From: Clostridiales bacterium
GTDB lineage: Bacteria; Bacillota; Clostridia; Lachnospirales; WRAX01
Assembly: GCA_031271375.1 (NCBI GenBank)
Contig: JAISVU010000027.1
Coordinates: 1 to 39,899, forward strand
Reading direction: 5' to 3'
Length of the DNA: 39,899 bases
This document shows positions 1 through 39,899 of the stretch, piece by piece. Numbering within the stretch: the stretch's first letter is position 1; the number at the start of each line of letters is the position of its first letter. Under the pieces are notes generated by a model, which was not told the origin of the DNA, did no database searches, and saw nothing but the letters and a program-made list of their open reading frames with translations. A program made the position numbers and the translations under genes.

Positions 1-173
1 GCAGCATTTTCCTTCACATACTTGCACGTTTGGTAGGATGCGTTGTCGAGGACGATATGAATAGGGCGGCTGAAAGAACAGTCAAGTTTTTCGAAGAGGC
101 GGCATAACGCCGCCCCTACAGCTTTGCACAGTCCAATGTTCGTTGTAGTGCTAAATTGACAACATAGGATTTT
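1..173 (-). pseudogene. IS630-family (DDE_3) transposase fragment, 5'-truncated and running off the left window edge
   Basis: Minus-strand translation reads ...TTTNIGLCKAVGAALCRLFEKLDCSFSRPIHIVLDNASYQTCKYVKENA. The hIVLDNAxx(H/Q) block is the second catalytic Asp region of IS630/Tc1-type DDE transposases. An in-frame TAA at 174-176 is not followed by any start codon, so the N-terminal part is missing. Confidence 0.45.
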
Positions 174-202
174 TTATAAACAAATCAGCCAGTTTATCCC
201 CT

Positions 203-568
203 TCATTCACTCTGAGATAAGCCATTCATATCACCCCACTCTTTCATAAATTTCAAAACAGATATAAAACTCTGTCCAAGCGCGGTCAAAGTATATTCCA
301 CTCGCGGAGGGATTTCCTTAAAATCATGCCGTTCAATAAACCCGTCCTGCTCTAACTCACGGAGCTGCTTCGTTAGGGACGACTCCGTTATCTTCTCAAT
401 CTTCCGGCGCAGCGCGCCGAATCTGTGTATATCGTGGACGGATATATAGTAGAGTATTTCCAATTTCCATTTGCCGCCCAGTATTTTTTGCAGCAAGGAT
501 ATCGTCTTGCAGCGCCCTATAGCCAGTTCGCTATTTTCACTGAAACCCACTCCATTCTCTTTTTTCAC
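203..568 (-). CDS. HxlR-family winged-helix transcriptional regulator
   Basis: 121 aa. GGKWKLEILYYI...RFGALRR.I..ITESSLTKQLRELEQDGFIER......PPRVEYTLTALG is the typical HxlR signature. Confidence 0.85.
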   Translation of the reverse strand: MKKENGVGFSENSELAIGRCKTISLLQKILGGKWKLEILYYISVHDIHRFGALRRKIEKITESSLTKQLRELEQDGFIERHDFKEIPPRVEYTLTALGQSFISVLKFMKEWGDMNGLSQSE

Positions 569-793
569 ACTTAAAAATACAGGCTCTGACGGTAAGGGAT
601 TCTTTGATAAAGTGTCAGAGCATTGCTATGTTCGCGAGCATCCTTACCGAAAGAAACAAAGCAGGGTTATCAATGGCTTGCGATACTTTATTGATACGGA
701 AAGTGAAGAGGCAATGCAAGAGTATCGCGCCAATCGCGCAGATATTACGTACACAGCCCCAAAACCTCGTCCGCGAACTAACTGAAATTTTAC

Positions 794-822
794 TTGCGTT
801 TTTACTCCTCGCGTGTTATCAT
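794..822 (+). promoter_or_regulatory. Candidate sigma-A promoter of the peptide ABC operon
   Basis: TTGCGT (794-799), 17 nt, TATCAT (817-822), with TG one base upstream of the -10. It lies about 40 nt upstream of the permease GTG start. Confidence 0.3.
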
Positions 823-861
823 AACCCTTACAGTTATAAACACGCGGAAGGGGGCGTGACG

Positions 862-1833
862 GTGAATGCCAAGTTCATTATAAACCGGTTAATATATACG
901 CTGTTCATGTTTCTTTTCGTGATTACCTTTAACTTTATACTCTTTCGTCTAATGCCCGGCGACCCGCTGTCCATCATGTCCAAAGAGGTTAAGTCGTCGC
1001 CGGAGACCCGGGCCTCGATGGAAAGGCTCTACGGGCTGGATAAACCCATTGCGGAACAATACATAAATTACGTAAAAAGTATGATTACGTTTGATTTCGG
1101 TATGTCCTTCAACTATAGGATGCCCGTTGCCGAAGTCCTGTCCGATAAAATCAAGAACTCGGTGGTTCTTGCGCTGTGGGCTACCCCGCTGGGGATAGCC
1201 ATTGGCGTTGTAATGGGGATTGTCGCGGCGGCCTTCCGGGGGAAGAAGGCTGATTCCATCATCACGACCTCGTCTATGGTTATTTACGCCATCCCGTCTT
1301 TTTGGCTTGCGATGATTCTTATGCTCTACCTGGGCGTGAAGTTTAAGCTGGTGCCAATCAGCGGGATGACGAACCCCGGCATGACGTTCGCCACGTATTT
1401 TGATTATTTAAAGAATTTGGCCTGGCATATGATAACCCCTGTGGTGTCTTATGCGCTGGCTACGTTTGGCAGTTACTTCCTTATCATGCGCAGCTCGATG
1501 CTGGACGTGTTCGCGGAGGACTTTGTGCTGACGGCCCGGGCAAAGGGATTATCCCGCAGGAAGGTTATTACGCGGCATGTCGTGCCAAATGCGATGCTCC
1601 CGATTACAACGGTTATCATAACCAGCATAGCGCTGATGTTCACCGGGTTCTTCTCGATAGAAATTTTGTTTTCCTGGCCAGGGGTAGGGCGTATGATGGT
1701 TGAGGCCGTGACGAAGCAGGACTACCCGCTGATGCAGGCGATAAACTTCCTTATCGCAGTGGCGGTCGTGATTACGAACCTCCTTGTGGATATACTGTAC
1801 GGATACCTGGATCCGAGGGTAAGGGTGGAGTGA
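862..1833 (+). CDS. Peptide/nickel ABC transporter permease (OppB/DppB type)
   Basis: GTG start at 862 is preceded by GGAAGGGGG. The N-terminus FIINRLIYTLF...FRLMPGDP and the EAA-type loop FVLTARAKGLSRRKVITRHVVPNA are typical. The 604-861 extension in the ORF track has no permease-like sequence. Confidence 0.9.
   Translation: MNAKFIINRLIYTLFMFLFVITFNFILFRLMPGDPLSIMSKEVKSSPETRASMERLYGLDKPIAEQYINYVKSMITFDFGMSFNYRMPVAEVLSDKIKNSVVLALWATPLGIAIGVVMGIVAAAFRGKKADSIITTSSMVIYAIPSFWLAMILMLYLGVKFKLVPISGMTNPGMTFATYFDYLKNLAWHMITPVVSYALATFGSYFLIMRSSMLDVFAEDFVLTARAKGLSRRKVITRHVVPNAMLPITTVIITSIALMFTGFFSIEILFSWPGVGRMMVEAVTKQDYPLMQAINFLIAVAVVITNLLVDILYGYLDPRVRVE
1789..1833 (+). repeat. Direct repeat copy 1 (functional 3' end of the permease gene, DILYGYLDPRVRVE*)
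   Basis: Its last 36 nt (1798-1833) match 2300-2335 at 33 of 36 positions. Confidence 0.8.
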
Positions 1834-1869
1834 AACAATATATACCCACGAAGGGAATGGGTTTTAATA

Positions 1870-2088
1870 ATGCAATTCAAAATGGTTCTTGAATACGCGG
1901 ACAAGATATGGATTGCCCATTGCGAGGAGCTGAAAATAACGCTGGAAGAAGGCTCTTTTGACGCGCTGGTTGTACGGATGAAGATAGCGATACAGGAAAT
2001 AGCGGAGTTGGAGCTGGGGTATAAAGGCGATATAGACCTTTTGATTACAATGAAGGACAGAATCGAGAACATTAAAGCGGTGAGCTGA
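1870..2088 (+). CDS. DUF1902/HicB-like small antitoxin candidate
   Basis: 72 aa. Its stop overlaps the start of the downstream HicA-like gene (TGATG). The N-terminal beta-rich segment (MVLEYADKIWIAHCEEL) resembles HicB/DUF1902 N-domains. Confidence 0.55.
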   Translation: MQFKMVLEYADKIWIAHCEELKITLEEGSFDALVVRMKIAIQEIAELELGYKGDIDLLITMKDRIENIKAVS

Positions 2089-2282
2089 TGGGGAATTACT
2101 CATCGCAGGTAAAAAGTATTTTAAAAGCGCATGGATGCACCTTCATAAGGTATGGCAAAGGAGACCATGAACGATGGTACAGCCCCATAATTAACGCCAA
2201 TTTTTCTATCGACGGTAAAATAGAAAGCCGCGTAAGCGCGAATAAGCAGCTGAAAGACGCAGGAATCACACAGAAGGTGTAA
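2088..2282 (+). CDS. hicA: HicA-family mRNA-interferase toxin candidate
   Basis: 64 aa. ILKAHGCTFIRYGKGDHERWYSP....F.I.......SANKQLKDAGI follows the HicA pattern (G.f..r..GSH..w....;  ...il+qaGi). Confidence 0.6.
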   Translation: MGNYSSQVKSILKAHGCTFIRYGKGDHERWYSPIINANFSIDGKIESRVSANKQLKDAGITQKV

Positions 2283-2290
2283 TTTTCTTA

Positions 2291-2335
2291 CGGATATACT
2301 ACGGGTACCTGGATCCGAAGGTAAGGGTGGAATGA
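2291..2335 (+). repeat. Direct repeat copy 2: orphan in-frame relic of a permease 3' end (RIYYGYLDPKVRVE*)
   Basis: Matches 1798-1833 at 33 of 36 nt over 2300-2335 and keeps its stop codon. It lies immediately after the hicA-like stop. Confidence 0.8.
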
Positions 2336-2440
2336 ATACTGCAAGGATGAAGGATAATTGATATTCGTCTTACTTGCCGATTAGTGGCATCGCTGAAGGT
2401 GCGGAAAATTTATATTATCTGGAGCAAAGAGAGGTATGGC

Positions 2441-2869
2441 GTGAACATTACATTAAGGGCAATTGACAAAGATAATTTTAAGAAAGTTATCTCATTGAAA
2501 GTAGAAAAGTATTGCGCATCAAACTTGTATTCTCTGGCGCAAACGAAAATTTTCCCAGAAGAAATACCGCTTGCGATATATAATGATGAGGAACCTGTTG
2601 GTTTTATTATGTATGGAATTGAACCGCGCGATAGTAATGTGTATTGGATAGATCGATTTATGATTGATGAAGCGCACCAAAGGAAAGGTTTCGGGAAAAA
2701 AGCCCTTGAAATGGCAATTGATATAATCAAACAGGACAAAACACGTGATACGATAAAAATAAGCACAAATCCGGAAAACGCTGTCGCAAGGAAGTTGTAT
2801 GCGGATTTAGGCTTTTATGATACCAACGAACTTGATGATGGGGAAGTATTGCTGGTACTAAAGTATTAG
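2441..2869 (+). CDS. GNAT-family N-acetyltransferase
   Basis: Acetyl-CoA motif A is IDEAHQRKGFGKKALEMAI, and the C-terminal ARKLYADLGF is typical. GTG 2441 with upstream GGAGCAAAGAGAGG is preferred over GTG 2384. Confidence 0.8.
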   Translation: MNITLRAIDKDNFKKVISLKVEKYCASNLYSLAQTKIFPEEIPLAIYNDEEPVGFIMYGIEPRDSNVYWIDRFMIDEAHQRKGFGKKALEMAIDIIKQDKTRDTIKISTNPENAVARKLYADLGFYDTNELDDGEVLLVLKY

Positions 2870-2957
2870 CCATCTGATAATAAGCATTTTCTTCAGCAGT
2901 AAAAATTTTCATCAAAACGCAGCTATTTTACGGATTAAGGAGAGGCGGCGGCACGAA

Positions 2958-3848
2958 ATGGACGCAGTTAAGACTATTAATGCAAAACCGACCAAGAAGC
3001 ACAACAAAGCCGCCGCCGGGTTCAAGCTGTTTATCGGCAACGGCAAGGCCGTGTTCGGCGCGGTTCTTCTGCTGCTCTTCCTGGTGTTCGCCGCGATAGG
3101 CCCGGTGCTGTACGAGTATCATCACGACGGTTATGCCCTGGGGAGCCGCCTCCAGGCCCCTAACGAGGAATACCGGATGGGCTTGGACGAGCTGGGCCGC
3201 GACGTGTTCGGCGCGATAATCTACGGCGCCAGGGCTTCGCTGATGATCGGCTTCTTCGTTACGCTGCTCGTGGTTATCGTAGGCACGGCGCTGGGGATAA
3301 CGGCCGGGTATATCGGCGGTGTCTTCGACATAATTATTATGCGCATAACGGAAGCGTTCATGCTGGTGCCTTTTATGCCGCTGGTGCTGACCCTCGCAGC
3401 CATCGTGGGGCAACGGTTTTCCAATATCATCATCATACTGGGCCTTACTTCGTGGCCCGGCACCGCCCGCCTTGTAAGGGCGCAGACCCTTACGATCAAG
3501 CAGCGCAACTATGTGGAGCGGGCGAGGGCGCTGGGGGCGGGGAGCGGCTACATAATGTTCCGGCATATCCTGCCTAACGTGTTCCCGCTGATATTCTCCA
3601 ATATCATATTGTTGGTTCAGAATGCGATAATCGCGGAGTCGACGCTGGCCTTTTTGGGCATAGGCGACCCCTCAATCCCCACCTGGGGGCAGCTCTTGCG
3701 GAGCGCGAGGGAGGAAAGCGCCGTCGTTACCAATTCCTGGTGGATGTTCATACCCGCCGGGGCTTGTATCGTTCTGCTGGCGTCGTCTTTCGTGTTTATA
3801 AGCTACGGGTTTGACGAAATACTCAACCCCAAGCTCAGAAAACGGTAA
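2958..3848 (+). CDS. Peptide/nickel ABC transporter permease (OppC/DppC type)
   Basis: 296 aa with RBS AAGGAGAGG. The YVERARALGAGSGYIMFRHILPNVFP loop is typical of OppC/DppC. Confidence 0.9.
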   Translation: MDAVKTINAKPTKKHNKAAAGFKLFIGNGKAVFGAVLLLLFLVFAAIGPVLYEYHHDGYALGSRLQAPNEEYRMGLDELGRDVFGAIIYGARASLMIGFFVTLLVVIVGTALGITAGYIGGVFDIIIMRITEAFMLVPFMPLVLTLAAIVGQRFSNIIIILGLTSWPGTARLVRAQTLTIKQRNYVERARALGAGSGYIMFRHILPNVFPLIFSNIILLVQNAIIAESTLAFLGIGDPSIPTWGQLLRSAREESAVVTNSWWMFIPAGACIVLLASSFVFISYGFDEILNPKLRKR

Positions 3849-3862
3849 AGCGAGGTGATGTG

Positions 3863-4843
3863 ATGCCGCTCTTGGAAGTCAGCGATTTAAAGACCTATTT
3901 CAAAATCTCCCGGGGCGAGATAAAGGCCGTGGACGGCGTCAGCTTCACCGTTGACAGCGGCGAGGCCCTGGGCCTTGTGGGCGAATCTGGATGCGGAAAG
4001 ACGACGACCGCCCTGTCCGTCATTAAACTCCTGCCCGAGAACGCAAGGGTGGCGGGCGGTAAGATTGTCTTTAACGGGCGGGATATCACGGCGCTTAAAG
4101 ACGACGACCTCTATGATTTCCGCTGGGCCGAGGCTTCAATGGTGTTTCAGGGGGCTATGAACGCCCTAAACCCGGTCAAGCGCGTGTCCGACCAGATTAT
4201 GGAAGCGCTGTTCTTACATAAAAAGGGTATGACGAAGAAGGACGGCCTTGCGCGGGTGAAGGAGCTGTTTGAGCTGGTTGAGCTTAACCCGTCGATGATC
4301 CACTGCTATCCCCATGAGTTTTCCGGCGGGATGAGGCAGCGGGCGGTAATCGCGATGGCGCTTGCCCTGTCCCCCAAGCTGGTTATCGGCGACGAGCCCA
4401 CGACCGCGCTGGACGTAATGGTGCAGGCCCAGATTATAGACCTGATCAACAGCCTCCGCGCCAAGCTGGGCATGGCGCTGATTATGATAACCCACGACCT
4501 CAGCGTCATCACCGAGCTGTGCGACAAAACGGCGGTGATGTACGCGGGTAAGATAGTCGAGATGGGGAGTACGGTAGAGGTAACGACTTCGTATCTTCAT
4601 CCGTACACGGAGAAGCTCATTACGGCTTTCCCTAATATCTACAAAGAGCGCAGGATGGTTGACTCCATCCCAGGAGACCCGCCGGATTTGTTCGAGCCGC
4701 CAAAGGGCTGCCGGTTCGCGGAACGCTGCCATGTAAAGATAGGCGATGTTTGCGAATGCGAGGAGCCTGTACTGACGGATATAACGGGCAAAGGCCATTA
4801 CGCGGCCTGCCACAAGCTGACAGGGGGCGGTGCGTATGTCTGA
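3863..4843 (+). CDS. Peptide ABC transporter ATP-binding protein (OppD type)
   Basis: Walker A GESGCGKT, signature FSGGMRQR, Walker B LVIGDEPTTALD, and a Cys-rich oligopeptide C-terminal extension (CRFAERC...CECEEP). Confidence 0.9.
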   Translation: MPLLEVSDLKTYFKISRGEIKAVDGVSFTVDSGEALGLVGESGCGKTTTALSVIKLLPENARVAGGKIVFNGRDITALKDDDLYDFRWAEASMVFQGAMNALNPVKRVSDQIMEALFLHKKGMTKKDGLARVKELFELVELNPSMIHCYPHEFSGGMRQRAVIAMALALSPKLVIGDEPTTALDVMVQAQIIDLINSLRAKLGMALIMITHDLSVITELCDKTAVMYAGKIVEMGSTVEVTTSYLHPYTEKLITAFPNIYKERRMVDSIPGDPPDLFEPPKGCRFAERCHVKIGDVCECEEPVLTDITGKGHYAACHKLTGGGAYV

Positions 4844-5837
4844 AACCGCTTTAGTTGGCGTTAAGGACGTCAGCGTCGAGTTCAAGATTCGCCAGGGGTT
4901 TATCGACGAGTTCATAAGGCGTAAAAAGAAGGTAGTCCGGGCCGTCGACAACATATCCTTCGATATCGCCCCGGGTGAGATTCTATCGCTTGTGGGCGAG
5001 AGCGGCAGCGGGAAGACCACTACGGGGCGGGCGCTGCTCAGTCTTGTGCGCAGTACCGCAGGGAACGTGTATTTCCACGGCGGCGATATCGGGCTGCTCA
5101 AGGGCAAGCAGGTACGGGACTTTCGCAAAAAGGCTCAGATGATATTCCAGGATCCGTATCAGTCCCTTAACCCGCGCTTCAACGTGTTTGAGATCGTTAC
5201 CGAGCCGCTGCTATTCAACGAGCATAAGAACGCCGACCGCGCCGTTAAAGAAGAAATGGCGGTGAAAGCCCTGGAATTCGCTGGGCTGCGTCCCGGCATA
5301 GAGTATCTGTACCGCTATCCCCACGAACTGTCCGGGGGCCAGCGGCAGCGCGTTTCCATCGCGACCTGCTTCATCATGTCGCCGGAGCTGATCGTCGCGG
5401 ACGAGCCGGTGTCGATGCTGGACGCGTCAGTTCGGGCGAACATACTCAAGCTCTTCGTCGGGATGAAGGACGAGAAGAACGCGGCGATACTGTTCATCAC
5501 GCATGACCTCTCTCTTGCCTGGCTCATATCAGACCGTATCGCGATAATGTACCTGGGCAAGATTGTGGAGATCGGCCCCGCCGATATTATAGCCGGGTCT
5601 TGTATGCACCCTTATTCCCAGGCGCTTACCAGCGTGCTTGCGATGGTGGGCGAGGAACGGCGCCGCCCGCGCATTATTCTCAAAGGCGAGACGCCTTCGC
5701 CGATGAATATCCCGGAGGGATGCCGCTTCCACCCGCGCTGCCCTGCCGTGTGCGACCTCTGCCGCAAAGAAGAACCGACGCTTAAAGAGGTTCAACCGGG
5801 GCATTCGGTGATGTGCCATTATCCGGGTAAGATGTAA
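4836..5837 (+). CDS. Peptide ABC transporter ATP-binding protein (OppF type)
   Basis: Walker A GESGSGKT, LSGGQRQR, LIVADEPVSMLD, and C-terminal CRFHPRCP..CDLC. ATG 4836 overlaps the upstream stop (ATGTCTGA). Confidence 0.9.
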   Translation: MSETALVGVKDVSVEFKIRQGFIDEFIRRKKKVVRAVDNISFDIAPGEILSLVGESGSGKTTTGRALLSLVRSTAGNVYFHGGDIGLLKGKQVRDFRKKAQMIFQDPYQSLNPRFNVFEIVTEPLLFNEHKNADRAVKEEMAVKALEFAGLRPGIEYLYRYPHELSGGQRQRVSIATCFIMSPELIVADEPVSMLDASVRANILKLFVGMKDEKNAAILFITHDLSLAWLISDRIAIMYLGKIVEIGPADIIAGSCMHPYSQALTSVLAMVGEERRRPRIILKGETPSPMNIPEGCRFHPRCPAVCDLCRKEEPTLKEVQPGHSVMCHYPGKM

Positions 5838-5877
5838 CGCTTGTGGTTTCAATAATACCAATATAAGGAGGAAGATT

Positions 5878-7536
5878 ATGAAGAAAGTTATCGCTTTGTT
5901 ACTTGCGGCTATGATGGTTATTGGCTTGGCCGCCTGCGGCCAGACGCCGGCCCCCGCCGGGGACGAACCGCAGCAAGAGGTTCAGGGCAGCGACGAGCCA
6001 GTCATATTCCGTTACGGCTTGTTCAACGACTGGATGGATTCCAAGAACCCTTATTCGTCCAGCTGGGCCATCTCAACCACCGTCTACCACAGCAACCACT
6101 ACGAATACCTTGTGAGGCTTAACCCCGCGCTGGAGCAAGAGGGTTTCCTCGCCGAGAGCTGGAGCGTCAGCGAAGACGGCATGACCTGGACGATCAACGT
6201 GCGCCAGGGCGTTCAATGGACCGACGGCGAGGCCTTAACCGCCGACGACGTCGTGTTCTCCTACAAAGCGGTGCTGGAGAACGAGCTTCCGAGGTTCTAC
6301 TCAGAGATCAGCAGCATCACGGACATCGTGGCTGTTGACGAGTACACGGTTGAGCTTACGACCTCGGTACCCAGGGCCGACTACATAAACATGTTCATCA
6401 TGCCCATCGTACCCGAGCATATCTGGAACGTCAACGAGACCCAGGAAGACTTTATGAACTTCTTCGACCCCAACCTTATCGGCACCGGGCCGTTCATCTT
6501 CGTTGACGAGAGCGTTGACGAGTTCGTCCGCTACAAAGCCAACGACAACTACTGGGGCGGGCGTCCCAATATCGACGAGCTGATCTACGTCTTCTTCGCC
6601 AACGACGACATCAAGATGCAGGCCCTCGCGGCCGGCGAGATAGACATCACGACGATCACCGCCGCCCAGTTTGATTCCGTCAGCGCGATGGAAGGCATTG
6701 AAACCGTCGAGTACGGCACGCTCTCGTTTACCGAGATGGGCTTCAATATGTGGCAGGACGAGGCCTCAAAAGGCAACCCCCTTATCCGCGACGTTAAGGA
6801 AATACGCCAGGCTATCGACTACGCCATCAACTATGACGAGCTTATCGAGTTTGCCAAGGGCGGCTTTGCCAACCACGAATACGGCCTTATCCCCAGCCTC
6901 GCGAAGCCCTACGCCTGGACGCCCGACGCCGACACTATGCGCGGGTTCGATCCCCAGAAGGGAATAGAGCTGCTGGAGTCCGCCGGGTTCACGACCGTTG
7001 ACGGCGACGGCATCCGCTCCAACGACGCCGGGGAGAAGCTGAGTTTCCGCGCCTCCGTCATCGAAGGCTCTTATAGGGACGCCGCGCTGCTTATCCAGGG
7101 CTACTGCAAGGATATCGGCATAAACCTTGATATCACGTTTGTGGATTCCGCCCGTCAGAGCGATATTATCTACGAACAGGACTTCGACACGGACATCTAC
7201 TTCTGGGGCTGGACCGGAGACTATGAAGACCCCGGTTACATCCTTTCCATTATGACCACGGAGCAGGTTGGCGGCCGCAGCGACTGCTTCTACTCGAACC
7301 CCGCCTATGACGAGCTGTTCAACGCTCAGATCAGCATGGTGGATCAAGAAGAGCGTATCGCAGCCGTCACCGAGATGCAGGAGATTATCTACGAGGATTG
7401 CCCGTATCTTCTTCTGTACTCGAACGCCAACGTCCTCGCCTACAACGGCGAGAACTGGGAAGGCTTTATCCGCCAGCCCGCCGAGTTCGGCAGCATCCTC
7501 ACGATGAGATCGCTTGCCAACGTGTCGCATAAGTAA
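5878..7536 (+). CDS. ABC transporter substrate-binding lipoprotein, family 5 (peptide/nickel)
   Basis: 552 aa with RBS AAGGAGGA and a signal peptide with lipobox LAAC. The length and sequence are SBP_bac_5-like. Confidence 0.9.
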   Translation: MKKVIALLLAAMMVIGLAACGQTPAPAGDEPQQEVQGSDEPVIFRYGLFNDWMDSKNPYSSSWAISTTVYHSNHYEYLVRLNPALEQEGFLAESWSVSEDGMTWTINVRQGVQWTDGEALTADDVVFSYKAVLENELPRFYSEISSITDIVAVDEYTVELTTSVPRADYINMFIMPIVPEHIWNVNETQEDFMNFFDPNLIGTGPFIFVDESVDEFVRYKANDNYWGGRPNIDELIYVFFANDDIKMQALAAGEIDITTITAAQFDSVSAMEGIETVEYGTLSFTEMGFNMWQDEASKGNPLIRDVKEIRQAIDYAINYDELIEFAKGGFANHEYGLIPSLAKPYAWTPDADTMRGFDPQKGIELLESAGFTTVDGDGIRSNDAGEKLSFRASVIEGSYRDAALLIQGYCKDIGINLDITFVDSARQSDIIYEQDFDTDIYFWGWTGDYEDPGYILSIMTTEQVGGRSDCFYSNPAYDELFNAQISMVDQEERIAAVTEMQEIIYEDCPYLLLYSNANVLAYNGENWEGFIRQPAEFGSILTMRSLANVSHK

Positions 7537-7551
7537 AGATTTTTGACGCAA

Positions 7552-7596
7552 AAGCCCCTCTGCGGCGCTGTCTGGCCGCAAAGGGGCTTGAGTTTT
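7552..7596 (+). terminator. Rho-independent terminator of the peptide ABC operon
   Basis: AAGCCCCTCTGCGGC...GCCGCAAAGGGGCTT long stem followed by GAGTTTTG. Confidence 0.6.
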
Positions 7597-7623
7597 GTAT
7601 CATTAATAAAGGAGGCTTCACAA

Positions 7624-8103
7624 ATGAGCAAATTCGAAAACGCTATGAAGCTAATGCAGGAACGCTGCGGGAACGGAGACCGCGAGGAGATTATCGGCCT
7701 TGCCACTATATCGTTGACCCCAACAGCGACCGGCGCGCCTCGCCCAGCTGCGCGCATGGTCTGCGCCTATTACCAGGACGGCGCGTTTTATGTGTCCACC
7801 GACGCCACAAAGAATAAAATGCTGCAGATTGAAAAGAACAGCGAAGTCTCCGTCTGCGGCTTGAATTGGTACGCGTTCCAGGGCGTTGCGGAAAATCTGG
7901 GCTGGGTTAAGGATGAAAAGAACGCGGAGATAAGGGCGAGGTTCAAAAAGGTTTTCGACTGGTTTGATGAGGTCGGAGACGAGGACAACCCCAATTCCAT
8001 CGTGCTGCGTATCACGCTGACGGAAGGCACCGTCATCGATAACGAGCAAAAGTACGGCGAACGGATGTATGAAGTGGACTTTATTAATAAAACGGCTAAA
8101 TAA
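7624..8103 (+). CDS. Pyridoxamine 5'-phosphate oxidase-like (general stress protein 26-like) FMN-binding protein
   Basis: ATG 7624 is preceded by AAAGGAGG. A split-barrel-like pattern is present (GAFYVSTDATKNKMLQIEKNSEVSVCG...). The functional call is from resemblance only. Confidence 0.55.
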   Translation: MSKFENAMKLMQERCGNGDREEIIGLATISLTPTATGAPRPAARMVCAYYQDGAFYVSTDATKNKMLQIEKNSEVSVCGLNWYAFQGVAENLGWVKDEKNAEIRARFKKVFDWFDEVGDEDNPNSIVLRITLTEGTVIDNEQKYGERMYEVDFINKTAK

Positions 8104-8159
8104 TGGATTGAGTTTAAGAATTCTTCATCACTGCCGATACATAAGGCGAGGAGTAAACT

Positions 8160-8194
8160 CCACGGATGGAAACTTGGCCGTGGGGTTTTCTTTC
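8160..8194 (+). terminator. Candidate terminator
   Basis: CCACGG-12 nt-CCGTGG followed by GGTTTTCTTTC. Confidence 0.4.
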
Positions 8195-8214
8195 TCTTAT
8201 GAAAGGGGCGCTTG

Positions 8215-8607
8215 ATGATGAGTATTCAACCCGTAGGCAAAAACGCTCTGGCATACCAGCGCGGCAATGAAAAGGCCGAGAATAATGCGGAAAGCGCGAA
8301 AGAGAAGGCTTTGGACAACCAGATTCAGCGTCAGAAGGATTTCGCCAAAGCGCTCAAAATGCTGGACGACCATCTGGCCGAGACGGAAAGACGGCGGAAG
8401 AGGGAAGAAGCCCAACGGAAGCAGGCGGAGCATGACGAGCGGGTAAAGGAAAAGAAGATACAGGAGCTTACGGCGCTGATAGCGCATCTCCGCTCTAAGG
8501 TCGCGAACAGCAGGGGAGGGGACAGCTCCGCCCAAGCGCGGCTGGACGCCGCCGAAACGGAGCTGTTCTGGCTGACATTCAGTTTTGGAGGGGCGGCGGG
8601 GTTATGA
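8215..8607 (+). CDS. Hypothetical highly charged coiled-coil protein with a short hydrophobic C-terminal tail
   Basis: RBS GAAAGGGG. K/E/R/Q-rich helical sequence ending in LFWLTFSFGGAAGL. No family recognised. Confidence 0.5.
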   Translation: MMSIQPVGKNALAYQRGNEKAENNAESAKEKALDNQIQRQKDFAKALKMLDDHLAETERRRKREEAQRKQAEHDERVKEKKIQELTALIAHLRSKVANSRGGDSSAQARLDAAETELFWLTFSFGGAAGL

Positions 8608-8680
8608 ACCGCGATAATTAAAGTTACCGCTAAAGACGCGAAAAGCGCGAAAAAAGATTGGAATACCCATGACTTTTCGG

Positions 8681-8869
8681 TTATAATGAACCGATTTTAA
8701 AGCCTGCCGCCGCCGCTTTCACATCAGAAAAATAGATAACGACCGTCCTTACCTCGCGCCGATCTTGTTTATAAAGGCGCAGGTCATAATCCGCGAAGCG
8801 AAGTAGGCCGTCTCTATTATATACTGTTTGGAACTTAAAATGCAAAATCATTATATCATAATGAATCAC
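8681..8869 (-). pseudogene. Remnant of an Rpn-family (YhgA/PD-(D/E)XK) recombination-promoting nuclease / putative transposase
   Basis: The 62-aa ORF ILHFKFQTVYNRDGLLRFADYDLRLYKQDRREVRTVVIYF resembles the conserved h-h-H-h-E-F-Q-(S/T)...R...Y..R.Y......V.QVVIY core. It is far shorter than full-length family members (a few hundred aa). Confidence 0.35.
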
Positions 8870-8889
8870 GAGGTCAAGTGTCGTTTGAA

Positions 8890-9408
8890 TTATTTCAGCG
8901 TGAAAAGTTTAATATAGTTCTTATACCACGGATACCGCTCGCCCTGGCTCCATATTTTTAAGCGGATATAGTCGTCGAACCAGACGATAAACGGGGTGAA
9001 GAGGAACCACAGCGCAGCGAAAGGAAGGCATATCTGCCCCATGAAGTTCATCGGTATATTGCTGTAGTTCCACACATTAAGCTTCAGCACCACATTAAGC
9101 ACAAAGCCCGCGATAAACTCCACAACCACTAATGAAGCCATGCCATAAAGGGATTGGAGGATCATCTTCTTCTTCATAAACTTGGGGTTCTCATTCATCA
9201 CACCTACGAGGACGCCCCCAAGACCGCCGATGGGCATCATCGTAATATTCGCCCAGCCGCCGTTGCTGCAAATATGCCATACTCCCTCTATCAGATAGTA
9301 CGCCGCGCCGGTTATCAGCCACAGCCAAAAGGCCCTAAGCACCCAGTTTCCCTGACCGTCGGGCCTTGTGAGCGATTCCTTTAACGTTTTTACCGATATC
9401 TTAGCCAT
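8890..9408 (-). CDS. Polytopic membrane protein (possibly CmpB-like 'putative ABC-transporter type IV' family)
   Basis: 172 aa with four hydrophobic helices and the motif LNVWNYS..P.N..G.ICL.F...W. The family assignment is tentative. Confidence 0.6.
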   Translation of the reverse strand: MAKISVKTLKESLTRPDGQGNWVLRAFWLWLITGAAYYLIEGVWHICSNGGWANITMMPIGGLGGVLVGVMNENPKFMKKKMILQSLYGMASLVVVEFIAGFVLNVVLKLNVWNYSNIPMNFMGQICLPFAALWFLFTPFIVWFDDYIRLKIWSQGERYPWYKNYIKLFTLK

Positions 9409-9485
9409 AAATACCCTCCACTTGTTTTAGTAGAAGATATGATACAGGCCATCGGATTATGTTATTCCCATGAAAAATCCATTTC

Positions 9486-9866
9486 TTACTTTGACATCGC
9501 CGCCATCATCAAAAGACCAGGCATCAGGCCCGAAATTTGCCTGTGGCTGCTGAGGCACTGGCGATCCATCTCGTACACGCCGTCCCCGTGGATGATATTA
9601 TTGTCCTCCGCGCTGGCGGTGACGGAGGCAGACAGCGCCGGCCCCGAATTCTCCGACGAGAGGCGGCGCATAGCGTCGAAGAGCATAAGCATGTCGGCCG
9701 CTTTGTCAATGCTCTCCTGCTGGCGCTCGGGCATAAAGGGTTTAAGCGAGTACAGCAGCGTCACCTCTCTCGAGGGGTTCTCGCGCAGCTCGTTCATATA
9801 TACGTGTACGGCTGTGTTTACCTTATCAAAGTACGACTCGTACATGGTCTTGATTTGCTCAGACAT
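9486..9866 (-). CDS. Hypothetical protein downstream of the S8 protease
   Basis: 126 aa with RBS GGAGGAAC. No family recognised. Probably co-transcribed with the protease (24-nt gap). Confidence 0.5.
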   Translation of the reverse strand: MSEQIKTMYESYFDKVNTAVHVYMNELRENPSREVTLLYSLKPFMPERQQESIDKAADMLMLFDAMRRLSSENSGPALSASVTASAEDNNIIHGDGVYEMDRQCLSSHRQISGLMPGLLMMAAMSK

Positions 9867-9890
9867 GTCGGTTCCTCCTACTCAATGTCG

Positions 9891-11093
9891 CTAATACTTT
9901 ATTCTATGGTTTATCCGCTGCGAAAGCAGCCCTTTTACGTCCAGCGCGCCCCATCCCTGATGATTCCTGGGATAGCGCAGGCTTACCGCGCTTCTCTTGA
10001 GCAAATACTTTATATCGTTCGGCGTAAGAAACGGGTATTTTTCCAGCATCAGCGCCACCGCCCCGGACACCATAGGCGTTGACATAGACGTGCCGCTCAT
10101 CCGCGCGTAATCCTTTGAGATTATCTTGAGTTCCTTCCGTTCGCCTTCCAGATTGGGGGTCTGGCACAGGCACGAGGCCACATTAGTCCCCGGGGCGAGG
10201 ATATCGGGCTTAACGACGCATTCCAGCGTCGGCCCCCTGCCTGAGAAATTAACCAGGCGGCTGCCCCAGATCTCCACCGAGTTGTTATCGTCCGATGAAC
10301 CCACGGTAATGACCTTTCGGCTGACCCCGGGCGACGTTACGGAACCGGGGTCGGGGCCGTTGTTCCCTGCGGCGACGCAGACCACGATACCCCGGTCCCA
10401 CGCGGCTTCCACAGCCCTGACTAATGGCGCGTCGCTGCCCATATCCGACGTGCCTACCGATAAATTGGCGACACGGATATTATATTTCTGCCTGTTGGCT
10501 ATAACCCACTGGATACCCGCCATCACGTCCGAGGTATCGCCGCTTCCGCCGCTGTCAAGGATTTTAACCCCGATGATAGAGCTTCCCGGGGCAACGCCCG
10601 CGTATTTGCCGCCCCCGCTAAGGCCGTTGCCTGCGGCGATGCCCGCGACATGCGTTCCATGCGCGTTATCGTCGTAAGGCTCGCTTTTCCCTGCGATAAA
10701 GTCAACAAAAGCCGCGATCCTGTTTACCGGCTCGCAGAGATCCCTTACCTTTCCAACGCCGGTGTCCAGCACCGCTATGCCAATGCCCTTGCCTGTCGGA
10801 GCCGAGGGCTTCGCGTATTGGGCTTCCACCGCCCCGCCATGCCCAGGGACGTTGATTGTATTTCTCACCGCGTCCATCTGCGCCGTTATGCGCGCCGCGC
10901 TGTGGATAGCCTTTATCCCGTCCAGCCGCTGTACTTTGGGATAATCCTCCTCCCTTACCTCCACCACGTAATAACCGATGTCCGGCAGGCGGTATTTTAC
11001 CCGGCACAGCTTTGAGATAACCGTCTCGGAAGCCTGCCCTATATCACATTCCACAATGAGCTTAACAAGGTTTTCCACCGTTAATGACCCCAA
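9891..11093 (-). CDS. S8-family subtilisin-like serine peptidase with N-terminal propeptide
   Basis: Catalytic triad contexts AVLDTGV (Asp), HGTHVAGIAAG (His) and GTSMSTPMVSG (Ser). The only in-frame start covering the propeptide is TTG at 11093. Confidence 0.88.
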   Translation of the reverse strand: MGSLTVENLVKLIVECDIGQASETVISKLCRVKYRLPDIGYYVVEVREEDYPKVQRLDGIKAIHSAARITAQMDAVRNTINVPGHGGAVEAQYAKPSAPTGKGIGIAVLDTGVGKVRDLCEPVNRIAAFVDFIAGKSEPYDDNAHGTHVAGIAAGNGLSGGGKYAGVAPGSSIIGVKILDSGGSGDTSDVMAGIQWVIANRQKYNIRVANLSVGTSDMGSDAPLVRAVEAAWDRGIVVCVAAGNNGPDPGSVTSPGVSRKVITVGSSDDNNSVEIWGSRLVNFSGRGPTLECVVKPDILAPGTNVASCLCQTPNLEGERKELKIISKDYARMSGTSMSTPMVSGAVALMLEKYPFLTPNDIKYLLKRSAVSLRYPRNHQGWGALDVKGLLSQRINHRIKY

Positions 11094-11171
11094 TAATCCT
11101 TTGCTTAGTGACCATTTTATTCCGGCTAAAGTCCCAATGATACAGGGGGAAGGTTGGCATATGAAAAGAAT

Positions 11172-12461
11172 CTATATTAGCTCTACTTTAACCACCGTAT
11201 CCGCCCTGTCCGGCAGGACGGGATCTGGCCCGAGATCCGCCATTACCACGCCTTCGGCCTGCTTCGTGTACCACTCGGAAGCCGTCAATATCTCCGCTCC
11301 GCTGTCCAGGAAGCTGATGGATTTAATGTTTTGAATGTCTATGCCGATGAGCGGCAGCGGGCCGACCGTGTTTTCCGTGACGTGGTAATACAGCGTATTG
11401 CCCCTTTTTGTTATCCTGCCGAACTCGGGCTTATCCATTCCGGAAGGCCCGCATCCGTATATGCTCTCGCCGTTCTTACTCATCCACCGGCTTATGTCCC
11501 GCAGTATTTGAACTGAAGCCTCCGGAATCGCGCCGTTGGCGTCCGGCCCTACGTTCAACAGCATATTCCCGCCTTTGGACACGCACTCCACCAGCTTGCG
11601 GATAAGCATGTCGGCGGGCTTCCAATAATTATCCGTTGAGTTATATCCCCAGTTGTTATTCATCGTGACGCAGGCCTCCCAGGCCGCCGGGCGGCCGTTT
11701 TCGTCCCTTAGGCCGTTGGGCGGGATAACCTGCTCCGGCGAGGCATAATCGCCCGAATAAACCGTCTTCCGTTCAGGCGCGTATAAGGCGGAGCCGTATT
11801 CCAGGCGGTCGTCGATGATAATATCCGGCTGGAGACGTCTTACCATCCGCATTAAATCCGAGGCCCGCCAGGCTTCCCCGGTCAGATGGTCATAAGAGAA
11901 ATCAAACCACATCAAGTCTATTTTGCCGTAATCCGTACACAGTTCCTTGACTTGATTGTGCATATACTCCAGGTAATTGCCAAAGCTCCTATCTTCGTCC
12001 TTATGCTCCGGGTTCCCCCGCATAGGATGGATGTTGTCCGTAAAATGCGGGTAATCCGGGTGCCGCCAGTCCAGCAGCGAATAATAAAGCCCCGTCCGAA
12101 TACCTTCCGCCCTGAACGCGTCTATGTATTCCCGTACAATGTCTCGGCCCATGGGAGTATTGGTTGACTTGTAATCCGTGTACTTGGAATCGAACAGGCA
12201 AAAGCCGTCGTGATGCTTCGCCGTAAGCACGGCGTACTTCATCCCCGCTTCCTTCGCGAGCTTCGCCCATTCCGCCGGGTCAAAGCGGCTGGGGTTAAAA
12301 GCGCCGAAATACTTCTGATAATCCGAAAGGCTGATCCGCTCCTTGCTGCGCACCCATTCCCCGCGCGCCGGAATCGCATACAGGCCCCAGTGTATAAACA
12401 TCCCGAAGCGGTCCCGGTTGAACCATTCCATGCGCTTTTCATATGTTTTCGCGTCAAACAT
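11172..12461 (-). CDS. Alpha-L-fucosidase, GH29
   Basis: RFGMFIHWGLYAIPA, KHHDGFCLFDS and the overall length are typical of GH29. ATG 12461 is preceded by CAGGGGGG. Confidence 0.9.
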   Translation of the reverse strand: MFDAKTYEKRMEWFNRDRFGMFIHWGLYAIPARGEWVRSKERISLSDYQKYFGAFNPSRFDPAEWAKLAKEAGMKYAVLTAKHHDGFCLFDSKYTDYKSTNTPMGRDIVREYIDAFRAEGIRTGLYYSLLDWRHPDYPHFTDNIHPMRGNPEHKDEDRSFGNYLEYMHNQVKELCTDYGKIDLMWFDFSYDHLTGEAWRASDLMRMVRRLQPDIIIDDRLEYGSALYAPERKTVYSGDYASPEQVIPPNGLRDENGRPAAWEACVTMNNNWGYNSTDNYWKPADMLIRKLVECVSKGGNMLLNVGPDANGAIPEASVQILRDISRWMSKNGESIYGCGPSGMDKPEFGRITKRGNTLYYHVTENTVGPLPLIGIDIQNIKSISFLDSGAEILTASEWYTKQAEGVVMADLGPDPVLPDRADTVVKVELI

Positions 12462-12565
12462 ACGATCCCCCCTGTTCTTGATATGTCCTATTATATCTGG
12501 ATTATGCCGTTGATTCAAGAATTTAGTTACCGCATAAATTGTTGTCTTCAATAATAGATATTAAC

Positions 12566-13279
12566 ATGAATGACATCTTTTTAACCTTTGATATCGACTG
12601 GGCTTGCGACGCCGTTATAGAACACACATTGGATATCCTTGAGGAACGGGATATCGGCGCAACGTTCTTCGCGACCCATCAAACCCCGGTTCTTGAGCGC
12701 ATCCGCGCTAATAAGTTTATGGAGCTGGGGATACATCCCAATTTCAATAAAACCCTTTCCGGCGAGGAACGTAAACCGTACCGGCAGATACTGGACGAGA
12801 TACTGAAAATCGTTCCTGAGGCGGTTTGCGAACGCGCCCACGCCCTGACTCATAACAGTTTGATCGCCGCAGAGCTGAACCGGCGGGGCATACTGTATGA
12901 CTCCAATATGTACATTCCGTTATCGGCGCGTATGCCTATCGCGCCGTTTTACGCTCCCTCGGGGACGCTGACCGTCCCGTTCTTTTTCGCGGACGACATC
13001 TATTTCTTTCATCAGAAAGAGCGGCCCCCTGTTGAGGCGTATTTCGCAGGAGACGGGCTGAAGGTGTTCGACTTTCATCCGATACATATATTTCTAAACG
13101 CCGTCTCTGCCGATACATATCAGCAGTCGAAGGCTGTTTCAACCGATATAGACGCATTGAAACGGCTAAAGAACGGCGTAATATACGGAGCGTCGGATTT
13201 TCTTTATGATGTTATAAGCTATGGCAAAAGGAACCTGTATCAATTCCATAAAATGAGCGAAATAAGGAGCGAATATTGA
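12566..13279 (+). CDS. Polysaccharide deacetylase-like protein (WbmS-like)
   Basis: IFLTFDIDWA...ATFFATH...ELGIHPNF resembles the NodB-like/WbmS fold motifs. Confidence 0.6.
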   Translation: MNDIFLTFDIDWACDAVIEHTLDILEERDIGATFFATHQTPVLERIRANKFMELGIHPNFNKTLSGEERKPYRQILDEILKIVPEAVCERAHALTHNSLIAAELNRRGILYDSNMYIPLSARMPIAPFYAPSGTLTVPFFFADDIYFFHQKERPPVEAYFAGDGLKVFDFHPIHIFLNAVSADTYQQSKAVSTDIDALKRLKNGVIYGASDFLYDVISYGKRNLYQFHKMSEIRSEY

Positions 13280-14176
13280 ATGAAACTGAGTGATTTTATT
13301 ATTGACAGCATTGAACTGATAAGCGACGGCACGTTCGAAGCCCTGGATTTGTGCGAATCAACGCTGCCAATGAACACCCTAATCTTTGTTGAGCATGAAA
13401 AATATATCCCTCTTATCAAAGCAAACCCGCATATCACATGCGTTATCGCGGTTAAAGAACTGGCGGGCAAAATGCCGGACAGCGTTTTAGGGATATGTGT
13501 AAGCTCTTCGCCGAAGGTTGATTTCTTCCTTCTGCATAACAGATTGTGCAGCGAAGCAGGATACACTAGGGCAAGAACCCGCACGCGGATAGGGGCGGAC
13601 TGCCAGATATCCCCGATGGCGCATATCGCGAAGGAGAATGTCGTCATCGGCAATAACGTGTATATCGAAGAATTTGTCAGCGTTAAGGAGAACACGCGTA
13701 TCGGGGACAATGTTTCAATCCGCTCGGGCTGTATGATAGGTACTGACGGGTTTGAATTCAAGAAGACGGTATCGGGCACAGTTTTTATCAAGCACGCCGG
13801 AGGGACGGTTATCGAAGACAACGTGCACATACTCAATAACTGCTGCGTCTGCAAAGCCGTTTTTCCCTGGGACGATACGGTGGTCGGCGAATCAACGGTG
13901 ATAGATAACCTGGTTCACGTAGCCCATTCCTGCAAGGTGGGCAAGCGCAACATCCTGACTGCGGGAGTGATCTTCAGCGGTTCCGCCGTCACCGGCGACG
14001 ACGTGTATATCGGCCCCAACGCCGTTATCGCTAAGGTTGAGATGGGCGTGGCTTCCCGGGCGTCAATCGGTTCCGTCGTGACAAAGGGGGTAAACCCGGG
14101 CTCCGTCGTGAGCGGGAACTTCGCCATAGAGCATTCAAAACTCTTGCGGCATGTTAAGGAATTGGCTAATTCATAA
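13280..14176 (+). CDS. Left-handed beta-helix (hexapeptide-repeat) acyl/acetyltransferase, LpxD-like
   Basis: Tandem hexapeptide repeats (IGNNVYIEEFVSVKENTRIGDNVSIRSGCMIG...). Its start abuts the upstream stop. Confidence 0.75.
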   Translation: MKLSDFIIDSIELISDGTFEALDLCESTLPMNTLIFVEHEKYIPLIKANPHITCVIAVKELAGKMPDSVLGICVSSSPKVDFFLLHNRLCSEAGYTRARTRTRIGADCQISPMAHIAKENVVIGNNVYIEEFVSVKENTRIGDNVSIRSGCMIGTDGFEFKKTVSGTVFIKHAGGTVIEDNVHILNNCCVCKAVFPWDDTVVGESTVIDNLVHVAHSCKVGKRNILTAGVIFSGSAVTGDDVYIGPNAVIAKVEMGVASRASIGSVVTKGVNPGSVVSGNFAIEHSKLLRHVKELANS

Positions 14177-14238
14177 AACAAGATTTCAAGCCTTTTTCGT
14201 GCTTTTCGCGGCTTTCGTGGTCAAGAATTTATTCTTTC

Positions 14239-14267
14239 TTGACTGCTTTATTATGATGTGATAAACT
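14239..14267 (+). promoter_or_regulatory. Candidate promoter for the SDR gene
   Basis: TTGACT, 17 nt, TAAACT with a TGn extended -10. Confidence 0.35.
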
Positions 14268-14288
14268 GCTTTAAACAGGGGTGATTGT

Positions 14289-15284
14289 ATGAAAGCCTTA
14301 TTCATCGGCGGCACAGGCACGATAAGCACAGAGATTTCCAAGCTGGCGGCTTCCCTCGGGGTCGAGCTGTATTTGCTTAACAGGGGCAATAGGAACACGC
14401 GATTAGACGGTGTTCCGGGCATTAACTACATACGCGGCGATATCGAAAGCAAAGAAACCCAGGCATTGCTCAAATCGCAAAAGTTCGACGTCGTTGCGGA
14501 CTTTATCGTCTTCACACGCGAGCAGATTGAGCGTGATATCGAGCTGTTTTCCGGGAACGCGGGGCAGTATATCTTTATCAGCTCGGCTTCGGCTTATCAG
14601 AAGCCGCTGTCGCATTACCTGATAACCGAAAGCACTCCCCTTGCGAATCCTTACTGGGAGTATTCGCGCAATAAGATAGCCTGCGAGGAAGCGCTTATTG
14701 AGGCATACCGCAGAAACGGCTTCCCGATGACCGTCGTAAGGCCCAGTCACACATATGACAAACATACCCTTCCCCTGGCCATTCACGGTAAGAACGGGGT
14801 GTGGTCGGTAATCAAACGCGTTATCGACGGCAAGCCGGTAATCGTCCACGGCGACGGCAGCTCACTATGGACCGTCACCCACAGCAGAGACTTCGCAAAG
14901 GCTTTCACCGGCCTTATGGGGAATATCCACGCCATAGGCGAGGCGGTGCACATCATGTCCGACGAGTCTCTTACCTGGGATCAAATCTATTACATAATCG
15001 GCGGCGCGCTGGGCGTTAAGCCCGATATTCGCCATATTTCGACGGATTGCCTCGTCAGGCATGACCCGGAGCTTCTGGGCGGCCTCACCGGGGATAAATC
15101 CAATACCGTCGTTTTCGATACTTCCAAGATAAAACGCCTGGTCCCCGGCTTTACCGCGACGATACGCTTTGATCAGGGCGCTAGGGAATCCATTTCATAT
15201 TTCCTGGAAAATCCCGCGGTGCAGGCTGCCGATCCGGAGTTTGACGCGTGGACGGATAAAGTTATACTTGACGTGTGCGGATGA
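14289..15284 (+). CDS. NAD-dependent epimerase/dehydratase family (extended SDR) protein
   Basis: N-terminal Rossmann motif FIGGTGTIS plus YSRNK (YxxxK) catalytic motif. Confidence 0.85.
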   Translation: MKALFIGGTGTISTEISKLAASLGVELYLLNRGNRNTRLDGVPGINYIRGDIESKETQALLKSQKFDVVADFIVFTREQIERDIELFSGNAGQYIFISSASAYQKPLSHYLITESTPLANPYWEYSRNKIACEEALIEAYRRNGFPMTVVRPSHTYDKHTLPLAIHGKNGVWSVIKRVIDGKPVIVHGDGSSLWTVTHSRDFAKAFTGLMGNIHAIGEAVHIMSDESLTWDQIYYIIGGALGVKPDIRHISTDCLVRHDPELLGGLTGDKSNTVVFDTSKIKRLVPGFTATIRFDQGARESISYFLENPAVQAADPEFDAWTDKVILDVCG

Positions 15285-15296
15285 TAGGGTTATAAT
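15268..15296 (+). promoter_or_regulatory. Strong sigma-A-type promoter at the end of the SDR gene, pointing into an intergenic region
   Basis: TTGACG (15268-15273), exactly 17 nt, TATAAT (15291-15296). Confidence 0.5.
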
Positions 15297-15302
15297 GGTG
15301 AT

Positions 15303-15455
15303 ATAGTAAAAGAGAGAACGCTGAATGAGCCGTTCTCCCGGTGAAACTGCGTGTCGCCGCAATAAAGGCGGCGGCTTGCCCAGTTAAATCTAGTGTTGCT
15401 TGGTCGAAATAACCGCACGAAACCTCTGTCAAAAGGGCGCGGTTATTTCTTTTTG
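15303..15455 (+). ncRNA. Candidate ~150-nt antisense sRNA (putative type I antitoxin)
   Basis: Bounded by the 15268-15296 promoter and the 15407-15455 terminator. It contains internal hairpins (GAGAACG..CGTTCTC at 15314-15338; CGCCGC..GCGGCG about 15353-15373) and no plausible ORF. It is convergent with, and overlaps, the 3' end of the small peptide gene. The ends are predicted only. Confidence 0.35.
15407..15455. terminator. Terminator hairpin shared by convergent transcripts (better T-tract on + strand)
   Basis: AAATAACCGC...GCGGTTATTT 10-bp stem followed by CTTTTTG on the + strand. It overlaps the stop codon of the minus-strand peptide gene. Confidence 0.55.
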
Positions 15456-15547
15456 CTGTTTCGGCCGATCATGTACAGCAGCGTCCCAAGCAGAATCGTA
15501 AACGATAACGCCGAAAACACCGCGTCCAGTATTTCATATGCCGTCAT
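15443..15547 (-). CDS. 34-aa hydrophobic peptide, holin-like type I toxin candidate (below the ORF-track length cutoff)
   Basis: My translation is MTAYEILDAVFSALSFTILLGTLLYMIGRNSKKK*. RBS AAGGGGTGA lies 4 nt upstream of the ATG. It has a single TM helix and a Lys-rich tail, as in Hol-Tox/type I toxins of Bacillota. Confidence 0.5.
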   Translation of the reverse strand: MTAYEILDAVFSALSFTILLGTLLYMIGRNSKKK

Positions 15548-15610
15548 ACAATCACCCCTTTTCGGGGGCTAAAAACCTAACCGTCCCTTATGCGCTAGAC
15601 ACGTACAGCT

Positions 15611-15639
15611 ATATTACACCATTCTTGTTAATATGTCAA
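15611..15639 (-). promoter_or_regulatory. Promoter for the small peptide gene
   Basis: On the minus strand: TTGACA (15639-15634), 17 nt, TAATAT (15616-15611). The -35 overlaps the asd stop codon. Confidence 0.5.
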
Positions 15640-16709
15640 ATTATTCCTTCCTTCACCAGCAGCTCCGCCAAGAGAATAGCGCCGCCGGCCGCGCCCCTCA
15701 GCGTATTATGGAACAGGCAGACGAACTTATAATCAAACACCGTATCGGGCCTAAGCCTGCCGACGGAGACGGCCATGCCGCCTTCCAGCCCTCTGTCGGG
15801 CCGGGTTTGGGGCTGGTTGTCCTCGTCAAAGTAATGCAAAAATTGTTTTGGGGCTGACGGAAGGCCCAGTATCTGAGGCTTCCCGGCAAATGAGTTCCAC
15901 CTGTCAATTATCTCATCCTTAGGAGGTTTGTGCGCAAATGAACAGAAAACCGCCGCAAGATGGCCATCGCTGACCGGCACCCGTATACACTGCGTTGTTA
16001 TCACGGGCTTTTCCGCCGGGACGACGCCGCCGTTTATCACTGAGCCCCAGACCTTCAGCGGCTCCCGCTCAGACTTTTCCTCTTCGCCCGGTATAAACGG
16101 AATCACATTGTCCCGCATCTCCGGCCAGGTTTCCAAATTCTTGCCCGCGCCGGAGACCGCCTGGTATGTGCAGGCCAGAACCCGCTCAAGCCCATACTCC
16201 CGCAACGGATGAAGGGCCGGTACATAGCTCTGGATGGAGCAGTTGGATTTTACCGCGATAAAGCCTCGGGATGTGCCAAGCCTGCGCCGCTGGGTTTCGA
16301 TAACGGCTAGATGCCCGGGATTAAGCTCGGGGATTATCATCGGCACGTCAGCCGCGGCGCGGTGGGCGCTGTTGTTGGATACGACGGGGCACTCGCGCCT
16401 TGCATAGGCCTCTTCAAGCCGGAAAATCTCTTCCTTTTTCATATCCACGGCAGAGAAGACAAAGTCCGCCGTATCCGCAACCTTCTCCACGTCGGACGCA
16501 TCCTGCACAATGATGTTCTTAACGCCCTCGGGTACTGGCTTCTCCATTGCCCAGCGCCCCGCGACGGCTTCCTGGTATGTCTTCCCCGCCGATCTGGGGC
16601 TTGCGGCTATCGCTGTCACCGTAAACCACGGATGCCCCTCAAGGCACGATATAAAACGTTGGCCTACCATACCGGTGCCGCCCAGGACGCCTACATTAAA
16701 TTTCGTCAT
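15636..16709 (-). CDS. asd: Aspartate-semialdehyde dehydrogenase
   Basis: GGTGMVGQRF Rossmann motif, active-site SNCSIQ, length 357 aa. Confidence 0.9.
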   Translation of the reverse strand: MTKFNVGVLGGTGMVGQRFISCLEGHPWFTVTAIAASPRSAGKTYQEAVAGRWAMEKPVPEGVKNIIVQDASDVEKVADTADFVFSAVDMKKEEIFRLEEAYARRECPVVSNNSAHRAAADVPMIIPELNPGHLAVIETQRRRLGTSRGFIAVKSNCSIQSYVPALHPLREYGLERVLACTYQAVSGAGKNLETWPEMRDNVIPFIPGEEEKSEREPLKVWGSVINGGVVPAEKPVITTQCIRVPVSDGHLAAVFCSFAHKPPKDEIIDRWNSFAGKPQILGLPSAPKQFLHYFDEDNQPQTRPDRGLEGGMAVSVGRLRPDTVFDYKFVCLFHNTLRGAAGGAILLAELLVKEGII

Positions 16710-16752
16710 TCAGTCCTCCGGTTCCACATAAACCTTCACTATCTCATCGCCT

Positions 16753-17022
16753 TTAAATGAAATGCCTGCCATACTCATCCCGGTAGAATGTTAGGCCGTT
16801 TACACTCCTATTCTTATGCGAAACCTTTCCGATTTCTTCGCGAAACAAGCCGTCTTTTCCGCCATAGCAATCCCCGCCGATATAAAAGCCATCCACGCAG
16901 CGCCGCACGGAATGTTCGCAATAAAATGGCAGCGGCTTCGGAAACCTCAGCGGAGGCATATCCTTGCCGTCCGGCGATTTTTGGGTCTCCGGCGTGTGCC
17001 CGATTTCGGTGATTATTGACAT
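16753..17022 (-). CDS. Hypothetical 89-aa protein between thrC and asd
   Basis: RBS GGGAGG lies 7 nt upstream of the ATG. No family recognised. Three other frames overlap here, so the coding call is tentative. Confidence 0.4.
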   Translation of the reverse strand: MSIITEIGHTPETQKSPDGKDMPPLRFPKPLPFYCEHSVRRCVDGFYIGGDCYGGKDGLFREEIGKVSHKNRSVNGLTFYRDEYGRHFI

Positions 17023-17159
17023 AACGCAGCCTCCCGTTCAGAAAATAATCTAAATTCAACAGCCGAATTGCGGTTATAATCTTATTGGTTTTTCAAAGTC
17101 GTACAGCTGCATTCTAGTCATATAATCGGTAAGATAGCCTGAGACACCGTTATTCGCGG

Positions 17160-18638
17160 TCACTTCTTCCCCCTTGCTATATTTAAGACATACGGTTCCA
17201 TTTCGTCAATGTCAATGACATCGTTATGCCGCAATCCCTTATTCCTTAAATCCATTATCCCCTTTGGCGGCTCCGCGCCTGAGGCGTCGCCGAGCGCCCG
17301 GACGCAGTCGAACGGGTCTTCCATGGCCGGCAGGCCTATGCCGTGCAGCACGGCGGGGGCAAACTTATAAGGGGAAGCCGTCGCGAGAACCACACAGGGG
17401 TTTTCACCGGCATTGCCCTCAAAGCCGCTCCAGGCCACGGCAGTATGGGGATCAAGCAGATAATTATATTCCATCCAAACATGGCGCATAACGCGGATGG
17501 CTTCAGGCCCCGCGCATCTGGCCGCCGTAAAATCCAAAGCTATCGCGTCGCGCATACCCTGGGGCACCTCGTATACCCCGTCTTTTGCAAGGGCTTCCAT
17601 TAACCCGGCGACAAGCCCCGAGTCGTTGCCGGAAAGCCAGTAAAGAAGGCGTTCCAGGTTGCTTGAAACTAGAATATCCATCGACGGCGAATCCGTCTTG
17701 AAAAACTTCCTGCGCCGGTCATAGCGGCCCGTATGTATAAACTCGGTAAGCACGTCGTTTTCATTCGAGGCGCAGATAAGCCGTCCCACGGGCAGGCCCA
17801 TCCGTTTCGCGATCCACCCCGCGAGGATATTGCCAAAGTTCCCCGTCGGGACGGCAAAATCCACTGCCTGGCCCGGTTTAATAGCGCCTTGACGCAGCAG
17901 CGCGGCGTAAGCGGCGAAATAATAACCCGCCTGCGGCGCGAGCCTGCCTATGTTGATAGAGTTCGCGCTGGAGAGCTTTGTTCCTTTCATGTCCGGCTTG
18001 CCTTCGGAATACTCAATGAATATATGCTTTACGCCGCGCTGGGTGTCGTCAAAATTGCCCCTGACGGCGCATACATGGACGTTATCCCCTGTTGAAGCAC
18101 GCATTTGCAGCTCTTGGATGGGACTGACGCCGCCGTGAGGATAAAAGACGCACACATCGCAGCCGGGAAGCCCGGAAAAGCCCTCCAGCGCGGCCTTCCC
18201 GGTGTCTCCCGACGTGGCGGTGAGGATCAGGCTGCCGGAAGCGTCCCCGGTAATCCGCTTCGCCGCGAGGAACAGGCGGGGCATTACCCCCAGAGCCACA
18301 TCCTTAAAGGCCAGCGTCGGCCCGTGGAACAGCTCAAGAACCCAGGCGGGGCCAATCTTTACCAACGGCGTGATATCGGGATGACCGAAACGCTCCGTAA
18401 GGCCGTCCTTCACGGCGTTAATGATATCCGTCTTGGGGAAGCCGGGCAGCAGCGCCGCCGTCACCTCGGCCATTATCCCGGCGTTATCCTGTTGCAGCAG
18501 CCCTTCCAAGCCCTTTATAACCGGCAGCTCGCCGTGGGCATACAGCCCGCCGTCCGGGGCAAGCCCGGTCAACACCGCTTCGGGGAAATTTACGGCTTCG
18601 GCGAAGCCCCTTGTGCTTTGGCATAATCGATTATTCAT
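17160..18638 (-). CDS. thrC: Threonine synthase
   Basis: PLP-lysine context GPTLAFKDVA and the overall ThrC pattern. ATG 18638 sits one base after the ask stop and is preceded by GGGGG. Confidence 0.9.
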   Translation of the reverse strand: MNNRLCQSTRGFAEAVNFPEAVLTGLAPDGGLYAHGELPVIKGLEGLLQQDNAGIMAEVTAALLPGFPKTDIINAVKDGLTERFGHPDITPLVKIGPAWVLELFHGPTLAFKDVALGVMPRLFLAAKRITGDASGSLILTATSGDTGKAALEGFSGLPGCDVCVFYPHGGVSPIQELQMRASTGDNVHVCAVRGNFDDTQRGVKHIFIEYSEGKPDMKGTKLSSANSINIGRLAPQAGYYFAAYAALLRQGAIKPGQAVDFAVPTGNFGNILAGWIAKRMGLPVGRLICASNENDVLTEFIHTGRYDRRRKFFKTDSPSMDILVSSNLERLLYWLSGNDSGLVAGLMEALAKDGVYEVPQGMRDAIALDFTAARCAGPEAIRVMRHVWMEYNYLLDPHTAVAWSGFEGNAGENPCVVLATASPYKFAPAVLHGIGLPAMEDPFDCVRALGDASGAEPPKGIMDLRNKGLRHNDVIDIDEMEPYVLNIARGKK

Positions 18639-18639
18639 A

Positions 18640-19977
18640 TTAACCCCCGGTAAAGCTCTCATACAGCACCGAAATAGCCTTTTCAAAGTCCTTGTCAGAG
18701 ACGCCCACAGTGATGCGCAGCTCGTTTACGTCCTGATTTATGAGCCTGATATTAACGCCGTTTTTCCCTAGCGCCCCGAAGAGCTTGCCTGAGATGCCCG
18801 GGCTCTCCACCATCTTGCGGCCTACGACCGCGATAAGCGCTATCCCGCCGGTGACGGACGCGCTGCCGGGTCCGCAGAGCTTTTCTATATCCGCAAGAAG
18901 GGCGTATAACATGGGCTTCACGGCTTCGGTTGATACGATCAGCGAAAAGCCGTCGATCCCCGACGGAATGCCTTCAATCTTTATCCTGCGGCGCTCGAAT
19001 AGTTCCAGAACCTCCCGGATAACGCCGATGTTCCCTGATATATCGTCCCTGTGGATGGTGATTATCGAAAAACCCTTCTTGCCCGCAAGGCCTGTAATGA
19101 ACCCCGGAACGTCTTCGGCATGGCCGCCTGTGTCCGCGCCGAAATCATCGGAGATCATTGTCCCCGGGTCGTCCGGCTCCCGCACGCTGCGTATGTTTAT
19201 CGGTATGTTTTTCTGTCTCGCGGGGAAGACACTCTCGTCGTGGAGCACCCTCGCGCCCATGTATGTTAAAGCGCGCAGCTCGTTATAAGTGATTTGGGGG
19301 ATGGAGCGCGGATTGTTCACTATCGACGGGTCTGCCATCAGAAGCACCGGCACGTCGGTCCAGTTTTCATAAAGGTCCGCGTCCAGCGCCGCCGCGAGAA
19401 GGGCCCCCGTTATATCAGACCCGCCCCGGCTCATCAGCTTTATCTCCCCGTCCGGCATCGCACCGTAAAACCCTGGAACGACGATGCGCCCGGAAGACGC
19501 GGCGTAGGCCCGTCTAATCGCCTCGTAAGTCCGTTCGGTATCCACCGACCCGTCATAAGAGAAGAACACCGCGCCGGCGGCGTCGACAAAATCCCATCCC
19601 AGGAAGGCCGCGGCCAGCCTCGCGCAGATATATTCGCCCCTGGACACCAAAAAGTCCTCGTCAGGCCGCCGCTCCACGCGCTCGCGTATTTCGGCGAACC
19701 AGCCCGCCGTATCTGCGTCCAGTTTAAGCTCATCTGCCATCGCGGAAAAACGGCGTTCAGCCTCGTACAGCGTGGGCCGGTAATCCGCGCCGTATTTGAT
19801 ATGCGCGTGGCAGAGATACAGCAAATCCGTCACCTTGCTGCCGCCCGGCGCGGCCTTCCCCGGCGCGCTGACCGCCATAGCGCGGCGCGCGGGGTTACTA
19901 TCCGCTATCTCTTTTACCCGTTTAAACCGGGCCGCGTCGGCTAACGAGCTGCCGCCGAATTTAAGGGCGATTAGCAT
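18640..19977 (-). CDS. ask: Aspartate kinase with C-terminal ACT domains
   Basis: MLIALKFGGSSLAD N-terminus. RBS GGGAGAG lies upstream of ATG 19977. Confidence 0.9.
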   Translation of the reverse strand: MLIALKFGGSSLADAARFKRVKEIADSNPARRAMAVSAPGKAAPGGSKVTDLLYLCHAHIKYGADYRPTLYEAERRFSAMADELKLDADTAGWFAEIRERVERRPDEDFLVSRGEYICARLAAAFLGWDFVDAAGAVFFSYDGSVDTERTYEAIRRAYAASSGRIVVPGFYGAMPDGEIKLMSRGGSDITGALLAAALDADLYENWTDVPVLLMADPSIVNNPRSIPQITYNELRALTYMGARVLHDESVFPARQKNIPINIRSVREPDDPGTMISDDFGADTGGHAEDVPGFITGLAGKKGFSIITIHRDDISGNIGVIREVLELFERRRIKIEGIPSGIDGFSLIVSTEAVKPMLYALLADIEKLCGPGSASVTGGIALIAVVGRKMVESPGISGKLFGALGKNGVNIRLINQDVNELRITVGVSDKDFEKAISVLYESFTGG

Positions 19978-20013
19978 TAATTCTCTCCCAACGTTGACAT
20001 ATGGTTTACCGTC

Positions 20014-20042
20014 ATTATAACACACTCTCCAACTCTTCGCAA
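20014..20042 (-). promoter_or_regulatory. Promoter of the ask-thrC-asd operon
   Basis: On the minus strand: TTGCGA, 17 nt, TATAAT with a TGn extension. The predicted leader is only about 30 nt. Confidence 0.45.
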
Positions 20043-20227
20043 TTTTAAATAAATACTATAAAACCACTTGCCGTCCGCACGAATTTGTGCAAAATGACAT
20101 TGACGTTTCCATCAAACGCTAATATTCTGTCCGAATCTCCAAACTTTCAAAAACAGTAAAATAACTATTGAAATATATGAGACTGTATGCTAACATTGTA
20201 CATTATACTTTTAAGGAGGAAAGACCA

Positions 20228-21049
20228 ATGAAAAGATTTATTCTCACCGCAATGGCTATCGTAATGGCAGCCTCGTTTATGACCGGCTGCGCTACCCAGC
20301 AAAGCAGGAGCAGGTTGGACGAAATCAAGGAAGCCGGAAAGATAACTATGGCAGTGAGCCCGGACTTCGCCCCCTTGGAATTCGTAGACCCCACTAAGAC
20401 CGGCGACGAGTCATACGTCGGCGCTGATATAGAGCTTGGCAGGTACATAGCGGAACAGCTCGGCGTAGAGCTTGTTATCGAGGCGATGGATTTCACCGCC
20501 GTTCAGGCCGCCGTAACGATGGGTTCGGTGGATATGGCGATCTCCGGCTTCTCATATACAGAGGAACGCGCCGAAAACATGCTGCTTTCGGATTACTACA
20601 ACATGGACGATGAGGACGGCCAGGGCATTCTGGTACTCAAGACCAGGGCCGACGAGTTTAAAGAAGCCGCCGATTTCACAGGAAAGCTCGTAGGGGCGCA
20701 ATCTGCTTCCCTTCAGTACAACCTGGTTACGAGCCAGCTCCCCGAAGCCGAGGTTGAGCAGATCGTAAACCTCAACGATGCCGTGATGATGCTGATTACC
20801 GAGAAGATTGACGCCCTCGCCGTGGACACGGACAACGGCGCGTCCTTCGCGAACAACTACGACGAAATCATAATGAGCGATTTCTACTTCGATTTCAGCA
20901 GCGAAGGCAACGTCCTGGCGGTAACAAAGGGCGAGACCGAGCTGATGGACGCAATCAACGAAATCTTAGCTAAGGTCAACGAAGAAGGGCTCTTCCTGGA
21001 ATGGAGAGACGATGCCACCGCACTCGCCGATTCGCTTGGCATAGAATAA
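20228..21049 (+). CDS. Polar amino-acid ABC transporter substrate-binding lipoprotein (family 3)
   Basis: RBS AAGGAGGA, signal peptide with lipobox MTGC, and an SBP_bac_3-like sequence. Confidence 0.85.
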   Translation: MKRFILTAMAIVMAASFMTGCATQQSRSRLDEIKEAGKITMAVSPDFAPLEFVDPTKTGDESYVGADIELGRYIAEQLGVELVIEAMDFTAVQAAVTMGSVDMAISGFSYTEERAENMLLSDYYNMDDEDGQGILVLKTRADEFKEAADFTGKLVGAQSASLQYNLVTSQLPEAEVEQIVNLNDAVMMLITEKIDALAVDTDNGASFANNYDEIIMSDFYFDFSSEGNVLAVTKGETELMDAINEILAKVNEEGLFLEWRDDATALADSLGIE

Positions 21050-21075
21050 TCGGCGGCGGACAAGGAGCTTAATAT

Positions 21076-21744
21076 ATGATAAACAACATCCTTAACCTCG
21101 TAAGCAATTACGGGGTTAAGTTCCTTCAAGGGGCGGGGTATACGCTGATGTTTTCGGCGATTACCGTGTTCTTCGGCGTGATATTCGGGTCATTAATCTG
21201 TATGGTTAAAAGATCACGGTTTATCGTCCTGCGCTTTATAGCCGGCGTATACATAGAGGTTATCCGGGGAACGCCCATTCTGCTTCAAATGTTTTTCTTT
21301 TATTTCTTCCTGCCGCTTATGACGAAGAATACGCTGAACCTGTCAAAGACGGTGAGCATTGTCATAGCACTGATAGTAAACAGCGCGGCTTATGTCAGCG
21401 AGATCGTGCGCTCCGGCATCCAGGCCGTCGACTACGGGCAGACCGAAGCCGCGCGGAGCCTGGGATTAAACCGGCGTCAGACGATGATGCGCGTAATCCT
21501 GCCCCAGGCGGTCAGGAACATACTCCCGACTTTGGGCAATGAGTTTATCATGGTGATAAAGGAAACCGCGCTGGGCTCTACCTTCTATATAGGCGAGCTT
21601 ATGACGGTTCGCGCCGAGCTGCAAGCCGCTTTATTCCTGGCGATCGAGCCGCTGGTTATCGTCGCGGCTATTTATCTGGTTCTTACCTTCTCGCTGAGTA
21701 AGGGCGTCGCGTTCATCGAAAGGAGGATGGCCCAGGGTGATTAA
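21076..21744 (+). CDS. Amino-acid ABC transporter permease (His/Glu/Gln/Arg/opine family)
   Basis: [15 protein letters not shown] and the EAA loop [23 protein letters not shown]. Confidence 0.9.
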
Positions 21745-22456
21745 GACAATAGATATGCACAAGAGTTTCGGTTCCCTGCATGTCCTCAAAGGCGTAAGCG
21801 AACATATCAGGCTCCACGAGGTGGTCTCTGTCATCGGCCCCTCCGGCAGCGGGAAAAGCACGTTCCTGCGCTGCCTTAATCTGCTGGAAATCCCCACAAG
21901 CGGCCAGATATTCTTCGAAAACGAGGATATCTCAAAGATCAATGTGGATGCGCACAGACAGCGCGTCGGCATGGTCTTCCAGCAGTTTAACGTCTTCCCG
22001 CACATGACCGTTAAAGAGAACATCACGCTTGCGCCGGTCCTGGTTAAGAAGATGGCTAAGGAAGCCGCTGACGAGCTGGCGGAGAGCCTCTTGAAACGCG
22101 TCGGGCTGCTAGACAAGATAGACGAGCATCCCAAGCGCCTCTCCGGCGGGCAGAAGCAGCGCCTCGCCATAGTGCGCGCCCTCGCGATGGAGCCTAAGGT
22201 TATGCTCTTCGACGAGCCCACAAGCGCGCTGGACCCCGAGATGGTCGGTGAGGTGTTGAGCGTTATCAAAGACCTTGCCGGTTCCGGGATGACGACGGTT
22301 ATCGTTACCCACGAGATGGGCTTTTGCAAAGAGGTTTCAAACCGCGTCCTGTTCATGGACGACGGTGTTATCGCCGAAAGCGGCCCGCCGGAGCAGATTT
22401 TCGGGAACCCGCTGAATAAGCGGACGCAAGAGTTTTTGAGCAAGGTGTTATATTAA
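21737..22456 (+). CDS. Amino-acid ABC transporter ATP-binding protein (GlnQ-like)
   Basis: [29 protein letters not shown]. The GTG start overlaps the permease stop. Confidence 0.9.
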
Positions 22457-22462
22457 CATAGG

Positions 22463-22490
22463 AGGCGCGCGTACATTGCGCGCCTTTACT
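22463..22490 (+). terminator. Stem-loop / weak terminator between the ABC operon and the M20 gene
   Basis: AGGCGCGC-GTACATT-GCGCGCCT followed by TTTACTCTT. Confidence 0.4.
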
Positions 22491-22508
22491 CTTGAAAGGA
22501 CGATTATA

Positions 22509-23921
22509 ATGTTTTTGGATATTATCGATAAAAAGAAGGATTTATTGACCGGCGTCAGCGACAAGGTTTGGGAATACGCCGAACTCTCTCTCCAAGAGCA
22601 TAAATCCGCCGAGCTGTATTGCAAAGTCCTCGCGGACGAGGGTTTTGATGTTGAGACGAATGTATGCGGCATTAAGACCGCGTTCAAAGCCAACTTTGGT
22701 AACGGCAGGCCCGTAATCGGCATCCTGGCCGAGTACGACGCCCTGAGCGGCTTATCGCAGAAGGCGGGAATCGCGTACAAAGAAGCCGTTATCCCCGGCG
22801 GCAGCGGCCACGGCTGCGGGCACAACATGCTCGGGGCAGGGGCGTTGGCAGCAGCGCTGGCAATCAAGGAATACCTAAAGGATAAAGGCAGCGGAACCGT
22901 TATCCTTTACGGATGCCCCGGCGAAGAAGGCGGCGCGGGTAAGGCCTTTATGGCGAGGGACGGCGAATTCCGCGATCTGGACGCGGCCCTTACCTGGCAT
23001 CCCGGCGACGAGAACGGGGTACGGACGTCCACCTGCAACTCGTCATTGCAAATTGAATACACGTTCCATGGCGTCGCTTCCCACGCGGCAAGGCCCGAGT
23101 ACGGGCGTTCGGCGCTGGACGCGGCGGAGCTGATGAACACCGGGGTTCAATACCTCAGGGAGCATATGCCCGACACGGACCGGGTTCACTACGCCTTTAC
23201 AGACGCCGGCGGCGTTTCGCCTAATGTCGTGCATCCCAAAGCGTCGGTATTATATATGATCCGTTCGCATAATGTTAAGAACGCCCAAAAGCTCGCCGAA
23301 CGCGTGGATAAAATCGCACAGGGAGCGGCGATGATGACGGAAACGGCGATGGGAAAGCGTTTTATCGACGGAACCGCCGATATTGTAACGAACTTTACGC
23401 TCTGCAAGCTCCTTCAAGAGGAGTTTGAGAAGCTGGGCGTTCCGTCATATACCGACGAAGAAACCGCCTTCGCGAAGGCTATCATGGATTCATACGAGAA
23501 CCCGGAAGCGGGACTGCCCGGTAAGGAATACATAAGCGATAAGGCCAGCGAGGATTATATCCGGGAGAAATCCCAGGACGGCGCAAGGCCGCTTAACGAT
23601 TTCCTGATGCCGTACCAGCCCGAAGAACGCATGACGATGGGCTCCACCGACGTGGGCGATGTGAGCTGGCTTACGCCGGCCGCGCAGATAAGCGTCGTCA
23701 CGGCCGCCTCAAAAGCGCCGGGCCACAGCTGGCAGAATGTCTCCTGCGGCGGGTCGTCGATAGGCCACAAGGGTCTGCTCCACGCCGGGAAGGTTCTCGC
23801 CGCCGCGGCTATCAGGCTTTATGAAGAGCCTGAGCTGCTGAAGGAAGCAAGAGCGGAGTTTGAAATCAGGGCTAAGGAAGGGTACACATGCCCTATTCCG
23901 CCGGAGGCAAAGGCGGAGTAA
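22509..23921 (+). CDS. M20-family amidohydrolase (aminobenzoyl-glutamate utilisation protein B-like)
   Basis: 470 aa. Metal-ligand contexts GHGCGHN, GCPGEEGG and FHGVASHAA are typical of M20D/AbgB-like enzymes. Confidence 0.8.
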   Translation: MFLDIIDKKKDLLTGVSDKVWEYAELSLQEHKSAELYCKVLADEGFDVETNVCGIKTAFKANFGNGRPVIGILAEYDALSGLSQKAGIAYKEAVIPGGSGHGCGHNMLGAGALAAALAIKEYLKDKGSGTVILYGCPGEEGGAGKAFMARDGEFRDLDAALTWHPGDENGVRTSTCNSSLQIEYTFHGVASHAARPEYGRSALDAAELMNTGVQYLREHMPDTDRVHYAFTDAGGVSPNVVHPKASVLYMIRSHNVKNAQKLAERVDKIAQGAAMMTETAMGKRFIDGTADIVTNFTLCKLLQEEFEKLGVPSYTDEETAFAKAIMDSYENPEAGLPGKEYISDKASEDYIREKSQDGARPLNDFLMPYQPEERMTMGSTDVGDVSWLTPAAQISVVTAASKAPGHSWQNVSCGGSSIGHKGLLHAGKVLAAAAIRLYEEPELLKEARAEFEIRAKEGYTCPIPPEAKAE

Positions 23922-23939
23922 ACAGGTATATTAAAAGTA

Positions 23940-23968
23940 TTTACATACGTAAGAATACGTGTTATTAT
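23940..23968 (+). promoter_or_regulatory. Promoter with embedded palindrome upstream of the hicA remnant/hicB/asnA
   Basis: TTTACA, 17 nt, TATTAT with a TGn extension. The spacer contains ACGTA-AGAA-TACGT (23947-23960), a candidate operator. Confidence 0.5.
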
Positions 23969-23987
23969 GCTAATGCAGAGGTGCGGG

Positions 23988-24044
23988 ATGACGGCAAAAG
24001 AGTTGAAACGTAAACTAATCGCTGAAGGATGGTTAAATTCCTAA
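23988..24044 (+). pseudogene. hicA: Truncated hicA (18 codons only)
   Basis: MTAKELKRKLIAEGWLNS* matches the HicA N-terminus (..el.k.L...GW) and then stops. Full-length HicA is about 60 aa. Confidence 0.5.
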
Positions 24045-24091
24045 AAACACTGAGCTGAAATAAGCTCCGGGTTATGCTGCGAGGTGCTCCT

Positions 24092-24481
24092 ATGAAATAT
24101 GTTTATCCTGCAATTCTATATCAAGACGATGGAAAGGTGGGCGTCACGGTTCCCGATTTACCTGGCTGCCATACCTACGGCAACGATAAAGCCGATGCGA
24201 TTCTAATGGCTAAGGACGCGGTCGAAATGTGGCTATGGGACGCTGAGAACAACGGCGAACAAATACCATCCGCGTCAGAAACCCTGCCGTCTGTAACAGG
24301 CCAAACAATAACCCTGATCGTCGCTGACACAGACGAATACCGGCAGGCTAACGATACGAGAGCGATAAAGAAAACACTCTCGATTCCTTCATGGTTAAAT
24401 CAGAAAGCCGAAAAGGCAAATGCGCCGTTTTCCCAGATCCTCCAACAAGGGTTGAAGGAATATCTGAATATCACGGAGTAA
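24092..24481 (+). CDS. hicB: HicB-family antitoxin with C-terminal ribbon-helix-helix-type DNA-binding region
   Basis: MKYVYPAILYQDDGKVGVTVPDLPGCHTYGNDKADAILMAKDAVEMWL is a classic HicB N-domain. RBS GAGGTG. Confidence 0.8.
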   Translation: MKYVYPAILYQDDGKVGVTVPDLPGCHTYGNDKADAILMAKDAVEMWLWDAENNGEQIPSASETLPSVTGQTITLIVADTDEYRQANDTRAIKKTLSIPSWLNQKAEKANAPFSQILQQGLKEYLNITE

Positions 24482-24485
24482 CCAG

Positions 24486-25493
24486 ATGAGCCAATGTATA
24501 ATCCCCAAGAACTACCGCCCCATTCTGACTACCTACCAAACCCAAAGCGCGATAGGCCGTTTAAAGCGCGTCTTTGAGGACAATTTGTCTATGGCGCTGA
24601 ATCTGCGCAGGGTATCTGCGCCGCTCTTTGTGGAGCCCTGGACAGGGCTTAACGACGACCTGAGCGGAGTGGAACGCCCGGTTGAGTTCGATGTTCCGGG
24701 AACCGACGGGGCGGCTCAAATCGTCCATTCCCTGGCGAAATGGAAGCGTATGGCGCTGCATAAATACGGCTTCACCCCAGGCAGCGGTCTTTATACCGAC
24801 ATGAACGCAATCCGGCGCGACGACGAAATGAACAACACCCATTCCATCTATGTCGACCAATGGGACTGGGAAACCGTCATTACCTGCGGACAGCGCAGCC
24901 TGGCCTTTCTCAGGCGCACGGCGGAACGTATCGCCGAGGCGATATACGCCGCTTCGGAGCGCTTGAAATGGGATTACCCCGGGCTTAACGTGTCGTTGAC
25001 CAGAGACGTAACATTCATATCCGCGCAGGAGCTGGAGGATTTATACCCCCGGATGACCCCGGAAGAGCGCGAGGACGCCTTCACGCGCGAGAACAAAACC
25101 GTCTTCGTTACCGGCATAGGCGGAAGGCTGAAATCGGGCGAACGCCACGGCAGCCGCGCCCCGGACTATGACGACTGGACGCTTAACGGCGATCTGCTGT
25201 ACTGGAACGATATCCTGGGCCGCGCTATGGAGCTGTCCTCAATGGGTATCCGTGTTGACGCCGCAGCGCTGGACGCGCAGCTAACAGCGTCGGGAAAAGA
25301 CGGCCGCAGGGAGCTGGCTTTTCACAAGTCCTTGCTCGCGGGCGGACTGCCCCTCACTATGGGCGGCGGCATAGGCCAGTCCCGCCTCTGTATGCTCCTG
25401 TTATCGAAAGCCCATATTGGCGAGGTGCAAGTCTCCATATGGGATGAAAAGACGTTAAAAATCTGCCGCGAAGCGGGAATCATATTATTATAG
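24486..25493 (+). CDS. asnA: Aspartate--ammonia ligase (asparagine synthetase A)
   Basis: HSLAKWKR, YVDQWDWE, RAPDYDDW, LSSMGIRVD and GGGIGQSRLCMLLL are collinear with E. coli AsnA. Confidence 0.92.
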   Translation: MSQCIIPKNYRPILTTYQTQSAIGRLKRVFEDNLSMALNLRRVSAPLFVEPWTGLNDDLSGVERPVEFDVPGTDGAAQIVHSLAKWKRMALHKYGFTPGSGLYTDMNAIRRDDEMNNTHSIYVDQWDWETVITCGQRSLAFLRRTAERIAEAIYAASERLKWDYPGLNVSLTRDVTFISAQELEDLYPRMTPEEREDAFTRENKTVFVTGIGGRLKSGERHGSRAPDYDDWTLNGDLLYWNDILGRAMELSSMGIRVDAAALDAQLTASGKDGRRELAFHKSLLAGGLPLTMGGGIGQSRLCMLLLSKAHIGEVQVSIWDEKTLKICREAGIILL

Positions 25494-25505
25494 CCGATAT
25501 AAACA

Positions 25506-25829
25506 CTACCAGACTATAAGCCTGATAATGTCCTCGGCTTGGTCGTATGAGTCTTCCTGCGCTTTGGAATACAGTTTCTCGCAGTTTAAAAGAGCCTCCC
25601 TAAAGCTGTCCAAAGAATCGTGGAGCTTCGTCGTTACGGAATCCTTCGAGTCGACGTCGTCCCACTTCCTGCCGAATGCCATCGCGTCTTCGCCCATCCA
25701 GCCGGACGCAAGCATCGATTTCACTTCCCCGTCCGCTTCCTTCATTTGCCTGTTTTGAAGCTCGCAGTATTGCTTTACCGCCGCCGCCGTTTCTTTCAAC
25801 GCCCGGCGGTCTACATTTATCATCGCCAT
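25506..25829 (-). CDS. WXG100-like small helical protein (candidate effector partner 3)
   Basis: 107 aa, helix-turn-helix layout with a central W-M-G (SGWMGEDAMAF). Last gene of the T7SS block. Confidence 0.65.
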   Translation of the reverse strand: MAMINVDRRALKETAAAVKQYCELQNRQMKEADGEVKSMLASGWMGEDAMAFGRKWDDVDSKDSVTTKLHDSLDSFREALLNCEKLYSKAQEDSYDQAEDIIRLIVW

Positions 25830-25839
25830 AAAATTAACC

Positions 25840-26139
25840 TCACTTAAAATTATCGGCTAGCTTTGTATTATGTTCCTCAACCGCGATATAACCCGGATTT
25901 ATCTGCTGTTCCAGCATGGCTATATAGTTTTTTATAACGCTATGGCGGGCTTTTCCTCCGCTTATTATCCGCCGTAACGTGCCAATCGCCGCGTCCCCCG
26001 CGCTGCTGTTCCAGCCGTCGTCAAGCCGCTTCGACGTTCTTTCCAGAGCCGACATCTCGTTGTCAATAGCGTTATTGACGCTCTTGAGCTTAGTTATCGT
26101 CACGCCGACCCTTGCGGTGTCAATCGACTGCTTTGCCAT
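25840..26139 (-). CDS. WXG100/SACOL2603-like small helical protein (candidate effector partner 2)
   Basis: 99 aa with a central DDGWNSSAGDAA turn. The C-terminal tail ...KLADNFK parallels the EsxA-like ...QLSDAFK. Confidence 0.6.
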   Translation of the reverse strand: MAKQSIDTARVGVTITKLKSVNNAIDNEMSALERTSKRLDDGWNSSAGDAAIGTLRRIISGGKARHSVIKNYIAMLEQQINPGYIAVEEHNTKLADNFK

Positions 26140-26162
26140 AAAAATCAGCTCCCATCATAGTC

Positions 26163-26405
26163 TTATGAAAATATGCCGCTGATAAAGTCGCCGACATCTT
26201 CAAAAAAGTCGCCAGCTTTCTTGAATATGCTTTCATCCATATTATTAAGATCGGTTCTTATACCCTTGTACTTAGATATAATCTCGCCTACGGCATCCGC
26301 GCAGACTTTCTCGCCTATTCCCGTAAAATCCCCGCGGATTCCCTGTTCAATCCTTTCAAGCTCTCTTATGATATCCCCAACCTTGCTCCGGCATTGTTCC
26401 AGCAT
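26163..26405 (-). CDS. Small helical protein (candidate effector partner 1)
   Basis: 80 aa, acidic, predicted all-helical. It lies 5 nt downstream of the hydrolase gene stop. Confidence 0.5.
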   Translation of the reverse strand: MLEQCRSKVGDIIRELERIEQGIRGDFTGIGEKVCADAVGEIISKYKGIRTDLNNMDESIFKKAGDFFEDVGDFISGIFS

Positions 26406-26410
26406 GGCAA

Positions 26411-28135
26411 TTAACCCCCCATCATGTTATGCGCCTTGTTTTCAGCGGCCTCAAGCCGATCTGCGGTGTCGTTCAAGTAGTTTCTAATCCTTCCCAGGGT
26501 GAGGCTGCTGCCAGTAAGTATGTTTGCCTTAGCCACAGAGAGCTGGTCTATAATCCTAACCTCGCTGTAAAGGCTGTTCATCATCCTGTCAAGCTCCTTA
26601 ATATCTGTATTTACCCTCCCGACGCTTACTGCGTAGTCCCTCAGCGCCAATGTGTCGGCTTTGATGACAAAATGATCCTTCACATAATCGTCGCCGTGGT
26701 TGAAAGCGTCTTTTATCCATTCGGCAACTTTCTGAAGACCTTCCTTGATTGCATGAAAGATGTCGACCACGATATCCCACACATCGCCGAGTACTCTAAA
26801 CACTGCTTCCAACAAGGCTTTCATTGCTTTCAAAAACTCTTCCACATGAGTCACAAAAAATACTATTTTCTTGATCGCCGACACGATTATTATTATTGGC
26901 TTTGCGATATATACGGCTGCTAAAACGGCTAACCCAAATGCCACAGTCACCCCAATTAAAATCCCTATCTCCGCTATAGAGGCGTCATTGAAAGTATATT
27001 CTATTATAGCTCGTATATCCTCGGGCACCGCCTCTGCGATTAAATCAAACGCGAGCTTGGGCCTTGTTACAAGAGTCCATAGAATGGCAAAAAAGCCCAT
27101 TTGCTGGAACCCCATAGCTTCATCACTGAACAGGAACGCATACCAATTATCGGCTTCAAGGCCGATTTTTTTCAGGTCGTCCCAGTCCTTTGAACCCATA
27201 ACAATCTCAAGGAACCCCATAATTGTCTTGGCAGTGTCGTCCCGGTACTTCTTAGGCAATTTGTTTATCATGCCTACTATTTCAACCATCATTAACGCCA
27301 CAGGGCCTTGTTCAACCCTCTTCCCTTTATTGTCGAAGCGCGAATACAGCCTGCCGGTATTAGGATCAATCATACAAGCCATATCATGCCAGCCGACAAA
27401 GCCGTCATTGCCTATGGTTTCAACATAATATGTATTCTTTTTTGCCGCGAATTCCCTTTGCCCCAGCATATTGACATAGTCGTTGTTACCGTTAATCGCG
27501 AGTATCTTCTCTCTGGCCGCGTTAAAATGCTCGATTCCGTAGCGCTTCAGAATATGATTGTACAGGTCGTCAGAATGATTGGGACCGTCAAGAGAAAGGC
27601 AAAGGTCAATCAAACTTGAGTATTCAGACATCATCGTGACGTATTCCGCCACGTTCCCCCCCTGGGAATGCCCGCCCACAATAAGCTCTCCGGTATATCC
27701 ATGTCCGGCGTATGCCTTGACGCACTCATCGAAGAAAGTAAGGCCGTCCGCCTGTATCTGGGAGCTAATTCCGTCGGGGGCCATCGCTCCTTCCAAGTCA
27801 ACGCCGAATGAGATGGGATTTTGTACCCAGCCGCCTTTGGGAGTTCCTCTGTATTGGACATATACCGCGTTATCGTCTTTGAAGCATACCGCGCTCATTG
27901 GCGAATCGAAGCCCGCGTCTATGCTTGTTCTCAGAATCTTCATTTTGCCTATGGACGGGTCTTGATCAATAGCCGTCCTTATCAAATCGATATACTGACG
28001 GTTATCAGACTTTGCATCAAGGTCTTCGAACACTTCCTGTAAAGGCGTGCCCTCTCTTATTGGCTCATTATTGTCCGCGATAAGATACGTCAAAAGCTCC
28101 AGCACCGTGGACTTATTAATCAGGGCTTCATTCAC
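26411..28135 (-). CDS. Mbeg1-like (DUF2974) alpha/beta-hydrolase (lipase-type) protein with a central hydrophobic hairpin and C-terminal helical domain; candidate T7SS toxin
   Basis: 574 aa. YRGTPKGGW... and the nucleophile elbow GGHSQGGNVAEY...SLDGPN match the Mbeg1/DUF2974 pattern. Residues about 386-429 are strongly hydrophobic (IAEIGILIGVTVAFGLAVLAAVYIAKPIIIIVSAIKKIVFFV). Residues about 430-574 are amphipathic helices. The GTG start overlaps the upstream stop (GTGA). Confidence 0.8.
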   Translation of the reverse strand: MNEALINKSTVLELLTYLIADNNEPIREGTPLQEVFEDLDAKSDNRQYIDLIRTAIDQDPSIGKMKILRTSIDAGFDSPMSAVCFKDDNAVYVQYRGTPKGGWVQNPISFGVDLEGAMAPDGISSQIQADGLTFFDECVKAYAGHGYTGELIVGGHSQGGNVAEYVTMMSEYSSLIDLCLSLDGPNHSDDLYNHILKRYGIEHFNAAREKILAINGNNDYVNMLGQREFAAKKNTYYVETIGNDGFVGWHDMACMIDPNTGRLYSRFDNKGKRVEQGPVALMMVEIVGMINKLPKKYRDDTAKTIMGFLEIVMGSKDWDDLKKIGLEADNWYAFLFSDEAMGFQQMGFFAILWTLVTRPKLAFDLIAEAVPEDIRAIIEYTFNDASIAEIGILIGVTVAFGLAVLAAVYIAKPIIIIVSAIKKIVFFVTHVEEFLKAMKALLEAVFRVLGDVWDIVVDIFHAIKEGLQKVAEWIKDAFNHGDDYVKDHFVIKADTLALRDYAVSVGRVNTDIKELDRMMNSLYSEVRIIDQLSVAKANILTGSSLTLGRIRNYLNDTADRLEAAENKAHNMMGG

Positions 28136-28755
28136 TCTATTGTTCTCCTCTCAAAGTACACGTCCTTATAACCTTCCAAGTATCTGCCTGAGTAACTATC
28201 GTTAGTTGAGAGCTTTATTATGCTTAGTGAGTAATGGAGGCCACGTTCTTTCAGTTCCTTTAGGAAATCAACCGCGGCGCTTTCGTCAATCGTATCGGCG
28301 GTGATGTCGGCGTGAATCAGATGGTTTTTATATATGATATATTCATCAAACCCCGTTGAAGGGGAAATCCCTTCTGTTGAAGAAGCTCTTGGAATACTAA
28401 CAGTCACTTCGGGATTGTCAAAGAACCTATTGGCTATTTCTGTGAGATATTCCACAGTTCGGGTTTCATAATAAAAATCCATGAAATTATCCTTATATGT
28501 CTCTTCATCTCCGCTGCTGTAAATAACCACCAATATCTCTTTTCCTGGAAGGCTTTTCGCGGAAACAAGTATGGGATGCTGATCTCTGGGAGTCCCGGTA
28601 GACCCCCAAGGCCCGATGTAACTAAACTCCTCGCCATAGCGTTTTTCCATGTATTCCAAAGCCCCGTCATACACATTTCCTTTTTTGAGCATACAGCCAT
28701 AACCCCCTAGTATCACCCCTGCCATTAAAAGCAGCGGAATTAAATATCTTCTCAT
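28132..28755 (-). CDS. Membrane-anchored/lipoprotein-like protein, candidate immunity protein
   Basis: 207 aa. N-terminal signal/anchor MRRYLIPLLLMAGVILGGYGC (non-canonical lipobox). Translationally coupled to the hydrolase gene. The immunity role is inferred from position only. Confidence 0.65.
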   Translation of the reverse strand: MRRYLIPLLLMAGVILGGYGCMLKKGNVYDGALEYMEKRYGEEFSYIGPWGSTGTPRDQHPILVSAKSLPGKEILVVIYSSGDEETYKDNFMDFYYETRTVEYLTEIANRFFDNPEVTVSIPRASSTEGISPSTGFDEYIIYKNHLIHADITADTIDESAAVDFLKELKERGLHYSLSIIKLSTNDSYSGRYLEGYKDVYFERRTIE

Positions 28756-28833
28756 ATCGGTTATCGTAACCTCCGCCGTTCCCGGGCATTGCGGGCGGGA
28801 TAATCCCGCCCCCTTAAACCCGTCATAGAGTTA

Positions 28834-29142
28834 CTACTTAAACGCATCCGAAAGCTGTACGTTCGCGTTCTCTGTCGCCGTGTAGTCCTCGGCCACGTTT
28901 CTCTGGAGGAACTTTACGTACTGGTCAAGAACGTCGTGAAACGTCTGGAAATACTTGCCGGCGAATTCGTTGTATGAATCGCGGGTTTGCTCTGCCGCCT
29001 GGCCCGTCCAGTAGGTCGACAGGCTGTCAACGGTCGCCTTGCTTTCGTTTAGCAGCTGCTGAAGCTGGTCGTTGTCGCCGCTGATTTGCGAAGCGATTGA
29101 CAGCACTTGTTCTGTATCAAGAGTGATTTGAGTGTTTGCCAT
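28834..29142 (-). CDS. esxA: WXG100 family protein, EsxA-like
   Basis: 102 aa with central YWTGQAA (W-x-G). The C-terminus EDYTATENANVQLSDAFK contains YxxxE and a tail resembling S. aureus EsxA ...QQLSNNF... Confidence 0.85.
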   Translation of the reverse strand: MANTQITLDTEQVLSIASQISGDNDQLQQLLNESKATVDSLSTYWTGQAAEQTRDSYNEFAGKYFQTFHDVLDQYVKFLQRNVAEDYTATENANVQLSDAFK

Positions 29143-29152
29143 ATGCTCCTCC

Positions 29153-29449
29153 TTAATTGCTCAGTTGTTTAACGCTGGCAATGTTATTGTCCCGGTTGGC
29201 TTCGTAGTTGGCCGCTTGCTGATCCAACGCCTTAGCGGCTATCTCAATATGTTCGGTCATGGCTTTCAAATCATCGCAGAATCCCGTGATCTGCTCCACG
29301 AAGGCAAGGTTGTCCGCTGCCCTCCAAGCGTCGCCCATTGTTTGGGCCGCGTTCATCAGGCGGTTATGGACCGTGTTGTACTCCGCCGCCAATTCAGTAA
29401 ACTTCTGAGACGCTTTGTGCAATTCCGGTGGGTCTACTACTAGCTTCAT
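29153..29449 (-). CDS. WXG100-like partner protein (W-R-A in place of W-x-G)
   Basis: 98 aa, helical hairpin, central GDAWRAADNLAF. RBS AAAGGAGGAAG. Confidence 0.7.
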   Translation of the reverse strand: MKLVVDPPELHKASQKFTELAAEYNTVHNRLMNAAQTMGDAWRAADNLAFVEQITGFCDDLKAMTEHIEIAAKALDQQAANYEANRDNNIASVKQLSN

Positions 29450-29497
29450 TTTCTTCCTCCTTTTTAGATATTATCTATAATGCGTATAGCATTATAT

Positions 29498-29749
29498 TCA
29501 AATTAAAAGCAGTTTAGACGAATTGCGGATGCCGGCGTCGAATACGTTGATATTCCGGTCGAAGGGCCTTCCTGAGGCGGCGTCAAGGAGCATTGTGTCC
29601 GGGGTTCCCTTAAAACTCCCCCCGCAAATTGATTCCGCCAGGCGGACAAGAAGCGCAGTCGTATCCGATATCAGCTTCCCCGCGGGAATAAAAGCATCGA
29701 TATGCCTGCCCGACGCCGGTATATATACGTCAACCAAGTATTTCGTCAT
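29498..29749 (-). CDS. esaB: YukD/EsaB ubiquitin-like T7SS protein
   Basis: 83 aa: MTKYLVDVYIPASGRHIDAFIPAGKLISD...DAGIRNSSKLLLI. Start 29749 with RBS GGGGAAG. The longer ORF to 29935 overlaps the essC 3' end. Confidence 0.8.
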   Translation of the reverse strand: MTKYLVDVYIPASGRHIDAFIPAGKLISDTTALLVRLAESICGGSFKGTPDTMLLDAASGRPFDRNINVFDAGIRNSSKLLLI

Positions 29750-29760
29750 TTTGACTTCCC

Positions 29761-32700
29761 CTAATCTATCAATTTCACCAGCGCCGCAGACCCTTCGGTT
29801 ATTACAAACCCGTACCCCGGCGAGGTCTCCGCCTGGTAATCGGCGGTGCGTTTGTTTACGGTGAGTCGGTACTGGTTGTTTATCCCGCTGCCGGCCCAGA
29901 TGCCAGACATCGGATTGAAATGCGTTCTGTACCATTCCTCGGCCGTGAACGGGTTTAACGCGTTCACGGCATCGCCCACAACGAAATGGATATTGTATTC
30001 CTTAACGCATTTATCCATAGCCGTTTGAAGCCGGTTAAACGGAGTGTCGTCGTCCGCTTCCTTCTTTTCGTCCTCGGGCGGCCTGTAGCGTTCCAGCGCT
30101 GTTTTTAAAGCCGCCATAGACTGGATCATAACGAAGACATCCTCAAACACCGGCGGCGCTTCCCCCGCGTTCATCTTGTCTTTATACCCGTTATTCCTGG
30201 CAAGGGCCAAGTCATATACCTCATGGGCGCTCTTTACCAATTCCTCCAGGCCGGAGCCTCCCTGCGGCGTTAACATGATGGTTTTGACATCGTAATTATC
30301 CGCAATGAACGCACTCAAAGAACCCATGAACCCCTGCCACTCCTGGCCGGACGAAAGCACAAGGTTTACCGGGTTTTTAGTGAAATCATAATAAGCGATG
30401 TCCAGCGTGGATTTCTCCATACCTACCGGGACTTTGGAAAAATCATCTTTAGTTATATAGTCCTTCAAGAACTGCCCGTCAACCTTTTCCCTGATTACCG
30501 GAACCTTGACAGCGGTTTCGTTTAACGCGCCGTACTTGCCCAAAACCTCTTTTGAGAATTTTTGGATAAAGGTATAGGAGGATTCGTCCGCGCTTAGGCA
30601 GGATGTCTGAAATTCCAACAGGCTGTCTTTATCCCTGCGGAATAATCCCCTGCCTTTAAACCCTTCGGGCTGCATTCCCCCGGTCTTGCCGACGACAGAT
30701 GAATAATCGTCCGGGTTATTGAGCCTAAGGCAGAAAAGCTGTTTAAAGTTCTGCAGCAAAGCGAACCTGACATTATTGACCCCTATACAGGTCAGGATAA
30801 AGAAAATGCCGTATTTCGTCCCTTCCCTTGTGAGATAGCTGAGTTCGGCGGCTTTTTCCTCATAAAGCTCGTTAAAGGCGGCGTAGTTGTTGATAATAAT
30901 AAGCATCGCGGGTTCGGGTTTCTCGGCGCTTTTGTTATACTCGGCAAGAGAGCCGCCGGCGCGGGAAAGGAGTTTCTTCCTTGTTTCCAGCTTACCCAAA
31001 GCCAGCTTGAACAGATTGCCGACCTTTTCCTTCTCATACGAAAGTATGACGTCGCCGACGTGTGGCGCCTCGGAGAAAGCCGTCAAAGTCTCGGCGTCAA
31101 AGTCCAGTATATAGATATTCACTTCCTTAGGGGAATGCTCTTTTATCAGCGAATAGCATAAAGCCTCGACAAACATTGCCTTGCCGCTGCCTGATGAACC
31201 ATATACGATTACGTTCCCTTCCTGGGTTATCGGTACGCGCAGGAGGCCCTGGGCCTGCCTTGTCGGGTCGTCATACTCTCCGGCCACGGGGTTAAGCACA
31301 AACGGCTTCCCCCTGAGCTCCCCGTATTTTTCCGTAATCTCATCCGAATAAATCAAATCGGGCAGCGGGTCAAGCCACATCTTCCAGCGGCTTATCCCTT
31401 CCTCCCTGCTGACCTTCTCTATGTATGAAGTCATTACGTCAAGCTGCTTTTTCGGATCCTTTATCATCGCGAACCTATCCGTATTGGCTTCGGCGATGAC
31501 CTTCCCGTTGGTATTGATCACGGTAAGGCTGTCGTCCCGGTCTTTAATGACCTTTGACGAGGGATAGTACGGCGCTCCGGCCCAGGCCGACTGCCCGATC
31601 TCGAAGAGTTCGTTATACCCAACCTGAAGATAGAACCGGCCCGGATTGACAAGGGCCGCCGCGTCGGGCCTCTCAAGCATCTCCATGCTGTCCCCGCTGT
31701 CCTGCACCTTTAAGCAAACCTTGAAGCGGCTGTTGCTGCGGACCTGATCGTCAACGACGCCGCCGGGCTTCTGGGTCGCCAGGATCAAATGAACGCCGAG
31801 GCTGCGCCCGACGCGGGAGGCGCTGGTCAGCTCGGTCATAAAATCGGGCTGTTCCTTCTTTAATTCGGCGAACTCGTCGGATATGATAAACAGATGGGGC
31901 AGCGGAACCTTGACCTTCCCGTCCCGGTAGAGCTTTTGGTATTTGTAGATGTCGATACTGCCGATACCGTGCTGCTGCGCGGTATCGCGGAATATCGTCT
32001 CCCTGCGGTGCAGCTCGCTCCGCATAGAGGCGAGGGAACGCTTTATCCCGTTCCCGTCAAGGTTTGTGATTACCCCGGCGGTGTGGGGTATGTTCTCAAA
32101 GGCCTTCGCCATGCCGCCGCCCTTATAGTCTATCAGGATAAAAGCCACTTCGCGGGGATGGAAGGATACGGCCAATGAAAGGATATATGCGGTTATAAAC
32201 TCGCTTTTCCCCGACCCGGTCATCCCGGCGACAAGGCCGTGGGGGCCGTGGGCCTTCTCATGGAGGTCAAGTTTGAACGGTTCCCCGTATTTGTCTACGC
32301 CCACAACAACGGCCAACGATTTTGCCGGATTGTTATTCGACCAGTTCTCCGGCAGGTTCAAATGCTCAATCATCCCTATCTCAAGCATTTCAAAGAAGGA
32401 GTATTTGGGCGGCAGAGCGAAGTTTGAACCGTTTATGTCAATAAATGTGTTGGCCAAAACCTTCGTAGCCCTGTCCATATCCAATGATTCAGGGTTGTCC
32501 GCGATGAAGGCTATGGACGGGTCGCTGACATCGCTTATATATGTAAGGCTTGATACAGAGCCGTCCCCCGGCCTTCCCCTAAGCTCCGCCACGGCGGAAC
32601 ATTCCTTCGGCAGGTCTTTAAGCCTTCCGAACAGCGAAAGGACTGAGAATTTCAAGTTTTCTTTGTGTTCGGCCACCCTGCGGACGCACTCGGCTTTGGA

Positions 32701-34404
32701 AGCCAAATCCTTGTCCAGGCAGATTATAACGTAATACGGCTTTTCGTCCTCCAGTTTGCTTTCGGTTAAATCCTTGCGGTCTTCGATAATCCGGTCAAGG
32801 GAAAAAGAGAGGGCCTTCGCCTCGTCGGAGTTGGTGGCGATATAGCGGACGGTCTTGTCGTCGCTCATCGTATGGGGAAGCCACCGGGCGAATGCGAATT
32901 CCTCTGAATCCTTTTCGTCGTAGATCATAACGAGCTTAACCTCGTCATAGCTGTGCAAAGCCACGATTTGGAGAATAAGGCTCTTCGCGTAAGCGAACAG
33001 TTCCCTCCGGTTGGGGGACAGCGAGTATATGCCGCTGATATACCGCTCGACAAGGGGAAGGCACACCGGCACGTCGCTCAAGATATGCTCCTCTTCACCA
33101 AGCGCGTACATTTCCTCGGTTAGATTATCCGGCTCTACCGTGAATTGCCGGTGCGGGTAGGTTATGTTCGCCTTGAGCGGCAGATCGCCGTAACCCAGCC
33201 TAAGGGAAAGGAAATCCTTATGCTTGGGAGTGCGTTCCCAGATGAGGGGCGTCGGAGCCAGTATCCTGTCCAGATAAGCAGCCGCGGCGACATCGTTGGC
33301 CCGCATTATCCGCTCCTGCTCCGCAGTTTCAATTTCAATAAGCCCGCGAACCTGTTCAAGATACTTATGGTACATTTCCTGCCGTTTAGCTTCTTTCCTC
33401 ACCCTTAGCCTGCGCTGAAACGACTTAGTGATGACCGGCCACATGACGGTTCCCAGCAGCATACTGAAACACATGACCACCGAAGGCAGCGCCTGGGTTA
33501 TGTCCCCCCGCTGCAACGCGCTGGACACCGCAAAAGTACCGCTGGCTATGGAAGCCATTCCCATCGTAAGGGACGGCCCGATGAGCATGATCATCGGCAC
33601 GTCGTCGCTGCCCTGCTTGGCGGTCGGGGGATCAAGTTTCAGCTCATACTCGTCAACCCCGTGCTTGAACCGGGGCGCCCGGTAGAAATAATCCTCCGAA
33701 AAGTCCAATTCCTCGTCATTGTCCGGCTCCGGGTCGGCGGTTGCGGATGGAGGCCGGTACTCGGCTAAATCCGCGCTCTGTATCCGCACATTGCCGTCGG
33801 GATTGTTGACGAAGATTAAGTCCCCCGCTACGATTATCTGCATTCCCAGAATATAGACGACATCGCCCGCGTGCAGGCGGCGCTGCTTAACGGCGACGCC
33901 ATTAACATACGTGCGGTTCCTGCTGTCCAAATCCCTCACGGCGGCCCCGTTATTGGACAGGGCCAGCTCGGCGTGGGCGGCTGAAACAAATTTGTTCCCG
34001 TAGCAAATATTGTTGGCGGTTTCCCGTCCGATGCTTAGAACCGTCTTCGCCGCTCTCAGCCTGTAAATACCGTATCTCAGGCGGTCGGCGCTGAGGGGCT
34101 CTGTATACAGGATGTATTTGACCTTCCTGTCCTTGCTCTGGACCCTGTAAAGCTCCATTGGGTTCAATACGGCGGAAAGGAGTTCGTTATTGTCTTTGTC
34201 GACAACGCTGAACCTGCGGTTGGATTTTACCCTCCATTCGGAAACCCCGCCGGATTCCAGCGACCTTGAGGCCTCCACCGCCACGATGTCCGCCCTGTTG
34301 CCCTGATCCCCGCCGTCCTTTCCGCGCAGCCAATAATGCCCGGCGTACCGCTCCGGCAGTGTGATGCTTGTGTAATCGTTTTCAGAAAAGAGGGTTAGCT
34401 TCAT
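29761..34404 (-). CDS. essC: EssC/YukB FtsK-SpoIIIE-family T7SS ATPase with N-terminal FHA domains
   Basis: 1547 aa. The FHA region has GR...SAAH...NRTYVNG. It has TM helices and Walker A sites GMTGSGKSE and GSSGSGKAM. The architecture is typical of T7SSb EssC. Confidence 0.95.
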   Translation of the reverse strand: MKLTLFSENDYTSITLPERYAGHYWLRGKDGGDQGNRADIVAVEASRSLESGGVSEWRVKSNRRFSVVDKDNNELLSAVLNPMELYRVQSKDRKVKYILYTEPLSADRLRYGIYRLRAAKTVLSIGRETANNICYGNKFVSAAHAELALSNNGAAVRDLDSRNRTYVNGVAVKQRRLHAGDVVYILGMQIIVAGDLIFVNNPDGNVRIQSADLAEYRPPSATADPEPDNDEELDFSEDYFYRAPRFKHGVDEYELKLDPPTAKQGSDDVPMIMLIGPSLTMGMASIASGTFAVSSALQRGDITQALPSVVMCFSMLLGTVMWPVITKSFQRRLRVRKEAKRQEMYHKYLEQVRGLIEIETAEQERIMRANDVAAAAYLDRILAPTPLIWERTPKHKDFLSLRLGYGDLPLKANITYPHRQFTVEPDNLTEEMYALGEEEHILSDVPVCLPLVERYISGIYSLSPNRRELFAYAKSLILQIVALHSYDEVKLVMIYDEKDSEEFAFARWLPHTMSDDKTVRYIATNSDEAKALSFSLDRIIEDRKDLTESKLEDEKPYYVIICLDKDLASKAECVRRVAEHKENLKFSVLSLFGRLKDLPKECSAVAELRGRPGDGSVSSLTYISDVSDPSIAFIADNPESLDMDRATKVLANTFIDINGSNFALPPKYSFFEMLEIGMIEHLNLPENWSNNNPAKSLAVVVGVDKYGEPFKLDLHEKAHGPHGLVAGMTGSGKSEFITAYILSLAVSFHPREVAFILIDYKGGGMAKAFENIPHTAGVITNLDGNGIKRSLASMRSELHRRETIFRDTAQQHGIGSIDIYKYQKLYRDGKVKVPLPHLFIISDEFAELKKEQPDFMTELTSASRVGRSLGVHLILATQKPGGVVDDQVRSNSRFKVCLKVQDSGDSMEMLERPDAAALVNPGRFYLQVGYNELFEIGQSAWAGAPYYPSSKVIKDRDDSLTVINTNGKVIAEANTDRFAMIKDPKKQLDVMTSYIEKVSREEGISRWKMWLDPLPDLIYSDEITEKYGELRGKPFVLNPVAGEYDDPTRQAQGLLRVPITQEGNVIVYGSSGSGKAMFVEALCYSLIKEHSPKEVNIYILDFDAETLTAFSEAPHVGDVILSYEKEKVGNLFKLALGKLETRKKLLSRAGGSLAEYNKSAEKPEPAMLIIINNYAAFNELYEEKAAELSYLTREGTKYGIFFILTCIGVNNVRFALLQNFKQLFCLRLNNPDDYSSVVGKTGGMQPEGFKGRGLFRRDKDSLLEFQTSCLSADESSYTFIQKFSKEVLGKYGALNETAVKVPVIREKVDGQFLKDYITKDDFSKVPVGMEKSTLDIAYYDFTKNPVNLVLSSGQEWQGFMGSLSAFIADNYDVKTIMLTPQGGSGLEELVKSAHEVYDLALARNNGYKDKMNAGEAPPVFEDVFVMIQSMAALKTALERYRPPEDEKKEADDDTPFNRLQTAMDKCVKEYNIHFVVGDAVNALNPFTAEEWYRTHFNPMSGIWAGSGINNQYRLTVNKRTADYQAETSPGYGFVITEGSAALVKLID

Positions 34405-34442
34405 ATTTGCCCCCGTTCTATTGCCAGTGTTCCGGCCATTGC

Positions 34443-35972
34443 CTACTTGAACAACAGCTCTGTAAGGCCGCTTTTATGTTCGCTCCCCGGACCGGGGACG
34501 TTGAGCAGGGTTATATTATCTATATGTAATGATTCTCTTCCGCATTTTATTACATCGCCGATTTTGACCGGGACGTTCTCCGTTACCGTAACCCCGTTCA
34601 GCCTGGTTTTATTTGTCTTGCTCAAGTGAATGATTACGACGCCGTCATCCCCGGCGGTGATTTTACACTGTTCCCTGGAAACCGTTTTATCCTCAAGCCG
34701 CAGGCCGCAGTGCTCCCCCCTGCCGATAAGCAGCTCGTCTTGAAATGACAGCGCCCATGTCTTTTTGGGGTCCTTCTGATTTGTCAGCTCAATCGAACAA
34801 CGGCTTGCAAACGGCCCTTTGCCGTATTCGGAATCGCCGTGCAAAAGTATTGTGTCATCGTCTTCATAATACTCCGGAGCGGCCTCAGCAGGCTCCCCGG
34901 CCTTCTTCCTTCGAAGGATTACAATAAAAAGAATGCCTGCGGCGGCTAAGACCAGCACAACCCCGGCGGCGATAAATATACCGCCTGGAATGCGTTCCTT
35001 AACAGGTTCGGGCTCGGGAATAACCTCTTCGTCAGCCGGTTCCGGCGCTGACGTGACAGGGGGTTGCGCGATAGGGCTGTCAACAGCCGGATACTTAAAG
35101 TCTGCGGTCAATTCAAGACTGCCGTCGGCAATATCGGTCTGCCTCACAGACCCGTCCATAAGGTTGGGTGGGGTAATGGCTTCGAGATAGGAATAACCGG
35201 CGACGGAAAGGGACGCCGCCAAGCCGCCCGGATCAGACGACGGGTCGAGGGTAAAATACCGGCCCCCGCTCAAACGCACTATTGAAGACAGCTCTTTGCT
35301 CTCGGGGCCGCCCTCGCTGACGCGCACCGCGTCGATCGGGTAGAACTTATCCTGCAGTTCGATCAGAAGCTCCTCTAATGTAATGCCTCTGGCGGTATCG
35401 TCTACCCCGTCCGTTATAACGACAGTCCGGTAAAAGACCGGCTTCCCGTCATGGGGTTCAAGGAGCGGGATCGTATCCTGTATCGCGTTGTAGACAATGC
35501 TCCAGTCCCCGTCAAACTCGACTTCGTCTATACCCTTCGCAATGTCGTAACGGTCTGATGAGAATTCCGTAAGGACGGTCAGCTCTTCCCCGAATATGGC
35601 AAGCCTGAACTCCTCGTTGGCCGCCTTGTTTTCGACCAGTTCATTAAGCGTTTCGATTACGACGCTTCTGGCGTCTCTGGGCATTGAGGTGGATATGTCA
35701 ACCAATAAGGTTGTTTTAATAAGGGCGTTTGGGCCGGAAAGGGAACCCGCAGCGGTTACCTCTGCGGGGATATTGGACACGGCAAGCCTAACGCTCTCGG
35801 CGTTCAACGGCCCGTCGGTAAAGACAGTCACAGCTCGTCCCGATATGTACATCTGGGAGATTTTCTGGTTTCCGCCGCCTACGGCGGACACGCTTAGGTA
35901 AGGCCCGTTAAACAGCGTAACGGATAGGAGTACGGCAATAAATACTGTAAACGCGGCCGGATACTTTTTCAT
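34443..35972 (-). CDS. Secreted vWA domain - TM helix - cytoplasmic FHA domain protein
   Basis: 509 aa. Signal peptide, MIDAS-type LLVDISTSM, ...VVITDGVDD, Pro/Glu-rich linker, TM IFIAAGVVLVLAAAGILFIVIL-RRKK. The C-terminal FHA has LLIGRGEHC...VSREQ...NKTRLNG. Confidence 0.85.
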   Translation of the reverse strand: MKKYPAAFTVFIAVLLSVTLFNGPYLSVSAVGGGNQKISQMYISGRAVTVFTDGPLNAESVRLAVSNIPAEVTAAGSLSGPNALIKTTLLVDISTSMPRDARSVVIETLNELVENKAANEEFRLAIFGEELTVLTEFSSDRYDIAKGIDEVEFDGDWSIVYNAIQDTIPLLEPHDGKPVFYRTVVITDGVDDTARGITLEELLIELQDKFYPIDAVRVSEGGPESKELSSIVRLSGGRYFTLDPSSDPGGLAASLSVAGYSYLEAITPPNLMDGSVRQTDIADGSLELTADFKYPAVDSPIAQPPVTSAPEPADEEVIPEPEPVKERIPGGIFIAAGVVLVLAAAGILFIVILRRKKAGEPAEAAPEYYEDDDTILLHGDSEYGKGPFASRCSIELTNQKDPKKTWALSFQDELLIGRGEHCGLRLEDKTVSREQCKITAGDDGVVIIHLSKTNKTRLNGVTVTENVPVKIGDVIKCGRESLHIDNITLLNVPGPGSEHKSGLTELLFK

Positions 35973-36008
35973 AGCACTCGTCCCTTAAAGCACAATCCAA
36001 TTTATGGT

Positions 36009-36037
36009 ATTATCCCACAAAAAACCGGTAATGTCAA
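36009..36037 (-). promoter_or_regulatory. Candidate internal promoter upstream of the vWA-FHA gene/essC
   Basis: On the minus strand: TTGACA, 17 nt, GATAAT. Confidence 0.4.
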
Positions 36038-36076
36038 TAGCTAATTCGCCCGGTCATTCGGAGGAATATCAAAGGA

Positions 36077-37774
36077 TCATGAATCGGGCACATATATCCA
36101 TTTAGTGTACTTCTGCACGCCATCCACGAAAACATACACCGTTTCTTCCGACCTGAGCAGCGCCATATCCACATAAACCGTATGCGGCAGCATATCTCTG
36201 CTTACTGTCTCCGAATAAATCGTCAGCCAAAAACCCGACGAATCCTTCCTTTGAATCGTGACCCATGCTTCGTCGGCCACGTCCGTGAACTCATTTGCCG
36301 TTATCGTAAACGCGTAGGCCGGATTAGAGGGAGGTGTAAAAGGGGGAGGTTCGCTTTCCGTTATTTCAGGCGTTTTGGCAGGCGTTCTGTAGGGCGGTTC
36401 AATGCCCCGACCATCGTCAGACCCGGCTTCATCGGGACGCCGTGACTGCTCCGGCGGCGGCGTTTCCGATGCGATATCTTCATAACCCGTTTCTTCTCCT
36501 TCTTCTCCGGTACCGCCGCCCGGTTCAGGGGTCATTGAATACCCTGTAAGGGCATTAGCCGATGGATCCGAAGGATTCGCGGTGAGGCCGGGCGTCGAAG
36601 GGACCGCAGGTTCGGAGGGCGGCGTTTCTTGAAGCGGGATTTCGGTTACAAGCCCCGCCGTTCCGTGAGCCGTCCTATCGTCGCGCTCAACAAAAAACCA
36701 CGGCAGAACAAACAAAGCGGCCGCAAGTAAAACCAATGCCCCGGCGACAACGATGATAAGCCGGTAATTTAAAGCGCTCTTATGTTTTTTAGGTTTAGGC
36801 GGCAAAGGCGGCGGAACGTCGCGGGACGGTTTTGGGGACGGGCTTGAGGCGCCGCTGTAAGAGCCCTCGGGCCCTTTGGATGAGCGCGGCTTTAAGACCC
36901 GCGCCTCTTTCTCTTCCCGGCTCAGTCCATCTAGACATTTCTCAAGCCCCGCTTTGAAGCTTTCCGCGTTCTTATAGCGGTCTTTCTTAGGGGCGCAGGC
37001 TTTCGACAGGCAATCCGCGAGCCTTTTGTTCCCGTGAATAGGGGGCGGGAACTCTTCCGTCCTGGACTTTCTTAGCAGCTTATACAGCACGATGCCCAGT
37101 GAATAGATATCAACTGTGTGGTCTCCCGGTTCCCTCGCGCTTATTTCCGGGGCCATGTATTCAAAAGTCCCCGCGACCGTCATAACCTGCGAGCCGCCGG
37201 ACAGATTCTTCGCGACGCCGAAATCCCCCAGCTTATACCCTCCCTCATCTGTGACGAAAAGGTTGGCTTCCTTAATGTCCCTGTGGACGACACCGTTTTT
37301 ATGGCACAGAATCAAAGCCTCACAGACGCTGATACCCAGAGACAGGATATCCCCGAGGCTCATCCCCTTTTCAAAAATAGCCGTCCTGAGGGGCTTTAGA
37401 TATTCCATCCTAATGAATATCTCACATCTGGACGGGTTATCGTACCGTTTTATTTCATGGTCGTAATAATTCACTATGTAGCGGCTGTCCTTCTTGCTAA
37501 GTTTGAAAAGGTTTGTTATTTCCTCCGTAGCCAGCTTGACCCGCTTTAAATAGCGCGAAAGGCTCGCGGCGCCGCCGTCGGTTACGCCGTCATAATCAAA
37601 TGATTCGCTTTCGCCTTCATCCCGGATTTCTATATGCTTGACAGCATAATTAATCCCCGTCTCCTCGTCCGCGGCCAGATAAACGCTTCCTGACGCGCCT
37701 CCGCCCAGGAACTTTATTAACTTGTGCCTTCCGGCATACCCGCCGGTTAAGTCGCGGCGTCCGCTTATATCCAT
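36077..37774 (-). CDS. Hanks-type Ser/Thr protein kinase - TM helix - Pro-rich linker - small extracellular beta domain
   Basis: 565 aa. G-loop LGGGASGSVY, AVKHI lysine, HRDIKEANL, DFG, YMAPE, TM LIIVVAGALVLLAAALFVLPWFFV. Confidence 0.9.
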   Translation of the reverse strand: MDISGRRDLTGGYAGRHKLIKFLGGGASGSVYLAADEETGINYAVKHIEIRDEGESESFDYDGVTDGGAASLSRYLKRVKLATEEITNLFKLSKKDSRYIVNYYDHEIKRYDNPSRCEIFIRMEYLKPLRTAIFEKGMSLGDILSLGISVCEALILCHKNGVVHRDIKEANLFVTDEGGYKLGDFGVAKNLSGGSQVMTVAGTFEYMAPEISAREPGDHTVDIYSLGIVLYKLLRKSRTEEFPPPIHGNKRLADCLSKACAPKKDRYKNAESFKAGLEKCLDGLSREEKEARVLKPRSSKGPEGSYSGASSPSPKPSRDVPPPLPPKPKKHKSALNYRLIIVVAGALVLLAAALFVLPWFFVERDDRTAHGTAGLVTEIPLQETPPSEPAVPSTPGLTANPSDPSANALTGYSMTPEPGGGTGEEGEETGYEDIASETPPPEQSRRPDEAGSDDGRGIEPPYRTPAKTPEITESEPPPFTPPSNPAYAFTITANEFTDVADEAWVTIQRKDSSGFWLTIYSETVSRDMLPHTVYVDMALLRSEETVYVFVDGVQKYTKWIYVPDS

Positions 37775-37817
37775 GTCGTTTTACTCCGCATCCGAACAAA
37801 GCCTATCACACATCATC

Positions 37818-37846
37818 ATAATATCACCTGGACATTTTAATGTCAA
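37818..37846 (-). promoter_or_regulatory. Near-consensus sigma-A promoter of the kinase/T7SS block
   Basis: On the minus strand: TTGACA (37846-37841), exactly 17 nt, TATTAT (37823-37818), about 45 nt upstream of the kinase ATG. Confidence 0.5.
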
Positions 37847-37875
37847 CTCGGCGCTCAAATAAATCGTTAAAAGGA

Positions 37876-37904
37876 TTGACTAAATATAACTTTTGGTGCA
37901 TAAT
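37876..37904 (+). promoter_or_regulatory. Candidate CRISPR leader promoter, divergent from the T7SS promoter
   Basis: TTGACT, 17 nt, CATAAT, preceded by TG. Confidence 0.35.
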
Positions 37905-37925
37905 TACAATCATGGGGTTTGAAAC
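37890..37925 (+). repeat. Degenerate CRISPR repeat (only the 3' 12 nt GGGGTTTGAAAC are conserved)
   Basis: 37914-37925 is identical to the 3' end of the two intact repeats. Upstream positions are mostly diverged. Confidence 0.35.
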
Positions 37926-37990
37926 GGGTATTAAAGGTACCATTGTCAGCAGTAACGTCAACAACTTTAGGATTACGTCCAACATTGCGT

Positions 37991-38132
37991 ATGTCATCCT
38001 GAGCGTTCAGGAGAATACGGACTTACATAGAAGTCCGGTAGCGAAGGATATTACTGTTAATCAAAACTTAAAAGATCCTTCGCTTTCAAACTCTCATCAA
38101 CGCCACACTGCCATGAACGCTCAGGATGACAT
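37991..38132. repeat. 142-bp nested imperfect palindrome (MITE-like or structured-RNA element)
   Basis: Outer 19-nt perfect arms ATGTCATCCTGAGCGTTCA (37991-38009) and TGAACGCTCAGGATGACAT (38114-38132). Inner 10-nt arms AGCGAAGGAT (38040-38049) and ATCCTTCGCT (38074-38083). There is also a local hairpin CGGACTT..AAGTCCG (38018-38037). Confidence 0.75.
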
Positions 38133-38194
38133 GTAGCAGTAAACATATATCCCTAAGTTGTAGACATTATTGTTAGCAGCGCAATCCCGCTAAT

Positions 38195-38305
38195 TTTCGC
38201 GAAGCCTTTTCCCCGAAAGGGGTTTGAAACGCCTCGTCGGGCTCTCCCGGCCCAGGCTTTGGTTGTCCATTTCGCGAAGCCTTTTCCCCGAAAGGGGTTT
38301 GAAAC
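38195..38305 (+). CRISPR. Mini CRISPR array: two identical 36-nt repeats and one 39-nt spacer
   Basis: Repeat TTTCGCGAAGCCTTTTCCCCGAAAGGGGTTTGAAAC at 38195-38230 and 38270-38305. An internal CCCC-GAAA-GGGG hairpin is followed by the 8-nt TTTGAAAC handle, so the crRNA would be on the + strand. Spacer GCCTCGTCGGGCTCTCCCGGCCCAGGCTTTGGTTGTCCA. cas6 is adjacent. Confidence 0.6.
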
Positions 38306-38320
38306 ATCACCGATTTTGAA

Positions 38321-38350
38321 CAAAAAAACCGCCTTCTATAGCAAGGCGGT
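38321..38350 (-). terminator. Rho-independent terminator of cas6
   Basis: On the minus strand: ACCGCCTT-GCTATAG-AAGGCGGT followed by TTTTTTTG. Confidence 0.7.
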
Positions 38351-38422
38351 GGCGCGTCGGAGTAAGTTTGTATGGCGGTTCAAGGGTTTTAGGCGCAAAC
38401 GGGGCATTAACAAGCTCACACT

Positions 38423-39139
38423 TTATTCCACAATCAATATCCCGCCCATCCCCAACGCCGTCTTTGCCCCAACCCCCGCATAGGCGGAGTAGCGAACAAG
38501 CAAGGCCAGACGGTCACGCTGTTCCTGATCTCCGCCGGGGCAGAGCGTTAGCTTGCCTTCAAAGCCAGGACGGGCGATACCAGGCTTGATTCTGTATTCC
38601 GCGGTACGCAGTTCATAGCGGGTATAGGTAACGAGGTCGCACAGCGTAAATACTTCTTCGTTGGAAATATCAATGCCCTCATACTTCCGCAGCTTTGCCG
38701 CGGCGGTATATAAAAGCGGCGGCAGCGAGTATAGATTAGAGGGACGCCGGTTATGGCGGTATGACGCCGGGGACGCTAGAATTATTCGGAATTCTTTAGG
38801 AGCCGGGCCGCGTAATTTCCCAATCGTAACCGCCGGTTTTTCAATGCGGTTCTCTATCATTATACCGTTTCTCAGCCACGATATTGCGATTGACCGCGCT
38901 GACTTCACCGCGTCAAAAAGCGGCGCGGCGTCCTCATGCAGCAAAGACAGCCGCAGCGCGATGTTGTTTTTCTGCACCCGGGCGAATAAGCTGAACGGCC
39001 GCAAATCGTCGGACATGTGCATCAGCTTAGAGTATTCCTCGCTGACCTGCCTCATCAGCCAGGCGTGAACCTTTACCGCCAGCTCACAGTTAAGCCGGGT
39101 CAGGTCGGGCTTTTCAAGGACGAAGTCAATTTGCCGCAT
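38423..39139 (-). CDS. cas6: CRISPR-associated endoribonuclease Cas6
   Basis: 238 aa. C-terminal glycine-rich loop YAGVGAKTALGMGG is typical of Cas6. It is adjacent to the repeat array. Confidence 0.75.
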   Translation of the reverse strand: MRQIDFVLEKPDLTRLNCELAVKVHAWLMRQVSEEYSKLMHMSDDLRPFSLFARVQKNNIALRLSLLHEDAAPLFDAVKSARSIAISWLRNGIMIENRIEKPAVTIGKLRGPAPKEFRIILASPASYRHNRRPSNLYSLPPLLYTAAAKLRKYEGIDISNEEVFTLCDLVTYTRYELRTAEYRIKPGIARPGFEGKLTLCPGGDQEQRDRLALLVRYSAYAGVGAKTALGMGGILIVE

Positions 39140-39152
39140 ATAAGAGCTCCCA

Positions 39153-39890
39153 TCATGGTGTTAAATAAAGGAGTATGTATATTGATTCCCTTAGCTTTGT
39201 AATTTGTTTGCTTGTTGAAAAATAGAGCGAGTTTCTTTCAAATAATTGATTTGATAGATTGACATCAGGACAATATATTATACAGTGAGTTTCTTTTCTT
39301 TCACAATAATCCGATATTTCAGTGCACAATGCGTCGTTAGAACTTTTAGCTTTGTATATTACAACCGAAGCATCTTCCGTTTTTCTTTTTACATCAGTAA
39401 AATCAGTTATTTTATGTATTCCTGCGATATACCCACGATCATTTATTTCGTTTTTAAGAGATCGCAAATTTTCATCGTTATCCATATATAGGAATACGAT
39501 TCTTTTTTCATAAATCTTTTTATCGCGCAACTTTAATAGCTCTTGAAATTCTCTATCGCACTTATCTTCGATTGATTTATGCGTATGAAATCCAAAAAAC
39601 AAAAGGACAGTGCCAGTAGCCGCAATAATCACGCCTAAAATCCAAATCAAAGTTTGCATTTGTTCTTTATAAAAATCAACATCGGACTGTAAATATAGTA
39701 GAGAAGACTGCTGACTAGGTATATTTAAATTATCAATGCGGTTGTTCAACTTCATGTACCAACAAACACCAAAAGAAAGGATAATTATAGCCGTACAACT
39801 TAACAAATGGGAAAAGATGCCGATAAATAAAACATGGCATACAGTGAGGACTACAGAAAAAGAGCAATAGAATACCACCGCGAAGGTCAT
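39153..39890 (-). CDS. AT-rich gene for a 3-TM membrane protein with a cytoplasmic alpha/beta (flavodoxin/TIR/receiver-like) domain
   Basis: 245 aa. TM segments FAVVFYCSFSVVLTVCHVLFIGIF, LLSCTAIIILSFGVCWYM and LIWILGVIIAATGTVLLFFGF. The C-terminal region alternates strands and helices (IVFLYM.., ASVVIYK.., HCIIYCP..). There is a 13-nt gap to cas6. The start is near the window edge and could lie further upstream. Confidence 0.55.
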   Translation of the reverse strand: MTFAVVFYCSFSVVLTVCHVLFIGIFSHLLSCTAIIILSFGVCWYMKLNNRIDNLNIPSQQSSLLYLQSDVDFYKEQMQTLIWILGVIIAATGTVLLFFGFHTHKSIEDKCDREFQELLKLRDKKIYEKRIVFLYMDNDENLRSLKNEINDRGYIAGIHKITDFTDVKRKTEDASVVIYKAKSSNDALCTEISDYCERKETHCIIYCPDVNLSNQLFERNSLYFSTSKQITKLRESIYILLYLTP

Positions 39891-39899
39891 ACGCTGGCG

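Follow-up and report, generated by a model that had tools for sequence, protein, structure and literature searches.

The gap between two convergent housekeeping genes, at positions 15268-15639 of the window (the whole stretch of DNA that was analysed, 39,899 nt), very probably holds a complete type I toxin-antitoxin cassette, of the kind represented by TxpA/BsrG/BsrE (Pfam Hol_Tox). In silico, the cassette combines a gene for a small hydrophobic protein, with its own promoter and ribosome-binding site, and a convergent, overlapping gene for an antisense RNA. The type I reading, first proposed from the letters of this DNA alone, is now backed by homologous cassettes of the same layout, by paralogous peptides that pass the Pfam Hol_Tox model and by other copies that approach the Rfam BsrG model. 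The cassette fills the 370-base gap between the epimerase gene (plus strand) and asd (minus strand), and with threonine synthase as a further neighbour its setting is chromosomal, with no prophage around it and no direct repeats flanking it. The elements of the cassette are as follows.

15268..15296, plus strand: promoter of the candidate antitoxin sRNA, TTGACG-17-TATAAT
15303..15455, plus strand: predicted antitoxin sRNA of ~153 nt, with hairpins at 15314-15337, 15353-15375 and 15406-15449, then a U-tract
15303..15339, minus strand: second hairpin T2, GGGAGAACG...CGUUCUCUC (15339..15312), then the U-tract UUUUACUAU
15350..15379, minus strand: 3' strand of the predicted long-range helix, in the toxin 3' UTR
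15406..15449, both strands: bidirectional hairpin T1, covering the stop codon, with arms GAAAUAACCGCGC / GUGCGGUUAUUUC
15443..15547, minus strand: candidate toxin ORF of 34 aa, MTAYEILDAVFSALSFTILLGTLLYMIGRNSKKK, with stop codon TAA at 15445..15443
15548..15604, minus strand: predicted 5' UTR of 57 nt, with the motif GCAUAAGGGACGGUUAGG
15552..15568, minus strand: predicted SD-sequestering hairpin, with anti-SD CCCC(C) at 15568..15564, loop GAAAA and SD GGGGUGA at 15558..15552
15603..15568, minus strand: 5' strand of the predicted long-range helix (P1-like), within the toxin 5' UTR
15611..15639, minus strand: toxin promoter, TTGACA (15639..15634), 17-nt spacer, TAATAT (15616..15611)

Genes, promoters and predicted folds of the cassette

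The sequence-only reading had placed a 34-codon ORF on the minus strand between the SDR gene and asd and described its product as one helix with a Lys tail. The ORF is present at 15547..15443, and its translation begins with the motif M-T-x-Y-E-I-L, continues as a single hydrophobic helix and ends in KKK. Exact-sequence look-ups of the 34-aa peptide and of the asd product returned no record, a phmmer search of the peptide against 1.84 billion representative proteins gave no match at E <= 0.001, and none of the other 19 genomes of the family analysed below has an orthologue of the window's asd at E <= 1e-40. The region was traced to one DNA run and to no RNA run. A Logan contig from that DNA run is identical over 14900-16000; this agreement is not independent support, since the run is probably the source sample.

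Both promoters of that reading were recovered by a promoter scan. The minus-strand TTGACA-17-TAATAT site (15639..15611) matches the consensus at 10 of 12 positions, has an aligned homologous promoter in G001, a genome of another genus, and overlaps the asd stop codon with its -35 box; the transcript is predicted to start at ~15604. The plus-strand TTGACG-17-TATAAT site (15268..15296) matches at 11 of 12 positions, and its -35 box sits within the last codons of the epimerase gene. Four promoter-like sites were found in 1.2 kb, versus 1.0 +/- 0.8 in shuffled sequences.

The leader of the predicted mRNA carries the motif AAGGG(A/C)GGTTAGG, which is kept in G001 and in a 20-locus alignment. The SD sequence GGGGUGA lies 4 nt upstream of the ATG, and its GGGG (15558..15555) is paired in the minimum free energy (MFE) folds of both the short and the full-length RNA, whether or not the 3' UTR is masked. 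The proposal that a C-run occludes the ribosome-binding site is thus borne out in these folds, with a correction to its position: the run pairs from 15568..15564, one base off the 15563-15567 given before. An upstream C/U-rich arm pairs with the SD purine run as the best local hairpin in ~20 of 26 loci of the cassette family described below, with differing sequences.

A second feature of the predicted mRNA is a long-range helix between its two ends. In the full-length fold, nt 2-37 pair with nt 226-255, and a terminator hairpin follows at nt 266-293. The plus-strand side of the 3' strand of this helix (15350..15379) comprises the middle hairpin of the sRNA (15353-15375) and the motif AAAGGCGGCGGCUUGCC. 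RNAduplex gave -38.7 kcal/mol for the duplex of the 5' UTR with the 3' UTR in the window (z -2.92, 2/200 shuffles), and the z-scores lie between -2.9 and -7.8 in 24 of the 26 loci; the helix of the window is the weakest of the set, its pairing being interrupted by bulges. Seven loci were folded at full length, and in these a segment of 20-30 nt from the 5' UTR, beginning at nt 1-3, is paired to the 3' UTR immediately ahead of the terminator. Since MAFFT misaligned the hairpins (in 11 sRNAs, and in the stop-codon hairpins, where CCGC and CCCG variants fell out of register), covariation was counted in Python on anchored gapless blocks. By this count, in which the anchors maximise pairing and so favour the in-register value, 71.8% of the homologous-position cells are paired in register versus 35-47% when slid, and 94 cells show double changes in register versus 27-47 in the slid controls. 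The predicted folds thus contain the three parts of a bsrG/SR4-type architecture, namely a P1-like helix, a 4-bp SD stem and a complementary antitoxin.

On the opposite strand, the fold of 15300-15460 shows two hairpins followed by a terminator hairpin (z -3.99; none of 200 shuffles as good), in agreement with the earlier description of two hairpins ending at a terminator over the peptide stop codon. The terminator hairpin has its arms at 15406-15416 and 15439-15449, spans the stop codon and is followed by TTATTTCTTTTT. This hairpin, T1, is followed on the plus strand by the U-tract UUAUUUCUUUUU, the complement of the Lys codons, and on the minus strand by a poor U-tract; from the plus-strand U-tract, T1 is assigned as the terminator of the sRNA. 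Its arms are conserved in the 26 loci with compensatory changes (TAACC/GGTTA, TAGCC/GGCTA, TAGAC/GTCTA). The predicted sRNA is antisense to the last Lys codons and the stop codon of the toxin gene and to its entire 3' UTR. The same ~150 nt had been described as free of ORFs. Four ORFs of 20-59 aa in fact overlap this stretch, and the non-coding reading stands in that the closest homologous locus, in G001, encodes nothing similar there; a conserved ORF on the sRNA strand was therefore dropped as a candidate. The sRNA stretch has no match in Rfam, and the closest DNA match to a relative, G001 (73% over 94 nt, E 1e-5), falls within it.

The second hairpin, T2, was absent from the sequence-only reading, and its complement forms the 5' hairpin of the sRNA. 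At the T2 position, roughly half of the loci carry a G/A-rich hairpin with a U-tract, and compensatory changes are seen among them. T2 is the probable terminator of the toxin mRNA, which by this model would be ~300 nt long (15604 to ~15303). The 3'-overlapping convergent geometry of txpA/RatA and bsrG/SR4, claimed for this locus before, is upheld; as the toxin mRNA most likely ends at T2, the overlap probably extends beyond a shared terminator to the whole sRNA (~150 nt).

Recurrence of the cassette and family membership of its peptide

The earlier reading had named conservation as a unit in related genomes as a point on which it could fail. The same layout is found elsewhere both in the genome of the window and in its relatives. 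We analysed 26 loci, 10 from this termite-gut genome (the window's and nine others) and 16 from nine other genomes of a 20-genome family, which corresponds to the NCBI label Defluviitaleaceae. The unit at the ~10 loci of the genome itself consists of a promoter, a structured leader, a peptide of 25-38 aa with a Lys/Arg tail, a stop-codon hairpin and a convergent promoter, and its order, spacing and reading frame are constant at all 26 loci, where the flanking genes are unrelated. In 25 loci the distance from the stop codon to a convergent promoter-like site beyond it is 72-161 nt; in the 26th the scorer picked a site at 193 nt. Upstream of the ORF, a promoter-like site is present in 24 of the 26 loci, and a site equivalent to that of the window in 23 of the 24 other loci for which upstream DNA was scanned. 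Several copies of the cassette lie at contig ends, and some form tandem arrays.

G001 provides the closest counterpart. It carries the promoter, the leader, a 34-aa ORF, the stop-codon hairpin and the convergent promoter, with 75% mean column identity to the cassette of the window (MAFFT, two sequences), and its peptide has 11 of 22 residues in common with that of the window (E 4e-7). The cassette is also present in two genomes of genus g6. Within the genome of the window, four synonymous codon changes and one Ile/Val change separate the tandem paralogues C109 and C293, a substitution pattern that is one of coding constraint as judged from these sequences. Contig C297 carries a decayed copy, in which the leader and the N-terminus are deleted and the sRNA gene is intact. 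A pattern scan across contigs of many genomes yielded 13 true cassettes among the 120 matches listed; the other 107 have no family-like peptide at the right upstream distance and appear chance-like, many of them in G+C-rich genomes. One match in G014 (L003) was rejected as a cassette, being a chance 27-nt match within a MiaB-like gene.

The likeness of the peptide to Hol-Tox proteins was a part of the earlier reading that needed qualification. The window peptide itself has no match to Pfam Hol_Tox (PF16935) at E <= 10 and thus falls short of the 23.3-bit cut-off. Meanwhile, four matches from the same genome pass this cut-off (30.2, 27.2, 25.3 and 24.9 bits), two of which may be parts of a single locus split between C209 and the contig-end fragment C407, and the C117 and C143 peptides lie just under it (22.5 and 22.2 bits). 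Hol_Tox matches occur in 11 of the 20 family genomes, in 9 of them above the cut-off; as for control genomes, the cut-off was passed in two, and three were named as matching, including Bacillus subtilis and Lactococcus lactis. We built an HMM of the long subfamily from eight peptides, leaving out that of the window; three of the eight pass Pfam (G019_C36, 33.7 bits; G014_C8, 32.4 bits; C209, 30.2 bits). This profile aligns the window peptide over its full length (residues 1-34 on 1-35; 21.4 bits, E 3.7e-4) and ranks it as the best non-training match among 38,390 small ORFs (20-60 aa) of its own genome, whereas a mixed whole-family HMM gave only E = 3. The window peptide is therefore linked to Hol_Tox through an intermediate profile, and because the Pfam model misses it, its family membership is drawn from the local subfamily profile together with the homology of the cassettes at the DNA level.

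At the RNA level, Rfam gave no match, whether all of the window was scanned at gathering thresholds, the locus at E <= 10 or 326 nt alone. For Rfam BsrG (RF01412), which has a gathering score of 55 bits, the window gave no match at E <= 10, and four paralogues aligned over the full length of the model (1-259) at sub-threshold scores (C109, 31.7; C100, 27.1; C117, 21.4; C293, 19.6 bits). The copy in the window is the most divergent one and is missed by both public models. NCBIfam and PHROGs scans of four peptides returned only noise. A prophage or holin origin is unsupported, as a tblastn search of the C117 peptide against 50,697 phage records found no match.

Known type I systems and a proposed mode of control

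The window cassette is real and of a familiar kind, built like bsrG/SR4. BsrG has the N-terminal motif M-T-x-Y-E-x-L, like that of the window peptide. The bsrG/SR4 system of the B. subtilis SPbeta prophage (Jahn & Brantl 2013, PMC3834814) shares with the window a small one-helix peptide with a Lys tail. [quoted passage not shown] The window is alike in each of these respects in its predicted RNAs, which have the SD in a 4-bp G-C stem, a P1-type helix before the terminator, a stop codon enclosed by a hairpin, a convergent antitoxin whose complementarity takes in this hairpin, the 3' half of the P1-type helix and the terminator, and an mRNA of ~300 nt. The differences are that SR4 is 180-183 nt long whereas the window sRNA is predicted at ~153 nt and does not have the non-complementary 5' stem-loop, and that bsrG resides in a Bacillus prophage whereas the window cassette is chromosomal, lies between housekeeping genes of an uncultured termite-gut member of the Clostridia and belongs to a family of ~10 loci.

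Other systems of the group are similar in size and layout. The B. subtilis systems have toxins of 29-59 aa, mRNAs of 255-294 nt and antitoxins of 163-222 nt, and the sizes in the window fit (PMC6562991). In bsrE/SR5 and bsrH/as-bsrH, toxins of 29-30 aa are encoded by mRNAs of 255-285 nt with 3'-overlapping antitoxins and a sequestered RBS (PMC6562991); the short peptides of our family (25-29 aa, with a KK or K-x-K end) resemble these in size, unlike the window peptide, which belongs to a longer subfamily of 34-35 aa. In txpA/RatA of the B. subtilis skin element, RNase III cleavage of the duplex is essential and RatA has no effect on mRNA conformation; TxpA has 59 aa versus 34 aa in the window, and the cited account of txpA describes no P1-like 5'-3' helix such as the one predicted here. 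EF3263 of Enterococcus faecalis and its sRNA are grouped with txpA/RatA in the TxpA family (PMC2887945). According to reviews, the txpA/bsrG group occurs only in a few species of Bacillus and Paenibacillus, and the bsrE/bsrH group is described both as widespread in Bacillota and as limited to Bacilli (PMC6562991); TxpA-like sequences in Clostridiales had already been noted (Fozo et al. 2010, PMC2887945).

The par system of the E. faecalis plasmid pAD1 (fst RNA I / RNA II) has convergent genes, a shared bidirectional terminator and a toxin of ~33 aa in common with the window, and its toxin, Fst, belongs to another family. Pairing in par runs through direct repeats in the DNA. In the window, unlike par, the middle part of the sRNA and the toxin leader agree in sense, as copies of an inverted repeat in the DNA, and are not complementary. 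The sRNA thus cannot pair with the leader and would instead compete with it for the 3' UTR; for this reason we dropped a par/Fst-type mechanism, in which the sRNA would pair with the toxin leader. The type I toxins of Clostridioides difficile are ~50 aa long. These modules (CD2517.1/RCd8 and others) are likewise type I modules of Clostridia with small hydrophobic toxins, and in review they show no sequence homology to the earlier-studied B. subtilis and S. aureus systems (PMC6563280, PMC5961336).

In the control that we propose, the minus strand would give an mRNA of ~300 nt encoding the 34-aa single-helix membrane peptide with its Lys tail, and the plus strand a non-coding sRNA of ~153 nt that is a perfect complement of the stop-codon hairpin, the 3' UTR and the terminator. 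The SD would be locked by the 4-bp G-C stem, and the molecule would be closed, as by helix P1 in bsrG, through pairing of the 5' end of the mRNA with the part of its 3' UTR directly ahead of the terminator. By analogy with bsrG/SR4 and txpA/RatA, sRNA binding would start at the loops of the terminator or the stop-codon hairpin and spread over the 3' UTR, displacing the 5' strand of the long helix; the long duplex would become a substrate for RNase III, so that translation stays blocked and the mRNA is destroyed. Were the sRNA lost, the peptide would be made and could damage the membrane or envelope. We infer toxicity of the window peptide from its relatives only, family members toxic with a 3' antisense sRNA being EF3263 (PMC2887945) and BsrG (PMC8309996).

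Rival readings and wider significance

That a chance small ORF lies in a structured, terminator-rich spacer with accidental promoter-like hexamers is hardly credible. Both hairpins could terminate the flanking epimerase and asd genes on their respective strands, and small ORFs abound in this genome, as the count given above shows. Nevertheless, this reading is already contradicted by the comparative data: the whole unit recurs in one order, spacing and frame between unrelated flanks, the paralogues differ by coding-type substitutions, the helices covary, and promoter-like sites occur at four times the expected frequency. A more substantial doubt concerns function. The peptide might be a small membrane protein without toxicity that, for instance, modulates a membrane complex; a cis-antisense RNA would tune its synthesis, and the pair would serve regulation and not addiction or defence. 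Some family members have little or no toxicity: TxpA is non-toxic in E. coli (PMC2887945), and loss of SR5 causes no lysis and bsrE is toxic only on overexpression (PMC6562991). The neighbours here are housekeeping genes and not a prophage, and the peptide of a paralogue had no phage match. We nonetheless consider this very unlikely, since a number of ~10 copies in a genome, their occurrence in tandem arrays and the presence of a decayed copy fit selfish toxin-antitoxin cassettes better, and toxin genes typically have a tight double lock on translation of this sort, an SD stem plus an antisense RNA (PMC6562991).

A decaying or silenced copy, which has inherited the architecture, has lost the toxic peptide or its expression and is kept mainly as a terminator pair between convergent genes, is improbable, albeit less so than a non-toxic regulator. 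Unlike its paralogues, the window copy has no Pfam or Rfam match, and its divergence, its weakest long-range helix and its -10 box TAATAT, which is weaker than that of most loci, together with the missing protein-database match, indicate that it could be drifting toward loss of function. Its N-terminus is also atypical: the consensus motif MTAYEIL leads into AVFSAL, and it is to AVFSAL that the G001 peptide aligns with its N-terminus. In addition, a clearly decayed relative exists on contig C297. Against this stand the intact ORF, the well-spaced SD, the intact anti-SD stem, promoters with 10 and 11 of 12 consensus matches, both hairpins and the full-length coverage of the peptide by the long-subfamily profile. 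We accordingly retain the reading of a complete type I cassette.

A bolder extension, speculative and in our view unlikely, holds that these cassettes are a mobile, self-spreading family in termite-gut Defluviitaleaceae and also RNA switches between two folds, beyond static addiction modules. If so, the cassette would land at gene 3' ends, duplicate ~44 nt of the target gene end and supply terminators for both neighbours. The switch would involve four mutually complementary elements, namely GGGCGGUUA in the leader, UAACCGCC in the 3' UTR and both arms of the hairpin over the stop codon, and the sRNA would decide between the folds, which exceeds what is described for bsrG/SR4.

On the preferred reading of a bsrG/SR4-like cassette, the understanding of the type I mechanism is unchanged and the genome gains one unannotated gene pair. 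Such genes escape gene callers, and assemblies break at these repeats. The alignment of 26 loci could serve as a seed for new Rfam models of the toxin mRNA and of the sRNA, currently undetected by Rfam. Cassettes of the bsrG/SR4 type are abundant in this uncultured termite-gut lineage of Clostridia, with ~10 loci per genome, and their predicted folds keep an mRNA architecture of P1 helix, SD stem and stop-codon hairpin.

The cassette between the epimerase gene and asd

[quoted passage not shown] The 34-aa ORF that it had placed between the two genes is present on the minus strand, and a consensus scan, which found four promoter-like sites in 1.2 kb versus 1.0 ± 0.8 in shuffles, recovered both convergent promoters exactly where it had put them.

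Features of the cassette in the window
15639..15611, minus: toxin promoter, TTGACA-17-TAATAT (consensus scan)
15558..15552, minus: Shine-Dalgarno (SD) sequence, GGGGUGA
15547..15443, minus: toxin ORF, 105 nt, product MTAYEILDAVFSALSFTILLGTLLYMIGRNSKKK
15406-15416 and 15439-15449, plus: arms of the terminator hairpin T1, then UUAUUUCUUUUU (fold)
15339..15312, minus (toxin strand): second hairpin T2, then UUUUACUAU; missed by the sequence-only reading
15268..15296, plus: promoter of the predicted antitoxin sRNA, TTGACG-17-TATAAT (consensus scan)

The proposed occlusion of the ribosome-binding site by a C-run was supported by predicted pairing with the GGGG of the SD in all folds computed, with the run one base away from where it had been given (15568..15564, minus). 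The fold of plus-strand 15300-15460 (z-score −3.99) contains the two hairpins and the terminator over the peptide stop codon that had been described. The claim that this strand lacks an ORF held only partly: four ORFs of 20-59 aa overlap it, while the equivalent stretch of G001, the related genome with the closest homologous locus, encodes no similar protein. The predicted sRNA would span 15303-15455 (~153 nt) and be complementary to T1, the whole 3’ UTR and T2. In the window and in all 26 loci compared (ten in its own genome, 16 in nine others of its 20-genome family, labeled Defluviitaleaceae), the T1 stem includes the stop codon and the Lys/Arg tail codons (AAAAAGAAATAA; window 15443-15456) are the sRNA terminator U-tract on the opposite strand; thus, the C-terminal tail and the antitoxin terminator are jointly constrained. 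TAA-to-TAG stop changes among the 26 loci are offset by T-to-C in the opposite hairpin arm.

Recurrence of the cassette and its peptide family

Conservation as a unit in related genomes, on which the sequence-only reading had made its proposal depend, was found in G001, in a third genus and across the 26 loci. A DNA search of the related genomes located the homologous cassette of G001, which belongs to another genus, in a different neighborhood, with a toxin promoter TTGACA-17-TATAAT, a convergent promoter TTGACA-17-TATGAT, a leader carrying the window's AAGGGACGGTT motif, a 34-aa ORF MSVFEALMFAIAFATLIYCIARDKNKKNKRRKRK (11/22 residues shared with the window peptide) and the same stop-codon hairpin. 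Two genomes of the third genus contain the cassette, and a motif scan together with Pfam and Rfam searches gave nine further loci in the window's own genome (contigs C117, C89, C143, C209, C109, C293, C100 and the decayed C297; C407 may be the other half of C209). Pfam Hol_Tox (PF16935, cut-off 23.3 bits) has matches in 11 of the 20 family genomes, nine over the cut-off, and many of these genomes hold multiple copies, some in tandem. A convergent promoter-like site lies 72-161 nt beyond the stop codon in 25 of the 26 loci (in the 26th the promoter scorer chose a site at 193 nt), and another lies upstream of the ORF in 24, the upstream DNA of the other two being outside the available sequence. 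The consensus of a 20-locus alignment reads TGnTATAAT / AAGTGCAnAAGGGCGGTTAGGCTTG / anti-SD...GGGGGTGAG / ATG-peptide, continuing as AAAAAAATAA-CCGCCC...GGTTATTT / CAAGCCTAACCGCCTTTAAAGCGG / GAGAGAGTG...CACTCTCTC-TTTTAT / ATTATA...TCAAG. Scanning one genome per species for the pattern added at least 13 cassettes, one record being genome G013 of the window's own family, which places the lineage in Bacillota; Clostridia; Lachnospirales; Defluviitaleaceae by NCBI taxonomy. At least nine are from termite-gut MAGs labeled Defluviitaleaceae or Eubacteriales, and the sole run containing the window is a termite-gut metagenome. None of the other 19 family genomes has an orthologue, at E ≤ 1e-40, of the neighboring aspartate-semialdehyde dehydrogenase gene asd (window 15636-16709); either these use another asd type or the region here was horizontally acquired.

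In the comparison with the Hol-Tox model, the window's own peptide has no Pfam match, though paralogues pass: four matches in the same genome score 24.9-30.2 bits, and C117 and C143 fall slightly under the cut-off (22.5 and 22.2 bits). Control genomes exceeded the cut-off in two cases, with Bacillus subtilis and Lactococcus lactis among three named as matching. A search of 1.84 billion representative proteins with the window peptide found nothing at E ≤ 0.001, and its score against a profile built from all local family members was E = 3. Against a profile of eight 'long' relatives (29-35 aa), it aligned over its full length (21.4 bits, E 3.7e-4), making it the top non-training match among the genome's 38,390 small ORFs. 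We therefore assign the peptide, an outlier, to the family as a divergent member through these intermediates rather than by its Pfam result. Holin-like toxins have been placed in the TxpA family, with members noted in Clostridiales, and the 3’ UTR of EF3263, which was shown to be toxic, is matched by an antisense sRNA of ~110 nt (Fozo et al. 2010, PMC2887945). The N-terminal motif is doubled in the window peptide (MTAYEIL-D-AVFSAL; 15526-15547) and in that of a Defluviitaleaceae MAG (L062, MTVYEALMIFYEAL), as if short stretches within the 5’ end of the ORF had been duplicated.

Two findings rule out a chance ORF among terminators: the unit recurs in unrelated contexts, and the tandem paralogues C109 and C293 show coding-type substitution, with four codons changed synonymously and a single Ile/Val replacement. 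The window's cassette is the most divergent of all copies and its genome also holds a truncated one (C297), as would fit a decaying copy, yet all its functional elements are intact and we consider decay unlikely. That the locus encodes a non-toxic membrane peptide under antisense regulation appears more improbable still.

Predicted RNA architecture and likeness to bsrG/SR4

On the toxin strand the U-tract of T1 is poor. T2 lies ~100 nt beyond it, adjoining the sRNA start, and in the window, as in about half of the 26 loci, it leads into UUUUAC or UUUUAU; a toxin mRNA extending from ~15604 to ~15303 (~300 nt) is therefore probable. Full-length folds of seven loci, the window included, pair 20-30 nt at the 5’ end of the mRNA with the 3’ UTR immediately ahead of T2 and leave the SD in its local stem. 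This 5’ UTR:3’ UTR duplex beats shuffles in 24 of the 26 loci, with z-scores between −2.9 and −7.8; that of the window is the weakest (z −2.92, reached by 2/200 shuffles). The long helix occupies homologous positions with differing sequences: 71.8% of cells are paired in register versus 35-47% when slid, and 94 cells show double changes versus 27-47 in slid controls. T1 and T2 also carry compensatory changes, e.g. TAACC/GGTTA versus TAGCC/GGCTA, which alters the stop codon at its third position. Both the T1 5’ arm UAACCGCCC and the 3’ UTR element UAACCGCC are complementary to the leader element GGGCGGUUA (window 15568-15603 and 15406-15449; family consensus). In the Rfam BsrG consensus, the partner of the leader is the sequence after the stop codon. 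The RNA could thus adopt either of two folds; for the window, pairing with the 3’ UTR is favored (−38.7 versus −22.4 kcal/mol).

The predicted architecture of these toxin mRNAs is that probed for the bsrG mRNA, in which nt 1-35 pair with nt 232-262 (P1) immediately before the terminator, the SD sits in a 4-bp stem and the stop codon lies in SL3 (PMC3834814); the bsrG/SR4 geometry that had been proposed is supported. [quoted passage not shown] By analogy, the sRNA would make contact via the T1 loops and then zip along the toxin 3’ UTR, pushing off the 5’ strand of P1; the resulting long duplex would be an RNase III substrate, and the SD stem would keep translation blocked. For txpA, cleavage by RNase III is essential, whereas for bsrG it has an auxiliary role (PMC6562991). 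Consistent with this architecture, four paralogous mRNAs from the same genome aligned to the Rfam BsrG model (RF01412) across its full 259 positions (31.7 to 19.6 bits, threshold 55); the window's copy gave no alignment. Systems of this kind are well known, and the toxin family was already reported from Clostridiales in 2010; what is particular to this case is modest, namely a new host lineage, a family of ~10 loci, a divergent 34-aa subfamily missed by public models, and an sRNA undetected by Rfam.

Other copies in the genome

Cassettes lie at the ends of C293, C109 and C209 and at the start of C407. The end of C293 runs into the C109 promoter and leader, which indicates tandem copies with the assembly broken at repeats, and the true copy number may exceed our count. 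The C143 cassette (8700-9230; locus L009 1701-2231) lies directly 3’ of a 234-aa ORF (8070-8774, +), the last ~44 nt of which, ATGCTGGCGGAGTCGG(T/C)TATCGC(G/A)AAGTTCTTCCTGTTTAAT, recur across the cassette, 464 nt away; this repeat resembles a target-site duplication, or a gene end rescued when the cassette inserted. In C297 (~460-700), the toxin promoter is fused to mid-ORF with deletion of the leader, SD and N-terminus, while the stop-codon hairpin, 3’ UTR element, second terminator and convergent sRNA promoter are intact, so that this copy would be an orphan antitoxin.

Follow-up and report, generated by a model that had tools for sequence, protein, structure and literature searches.

In Bacillota, the canonical type VII secretion system (T7SSb) is built from EsxA, EsaA, EssA, EsaB, EssB and EssC. 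The variant systems T7SSc to T7SSj have no EssA, EssB or EsaA and encode membrane kinases, PPM phosphatases and FHA proteins, to which T7SSc adds a vWA protein (Garrett et al., 2024; PMC11217815). The GR, SxxH and NG motifs of the EssC FHA domain are conserved only in the kinase-containing subtypes (PMC11217815, Table S1), and phospho-regulation of these variants was proposed explicitly by analogy with the type VI secretion system (T6SS; PMC11217815). The same survey found DUF2974/Mbeg1-like genes to be frequent neighbors of variant essC (PMC11217815). In Actinomycetales, a pathway of MoxR, vWA, kinase, phosphatase and FHA proteins was shown experimentally to control Esx (2026 preprint, PMC13622651). 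In S. aureus, a reverse lipase effector is known together with a lipoprotein immunity protein and two helical partners (TslA/TilA/TlaA1-TlaA2; PMC10730906).

The locus described here lies in a window of 39,899 nucleotides, the whole stretch of DNA that was analyzed, and is a real, intact type VII secretion gene cluster. It belongs to a non-canonical type that is common among gut-type Clostridia. The original prediction that no such variant had been described does not stand, since kinase/phosphatase/FHA systems (T7SSc-j) were already reported by Garrett, Higginson and Palmer (2024; PMC11217815). What remains new is a component comprising a signal peptide, a vWA domain, a transmembrane (TM) segment and an FHA domain, together with the EssC clade that it accompanies; an ecto-vWA-TM-FHA protein does not figure in the component lists published by Garrett et al. 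(2024; PMC11217815).

Gene content and layout of the locus

The eleven minus-strand open reading frames expected between positions 25506 and 37774 are all present and intact, and their predicted order is borne out: kinase, vWA-TM-FHA protein, EssC, YukD-like protein, two WXG100 proteins, lipoprotein-like protein, hydrolase and three small helical proteins. From the kinase end to the small proteins, the intergenic gaps are 104, 38, 11, 48, 10, 78, -4, 5, 23 and 10 nt, and most of the 11 start codons have a purine-rich, Shine-Dalgarno-like sequence just 5′. The flanking genes first described are there as well: AsnA, accompanied by a HicB-like protein, on one side, and a Cas6-like protein with two CRISPR repeats on the other. 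Pfam and NCBIfam profile searches found no YukC/EssB, EssA or YueB/EsaA among the approximately 37 proteins of the window, and the reading as a type VII locus without recognizable EssA, EssB or EsaA in the window is thus supported.

The promoter-like sequence 5′ of the kinase gene (P1, 37818..37846, minus strand; TTGACA-17-TATTAT) was confirmed, has a TG-extended -10 and is predicted from consensus with a score of 11/12. A second predicted site, P2 (36009..36037, minus strand; TTGACA-17-GATAAT with TG), scores the same 11/12 and lies inside the 104 nt that separate the kinase gene from the vWA-FHA gene. Transcription as one operon from a single promoter is therefore uncertain, as an equally good site precedes the vWA-FHA gene; by its sequence, P2 may allow this gene and those 3′ of it to be transcribed independently of the kinase. 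Promoter-like sites numbered 18 in the region against 12.3 ± 3.8 in shuffles, so that consensus matches by themselves do not prove one operon.

The head of the locus (36077..37774, minus strand) encodes a single-pass membrane Ser/Thr (Hanks-type) kinase of 565 aa (Pkinase, 1.6e-36). A cytoplasmic kinase domain (aa 20-292) is followed by the protein's one strong hydrophobic segment (TM, about aa 338-360) and by a Pro-rich ectodomain of about 200 aa, of which the last ~90 match no detectable family. Its catalytic motifs are complete (GxGxxG 24-29, AVK46, HRD164-166, N171, DFG184-186, APE208-210), and the enzyme looks active on that basis. PknB and PAK kinases gave its best PDB sequence matches; EssB/YukC was not among the best 60.

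The next gene (34443..35972, minus strand) encodes the 509-aa vWA-TM-FHA protein, which consists of a signal peptide, a beta-sandwich and vWA domain, a TM segment (aa 333-355) followed by RRKK, and an FHA domain (aa 391-490; Pfam FHA, 2.6e-11). Modeling and the hydrophobic segments support this fold and topology, with a vWA domain predicted to be extracytoplasmic and an FHA domain predicted to be cytoplasmic. The AlphaFold2 model has a pLDDT of 77 overall and >90 over residues 84-293, the vWA domain, and Foldseek matched the vWA region to vWA structures at probability 1.0, ArnB being the best. The MIDAS motif DxSxS is present as D92/S94/S96, and VWA_2 reached 24.6 bits, under the Pfam cut-off of 27. 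The family is large (650 representatives at E<=1e-30). In the family alignment (A1), the MIDAS residues and FHA residues G417, R418, S432, R433, N454, T456 and N459 are invariant, and the phosphothreonine-contacting residues are invariant across the family. A T-E-F motif in the linker, with its Thr, is kept in 13/15 members; the window protein has S-E-Y. No window protein matched DUF6382 at E<=0.1.

EssC/TsxC (29761..34404, minus strand; 1547 aa) is an FtsK-SpoIIIE ATPase (TIGR03928, 934 bits, cut-off 778; FtsK_SpoIIIE, 1.3e-50; FHA, 2.1e-13) with an N-terminal FHA region, two TM segments and a C-terminal sequence pattern of the TseC type. Its FHA domain keeps all three phosphothreonine motifs: GR (126-127), SxxH (S141..H144) and NG (168-169). 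The YukD/EsaB-like ubiquitin-fold protein (TsxB; 29498..29749, minus strand; 83 aa) starts at an internal ATG of a 145-aa open reading frame. It scores 18.2 bits with PF08817, below the cut-off; the same model matches 9/11 aligned members of its family (best 8.7e-10), and the family profile gives weak matches to ubiquitin-like domains and the EccD1 Ubl domain. WXG100 protein 1 (29153..29449, minus strand; 98 aa) scores 31.3 bits with PF06013 (cut-off 27.3), and WXG100 protein 2 (28834..29142, minus strand; 102 aa) scores 40.1 bits with PF06013 and 47.2 bits with TIGR03930 (cut-off 44.85).

By analogy, the five genes downstream of these resemble an effector module of the TslA/TilA/TlaA type. 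A membrane-anchored or lipoprotein-like protein (28132..28755, minus strand; 207 aa), a candidate immunity protein, has an N-terminal hydrophobic segment ending in GGYGC and no family match in Pfam or NCBIfam; in relatives, its homologue also lies directly 5′ of the Mbeg1-like gene. The Mbeg1-like (DUF2974) alpha/beta-hydrolase (26411..28135, minus strand; 574 aa; PF11187, 29.8 bits, cut-off 21.1) has an N-terminal hydrolase domain (GHS157QGGN), a hydrophobic stretch of ~45 aa (384-429) and a helical C-terminal region, and has no sequence match to any solved structure. Among 20 homologues from type VII loci, GHSxGGN, D183, D219 and H250 are >=90% conserved, and a hydrophobic mid-protein stretch of ~40-45 aa is found in 20/20. 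From its architecture, which is the basis of the TslA parallel, it is a candidate "reverse-arrangement" lipase effector. Candidate targeting partners follow: an 80-aa small helical protein (26163..26405, minus strand) without a family match, whose position is kept in locus L006; a 99-aa small WXG100-like protein (25840..26139, minus strand; ESAT6_2 2.6e-6, WXG100 0.024, both below cut-off), possibly Lap/Tla-like, whose gene is kept 3′ of the hydrolase gene in relatives; and a 107-aa small WXG100-like protein (25506..25829, minus strand; WXG100 at 3.7e-4 and 21.2 bits, under the cut-off), for which relatives have conserved counterparts at E ~1e-30. The Mbeg1-like/lipoprotein/small-helical module as a whole is conserved in relatives, with an invariant nucleophile elbow.

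Conservation in related loci

The EssC clade of the window contains >120 clusters at 56-66% identity and is sister to T7SSd/e-like sequences according to both the tree and the identities. The nearest EssC proteins outside it are T7SSe-like (L059 from Neobacillus, 41-43%; L029, 42-45%). At 41-43% to T7SSe-like sequences, compared to 46% between T7SSd-like and T7SSe-like ones, the clade is at least as distant. Identity to a T7SSj-type EssC is 30-31%, the reference being L030, recognized as such because its C-terminus matches the published TsjC. Under the naming scheme of Garrett et al. (2024), these sequence comparisons would place the locus in the T7SSd/e supergroup, yet in a separate large Clostridia clade.

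The vWA-FHA gene proved to be genuinely syntenic with essC. It adjoins essC in four EssC clades: A, B, C and the L068-L086 group, where EssC of B and C is ~30% identical to A and to each other and that of the L068-L086 group is ~37-38% identical to A. Of the 14 clade-A loci with upstream sequence, 12 have the vWA-TM-FHA gene directly 5′ of essC or with only a PP2C gene between. A PP2C gene occupies this place in ~10 of the 14; the window locus is without one, though most clade relatives have it. Some clade-A loci, among them L041, have no vWA-FHA, PP2C or kinase gene within 10 kb. The clade core is a vWA-TM-FHA protein, usually a PP2C, an EssC whose FHA domain is phosphothreonine-competent, a YukD-like protein, two WXG100 proteins and, at varying positions, a membrane Ser/Thr kinase.

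For the kinase, the expected synteny held in part: kinases recur in related loci, often at another position and as another kinase. A kinase or PP2C gene lies near related essC in at least 50 of 71 loci. In many clade relatives the opposite end of the locus encodes a different kinase, in several cases TPR-tailed, and the window kinase is only 28% identical to the TPR-kinases of L025 and L027 and not orthologous to them. No close orthologue was found anywhere: the best match is confined to the kinase domain, at 46% identity, and the nearest homologues (42-46% across that domain) are encoded in the type VII loci L032 and L033. Its status as an ancestral partner of the system is therefore uncertain, as relatives mostly have PP2C and many have another kinase.

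Proposed phosphorylation-dependent control and its alternatives

We consider it reasonably probable that this is a complete non-canonical type VII locus of a T7SSd/e-supergroup clade, with a kinase/FHA phospho-switch and a TslA-like effector module. The kinase would phosphorylate threonines on the cytoplasmic linkers of its membrane partners, and EssC and the vWA-TM-FHA protein would dock on these phosphothreonines through their FHA domains, assembling or activating the EssC ATPase. The MIDAS-bearing vWA domain and the kinase ectodomain, both outside, could provide external inputs or envelope anchoring, and in relatives PP2C would reset the switch. The downstream module would comprise the lipoprotein-like immunity candidate, the Mbeg1-like hydrolase, targeted through the helical region at its C-terminus, and three small WXG-like partners. 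The prediction of a phospho-regulated variant thus gains from the EssC FHA motifs and the recurring kinase, PP2C and FHA genes, but the variant is not undescribed as a class.

FHA domains normally need phosphothreonine, so with S-E-Y instead of T-E-F the window's linker site may be unusable. The FHA domain of YscD in type III secretion acts without phosphorylation. As those of T7SSb EssC and YscD are phosphorylation-free, the presence of an FHA domain is by itself no proof of a phospho-switch. The vWA-TM-FHA protein could instead be a phosphorylation-independent structural subunit that spans membrane and envelope and functionally replaces EssB/EsaA, its FHA domain simply binding EssC and the kinase and PP2C being accessory or unrelated. 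The T7SSb EssC FHA domain binds the EssB pseudokinase without phosphothreonine recognition (PMC11217815), the vWA-TM-FHA protein matches the cytoplasmic FHA-like family of YscD (Yop-YscD_cpl, 1.9e-9), and the replacement of the conserved linker Thr by Ser in the window is in keeping with such a role, as are loci L002, L003 and L007, where the vWA-FHA gene is immediately 5′ of essC and neither PP2C nor kinase is in view. We nevertheless regard this as unlikely: the residues that contact phosphothreonine do not vary in the family or in clade-A EssC, whereas the GR motif is 0% conserved in T7SSb, and most loci have PP2C or kinase genes alongside.

It is rather improbable that the kinase is merely a neighbor, for example a Ser/Thr kinase for general envelope sensing that has a promoter of its own, and that the secretion operon begins at the vWA-FHA gene. 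P2 does equal P1 in score and sits in the block's longest gap, the kinase is without close orthologues, its ectodomain matches nothing, and most clade relatives have no kinase at the head of the locus. However, its closest and next-ranked homologues are type VII-encoded, including those of clade-A loci L036 and L102, the latter likewise at the locus head; related loci commonly have a kinase gene upstream of essC (e.g., L046, L048, L097, L100); and there is no convincing terminator between the kinase and vWA-FHA genes. Decay is very improbable. A copy that has lost PP2C and the linker Thr might be non-functional, or reliant on a housekeeping PP2C or canonical Ess elsewhere, and both the missing PP2C and the deviating linker motif would fit; but 11/11 open reading frames are intact, tightly spaced and mostly preceded by Shine-Dalgarno-like sequence, catalytic and binding motifs are kept, and PP2C is missing from L002, L003 and L007 as well.

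Comparison with described systems

Like canonical T7SSb, the locus has WXG100 and YukD/EsaB-like proteins and an EssC above the cut-off of the Firmicutes model. The window kinase has the topology of the EssB pseudokinase, in which a single TM segment links a cytoplasmic kinase fold to an ectodomain, but is catalytically intact by its motifs; the FHA domain of the window EssC has the phosphothreonine motifs that are missing from its T7SSb counterpart. With T7SSe and actinobacterial T7SSd it shares these FHA motifs, two WXG100 proteins, a YukD-like protein, a single-pass membrane Ser/Thr kinase, PPM/PP2C (in the window's relatives), a separate FHA component and the lack of EssA, EssB and EsaA. 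In T7SSe, the FHA component is the cytoplasmic DUF6382-FHA protein TseJ, in contrast to the ecto-vWA-TM-FHA protein here, and the window locus lacks a phosphatase as well as the large Ig-like TseI and the small TM proteins TseH and TseK. Clostridium T7SSj and T7SSf have similar hosts, FHA-bearing EssC, YukD-like and WXG100 proteins, a PPM phosphatase and a membrane-anchored FHA protein, and the TPR-tailed kinase of T7SSj resembles those of clade-A relatives L025 and L027. However, TsxJ in these systems combines DUF6382 with two TM helices and has both of its domains in the cytoplasm, the GR and SxxH motifs are absent from TsfC, and the TsfV ATPase of T7SSf is missing from the window locus.

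In PpkA, the vWA domain is the periplasmic domain of the kinase. The T6SS switch (PpkA/PppA/Fha1 of P. aeruginosa; TssL-Fha of A. tumefaciens) thus also has a vWA domain beyond the cytoplasmic membrane, along with a membrane Hanks kinase, a PP2C (here in relatives), an FHA protein and a secretion ATPase machine; in the window, unlike in that switch, the fusion partner of vWA is the FHA protein and not the kinase, and the EssC ATPase itself has an FHA domain. The likeness seen in the original prediction stands for the kinase, FHA and vWA modules, but is a functional analogy only, between unrelated machines, and one already published (PMC11217815). ArnB, the best structural match of the window vWA region, is the vWA partner of the archaeal FHA protein ArnA; both are cytoplasmic and regulate the archaellum, whereas here the two domains are in one polypeptide on opposite sides of the membrane. 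The Esr threat-sensing pathway (PMC13622651) similarly ties vWA, Ser/Thr kinase, phosphatase and FHA modules to a type VII system, but its MoxR ATPase, separate vWA protein and beta-propeller sensors are all missing here. Finally, the TslA/TilA/TlaA1-TlaA2 module (PMC10730906) has the same N-terminal lipase-type hydrolase, C-terminal helical region and adjacent genes for lipoprotein-like and small helical WXG-like proteins, from which the window hydrolase family differs by its mid-protein hydrophobic stretch and by its presence at almost all clade-A loci, which is not usual for a variable effector.

Gene content, promoters and flanks of the locus

The locus belongs to a large clade of kinase-, phosphatase- and FHA-linked type VII secretion systems (T7SS) that is apparently unnamed, and it encodes a distinctive ecto-vWA-TM-FHA subunit, which combines a vWA domain, predicted to lie outside the cytoplasm, with a transmembrane (TM) helix and an FHA domain. 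The eleven-gene T7SS block proposed for the minus strand at 25506-37774 was confirmed: all eleven ORFs are intact, and EssC and two WXG100 proteins score above their family cut-offs. All genes lie on the minus strand, beginning with a Hanks-type kinase of 565 aa (Pkinase, 1.6e-36), followed by the vWA-TM-FHA protein at 34443-35972 (509 aa; C-terminal FHA at 2.6e-11, with a sub-threshold vWA match) and by EssC (1547 aa), which reaches 934 bits for TIGR03928 against a cut-off of 778.4 and matches an N-terminal FHA domain and, over two stretches, FtsK_SpoIIIE (1.3e-50 in a profile search). The YukD-like protein (83 aa) scores 18.2 bits for PF08817 against a cut-off of 27; this profile is matched by 9 of 11 aligned homologues (best 8.7e-10), and the profile of the family gives weak matches, at E 0.004-0.025, to ubiquitin-like domains and the Ubl domain of EccD1. 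Next come the two WXG100 proteins (PF06013, 31.3 and 40.1 bits), a lipoprotein-like protein of 207 aa with a hydrophobic N-terminus and no family match, an Mbeg1-like (DUF2974) hydrolase of 574 aa at 26411-28135, and three small proteins at the end of the locus, two of them weakly WXG100-like. The intergenic gaps, in gene order, are 104, 38, 11, 48, 10, 78, -4, 5, 23, and 10 nt, and a purine-rich Shine-Dalgarno-like sequence precedes most of the eleven starts.

The near-consensus promoter that the original prediction placed ahead of the kinase gene is present in the sequence (P1, 37818-37846), but its claim to drive all eleven genes alone is in doubt, since a second site of equal quality (P2, minus strand, 36037-36009; TG-extended TTGACA-17-GATAAT) lies within the 104 nt that separate the kinase gene from the vWA-TM-FHA gene. 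A third site (minus strand, 28421-28394; TTGACA-16-TAGTAT with TG) falls inside the lipoprotein-like gene, upstream of the hydrolase gene. P2 equals P1, and the 18 promoter-like matches in the region are only a modest excess over the 12.3 +/- 3.8 of shuffled sequences; a single promoter for the whole block is thus no more than possible.

The flanks are unrelated to secretion, as had been proposed: one carries the genes for AsnA and a HicB-like protein, the other a gene for a Cas6-like protein and two CRISPR repeats of 36 nt. None of the other window proteins matched a T7SS family. The HicB-like antitoxin gene (24074-24481, plus strand) lies directly upstream of asnA, with no obvious adjoining HicA toxin ORF. 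The matches of AsnA itself, in diverse Clostridia, reach only 57-66% identity. The minimal CRISPR array (38195-38305) consists of two identical repeats at a spacing of 75 and is adjoined by the Cas6-like gene (38423-39139, minus strand; PF10040, 30.9 bits), with no other cas genes up to the window end; beyond cas6, a gene at 39153-39890 (minus strand) encodes a 245-aa predicted membrane protein with a weak DUF3185 match.

Kinase, FHA domains and a possible phospho-switch

EssA, EssB, and EsaA had not been recognised among the locus translations, and profile searches of all window proteins agree. EssA/YueC and EsaA/YueB had no Pfam or NCBIfam match in the window proteins or in the gene set of L022, a related locus of clade B (another EssC clade), and YukC (EssB) had none at E<=0.1 among the eleven locus proteins or at E<=0.001 among the other window proteins. 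With a single strong TM segment followed by ~200 aa of ectodomain, the kinase has a topology in common with EssB, and it was considered as a divergent member of that family. Such membership was rejected: there was no YukC match, the catalytic motifs are all kept (GxGxxG, AVK46, HRD164, N171, DFG184, APE208), and the solved structures that it matches best belong to PknB and PAK kinases and not to the EssB/YukC pseudokinase. As a functional parallel, the common topology is valid. No close orthologue of the window kinase was found anywhere, the best matches reaching 46% identity over the kinase domain only, and a profile search found no TPR match in it. The nearest relatives inspected are all in T7SS loci: L032 and L033, at 41%, and, at 34-35%, two loci in clade A, the EssC clade that holds the window protein (L036 and L102, the latter likewise with its kinase at the head). 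At L102 (304-6705), the order is a kinase with a Big_2 ectodomain, an RCC1-repeat/SLH surface protein, vWA-TM-FHA, PP2C, and EssC; a beta-propeller surface protein in such a position, within the regulatory genes, is reminiscent of the EsrA sensors described in the 2026 preprint on Esr.

For the vWA-TM-FHA protein, the vWA assignment required AlphaFold2 and Foldseek, because a PDB-sequence search with the family profile detected FHA domains alone. The AlphaFold2 model, built on 15 homologues, has a mean pLDDT of 77 (>90 over residues 84-293) and arranges the protein as a beta-sandwich with the vWA domain, a disordered Pro-rich linker, a TM helix at 333-355 followed by RRKK, and an FHA domain at 391-490. 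With Foldseek, the N-terminal part of the model matched vWA domains with a probability of 1.0, first among them ArnB, a vWA protein that in archaea is the partner of the FHA protein ArnA. Since a signal-peptide-like segment at the N-terminus precedes the vWA domain and the TM helix comes after it, the vWA domain is predicted to lie outside and the FHA domain inside. The MIDAS motif (D92, S94, S96) is invariant in the family, as are FHA residues that normally contact phosphothreonine (G417-R418, S432-R433, N454, T456, N459). The FHA domain of EssC retains all three phosphothreonine motifs as well (G126-R127, S141..H144, N168-G169).

FHA ligands usually prefer a hydrophobic residue at pT+3. This preference fits a T-E-F-[I/V/L/F] motif in the juxtamembrane cytoplasmic linker of the family (window residues ~376-382), where Thr occupies its position in 13 of the 15 sequences of the family alignment, and this threonine is a candidate phospho-acceptor. 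In the proposed mechanism, the kinase would phosphorylate threonines in the cytoplasmic linkers of the membrane partners, and the FHA domains of EssC and the vWA-TM-FHA protein would read these marks, leading to assembly or activation of the ATPase. The MIDAS domain of the ecto-vWA and the kinase ectodomain would supply envelope or extracellular inputs, and PP2C would reverse the switch in relatives. The window protein has S-E-Y-G in place of the T-E-F motif, and the same locus is missing PP2C; taken together, these differences suggest that the switch may have another wiring in this locus or be weaker.

A more ambitious reading, which we consider less likely than not, would make the vWA-TM-FHA protein both the defining core membrane subunit of one or more unnamed T7SS subtypes and an outside-in transducer gating ATPase assembly. 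As a transducer, it would relay a MIDAS-dependent contact with a ligand or the envelope from the ecto-vWA through the single TM helix to the phosphothreonine-reading FHA domain; this domain, the FHA domain of EssC itself, and the kinase/PP2C pair would jointly gate the assembly of the ATPase. As a core subunit, it would characterise subtypes that are widespread in gut and anaerobic Clostridia, given 650 family clusters and more than 120 clade-A EssC clusters, with at least four EssC clades involved.

Related loci in Clostridia

A word-indexed protein search returned 15 full-length relatives of the vWA-TM-FHA protein, at 31-47% identity. The family is large: searched exhaustively with a profile, it has 650 representatives (50% clusters) at E<=1e-30, and nearly all of the best 150 are full length. 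A single-sequence query against species genomes yielded no confirmed relative; an alignment-based search then succeeded. NCBI names these proteins 'FHA domain-containing protein', and they may therefore have been overlooked in published neighbourhoods rather than being absent from them. The gene is almost always found in an essC locus (19 species-genome loci and several metagenome contigs).

Clade A comprises more than 120 EssC clusters with 56-66% identity to the window EssC, among them sequences from Desulfitobacterium hafniense (e.g., the genome LK996017.1) and from Oscillospiraceae, Ruminiclostridium, and Eubacterium assemblies. Its consensus order, read in the loci L025 and L027, is vWA-TM-FHA, PP2C, EssC, YukD-like, two WXG100, lipoprotein-like, Mbeg1-like hydrolase, small helical genes, and a TPR-tailed kinase. 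The vWA-TM-FHA gene stands immediately upstream of essC, with at most PP2C between them, in 12 of the 14 clade-A loci with upstream sequence, and PP2C does intervene in about ten of those. Compared with this consensus, the window locus is without PP2C and has its kinase at the head, without a TPR tail. Two basal clade-A loci also depart from it: L043 encodes a 363-aa FHA protein with no detectable vWA (8578-9669) directly ahead of essC, and L041 has no FHA, PP2C, or kinase gene within 10 kb upstream of 9932. The same vWA-TM-FHA architecture is found beside EssC proteins of clade B (e.g., Acetatifactor muris DSM 23669 and Lachnospiraceae COE1), clade C (L001, L004), and a Lachnospiraceae group (L068-L086). 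EssC identity is only ~30% between any two of clades A, B, and C, and ~37-38% between clade A and the L068-L086 group. In clade B, genes continue past those for vWA-TM-FHA and the TPR-kinase (L022, 14278-19094; also L024 and L023); in A. muris and COE1 this extension encodes an LRR/TPR protein and then a 1305-aa protein with a strong vWA match, an arrangement that calls to mind conflict-sensing modules built on vWA domains. Of 71 related loci in which essC is complete, at least 50 have a kinase or PP2C and at least 25 a vWA-TM-FHA or DUF6382-FHA protein, counts that are lower bounds because the locus censuses relied on a crude longest-ORF caller and phmmer (E<=1e-4), which miss genes, including some FHA domains later confirmed by Pfam.

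Nearly all clade-A loci include an Mbeg1-like gene, which would be unusual if its product were a variable effector. Among Mbeg1-like proteins of 20 T7SS loci, the GHSxGGN nucleophile elbow is found in at least 90%, and the Asp and His residues are conserved. All of these proteins carry a hydrophobic stretch of ~40-45 aa between the hydrolase domain and a helical C-terminal region (homologues in L025, L027, L032-L037, L041, L043, L045, L051, L052, L055, L061, L062, L064, L083, and L101), long enough for a TM hairpin. In loci of the window type, a lipoprotein-like gene lies ahead of the hydrolase gene and small WXG-like genes follow it. [quoted passage not shown] The TslA phospholipase is accompanied by an immunity lipoprotein, TilA, and by the helical partners TlaA1 and TlaA2 (PMC10730906), and the architecture and neighbours of the window hydrolase fit a reverse lipase of this type. 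A profile search found no LXG domain in the hydrolase, a sequence search against the PDB found no solved homologue, and its single-sequence AlphaFold2 model (pLDDT 44.8) was too poor for use. Given its near-constant occurrence in clade A and its hydrophobic hairpin, the hydrolase may be a conserved membrane component and not a variable toxin.

Reference loci for EssC were retrieved through published TsfJ and TsjJ FHA sequences (names of Garrett, Higginson and Palmer, 2024, in which TsxC is EssC and TsxJ the DUF6382-FHA protein). L030 (Clostridium akagii) has a C-terminus matching published TsjC and 30-31% identity to clade A. L029 (C. hydrogenum) and L059 (Neobacillus kokaensis), which encode DUF6382-FHA proteins and EssC with TseC-like C-termini, are the nearest outgroups of clade A at 41-45% identity (41-43% between the window EssC and L059). 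L029 holds two DUF6382-FHA genes in one T7SS locus (8906-10354 and 11411-12736), and its EssC, the closest outgroup (42-45%), has no match to the C-termini of published TsjC or TsfC. A distance-based (neighbour-joining) tree of 92 EssC sequences, built without the published accession sets, shows clade A as monophyletic and as sister to a group of T7SSe-like (L059) and Coriobacteriia T7SSd-like (L065/L071) loci, whose T7SSe/d labels we infer. The T7SSe-like and T7SSd-like EssC proteins (L059 vs L065) are 46% identical, and either is 38-43% identical to clade A.

Relation to described secretion systems

T7SS research rests almost wholly on mycobacterial T7SSa and staphylococcal/Bacillus T7SSb, and a 2024 survey, covering mainly RefSeq isolates, added eight more layouts, T7SSc-j, delimited by the phylogeny of EssC and by the genes around it (Garrett, Higginson and Palmer, Microlife 2024, PMC11217815). 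These are without EssA, EssB, and EsaA; many encode TsxD, a kinase that crosses the membrane once, together with the PPM phosphatase TsxF and the DUF6382-FHA protein TsxJ, and T7SSc has a cytoplasmic vWA protein (PMC11217815). The same authors noted that TsxD has the topology of EssB and proposed phospho-regulation, citing a T6SS precedent (PMC11217815). In Actinomycetales, a pathway of MoxR, vWA, kinase, phosphatase, and FHA proteins has been demonstrated to control Esx through threonine phosphorylation of an FHA protein (2026 preprint, PMC13622651). The original prediction was thus right in outline, but the novelty that it saw in a phospho-regulated minimal T7SS does not hold in that general form, since the idea is already contained in the T7SSc-j proposals and in the demonstrated Esx pathway. 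In the supplements of the 2024 survey, so far as they give names (two files hold accessions only), Acetatifactor, Lachnospiraceae, Oscillospiraceae, Ruminococcus, and Desulfitobacterium are not named.

The window locus stands for a large Clostridia clade, known mostly from metagenome assemblies, with a membrane partner that differs from all components catalogued to date. The domain logic of the locus is spelled out to an unusual degree: there is a kinase, in most cases a phosphatase, and a pair of FHA domains competent for phosphothreonine, of which the motor itself bears one. Should the proposed switch operate, the clade would offer a tractable test of post-translational T7SS switching by threonine phosphorylation, could show what replaces EssA, EssB, and EsaA as membrane scaffold, and would be relevant to competition between bacteria among the Oscillospiraceae and Lachnospiraceae that abound in the gut. 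Cultured carriers include D. hafniense for clade A and A. muris DSM 23669 and Lachnospiraceae COE1 for sister layouts.

The T6SS PpkA/PppA/Fha1 pathway is an analogy for the locus and not a membership; no T6SS family was matched in the window, TagH (TIGR03354) being touched only via the FHA domain (23.7 bits vs a cut-off of 120). An EssC/EccC-type membrane ATPase and two locus-encoded WXG100 proteins place the locus among T7SS in general. GR and SxxH are absent from the FHA domains of TsbC (0% conserved) and TsfC, while GR, SxxH, and NG are kept in EssC of the kinase-containing subtypes d, e, and j (PMC11217815, Table S1); the window EssC, unlike canonical T7SSb, keeps both GR and SxxH. T7SSc differs in having an EssC without FHA and a cytoplasmic vWA protein, TscE, whereas the window EssC has an FHA domain and the window vWA is predicted to be extracytoplasmic. 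T7SSj has a TPR-tailed kinase, TsjD; the window kinase is without TPR, but the relatives L025 and L027 carry TPR-kinases, which prompted us to consider membership in T7SSj. This was ruled out by an EssC identity of 30-31% and by the lack of DUF6382, a domain that found no match in the window FHA protein although the genuine TsxJ-type proteins of L029 and L030 do match it.

The closest likeness in components is to T7SSe, whose two WXG100 proteins (TseA1, TseA2), TseB, and membrane kinase TseD are all matched by window genes, as are the phosphothreonine motifs in the EssC FHA domain; in the neighbour-joining tree, the window EssC is sister to the T7SSe/T7SSd-like group and not inside it. There is no PPM phosphatase TseF (the vWA-TM-FHA/essC gap is 38 nt), although most clade relatives have PP2C, and neither the eleven genes nor their flanks contain ORFs for TseI, a large Ig-like envelope protein, or for the small TM proteins TseH and TseK. 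The cytoplasmic DUF6382-FHA protein TseJ is replaced by the ecto-vWA-TM-FHA protein. Clade A agrees with T7SSd/e in encoding two WXG100 proteins, a YukD-like protein and a kinase, in usually having a PPM phosphatase, and in the phosphothreonine competence of the FHA domain of EssC. On the EssC phylogeny and the component set, the two criteria used by Garrett, Higginson and Palmer (PMC11217815), clade A looks like a further subtype within the T7SSd/e supergroup.

Follow-up and report, generated by a model that had tools for sequence, protein, structure and literature searches.

The window analysed here, a stretch of 39,899 nucleotides from an uncultured Clostridiales bacterium, carries a five-gene cassette, Lipo207-Hyd574-sm80-sm99-sm107, that probably constitutes a self-contained module for an effector of a T7SSe-like type VII secretion system, with Hyd574 as the exported lipase and Lipo207 as its immunity lipoprotein. 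Its most likely products are a secreted lipase that attacks membranes and has an export tag at its tail, a protective lipoprotein and three helpers. Reverse T7SS substrates were recognised only in 2023 (PMC10730906), and just two families of them have been studied, both staphylococcal lipases. While this kind of module is known from Staphylococcus, the Hyd574 family itself is uncharacterised. It extends the reverse lipases to strictly anaerobic Clostridia, with many of the related loci found in metagenome bins labelled animal gut or rumen. A preliminary description of this DNA had proposed a reverse-architecture T7SS effector, a reading that comparative genomics supports through the C-terminal domain, its use by forward cargo, the partner genes and the tandem and orphan gene copies.

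The T7SS locus

All features described below are encoded on the (-) strand. The locus comprises genes for a membrane Ser/Thr kinase (36077..37774; Pfam Pkinase, 1.6e-36), preceded by a promoter-like site at 37846-37818, a membrane protein conserved in related loci, in which Pfam identifies vWA and FHA domains (34443..35972), and an ATPase of the EssC type that has an FHA domain at its N-terminus (29761..34404; Pfam FtsK_SpoIIIE 1.3e-50, FHA 2e-13). Next come a YukD/EsaB-like ubiquitin-fold protein (29498..29749) and the core WXG100 proteins WXGa (29153..29449; Pfam WXG100 E 2.5e-7, 31.3 bits) and WXGb (28834..29142; E 4.6e-10, 40.1 bits). The YukD-like protein has a weak Pfam YukD match and 83-residue homologues at 54-63% identity, and its true start is probably M63 of a 145-residue open reading frame. 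The module lies directly after this EssC(FHA)-YukD-WXG100-WXG100 series, and a terminator scan revealed no convincing intrinsic terminator within the locus.

T7SSe was described in Neobacillus (Garrett et al. 2024, PMC11217815), where relatives of WXGa are also located, as a system composed of EssC with an FHA domain, two WXG100 proteins, a YukD-like protein, a membrane kinase, a PP2C protein and TseH/I/J/K (PMC11217815). The locus in the window encodes EssC-FHA, the two WXG100 proteins, the YukD-like protein and the kinase but neither a PP2C gene nor a large Ig-like gene of the TseI type; it may be a reduced Clostridia version of such a locus. A search for a CRISPR array beside the nearby Cas6 gene returned none.

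A predicted class-3 lipase at the N-terminus

Hyd574 (26411..28135, stop codon included) is a putative reverse-architecture lipase of 574 residues, with a GTG start codon 7 nt downstream of a GAGGAG Shine-Dalgarno sequence. The conservation pattern marks it as a real gene rather than a chance open reading frame, because it has full-length homologues, the best at E 4.5e-169, and residues G97, T98, W103, S157, D183, D219 and H250 are invariant between it and 19 homologues. Since a word-indexed homology search provided only 27 Hyd relatives and 2-8 Lipo relatives, we turned to scans of genomes and to a full search with HMMER.

The preliminary description had placed a hydrolase with YRGT, GGW, GGHSQGG and DGPN motifs at the N-terminus and suggested a comparison with Mbeg1/DUF2974 profiles. 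All four motifs are present where expected, at residues 95, 101, 154-160 and 183, respectively, and the Pfam Mbeg1-like signature (PF11187, DUF2974) matches residues 72-193 (E 5.2e-7, 29.8 bits), above its gathering cut-off of 21.1 bits; Hyd574 homologues score 26-53 bits with this profile. GGHSQGG forms the nucleophile elbow (27656..27676), invariant in the 19 homologues, and the predicted nucleophile is therefore S157. The GHSxGG motif is found in 94 of the 104 long representatives of the Hyd family. With S157, D219 (or D183) and H250 in place, the triad is intact and Hyd574 is a predicted Ser-Asp-His hydrolase.

The alpha/beta-hydrolase domain, with a class-3-lipase fold according to AF2 and Foldseek, spans residues 1-380 (26996..28135), of which a helical subdomain at the N-terminus and a helical linker are part, and is modelled by AF2 with pLDDT values mostly of 85-97. 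Foldseek matches it best to class-3 lipases and feruloyl esterases of fungi in the PDB (probability 1.00, with E from 7.5e-6 to 6e-4), among them Yarrowia Lip2 (3O0D), the template used for the reverse lipases TslA and TslM (PMC10730906, PMC13560087). The model thus identifies the N-domain as a predicted class-3-lipase-fold serine hydrolase. At the sequence level, the best PDB match of Hyd574 is ROP at E 0.55, which is chance level, and an NCBIfam search gave no match for Hyd574, Lipo207 or sm80. Export through Sec or Tat was considered and rejected, as the N-terminus lacks the features of a signal peptide and belongs to the confidently folded domain in the AF2 model; the 'twin-arginine' name of the Hyd homologue from Desulfitobacterium hafniense looks like an automatic mislabel.

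A WXG100-like, putative targeting domain and its candidate partners

Residues 430-574 are predicted to be all-helical by AF2, in agreement with the helical C-terminus of ~145 residues noted initially, at a pLDDT below 50, as throughout the C-terminal 190 residues. This region starts with a variable amphipathic helical linker (residues 432-489, 26669..26842; AF2 helices of low confidence), which in the alignment carries an insertion relative to the closest homologues. The linker is followed by a WXG100-like helical hairpin (residues 490-574, 26414..26668), a putative T7SS targeting domain with its turn at LTG540-542 and a tail ending in AENKAHNMMGG.

Pfam searches at E 10 with the C-terminal 149 residues of Hyd574 and with one forward-protein N-terminus yielded no LXG or WXG100 call, and profile-profile comparison was therefore required. 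Using hhalign, the C-domain (the last ~85 residues) matched WXGb of its own locus (86%, E 5e-6, 74 columns) and the N-terminus of 'forward' cargo proteins (100%, E 3e-38). The latter are 365-445 residues long and, in five loci whose T7SS is of the same type but which have no lipase at this place, fill the slot beside the same partners. In public data the targeting domain is found in 590 representatives, being C-terminal in nearly all of the best 150, and at least 438 sequence clusters at 50% identity harbour the tag. We also found a lipase-tag-CHAP protein in which enzymes flank the tag on both sides (locus L003), and a candidate forward lipase (locus L009).

The three small genes reported to follow the lipase gene were found, coding for proteins of 80, 99 and 107 residues. 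The first, sm80 (26163..26405), is a helical partner that is not WXG100-like; it represents a conserved family, also devoid of Pfam matches, whose genes adjoin that of the lipase, or of another cargo, in almost every locus. The WXG100-like partner sm99 (25840..26139) is related to WXGb by hhalign (99.9%, E 7e-36), and sm107 (25506..25829) to both WXGb (97.5%) and WXGa (95.9%), with sub-threshold Pfam WXG100 matches for both partners (E 3.7e-4 for sm107). By these profile comparisons sm99 and sm107 are WXG100 paralogues, the former of WXGb, and they co-occur with cargo in at least 34 loci. In combining a C-terminal WXG/LXG-superfamily domain with WXG100-like partners, Hyd574 has the sequence hallmarks of a reverse T7SS substrate.

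The hydrophobic segment

A Kyte-Doolittle scan delineated a hydrophobic segment between the enzyme and the helical region (residues 384-431, 26843..26986), with a core at residues 389-411, followed by KP and then by a shorter hydrophobic stretch containing KK. A hydrophobic hairpin of roughly 43 residues had been proposed here: the stretch is present, but the hairpin is not established, as AF2 models a single long helix at residues 387-421. Across the family the length of the segment varies from one helix to two. A hydrophobic region is found in 101 of 114 Hyd family representatives (89%), a feature newly described here, at a median of ~218 residues past the catalytic Ser; it is missing from ~11% of the members and is kept in relatives without the C-domain. 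This conservation suggests a membrane-anchoring step, none being described for TslA or TslM.

TspA, EsxX and TelE are also reported as T7 substrates with a membrane-inserting hydrophobic or glycine-zipper element. In these proteins, the C-terminal hydrophobic element is described as the toxin itself, a pore or depolariser, whereas in Hyd574 the segment is internal and lies beside an enzyme. A hydrophobic helix in a T7 substrate requires shielding before export; for TelE, extra proteins are reported to stabilise the toxin at that stage.

The conserved position of the segment could also denote an enzyme that is exported by the T7SS and stays bound to the producer, anchored in its own membrane or surface, with Lipo207 as a local regulator. 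Such a cell-bound lipase would serve to attack cells upon contact or to harvest lipids of the host or its diet, in line with its origin in Clostridia and with the gut and rumen MAGs that contain many related loci, and the relatives found outside T7SS loci do resemble tail-anchored lipases. Nevertheless, we consider this unlikely. To our knowledge, insertion of membrane proteins by a T7SS has no precedent. Tandem Lipo arrays and fast divergence (see below) are present, and an arms race therefore fits better than a regulatory role. Furthermore, those reverse lipases that have been characterised are toxins that the cell releases (PMC10730906, PMC13560087).

Distribution and evolution of the module

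With WXGa alone as the query, we found 47 T7SSe-like loci in Clostridia and Bacilli, and in 41 of them the module follows the WXG100 pair, an association newly reported here. Homologues of the complete Lipo-Hyd-s80-s99-s107 series lie right after two WXG100 genes in seven Neobacillus and several Bacillus, Oceanobacillus and Paenibacillus loci, and the Neobacillus citreus lipase homologue is Mbeg1-like. A Lipo homologue directly precedes the lipase gene in 35 of the 47 loci, at times in 2-3 copies, and several loci have two Lipo-Hyd pairs with one common partner set. One module forms an orphan five-gene island (L072). Outside T7SS loci (L012, L069), the relatives have neither the C-domain nor partner genes, and their Lipo homologue lacks a signal peptide.

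Its presence after the WXG100 pair in 41 of the 47 loci makes the module unusually constant if it encodes a polymorphic toxin, and a component of the system could show the same constancy. Hyd574 and Lipo207 could accordingly be conserved working T7SS parts, rather than cargo, with a role in substrate processing or in remodelling of the membrane or envelope. MycP, the membrane-anchored protease of the mycobacterial T7SSa, offers an analogy. A machine part would be consistent with the hydrophobic helix being of membrane-spanning length, with the scarcity of other membrane proteins in the window's locus, which has just EssC, the vWA-FHA protein and the kinase, and with a very compact locus (L070) in which the pair is flanked by the WXG100 genes on one side and by an FHA protein on the other. 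We nonetheless regard this role as quite unlikely, since the five loci mentioned above have other cargo with the same tag in place of the lipase, and since some loci have multi-copy arrays in which the lipases are of different subtypes, while modules and Lipo copies also occur as orphans. The module is also found beside an EssC only 33% identical to that of the window (L009, L011), and part of the family dispenses with the hydrophobic segment. Finally, identities at related loci are 28-48% for Hyd and 24-49% for Lipo, as opposed to 56-66% for EssC and 63-77% for WXGa/WXGb, and by this measure the lipase and lipoprotein evolve much faster than the secretion machine.

A broader reading, which we hold to be doubtful, is that the lipase module is the ancestral, near-obligate payload of the T7SSe-like lineage across Clostridia and Bacilli, with a tag that works, in one and the same locus, at either end or in the middle of a protein. 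The conserved hydrophobic segment might then turn the lipase into a membrane-inserting enzyme toxin, a mode that would, if true, be undescribed for T7SS. In its extreme version, the lipase-lipoprotein pair may be a functional part of the machine.

The putative immunity lipoprotein

Lipo207 (28132..28755), a putative immunity protein, is encoded upstream of the lipase gene, and its stop codon overlaps the Hyd574 start codon as GTGA. This overlap and the lipoprotein-like character of the gene had been pointed out before, and both hold: the product starts with MRRYLIPLLLMAGVILGGYGC, a lipoprotein signal peptide and lipobox with Cys21 (28693..28755), in which MRRYLIPLLLMAGVILGGYG-C21 fits a PROSITE PS51257-type pattern upon manual inspection, and G-G-x-G-C is conserved among Lipo207 homologues at T7SS loci. 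Lipo207 is thus a predicted bacterial lipoprotein. A shorter public gene call (P0028, starting at M22) was rejected because homologues conserve the lipoprotein signal 5' of M22.

Pfam searches at E 0.1 found no match for Lipo207, which hence belongs neither to DUF576 nor to DUF1433. In its AF2 model (pLDDT 82), the only fold match is the DUF5037 protein 4GL6, of unknown function, with a TM-score of about 0.35-0.39, and searches of Pfam, NCBIfam and folds showed no similarity to known immunity families. Tandem or orphan Lipo paralogues occur in several loci (three in L009, two in L010, others in L027 and L047). Together with the tight coupling to the lipase gene and the fast evolution, they suggest that Lipo207 behaves like an immunity gene.

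Lif chaperones are membrane-anchored proteins encoded beside Pseudomonas and Burkholderia lipases. That Lipo207, with its adjacent, translationally coupled gene, its predicted tethering outside the cell and its dissimilarity to known immunity families, would similarly be an extracytoplasmic lipase-specific foldase or activator is very improbable, given the paralogues typical of immunity repertoires, the lack of a fold match between Lipo207 and Lif proteins, the precedent of TilA for lipoprotein immunity, and the T7SS-less pairs, whose Lipo homologue is cytoplasmic and whose lipase is not exported, and which therefore fit an inhibitor obliged to be in the same compartment as its enzyme.

Proposed mechanism

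For the effector module that we favour, we propose that the C-terminal hairpin of Hyd574 pairs with sm99, sm107 and sm80, and that the resulting composite helical signal would be recognised by the EssC ATPase, so that the lipase would leave the cell 'tail-tagged', a route for which TslA and TslM provide experimental precedent (PMC10730906, PMC13560087). Outside the cell, Hyd574 would hydrolyse membrane (phospho)lipids of neighbouring bacteria. The translationally coupled Lipo207, tethered on the outer face of the producer membrane, would bind and block the lipase domain, thus protecting the producer and its kin. Both of these are reverse phospholipases secreted by a T7SS, and they have WXG-like partners and immunity proteins that associate with the membrane (PMC10730906, PMC13560087). 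More speculatively, the hydrophobic segment might belong to the toxin unit rather than to the tag and hold the enzyme on or within the bilayer of the target, by monotopic or hairpin insertion, and one of the partners may shield it in the producer cytoplasm.

Comparison with known systems

The likeness to the TslA system put forward in the preliminary description holds for gene order and fold but not for the lipase family, the immunity family or the number of partners. TslA/Tsl1 of the S. aureus T7SSb, with TilA, TlaA1 and TlaA2 (PMC10730906), has the same order of lipoprotein, lipase and small helical partner genes. Like Hyd574, TslA has an N-terminal Ser-Asp-His lipase whose fold is of the class-3 (Yarrowia Lip2-like) type and whose triad residues are similarly spaced (S164/D224/H251 in TslA, S157/D219/H250 in Hyd574), and a helical domain for targeting at its C-terminus, and both modules can sit apart from T7SS core genes.

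Whether the two hydrolases match had been left to be checked. We used a Tsl1 member recovered from the FlaGs source data of the TslA paper. The hhalign probability was 8% with a shallow Hyd profile and 75% (E 2.5e-5, 86 columns) with a deep profile of 167 sequences, which aligns D219 of Hyd574 with the catalytic Asp region of TslA. In Pfam, Hyd574 is Mbeg1-like, whereas the Tsl1 member has a weak Lipase_3 match. Judged by these profiles, the Hyd574 lipase is outside the TslA/Tsl1 family, the two being remotely related at the superfamily level only. The C-domain profile has no detectable similarity to the Tsl1 C-terminus (1.1%). The immunity proteins also differ, with DUF576 (Csa1/Lpl) for TslA (7e-104 in a TilA-like protein) and an unrelated DUF5037-like fold for Lipo207. 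TslA has two partners and Hyd574 three, the T7SS subtypes are distinct, and the word 'transmembrane' is absent from the main text of the TslA paper (PMC10730906), in contrast with the hydrophobic segment of Hyd574.

TslA had been presented as the only reverse class, which is outdated, and the module is less novel than was assumed because other reverse lipases have already been published. The Tsl2 family comprises TslM of S. aureus, with TilM and TlaM (Higginson et al., August 2026; PMC13560087). Its immunity protein TilM is a signal-anchored DUF1433 protein encoded divergently, unlike the co-directional, overlapping lipoprotein gene of our module; there is one WXG100 partner rather than three, and the middle region of TslM is predicted to be unstructured rather than hydrophobic (PMC13560087). 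By this published description, Hyd574 is set apart from TslM and is not a Tsl2 family member. Candidate reverse lipases were also noted in 2024 at the T7SSe locus of Neobacillus sp. 114 and the T7SSg locus of Paenibacillus aquistagni, in one sentence without analysis that cites WP_284036497.1 (PMC11217815). They probably belong to the same family as Hyd574.

The Tsl2 paper asks whether the lipase is always N-terminal to the tag, whether forward LXG-lipases exist and whether there are other reverse domains (PMC13560087). The Hyd family offers natural test cases, with a tag that, within one locus, serves lipases in reverse and other cargo in forward orientation, the variant with enzymes on both sides, the candidate forward lipase, and derivatives that lack tag, partners and lipoprotein signal together.

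Canonical LXG toxins of the T7SSb with their Lap partners share with Hyd574 a helical WXG-superfamily domain, WXG-like partners, an adjacent immunity gene and modular cargo. The orientation is reversed in Hyd574, whose tag family is used C-terminally by lipases and N-terminally by other cargo within one locus. DUF2974/Mbeg1-like domains are also effector domains of antibacterial proteins, in X-Tfes of the X-T4SS and in a Bacteroides T6SS Rhs effector, for which we found no biochemical characterisation in the literature on them; these effectors rely on other delivery systems and targeting modules than Hyd574.

Organization of the type VII secretion locus

The minus strand of the window harbours one compact type VII secretion (T7SS) locus at 25506-37774. 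Its first gene codes for a membrane Ser/Thr kinase (36077-37774), followed by genes for a vWA- and FHA-containing membrane protein (34443-35972), an ATPase of the EssC type whose N-terminus carries an FHA domain (29761-34404), a YukD-like protein (29498-29749) and two core WXG100 proteins, WXGa (29153-29449) and WXGb (28834-29142). Next come the genes for the lipoprotein Lipo207 (28132-28755), the 574-residue lipase-like protein Hyd574 (26411-28135) and three small proteins, sm80 (26163-26405), sm99 (25840-26139) and sm107 (25506-25829). The start of the YukD-like gene was re-placed from homologues: the mechanical ORF (145 residues, 29498-29935, minus strand) is over-extended, as 83-residue homologues align from its M63, which sets the start at 29749, 11 nt past the EssC stop codon.

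The enzyme domain of Hyd574

Hyd574 has a lipase fold with an intact triad. As the preliminary description had proposed, its GTG start overlaps the Lipo207 stop codon (GTGA), and the protein is an Mbeg1/DUF2974 hydrolase, matching the Pfam Mbeg1-like signature above its threshold. A Shine-Dalgarno sequence (GAGGAG) precedes the start by 7 nt. The announced motifs are in place, with YRGT at 95, GGW at 101, GGHSQGG at 154-160 (S157) and DGPN at 183. An alignment of 19 homologues showed G97, T98, W103, S157, D183, D219 and H250 to be invariant. The AlphaFold2 model is confident over residues 1-380, and in the PDB it best matches fungal class-3 lipases and feruloyl esterases. Yarrowia Lip2 (3O0D) is one of them; it is the reported template for TslA of the Tsl1 family (PMC10730906) and the lipase with which TslM of the Tsl2 family was compared (PMC13560087). 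The name 'twin-arginine translocation signal' given to the Desulfitobacterium hafniense lipase homologue seems to be an automated labelling error.

For comparisons with Tsl1, we drew on the source data published with TslA, which supplied two Tsl1-family sequences, one TilA-like lipoprotein and one partner. In Pfam, the Tsl1 protein yields a weak Lipase_3 match and no Mbeg1-like match. Our 19-sequence Hyd profile matches it at the nucleophile elbow only, and a 167-sequence lipase-domain profile does so with 75% probability (E-value 2.5e-5, 86 columns), placing D219 opposite the catalytic Asp region of TslA. These comparisons indicate that the two lipases are distant relatives in one fold class rather than members of one family. 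Sequence comparisons make D219 a likelier catalytic acid of Hyd574 than D183.

The hydrophobic segment

The hydrophobic stretch claimed for Hyd574 covers approximately residues 384-431, and from there to residue 574 AlphaFold2 predicts helices, in line with the helical C-terminus described initially. The stretch had been called a hairpin; the hydrophobic region is real, and the hairpin is one possible arrangement, since the model shows one long helix and lengths in the family correspond to one to two helices (median 34 residues, interquartile range 25-45.5). The region is present in 101 of 114 full-length family representatives, beginning ~218 residues past the catalytic Ser and stopping ~138 residues short of the C-terminus. 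The TslA paper does not mention a transmembrane segment in its main text (PMC10730906), and the middle region of TslM is described as unstructured (PMC13560087).

The putative C-terminal targeting domain and partner proteins

Pfam gave no match for the Hyd574 C-terminus, even at an E-value of 10. Profile-profile comparisons identified its last ~85 residues (490-574) as a WXG100-like tag, matching WXGb with 86% probability and the N-terminal 80 residues of 365- to 445-residue proteins from related loci with 100% probability (E-value 3e-38). By the same approach, sm99 is a clear paralogue of WXGb (99.9%) and sm107 is WXG100-like (97.5%). The small protein sm80 is conserved and helical, and neither Pfam nor NCBIfam assigned it to a family. 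The C-domain profile, run in a full HMMER search, collected 590 representatives at E-values ≤0.001, and 438 at ≤1e-10. In nearly all of the best 150 the domain is C-terminal. Among these best matches, 104 proteins have 400 or more residues, and 94 of them harbour the GHSxGG lipase motif.

The extreme C-termini are conserved as well. The lipase family tail reads ...AENKAxxYxGG, with GG at the very end in 43 of the 104 long representatives; WXGb and sm99 share ...N(T/V)xL(A/S)DxFK, conserved in their families, and sm107 homologues end in ...LPKWLYW. These tails are candidate recognition signals for EssC.

Lipo207 and a putative mechanism

The N-terminus of Lipo207 is a lipoprotein signal, MRRYLIPLLLMAGVILGGYG-C21. 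The public gene call (P0028; 28132-28755, minus strand) starts at M22 and gives a 186-residue protein, thereby cutting off this signal, which is conserved in homologues. Neither Pfam nor NCBIfam signatures matched Lipo207. Its AlphaFold2 model (pLDDT 82) resembles only a DUF5037 structural-genomics protein of unknown function from Ruminococcus gnavus, with a modest TM-score. Lipo207 is unrelated to DUF576, the family to which TilA, TslA's immunity protein, belongs, and has no Pfam match to DUF1433, the family of the TslM immunity protein TilM (PMC13560087). Genomic signatures and precedent suggest that it is a putative immunity protein.

In the most likely mechanism, the tail hairpin of Hyd574 would assemble with sm99, sm107 and sm80, and EssC would recognize the resulting composite helical signal. 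The exported lipase would then attack the membrane lipids of neighbouring cells with the help of its hydrophobic segment, and Lipo207 would neutralize it on the surface of the producer.

Conservation of the module in related loci

Using the lipase as a query against species-representative genomes, we collected ten loci, all in metagenome bins of the class Clostridia; the D. hafniense locus was added from a separate look-up. The order EssC-YukD-WXGa-WXGb-Lipo-Hyd-s80-s99-s107, the last three being homologues of the small genes, prevails in most lipase-found loci. To avoid selection on the lipase, WXGa alone served as a second query and yielded 57 loci, including some from Neobacillus, Bacillus, Oceanobacillus and Paenibacillus. 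For Neobacillus, Garrett et al. 2024 (PMC11217815) devote one sentence to a reverse lipase at a T7SSe locus.

Among the 47 WXGa-found loci with at least 3.5 kb downstream, a GHSxGG lipase follows WXGb in 41 and the five-gene module is complete in 34. Such near-constant presence in T7SSe-like loci speaks for the main rival explanation, that the Hyd-Lipo pair is a working part of the secretion machine. However, in five of the six exceptions the slot between the same partner genes is filled by a 'forward' protein, with its targeting domain at the N-terminus, as a substituted cargo. (In the sixth, L057, the same contig as L002, the lipase is divergent and lies on the other side of the locus.) The pairs also occur in multi-copy arrays: in several loci, two Lipo-Hyd pairs that differ in subtype (GHSQGG, GHSLGG, GHSKGG) and a forward protein have one partner set in common, and L009, L010, L027 and L047 carry tandem Lipo genes, two or three in each. 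Orphan modules exist, and Hyd and Lipo diverge fast, their identities to those of the window being 28-48% and 24-49%, respectively, versus 56-66% for EssC and 63-77% for WXGa and WXGb. The genomic behaviour of the pair is cargo-like, and we consider a role as machine component improbable. The module is also present beside EssC proteins just 33% identical to that of the window (L009, L011).

Two unusual settings were observed. In L072 (7309-11242), five genes form an orphan module that is surrounded by unrelated metabolic genes and separate from any T7SS core genes; it codes for a Lipo-like protein of 229 residues, a 775-residue lipase with an inserted MgtE_N-like region and three small proteins. 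In L070 (3373-13373), a very compact T7SS locus, the lipase pair sits within the minimal gene set. This locus codes for an EssC in which no FHA domain was called, a YukD-like protein, three WXG-like proteins, a 630-residue lipase, one 64-residue protein and an FHA protein. The L070 Lipo homologue has a signal anchor and lacks the lipobox Cys (GGSGF).

Tag loss and alternative tag positions

The tag is used in a modular fashion. Two Lipo-lipase pairs are found outside any T7SS locus (L012, 9423-11320; L069, 95-2346), with lipases that stop just past the hydrophobic segment. Partner genes are absent, and the Lipo homologues are devoid of signal peptides, one of them having a long acidic repeat N-terminus. 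Gain or loss thus affects the tag, the partners and Lipo's extracytoplasmic location jointly, and the hydrophobic segment, which stays with the lipase upon tag loss, belongs to the putative toxin unit. Both loci come from one metagenome and are therefore counted as one event. They may represent tail-anchored lipases with cytoplasmic inhibitors, possibly with a different biology, e.g., that of a toxin-antitoxin or defence system.

The 365- to 445-residue proteins with N-terminal tags are encoded between s80 and s99/s107 and probably constitute forward cargo of this system; they include those at L021 3836-5113 and 5604-6791, L044 11025-12302, L050 13074-14354, L053 11094-12344, L056 15760-17097 and L063 10719-11834. 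Pfam found no match in their C-terminal parts, except a weak CHAP domain in L063. In a 799-residue family member (P0037; L003 9830-12229, the same contig as L020, 11386-13785), the targeting domain is internal (477-588) and the C-terminal domain is CHAP-like, below the Pfam threshold (E-value 6.4e-5). Judging from these signatures, its tag would be flanked by enzymes on both sides, in the order lipase-tag-peptidoglycan hydrolase. An 817-residue protein encoded inside the T7SS locus of a Lachnospiraceae MAG (L009 8890-11343) has a weak WXG100-like N-terminus (Pfam E-value 0.0068, 6-83) followed by an Mbeg1-like lipase (370-512); it lacks the hydrophobic segment, and three Lipo paralogues flank it. 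It is a candidate forward LXG-type lipase, a type of which none was found according to the 2026 Tsl2 paper (PMC13560087).

Relationship to known reverse lipases

TslA (2023) and TslM (2026) are reverse T7SS lipases with the same architecture and probable mechanism as the Hyd574 module. The view that TslA is the only described reverse class is outdated; with TslM and the 2024 mention of a T7SSe reverse lipase, this kind of protein is already known. The Hyd574 module falls outside Tsl1 and Tsl2 by its lipase family, immunity family, C-domain and partner number, Tsl2 being set apart by its published description. Apparently new are the hydrophobic segment, the Lipo207-type lipoprotein family, the set of three partners, a module position that is nearly constant among T7SSe-like loci of two Bacillota classes, and a single targeting-domain family that is used in reverse, in forward and in internal positions.

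Other features of the locus

Promoter-like sites were found upstream of the kinase and vWA-FHA genes, and a scan of the T7SS locus revealed no convincing terminator inside it. Just past the WXGb stop codon and ahead of Lipo207 is a GC-rich stem of 8 bp that closes a loop of 3 nt (28793-28811, minus strand; GGGCGGGA-TTA-TCCCGCCC) and lacks a U tract. Its role may be that of an attenuator or of an mRNA stabilizer parting abundant WXG100 transcripts from the cargo genes. The interval between the vWA-FHA gene and essC (34404-34443) harbours no PP2C phosphatase gene, unlike that of D. hafniense (L001 2904-3725), and the window's locus has no gene for a TseI-like large Ig-domain protein.

The flanking genes are unrelated to the locus and include asnA, an adjoining HicB-like antitoxin gene (24074-24481, plus strand) and a cas6 gene (38423-39139, minus strand; Pfam E-value 4.6e-7), with no CRISPR array or tandem repeats anywhere in the window. 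The source is an uncultured member of the Clostridia lacking close sequenced relatives, as judged from AsnA, which shares no more than 66% identity with any species representative and has nearly all of its best matches in Clostridia.

Follow-up and report, generated by a model that had tools for sequence, protein, structure and literature searches.

A vWA-FHA membrane protein encoded upstream of essC may act as a phosphorylation-controlled adaptor in a clostridial type VII secretion locus

How T7SSb-type machines are assembled and triggered is largely open, and the T7SSc-j variants have hinted at control by threonine phosphorylation with no link to the cell exterior. A 39,899-nucleotide stretch of DNA from a Clostridiales bacterium (GCA_031271375.1 JAISVU010000027.1:1-39899; the whole stretch is hereafter called the window) carries, immediately upstream of essC, a gene for a protein with a vWA domain, one transmembrane (TM) helix and an FHA domain, which raises the question of what such a protein does in a T7SS locus. 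From sequence, structure prediction and comparative genomics we infer, with confidence a little above even, that it is a type I membrane protein of a clostridial T7SS without EssA, EssB and EsaA and that it serves the EssC machine as an adaptor or scaffold under phosphorylation control. A component of the vWA-FHA type is absent from the published T7SSb-j catalogue.

The gene occupies positions 34443 to 35972 on the minus strand, as do all features described here, and encodes 509 aa from an ATG whose ribosome-binding site, AAGGGA, lies 8 nt 5′ of the start codon. The translation, the Pfam FHA and VWA_2 profiles and an AlphaFold model delineated, in order, a signal peptide, the vWA domain, a Pro-rich stalk, a single TM helix, the tetrapeptide RRKK, a disordered linker and the FHA domain. 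In translation, the signal peptide (aa 1-30; 35883..35972) reads MKKYPAAFTVFIAVLLSVTLFNGPYLSVSA followed by V, comprising an initial MKK, a hydrophobic core and a predicted cleavage-type site between V-S-A and V. Its n-region, h-region and small-x-small pattern are kept in 95-98% of 125 relatives, with an N-terminal hydrophobic region in 97% and a preceding K/R in 95%. The TM helix (aa 332-353; 34914..34979; hydropathy 3.0; AlphaFold helix 333-354) runs directly into RRKK (aa 354-357; 34902..34913), a stop-transfer or positive-inside signal; across the 125 relatives, the 12 aa that follow the helix have a mean net charge of +3.9, against -0.7 for the 12 aa preceding it, and net charge C-terminal to the helix is positive in 99%. 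The predicted topology, with vWA outside and FHA inside, is accordingly very consistent across these relatives. A preliminary description of this DNA had proposed the same domain order and topology, both of which were upheld, and every motif that it quoted, from the signal peptide through MIDAS, TM helix and RRKK to the FHA signatures, is present in the checked translation. No DNA-binding or other output domain was found in the protein, nor did PADLOC return a match for it. Rfam found nothing over the whole window, and a search for tandem repeats over 37700-39899 yielded none.

Taken alone, the window protein scores below the Pfam cut-offs for both VWA_2 (24.6 vs 27) and VWA (18 vs 23.8). The assignment of aa 84-255 (35208..35723; VWA_2 over aa 88-189) as a vWA domain is nevertheless confirmed by three further results: VWA_2 matches 47 of 50 diverse family members, with a best E-value of 1.3e-16; AlphaFold models aa 40-290 at a pLDDT of ~90 or more; and Foldseek matched the ectodomain model at probability 1.0 to ArnB, ITIH1, 4fx5, BatB, Rpn10 and the integrin alpha-M I domain. 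Searching the PDB by sequence gave matches for the FHA domain only and none for the ectodomain. The MIDAS motif D92-I-S94-T-S96 (35685..35699) and its further positions, S158 and D188, are conserved among 127 relatives (D92 96%, S94 98%, S96 94%, S/T158 97%, with S in 75 and T in 48, and D188 91%), and with this complete set of residues the ectodomain is predicted to be MIDAS-competent. The vWA domain is flanked by N-terminal beta strands (aa 38-77; 35742..35861), probably half of a beta-sandwich, and by C-terminal strands (aa 261-293; 35094..35192) with an invariant D273-G274. Foldseek alignments extend over ~300 columns to ArnB and ITIH1, each of which combines a vWA domain with a beta-sandwich, and the modelled ectodomain may therefore carry a beta-sandwich alongside its vWA fold. 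Towards the membrane lies a Pro/Glu-rich stalk (aa 299-331; 34980..35078) predicted to be disordered (pLDDT below 50); across 125 relatives the median stalk is 48 aa long and the P/T/S/E content is 47%, and the stalk probably crosses the cell wall. That the ectodomain acts as a sensor can only be conjectured.

The FHA domain (aa 390-490; 34503..34805) scores 44.2 bits against a Pfam cut-off of 20.7 (PF00498), a profile that also matches 50/50 relatives. The model reaches a pLDDT of ~81-92 across most of the domain, and Ki-67 (1r21, TMt 0.77) and Rv0020c (3poa, TMt 0.86, rmsd 1.9) are its matches both in Foldseek and by sequence. Its motif positions are G417-R418, S432-R-E-Q435 and N454-K-T456, the last followed by NG460. 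The Gln in place of the His of the SxxH motif had been pointed out before and is indeed present as Q435, but the doubt raised by this substitution has been resolved: position 435 alternates between Q (76) and H (51) among 127 relatives, and the remaining predicted pThr-binding residues are 86-100% conserved (G417 100%, R418 98%, S432 86%, N454 98%, T456 98%).

The genomic setting of the family bears on whether the protein belongs to the secretion system at all. Below an E-value of 1e-30, a profile search recovered 657 cluster representatives, of which at least 126 are full length; distant family members were sampled singly. EssC was encoded within 10 kb in 26 of the 27 informative distinct loci, some of which have an EssC with only 28-31% identity to that of the window, and family members themselves only 22-25% identical to the window protein remain linked to T7SS genes. 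The one informative locus lacking EssC within 10 kb, L027, carries the gene together with a kinase and a PP2C. In the reverse direction, every locus of the close EssC clade with an intact upstream flank has a family member, and among 66 loci with a distant EssC such a gene was present only in L057 and L085. A PP2C and/or a Ser/Thr kinase is present in ~22 of 32 distinct loci, the gene following the vWA-FHA gene being a PP2C in ~14 and a kinase in 8, whereas neither enzyme is within reach at L002/3, L004/5, L007/8 and L009. As far as these genomes indicate, the relatives are almost confined to EssC/YukD/WXG100 loci, usually with a PP2C and/or a Hanks-type kinase. Membership in a T7SS locus, first proposed from one window, thus rests on far stronger comparative evidence. 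The pairing with an adjacent kinase proposed alongside it is true of the window, which has a kinase and no PP2C, but is not universal; in the closest relatives a PP2C stands between the vWA-FHA gene and essC, and the kinase is either missing or encoded at the cluster's far end. L006 and L112 also encode LytTR regulators. In L004 and L007 the vWA-FHA gene is followed by a gene for a protein of 548-600 aa; this was considered as a hidden kinase or pseudokinase and rejected, as it gave weak zinc-ribbon matches only.

The two halves of the protein differ in how they have diverged. In Mantel tests on 20 related loci, which are phylogenetically non-independent, FHA divergence tracked EssC divergence (r = 0.58; 0/2000 permutations reached this value), whereas ectodomain divergence did not (r = 0.11; 216/2000 permutations). 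Tight co-evolution of the whole protein with EssC is only partly true (r = 0.37), and whole-protein identity is only ~41% where EssC identity is 60-70%. One family member, at L040 in the close EssC clade, retains the TM helix and FHA domain without an ectodomain; at least one lineage can thus dispense with the ectodomain.

Within the window, essC (29761..34404; TIGR03928, 934 bits, passing the equivalog threshold) starts 38 bp past the stop codon of the vWA-FHA gene and has its own ribosome-binding site, GGGGG; the genes are co-oriented, and no terminator was found between them. By this arrangement the vWA-FHA gene is the predicted first gene of the essC operon. A promoter-like site, TTGACA-17-(TG)GATAAT (36009..36037), agreeing with 11 of 12 consensus positions and identified by consensus match only, lies in the 104 bp that separate the kinase stop codon from the vWA-FHA gene. 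The preliminary description had named a separate transcription unit starting at this site as a case against its proposal; a strong promoter-like site does separate the kinase gene from the vWA-FHA gene, but the unit that it would head is the essC operon.

This linkage is what weighs against reading the protein as part of a TerY-P-type module (vWA, PP2C and kinase) that senses the envelope or metals in a general way and merely adjoins T7SS genes or controls their transcription. Operons of vWA, PP2C and kinase genes, some with FHA, are recurrent and portable (PMC10542128), the Deinococcus operon DRA0331-0334 being an example, and such a module would accommodate the LytTR regulators, the independent evolution of the ectodomain and the EssC-free surroundings at L027. 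It sits poorly, however, with the presence of EssC in all other informative loci across EssC proteins only ~30% identical, with an FHA domain whose divergence follows EssC, with a co-oriented essC 38 bp downstream, with the lack of an output domain or a PADLOC match, and with the signal peptide and TM helix, since TerY-type vWA proteins are cytoplasmic. We regard this explanation as highly improbable. An anti-phage version, a TerY-P-like module tied to the adjacent Cas6, was rejected because PADLOC gave no match and the family tracks EssC rather than CRISPR.

The remaining neighbours are those named in the preliminary description. Upstream is a membrane Ser/Thr kinase of 565 aa (36077..37774; Pkinase E-value 1.6e-36) with one TM helix (aa 339-357) and intact catalytic motifs. 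Downstream of essC follow a YukD/EsaB-like ubiquitin-fold protein (29498..29749; weak Pfam YukD match), 83 aa when counted from M63 of a longer ORF and with 83-aa orthologues in relatives' loci, and two WXG100 genes (together 28834..29449; 29153..29449 and 28834..29142; Pfam 31.3 and 40.1 bits; TIGR03930). EssA, EssB/YukC and EsaA gave no Pfam or NCBIfam matches among the ORFs scanned across the window; although its EssC passes the TIGR03928 equivalog, this locus is therefore not a canonical T7SSb. Loci of the window type comprise vWA-FHA, with or without PP2C, then EssC, YukD and two WXG proteins, and vWA-FHA is their only conserved accessory membrane protein.

Such a composition invites the view that the protein is a constitutive structural core subunit, YscD/PrgH-like and spanning membrane and wall, which replaces EssB/EsaA and whose FHA domain binds EssC or YukD independently of phosphorylation, the kinases and phosphatases being accessory or having other targets. 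The three missing subunits, the protein's status as sole conserved membrane accessory and the loci devoid of a nearby kinase or phosphatase all fit this view. Moreover, Yop-YscD_cpl (PF16697) scores above its cut-off on the FHA region (38.1 vs 33.2), FHA-TM-ectodomain proteins can form structural rings, and binding of the EssB pseudokinase by the FHA domains of T7SSb EssC needs no pThr site (PMC11217815). Yet phospho-independent binding would not need the pThr-binding residues that are so strongly conserved here and that T7SSb EssC FHA domains have lost. The conserved threonine motif in a disordered linker, the missing ectodomain at L040, an ectodomain that does not co-diverge with EssC and a whole-protein identity far below that of EssC also speak against it. 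We consider the structural explanation unlikely.

In the window protein the threonine motif reads D-D-D-T374-I-L-L (34842..34862), within the cytoplasmic linker (pLDDT below 50), and is a candidate for both phospho-acceptor and FHA ligand. T374 is conserved in at least 90% of 50 diverse members; T-x-hydrophobic-hydrophobic occurs in 99/125 linkers against 16 expected by shuffling, and T-[ED]-hydrophobic-hydrophobic in 65 of 125 against 3 expected. The family consensus is [DE]-[KE]-T-E-hydrophobic-hydrophobic, from which the window's own T-I-L-L departs. A phosphothreonine in the juxtamembrane region of the kinase had been suggested as the FHA peptide, but that segment (aa 285-338) contains no Thr in translation; it therefore cannot be the pThr ligand of the window protein, the idea was rejected for this kinase, and T374 is the better candidate. 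T374 is the best candidate phospho-acceptor of the protein.

The linker Thr lies a median of 16 residues before the FHA domain (range 5-34), a spacing that limits binding in cis, and more than one reader is conceivable. FHA2 of EssC (33835..34047) is canonical in the window's clade, with G-R, S-A-A-H and N-R-T, and degenerate in the type-2 loci L015, L018, L019, L021, L028 and L030. Recruitment through the FHA domain of EssC therefore cannot be general, and EssC FHA2 as the universal reader of linker pThr was rejected; the recruitment at EssC envisaged earlier could take this route in the window's clade.

A candidate phospho-acceptor Thr shortly before an FHA domain also recalls an intramolecular OFF switch, for which GarA/OdhI is the precedent. 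Unphosphorylated FHA would then hold EssC, YukD or the kinase, self-binding of pT374 would free the partner, and the kinase would inhibit secretion and the PP2C activate it. The Thr motif and FHA domain do share one chain, PP2C linkage is commoner and tighter than kinase linkage and places the PP2C between the gene and essC in the closest relatives, and the FHA domains of the window locus have weak NCBIfam matches of OdhI/FhaB type. In some members, however, the Thr is only 5-10 residues before the first FHA strand, a stretch that could not span the distance to the binding loops on the opposite end of the domain, and AlphaFold, in a model without phosphate, leaves the linker undocked. This switch appears to us quite unlikely, more so than a structural core.

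Collectively, these observations lead us to prefer the phosphorylation-controlled adaptor, which could work as follows. The kinase of the locus would phosphorylate the nearly invariant linker Thr, and an FHA domain would read the product; most generally this would be the FHA domain of a neighbouring copy, giving Chk2-like head-to-tail oligomerisation, with the canonical FHA2 of EssC as an alternative reader in the window's clade. Binding of pThr by FHA would promote assembly or activation of the EssC complex, and PP2C would reverse the pThr-dependent step. Outside, the vWA metal site would bind a ligand through an acidic residue, and this ligand would be non-specific to EssC type, either an envelope component of the cell or the surface of another cell; its binding would bias the cytoplasmic step.

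A bolder form of the same proposal is that the family marks one or more undescribed clostridial T7SS subtypes, in which one receptor-like protein replaces EssA/EssB/EsaA and MIDAS contact with the cell's own envelope or a neighbouring cell, through linker pThr and FHA oligomerisation, licenses assembly of the EssC hexamer. We offer this version tentatively and think it doubtful; were it true, it would amount to outside-in, contact-gated firing of toxin secretion in Gram-positive bacteria, evolved in parallel to PpkA-Fha1 of the T6SS. In either form the vWA-FHA family is a candidate for the link to the cell exterior, since one polypeptide combines a putative ligand-binding metal site outside with a predicted pThr reader inside, bears a nearly invariant candidate phospho-site and is encoded at the head of the essC operon. 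Loci of so few parts (vWA-FHA, EssC, YukD and WXG100, with or without PP2C and kinase) would be attractive minimal systems for reconstitution and structural studies. Carriers of the family are Clostridia of the gut, the rumen and termites, among them the cultured strains Acetatifactor muris DSM 23669, Thermoclostridium caenicola DSM 19027 and Lachnospiraceae bacterium COE1, and its loci also encode lipase-type toxins, which makes it relevant to competition between bacteria in gut communities. Should the gene prove dispensable for secretion, it would instead represent a portable vWA/FHA signalling cassette with a tendency to accompany T7SS islands.

Among known T7SS components, kinases, phosphatases and FHA proteins occur in T7SSc-j (Garrett, Higginson & Palmer 2024, PMC11217815). 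The FHA protein TsxJ, found with the TsxD kinase and the TsxF PPM in T7SSe/f/j (PMC11217815), is similarly a separate FHA protein in a non-canonical T7SS locus with a membrane kinase and/or PP2C. The likeness extends to EssC, whose pThr site is still canonical in the window's clade, as it is reported to be in TseC and TsjC, and to the window kinase, whose closest homologues are T7SS-linked kinases with TPR domains, as in TsjD. TsxJ, however, has an N-terminal DUF6382 and is entirely cytoplasmic, and TsfJ has two TM helices with both domains inside, whereas vWA-FHA proteins combine a signal peptide and a single TM helix with a vWA domain outside the cell. Identity with TsxJ was rejected: DUF6382 was found in 0/50 family members, and a TsxJ-like gene coexists with a vWA-FHA gene in L114, so the two are not equivalents.

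Genetic coupling of vWA, kinase and PP2C is shared with TscE (vWA), TscD (kinase) and TscF (PPM) of T7SSc, where the triad is likewise coupled to a T7SS, and with TerY-P, a type of triad predicted to form a metal-dependent phospho-switch (PMC10542128). TscE and TerY are cytoplasmic and lack a signal peptide, TM helix or FHA domain, whereas the vWA domain described here is extracellular and joined to FHA by a membrane-spanning segment; T7SSc EssC is also without FHA domains, unlike the EssC of the window. A further FHA-vWA pair is ArnA (FHA) and ArnB (vWA), which archaeal kinases regulate. ArnB of Sulfolobus acidocaldarius is the best structural match of the ectodomain (E-value 5e-13; pair in PDB 8s05 and 5a8j). 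The two Arn proteins are separate, cytoplasmic and interact with each other in the control of archaellum expression, unlike the vWA and FHA domains here, which lie on opposite sides of the membrane without mutual contact.

In architecture, the T3SS ring proteins YscD/PrgH/EscD, which are likewise parts of a secretion machine, also join a cytoplasmic FHA fold through one TM helix to an extracytoplasmic domain. Their FHA domain is N-terminal, giving the opposite orientation, their periplasmic domains are ring-building rather than vWA, and YscD-type FHA domains are not known to have pThr-binding residues. The mycobacterial FipA/FhaB (Rv0019c) is a membrane-anchored FHA protein in which a kinase-targeted Thr lies just upstream of the FHA domain. 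Among bacterial proteins, it and FhaA (Rv0020c) match the FHA domain best in sequence and structure, and the L040 relative has essentially the FipA/FhaB architecture; these proteins differ in acting in cell division and cell-wall synthesis and in having no vWA ectodomain, and the NCBIfam score of 35.9 falls well below the equivalog cut-off of 125. Like EssB/YukC of T7SSb, a single-pass membrane partner of EssC, the vWA-FHA protein has one cytoplasmic and one extracellular domain, and it may fill the EssB role in loci without EssB. EssB differs in that its cytoplasmic domain is a pseudokinase fold bound by EssC FHA without phosphorylation, and there is no sequence or fold similarity between the two.

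The analogy first drawn to PpkA and Fha1 of the Pseudomonas aeruginosa H1-T6SS proved apt. In the T6SS Thr pathway (PpkA/PppA/Fha1; PMC3224232), an outside vWA domain, a kinase, a PP2C and an FHA protein together control a secretion machine across the membrane, and in Agrobacterium tumefaciens phosphorylated TssL pairs with Fha. There is no sequence relation beyond the shared domains, TIGR03354 (TagH) scoring only 23.7 bits, and the domains are distributed differently, as the preliminary description had recognized: in the T6SS the vWA domain is on the kinase and the FHA substrate is soluble, whereas here, in the T7SS of monoderm Clostridia, the FHA protein is membrane-bound and itself bears the vWA domain. 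No vWA domain was matched by Pfam in the ectodomain of the window kinase, a C-terminal region for which no homologues were found from which to build an alignment. As an analogy only, the T6SS PpkA/PppA/Fha1 pathway is the best functional counterpart to the role proposed here for the vWA-FHA protein.

The vWA-TM-FHA gene occupies 34443..35972 on the minus strand and codes for a 509-aa protein; its ATG is preceded, at a distance of 8 nt, by the ribosome-binding site AAGGGA. This open reading frame and every motif quoted in the preliminary description were located where that description had placed them. In Pfam searches the FHA model scored 44.2 bits at aa 415-478 (cut-off 20.7), and VWA_2 came slightly under its threshold (24.6 against 27). 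An AlphaFold2 model, built on an alignment of 16 homologues, was confident at aa 40-290 and 390-490 and placed a single TM helix (aa 333-354) between disordered linkers (aa 299-333 and 355-388). When the model was compared with the PDB using Foldseek, the ectodomain matched vWA structures at probability 1.0, with ArnB of the ArnAB complex at the top (8s05, E 5e-13) and ITIH1, 4fx5, BatB, Rpn10 and integrin I domains among further matches; the C-terminal domain resembled the FHA domains of Ki-67 and Rv0020c. The N-terminus carries K/R, a hydrophobic core and a small-x-small site (V-S-A|V) after residue 30, and RRKK directly follows the TM helix. Across 125 relatives, an N-terminal hydrophobic region was present in 97%, the TM helix was flanked by mean net charges of -0.7 on its N-terminal and +3.9 on its C-terminal side, and the ectodomain was separated from the membrane by a Pro/Thr/Ser/Glu-rich stalk with a median length of 48 aa. 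Because the signal-peptide, charge and TM features agree across relatives, the vWA domain is consistently predicted to lie outside the cell and the FHA domain inside.

A word-indexed search returned only 16 relatives (31-47% identity). Among 1.84 billion cluster representatives, a profile search recovered 657 at E <1e-30, at least 126 of them full length; the protein is a member of a family, not an orphan. Domain detection in 50 diverse members identified FHA in 50/50, VWA_2 in 47/50 and VWA in 41/50, and DUF6382, also sought in these 50, in none. Both the metal site and the pThr-binding site were conserved across 127 members sharing 21-44% identity with the window protein: D92 (96%), S94 (98%), S96 (94%), S/T158 (97%) and D188 (91%) in the MIDAS, and G417 (100%), R418 (98%), S432 (86%), N454 (98%) and T456 (98%) in the FHA domain. 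The Gln at position 435, in place of the SxxH His, was confirmed; the doubt about phosphopeptide binding previously drawn from it was not sustained, since Gln and His alternate family-wide (76 versus 51 of the 127). Gln435 is thus a family-wide alternative to His and does not signal decay.

The cytoplasmic linker is predicted to be disordered and is otherwise poorly kept (~20% identity), with one linker threonine, T374, conserved in at least 90% of 50 diverse members. Its usual setting is [DE]-[KE]-T-E-hydrophobic-hydrophobic, and the first FHA strand follows after a median of 16 residues; the window protein reads DDD-T-ILL. Of 125 linkers, 99 contained T-x-hydrophobic-hydrophobic and 65 contained T-[ED]-hydrophobic-hydrophobic; shuffling predicted 16 and 3, respectively. 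An acidic run ahead of the Thr, with a hydrophobic residue at +3, is compatible with Hanks-type bacterial kinases as well as with many FHA domains; as judged from these patterns, T374 is therefore the best candidate for both phospho-acceptor and FHA ligand. The kinase juxtamembrane region, which the preliminary description had proposed as the pThr source, is an unlikely one, as inspection of aa 285-338 revealed no Thr. A linker pThr beside the FHA domain could also act as an intramolecular, GarA-like OFF switch, a reading to which we give little credence.

The Ser/Thr kinase gene (36077..37774, minus strand) has intact GxGxxG, AVK, HRD, DFG and APE motifs, one TM helix and a promoter-like site 5′ of it (37846..37818, minus strand). 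A strong promoter-like site, TTGACA-17-(TG)GATAAT, lies at 36037..36009 (minus strand) inside the 104-bp gap between the kinase and vWA-TM-FHA genes, and the kinase may be transcribed separately. The 38-bp gap before essC (29761..34404, minus strand; TIGR03928, 934 bits) contains the essC ribosome-binding site GGGGG as its sole element, with no promoter or terminator match. The gene order, the promoter-like site 5′ and this clean gap 3′ place the vWA-TM-FHA gene at the head of the essC operon. A yukD-like gene (29498..29749, minus strand) lies 3′ of essC, followed by two WXG100 genes, a lipoprotein gene, a lipase-like gene and two more WXG-like genes, and the cluster is bordered by asnA and cas6. 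Among all ORFs scanned across the window, none encoded EssA, EssB or EsaA; the vWA-TM-FHA protein could stand in for EssB/EsaA as a phospho-independent structural subunit, although we regard this as unlikely.

The nearest homologues of the kinase are kinases of ~825 aa with TPR domains, and one that was checked lies in a T7SS locus adjoining a PP2C and a vWA gene fragment. The extracellular part of the window kinase (36077-36520, aa ~420-565) comprises a ~110-aa Pro/Thr/Glu-rich stretch and a beta-rich C-terminal domain of ~95 aa with no detectable homologue; its closest relatives have TPR or NPCBM-like ectodomains instead. Comparison of 34405-34442 and 36077-37774 with relatives' loci (L010, L011, L013, L014, L016, L022 and L033) indicated that the window lacks a PP2C gene, which the closest relatives carry between the vWA-FHA gene and essC. 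The kinase gene lies upstream in the window and after the lipase gene in kinase-bearing relatives (L011/L036, L016/L035, L032). A Cas6 gene (38423-39139, minus strand; top PADLOC match Cas6_IIIa, E-value 1.8e-21) adjoins the kinase, and the 760 bp left to the end of the window show neither a CRISPR array nor another cas gene. The region 25506-28755 (minus strand), 3′ of the WXG100 pair, is a probable toxin cassette: a 207-aa lipoprotein-like gene (28132-28755), possibly for immunity; a 574-aa protein (26411-28135) whose N-terminal alpha/beta-hydrolase domain (Mbeg1-like/DUF2974) carries a GHSQG motif and whose C-terminus is helical, resembling a 'reverse' T7SS lipase toxin; and WXG-like partner genes at 25840-26139 and 25506-25829. 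The cassette is kept in L011, L013, L014 and L016.

Loci elsewhere (10 metagenomic, 21 from species-representative genomes, 3 from distant family members and 80 EssC-centred) were annotated by tblastn and phmmer. Of 27 distinct loci with sufficient flanking sequence, all but L027 (26 of 27) had EssC no more than 10 kb from the vWA-FHA gene; WXG100 genes were visible even on three short contigs, and a PP2C and/or kinase accompanied ~22 of 32 distinct loci. This linkage to T7SSs is thus near-exclusive, usually with a kinase and/or phosphatase. Type 1 loci, the window and its closest relatives (EssC 55-71% identical to the window's), read vWA-FHA, [PP2C], EssC, YukD, WXG x2, lipoprotein, lipase, (kinase). 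Type 2 loci (EssC ~30%), including T. caenicola DSM 19027, A. muris DSM 23669 and Lachnospiraceae COE1, read EssC ... WXG, vWA-FHA, kinase, (PP2C), and type 3 loci (L004/5, L007/8; EssC ~30%) read EssC ... SLH protein, vWA-FHA, zinc-ribbon membrane proteins. Every locus of the close EssC clade with an intact upstream flank carried a family member; in L034 this region is broken by an IS element. Conversely, among 66 loci with EssC at most 36% identical to the window's, a vWA-FHA-type gene occurred only in L057 and L085. Operons of vWA, kinase, FHA and PP2C are already known as a portable module (PMC10542128), and the family could be a TerY-P-like envelope-signalling cassette that only travels with T7SS genes or controls their transcription; we consider this very improbable.

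The L057/L085 product (L085:1998-3896, Candidatus Limiplasma; 632 aa) is a distant relative that has lost the MIDAS (DxSxS reads DLNTY) and gained a stalk domain. It retains a vWA-like fold between signal peptide and TM helix, and its FHA domain has the canonical His; the gene lies upstream of essC, with a kinase gene on one side and that of a membrane-anchored PP2C on the other. In L040, a high-GC member of the close EssC clade, the gene directly 5′ of essC (5035-5955) encodes a TM helix, basic patch and FHA domain without a vWA ectodomain, an architecture similar to FipA/Rv0019c, which suggests that the ectodomain is dispensable in that lineage. In one Oscillospiraceae MAG (CANROC01) the arrangement EssC ... 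vWA-TM-FHA, kinase occurs twice, as paralogous loci on separate contigs (L018, L019). Large proteins with SLH (S-layer homology) domains, 675-874 aa long and in some cases bearing Ig-like, RCC1 or WG-repeat regions, are encoded immediately upstream of the vWA-FHA gene in L001, L004/L005, L006 and L007/L008 and are candidates for extracellular partners or wall-spanning components.

FHA-domain divergence tracked EssC ATPase divergence (Mantel r = 0.58, reached by 0/2000 permutations) and ectodomain divergence did not (r = 0.11, 216/2000), in tests on only 20 related loci that are not phylogenetically independent. FHA identity fell from 51% within the close EssC clade to 38% between clades, versus 52% and 54% for vWA. 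This pattern is consistent with a cytoplasmic partner that is particular to each T7SS type, the extracellular ligand being independent of type. EssC FHA2 retains canonical G-R / S-x-x-H / N-x-T in the window's clade (GR / SAAH / NRT at 33835-34047, minus strand, in the window) and in L001, L004, L006, L007 and L112. In type 2 loci (L015, L018, L019, L021, L028, L030), where the kinase directly follows the vWA-FHA gene, all pThr-binding residues of FHA2 are lost (GN / ..EY / SAT); this would leave the protein's own FHA domain as the one pThr reader shared by every locus.

We lean, by a modest margin over doubt, towards a mechanism in which the kinase would phosphorylate T374 and pT374 would be captured in trans by the FHA domain of a neighbouring copy, in any locus, giving Chk2-like oligomerisation, with EssC FHA2 as a putative further reader in the window's clade. 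This capture would scaffold or license the EssC complex, PP2C would reset it, and the stalk-borne vWA ectodomain, its metal site binding an acidic ligand, would bias the cytoplasmic step. The observation behind the originally proposed vWA(out)-TM-FHA(in) sensor/adaptor for the T7SS stands, and its interpretation is supported in part.

Garrett, Higginson & Palmer 2024 (PMC11217815) defined T7SSc-j and described kinases (TsxD), PPM phosphatases (TsxF), cytoplasmic DUF6382 FHA proteins (TsxJ) and a cytoplasmic vWA protein (TscE), none of which is a signal-peptide/vWA/TM/FHA protein; the carrier genera that were sought are absent from its text and from parts of its supplements. No later papers naming further T7SS subtypes were found in the literature searched. 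The vWA-TM-FHA protein does not show what defines TsxJ, TscE/TerY or canonical T7SSb, and combines FHA and vWA/MIDAS features with a T7SS gene neighbourhood. L114 (10001-21530), which looks like T7SSf/j, encodes a distant family member (~24% identity) in the order vWA-TM-FHA, PP2C, PP2C, kinase, DUF6382+FHA (TsxJ-like), MinD/TadZ-like ATPase, YukD, EssC. As a TsxJ-like gene coexists there, we rejected the idea of a TsxJ variant and regard the protein as an additional component. It is probably a phospho-regulated accessory component of a non-canonical T7SS, and its domain fusion and topology are new to the literature. Since earlier work had already proposed phospho-control of variant T7SSs, the finding is not revolutionary; it supplies that proposal with a definite transmembrane candidate open to testing and with a particular candidate phospho-site, in a sizeable family with cultured strains among its carriers. 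The closest functional analogy is the T6SS PpkA(vWA)/PppA/Fha1 pathway (PMC3224232), and in structure the ectodomain comes closest to ArnB, a vWA protein that pairs with ArnA, an FHA protein.
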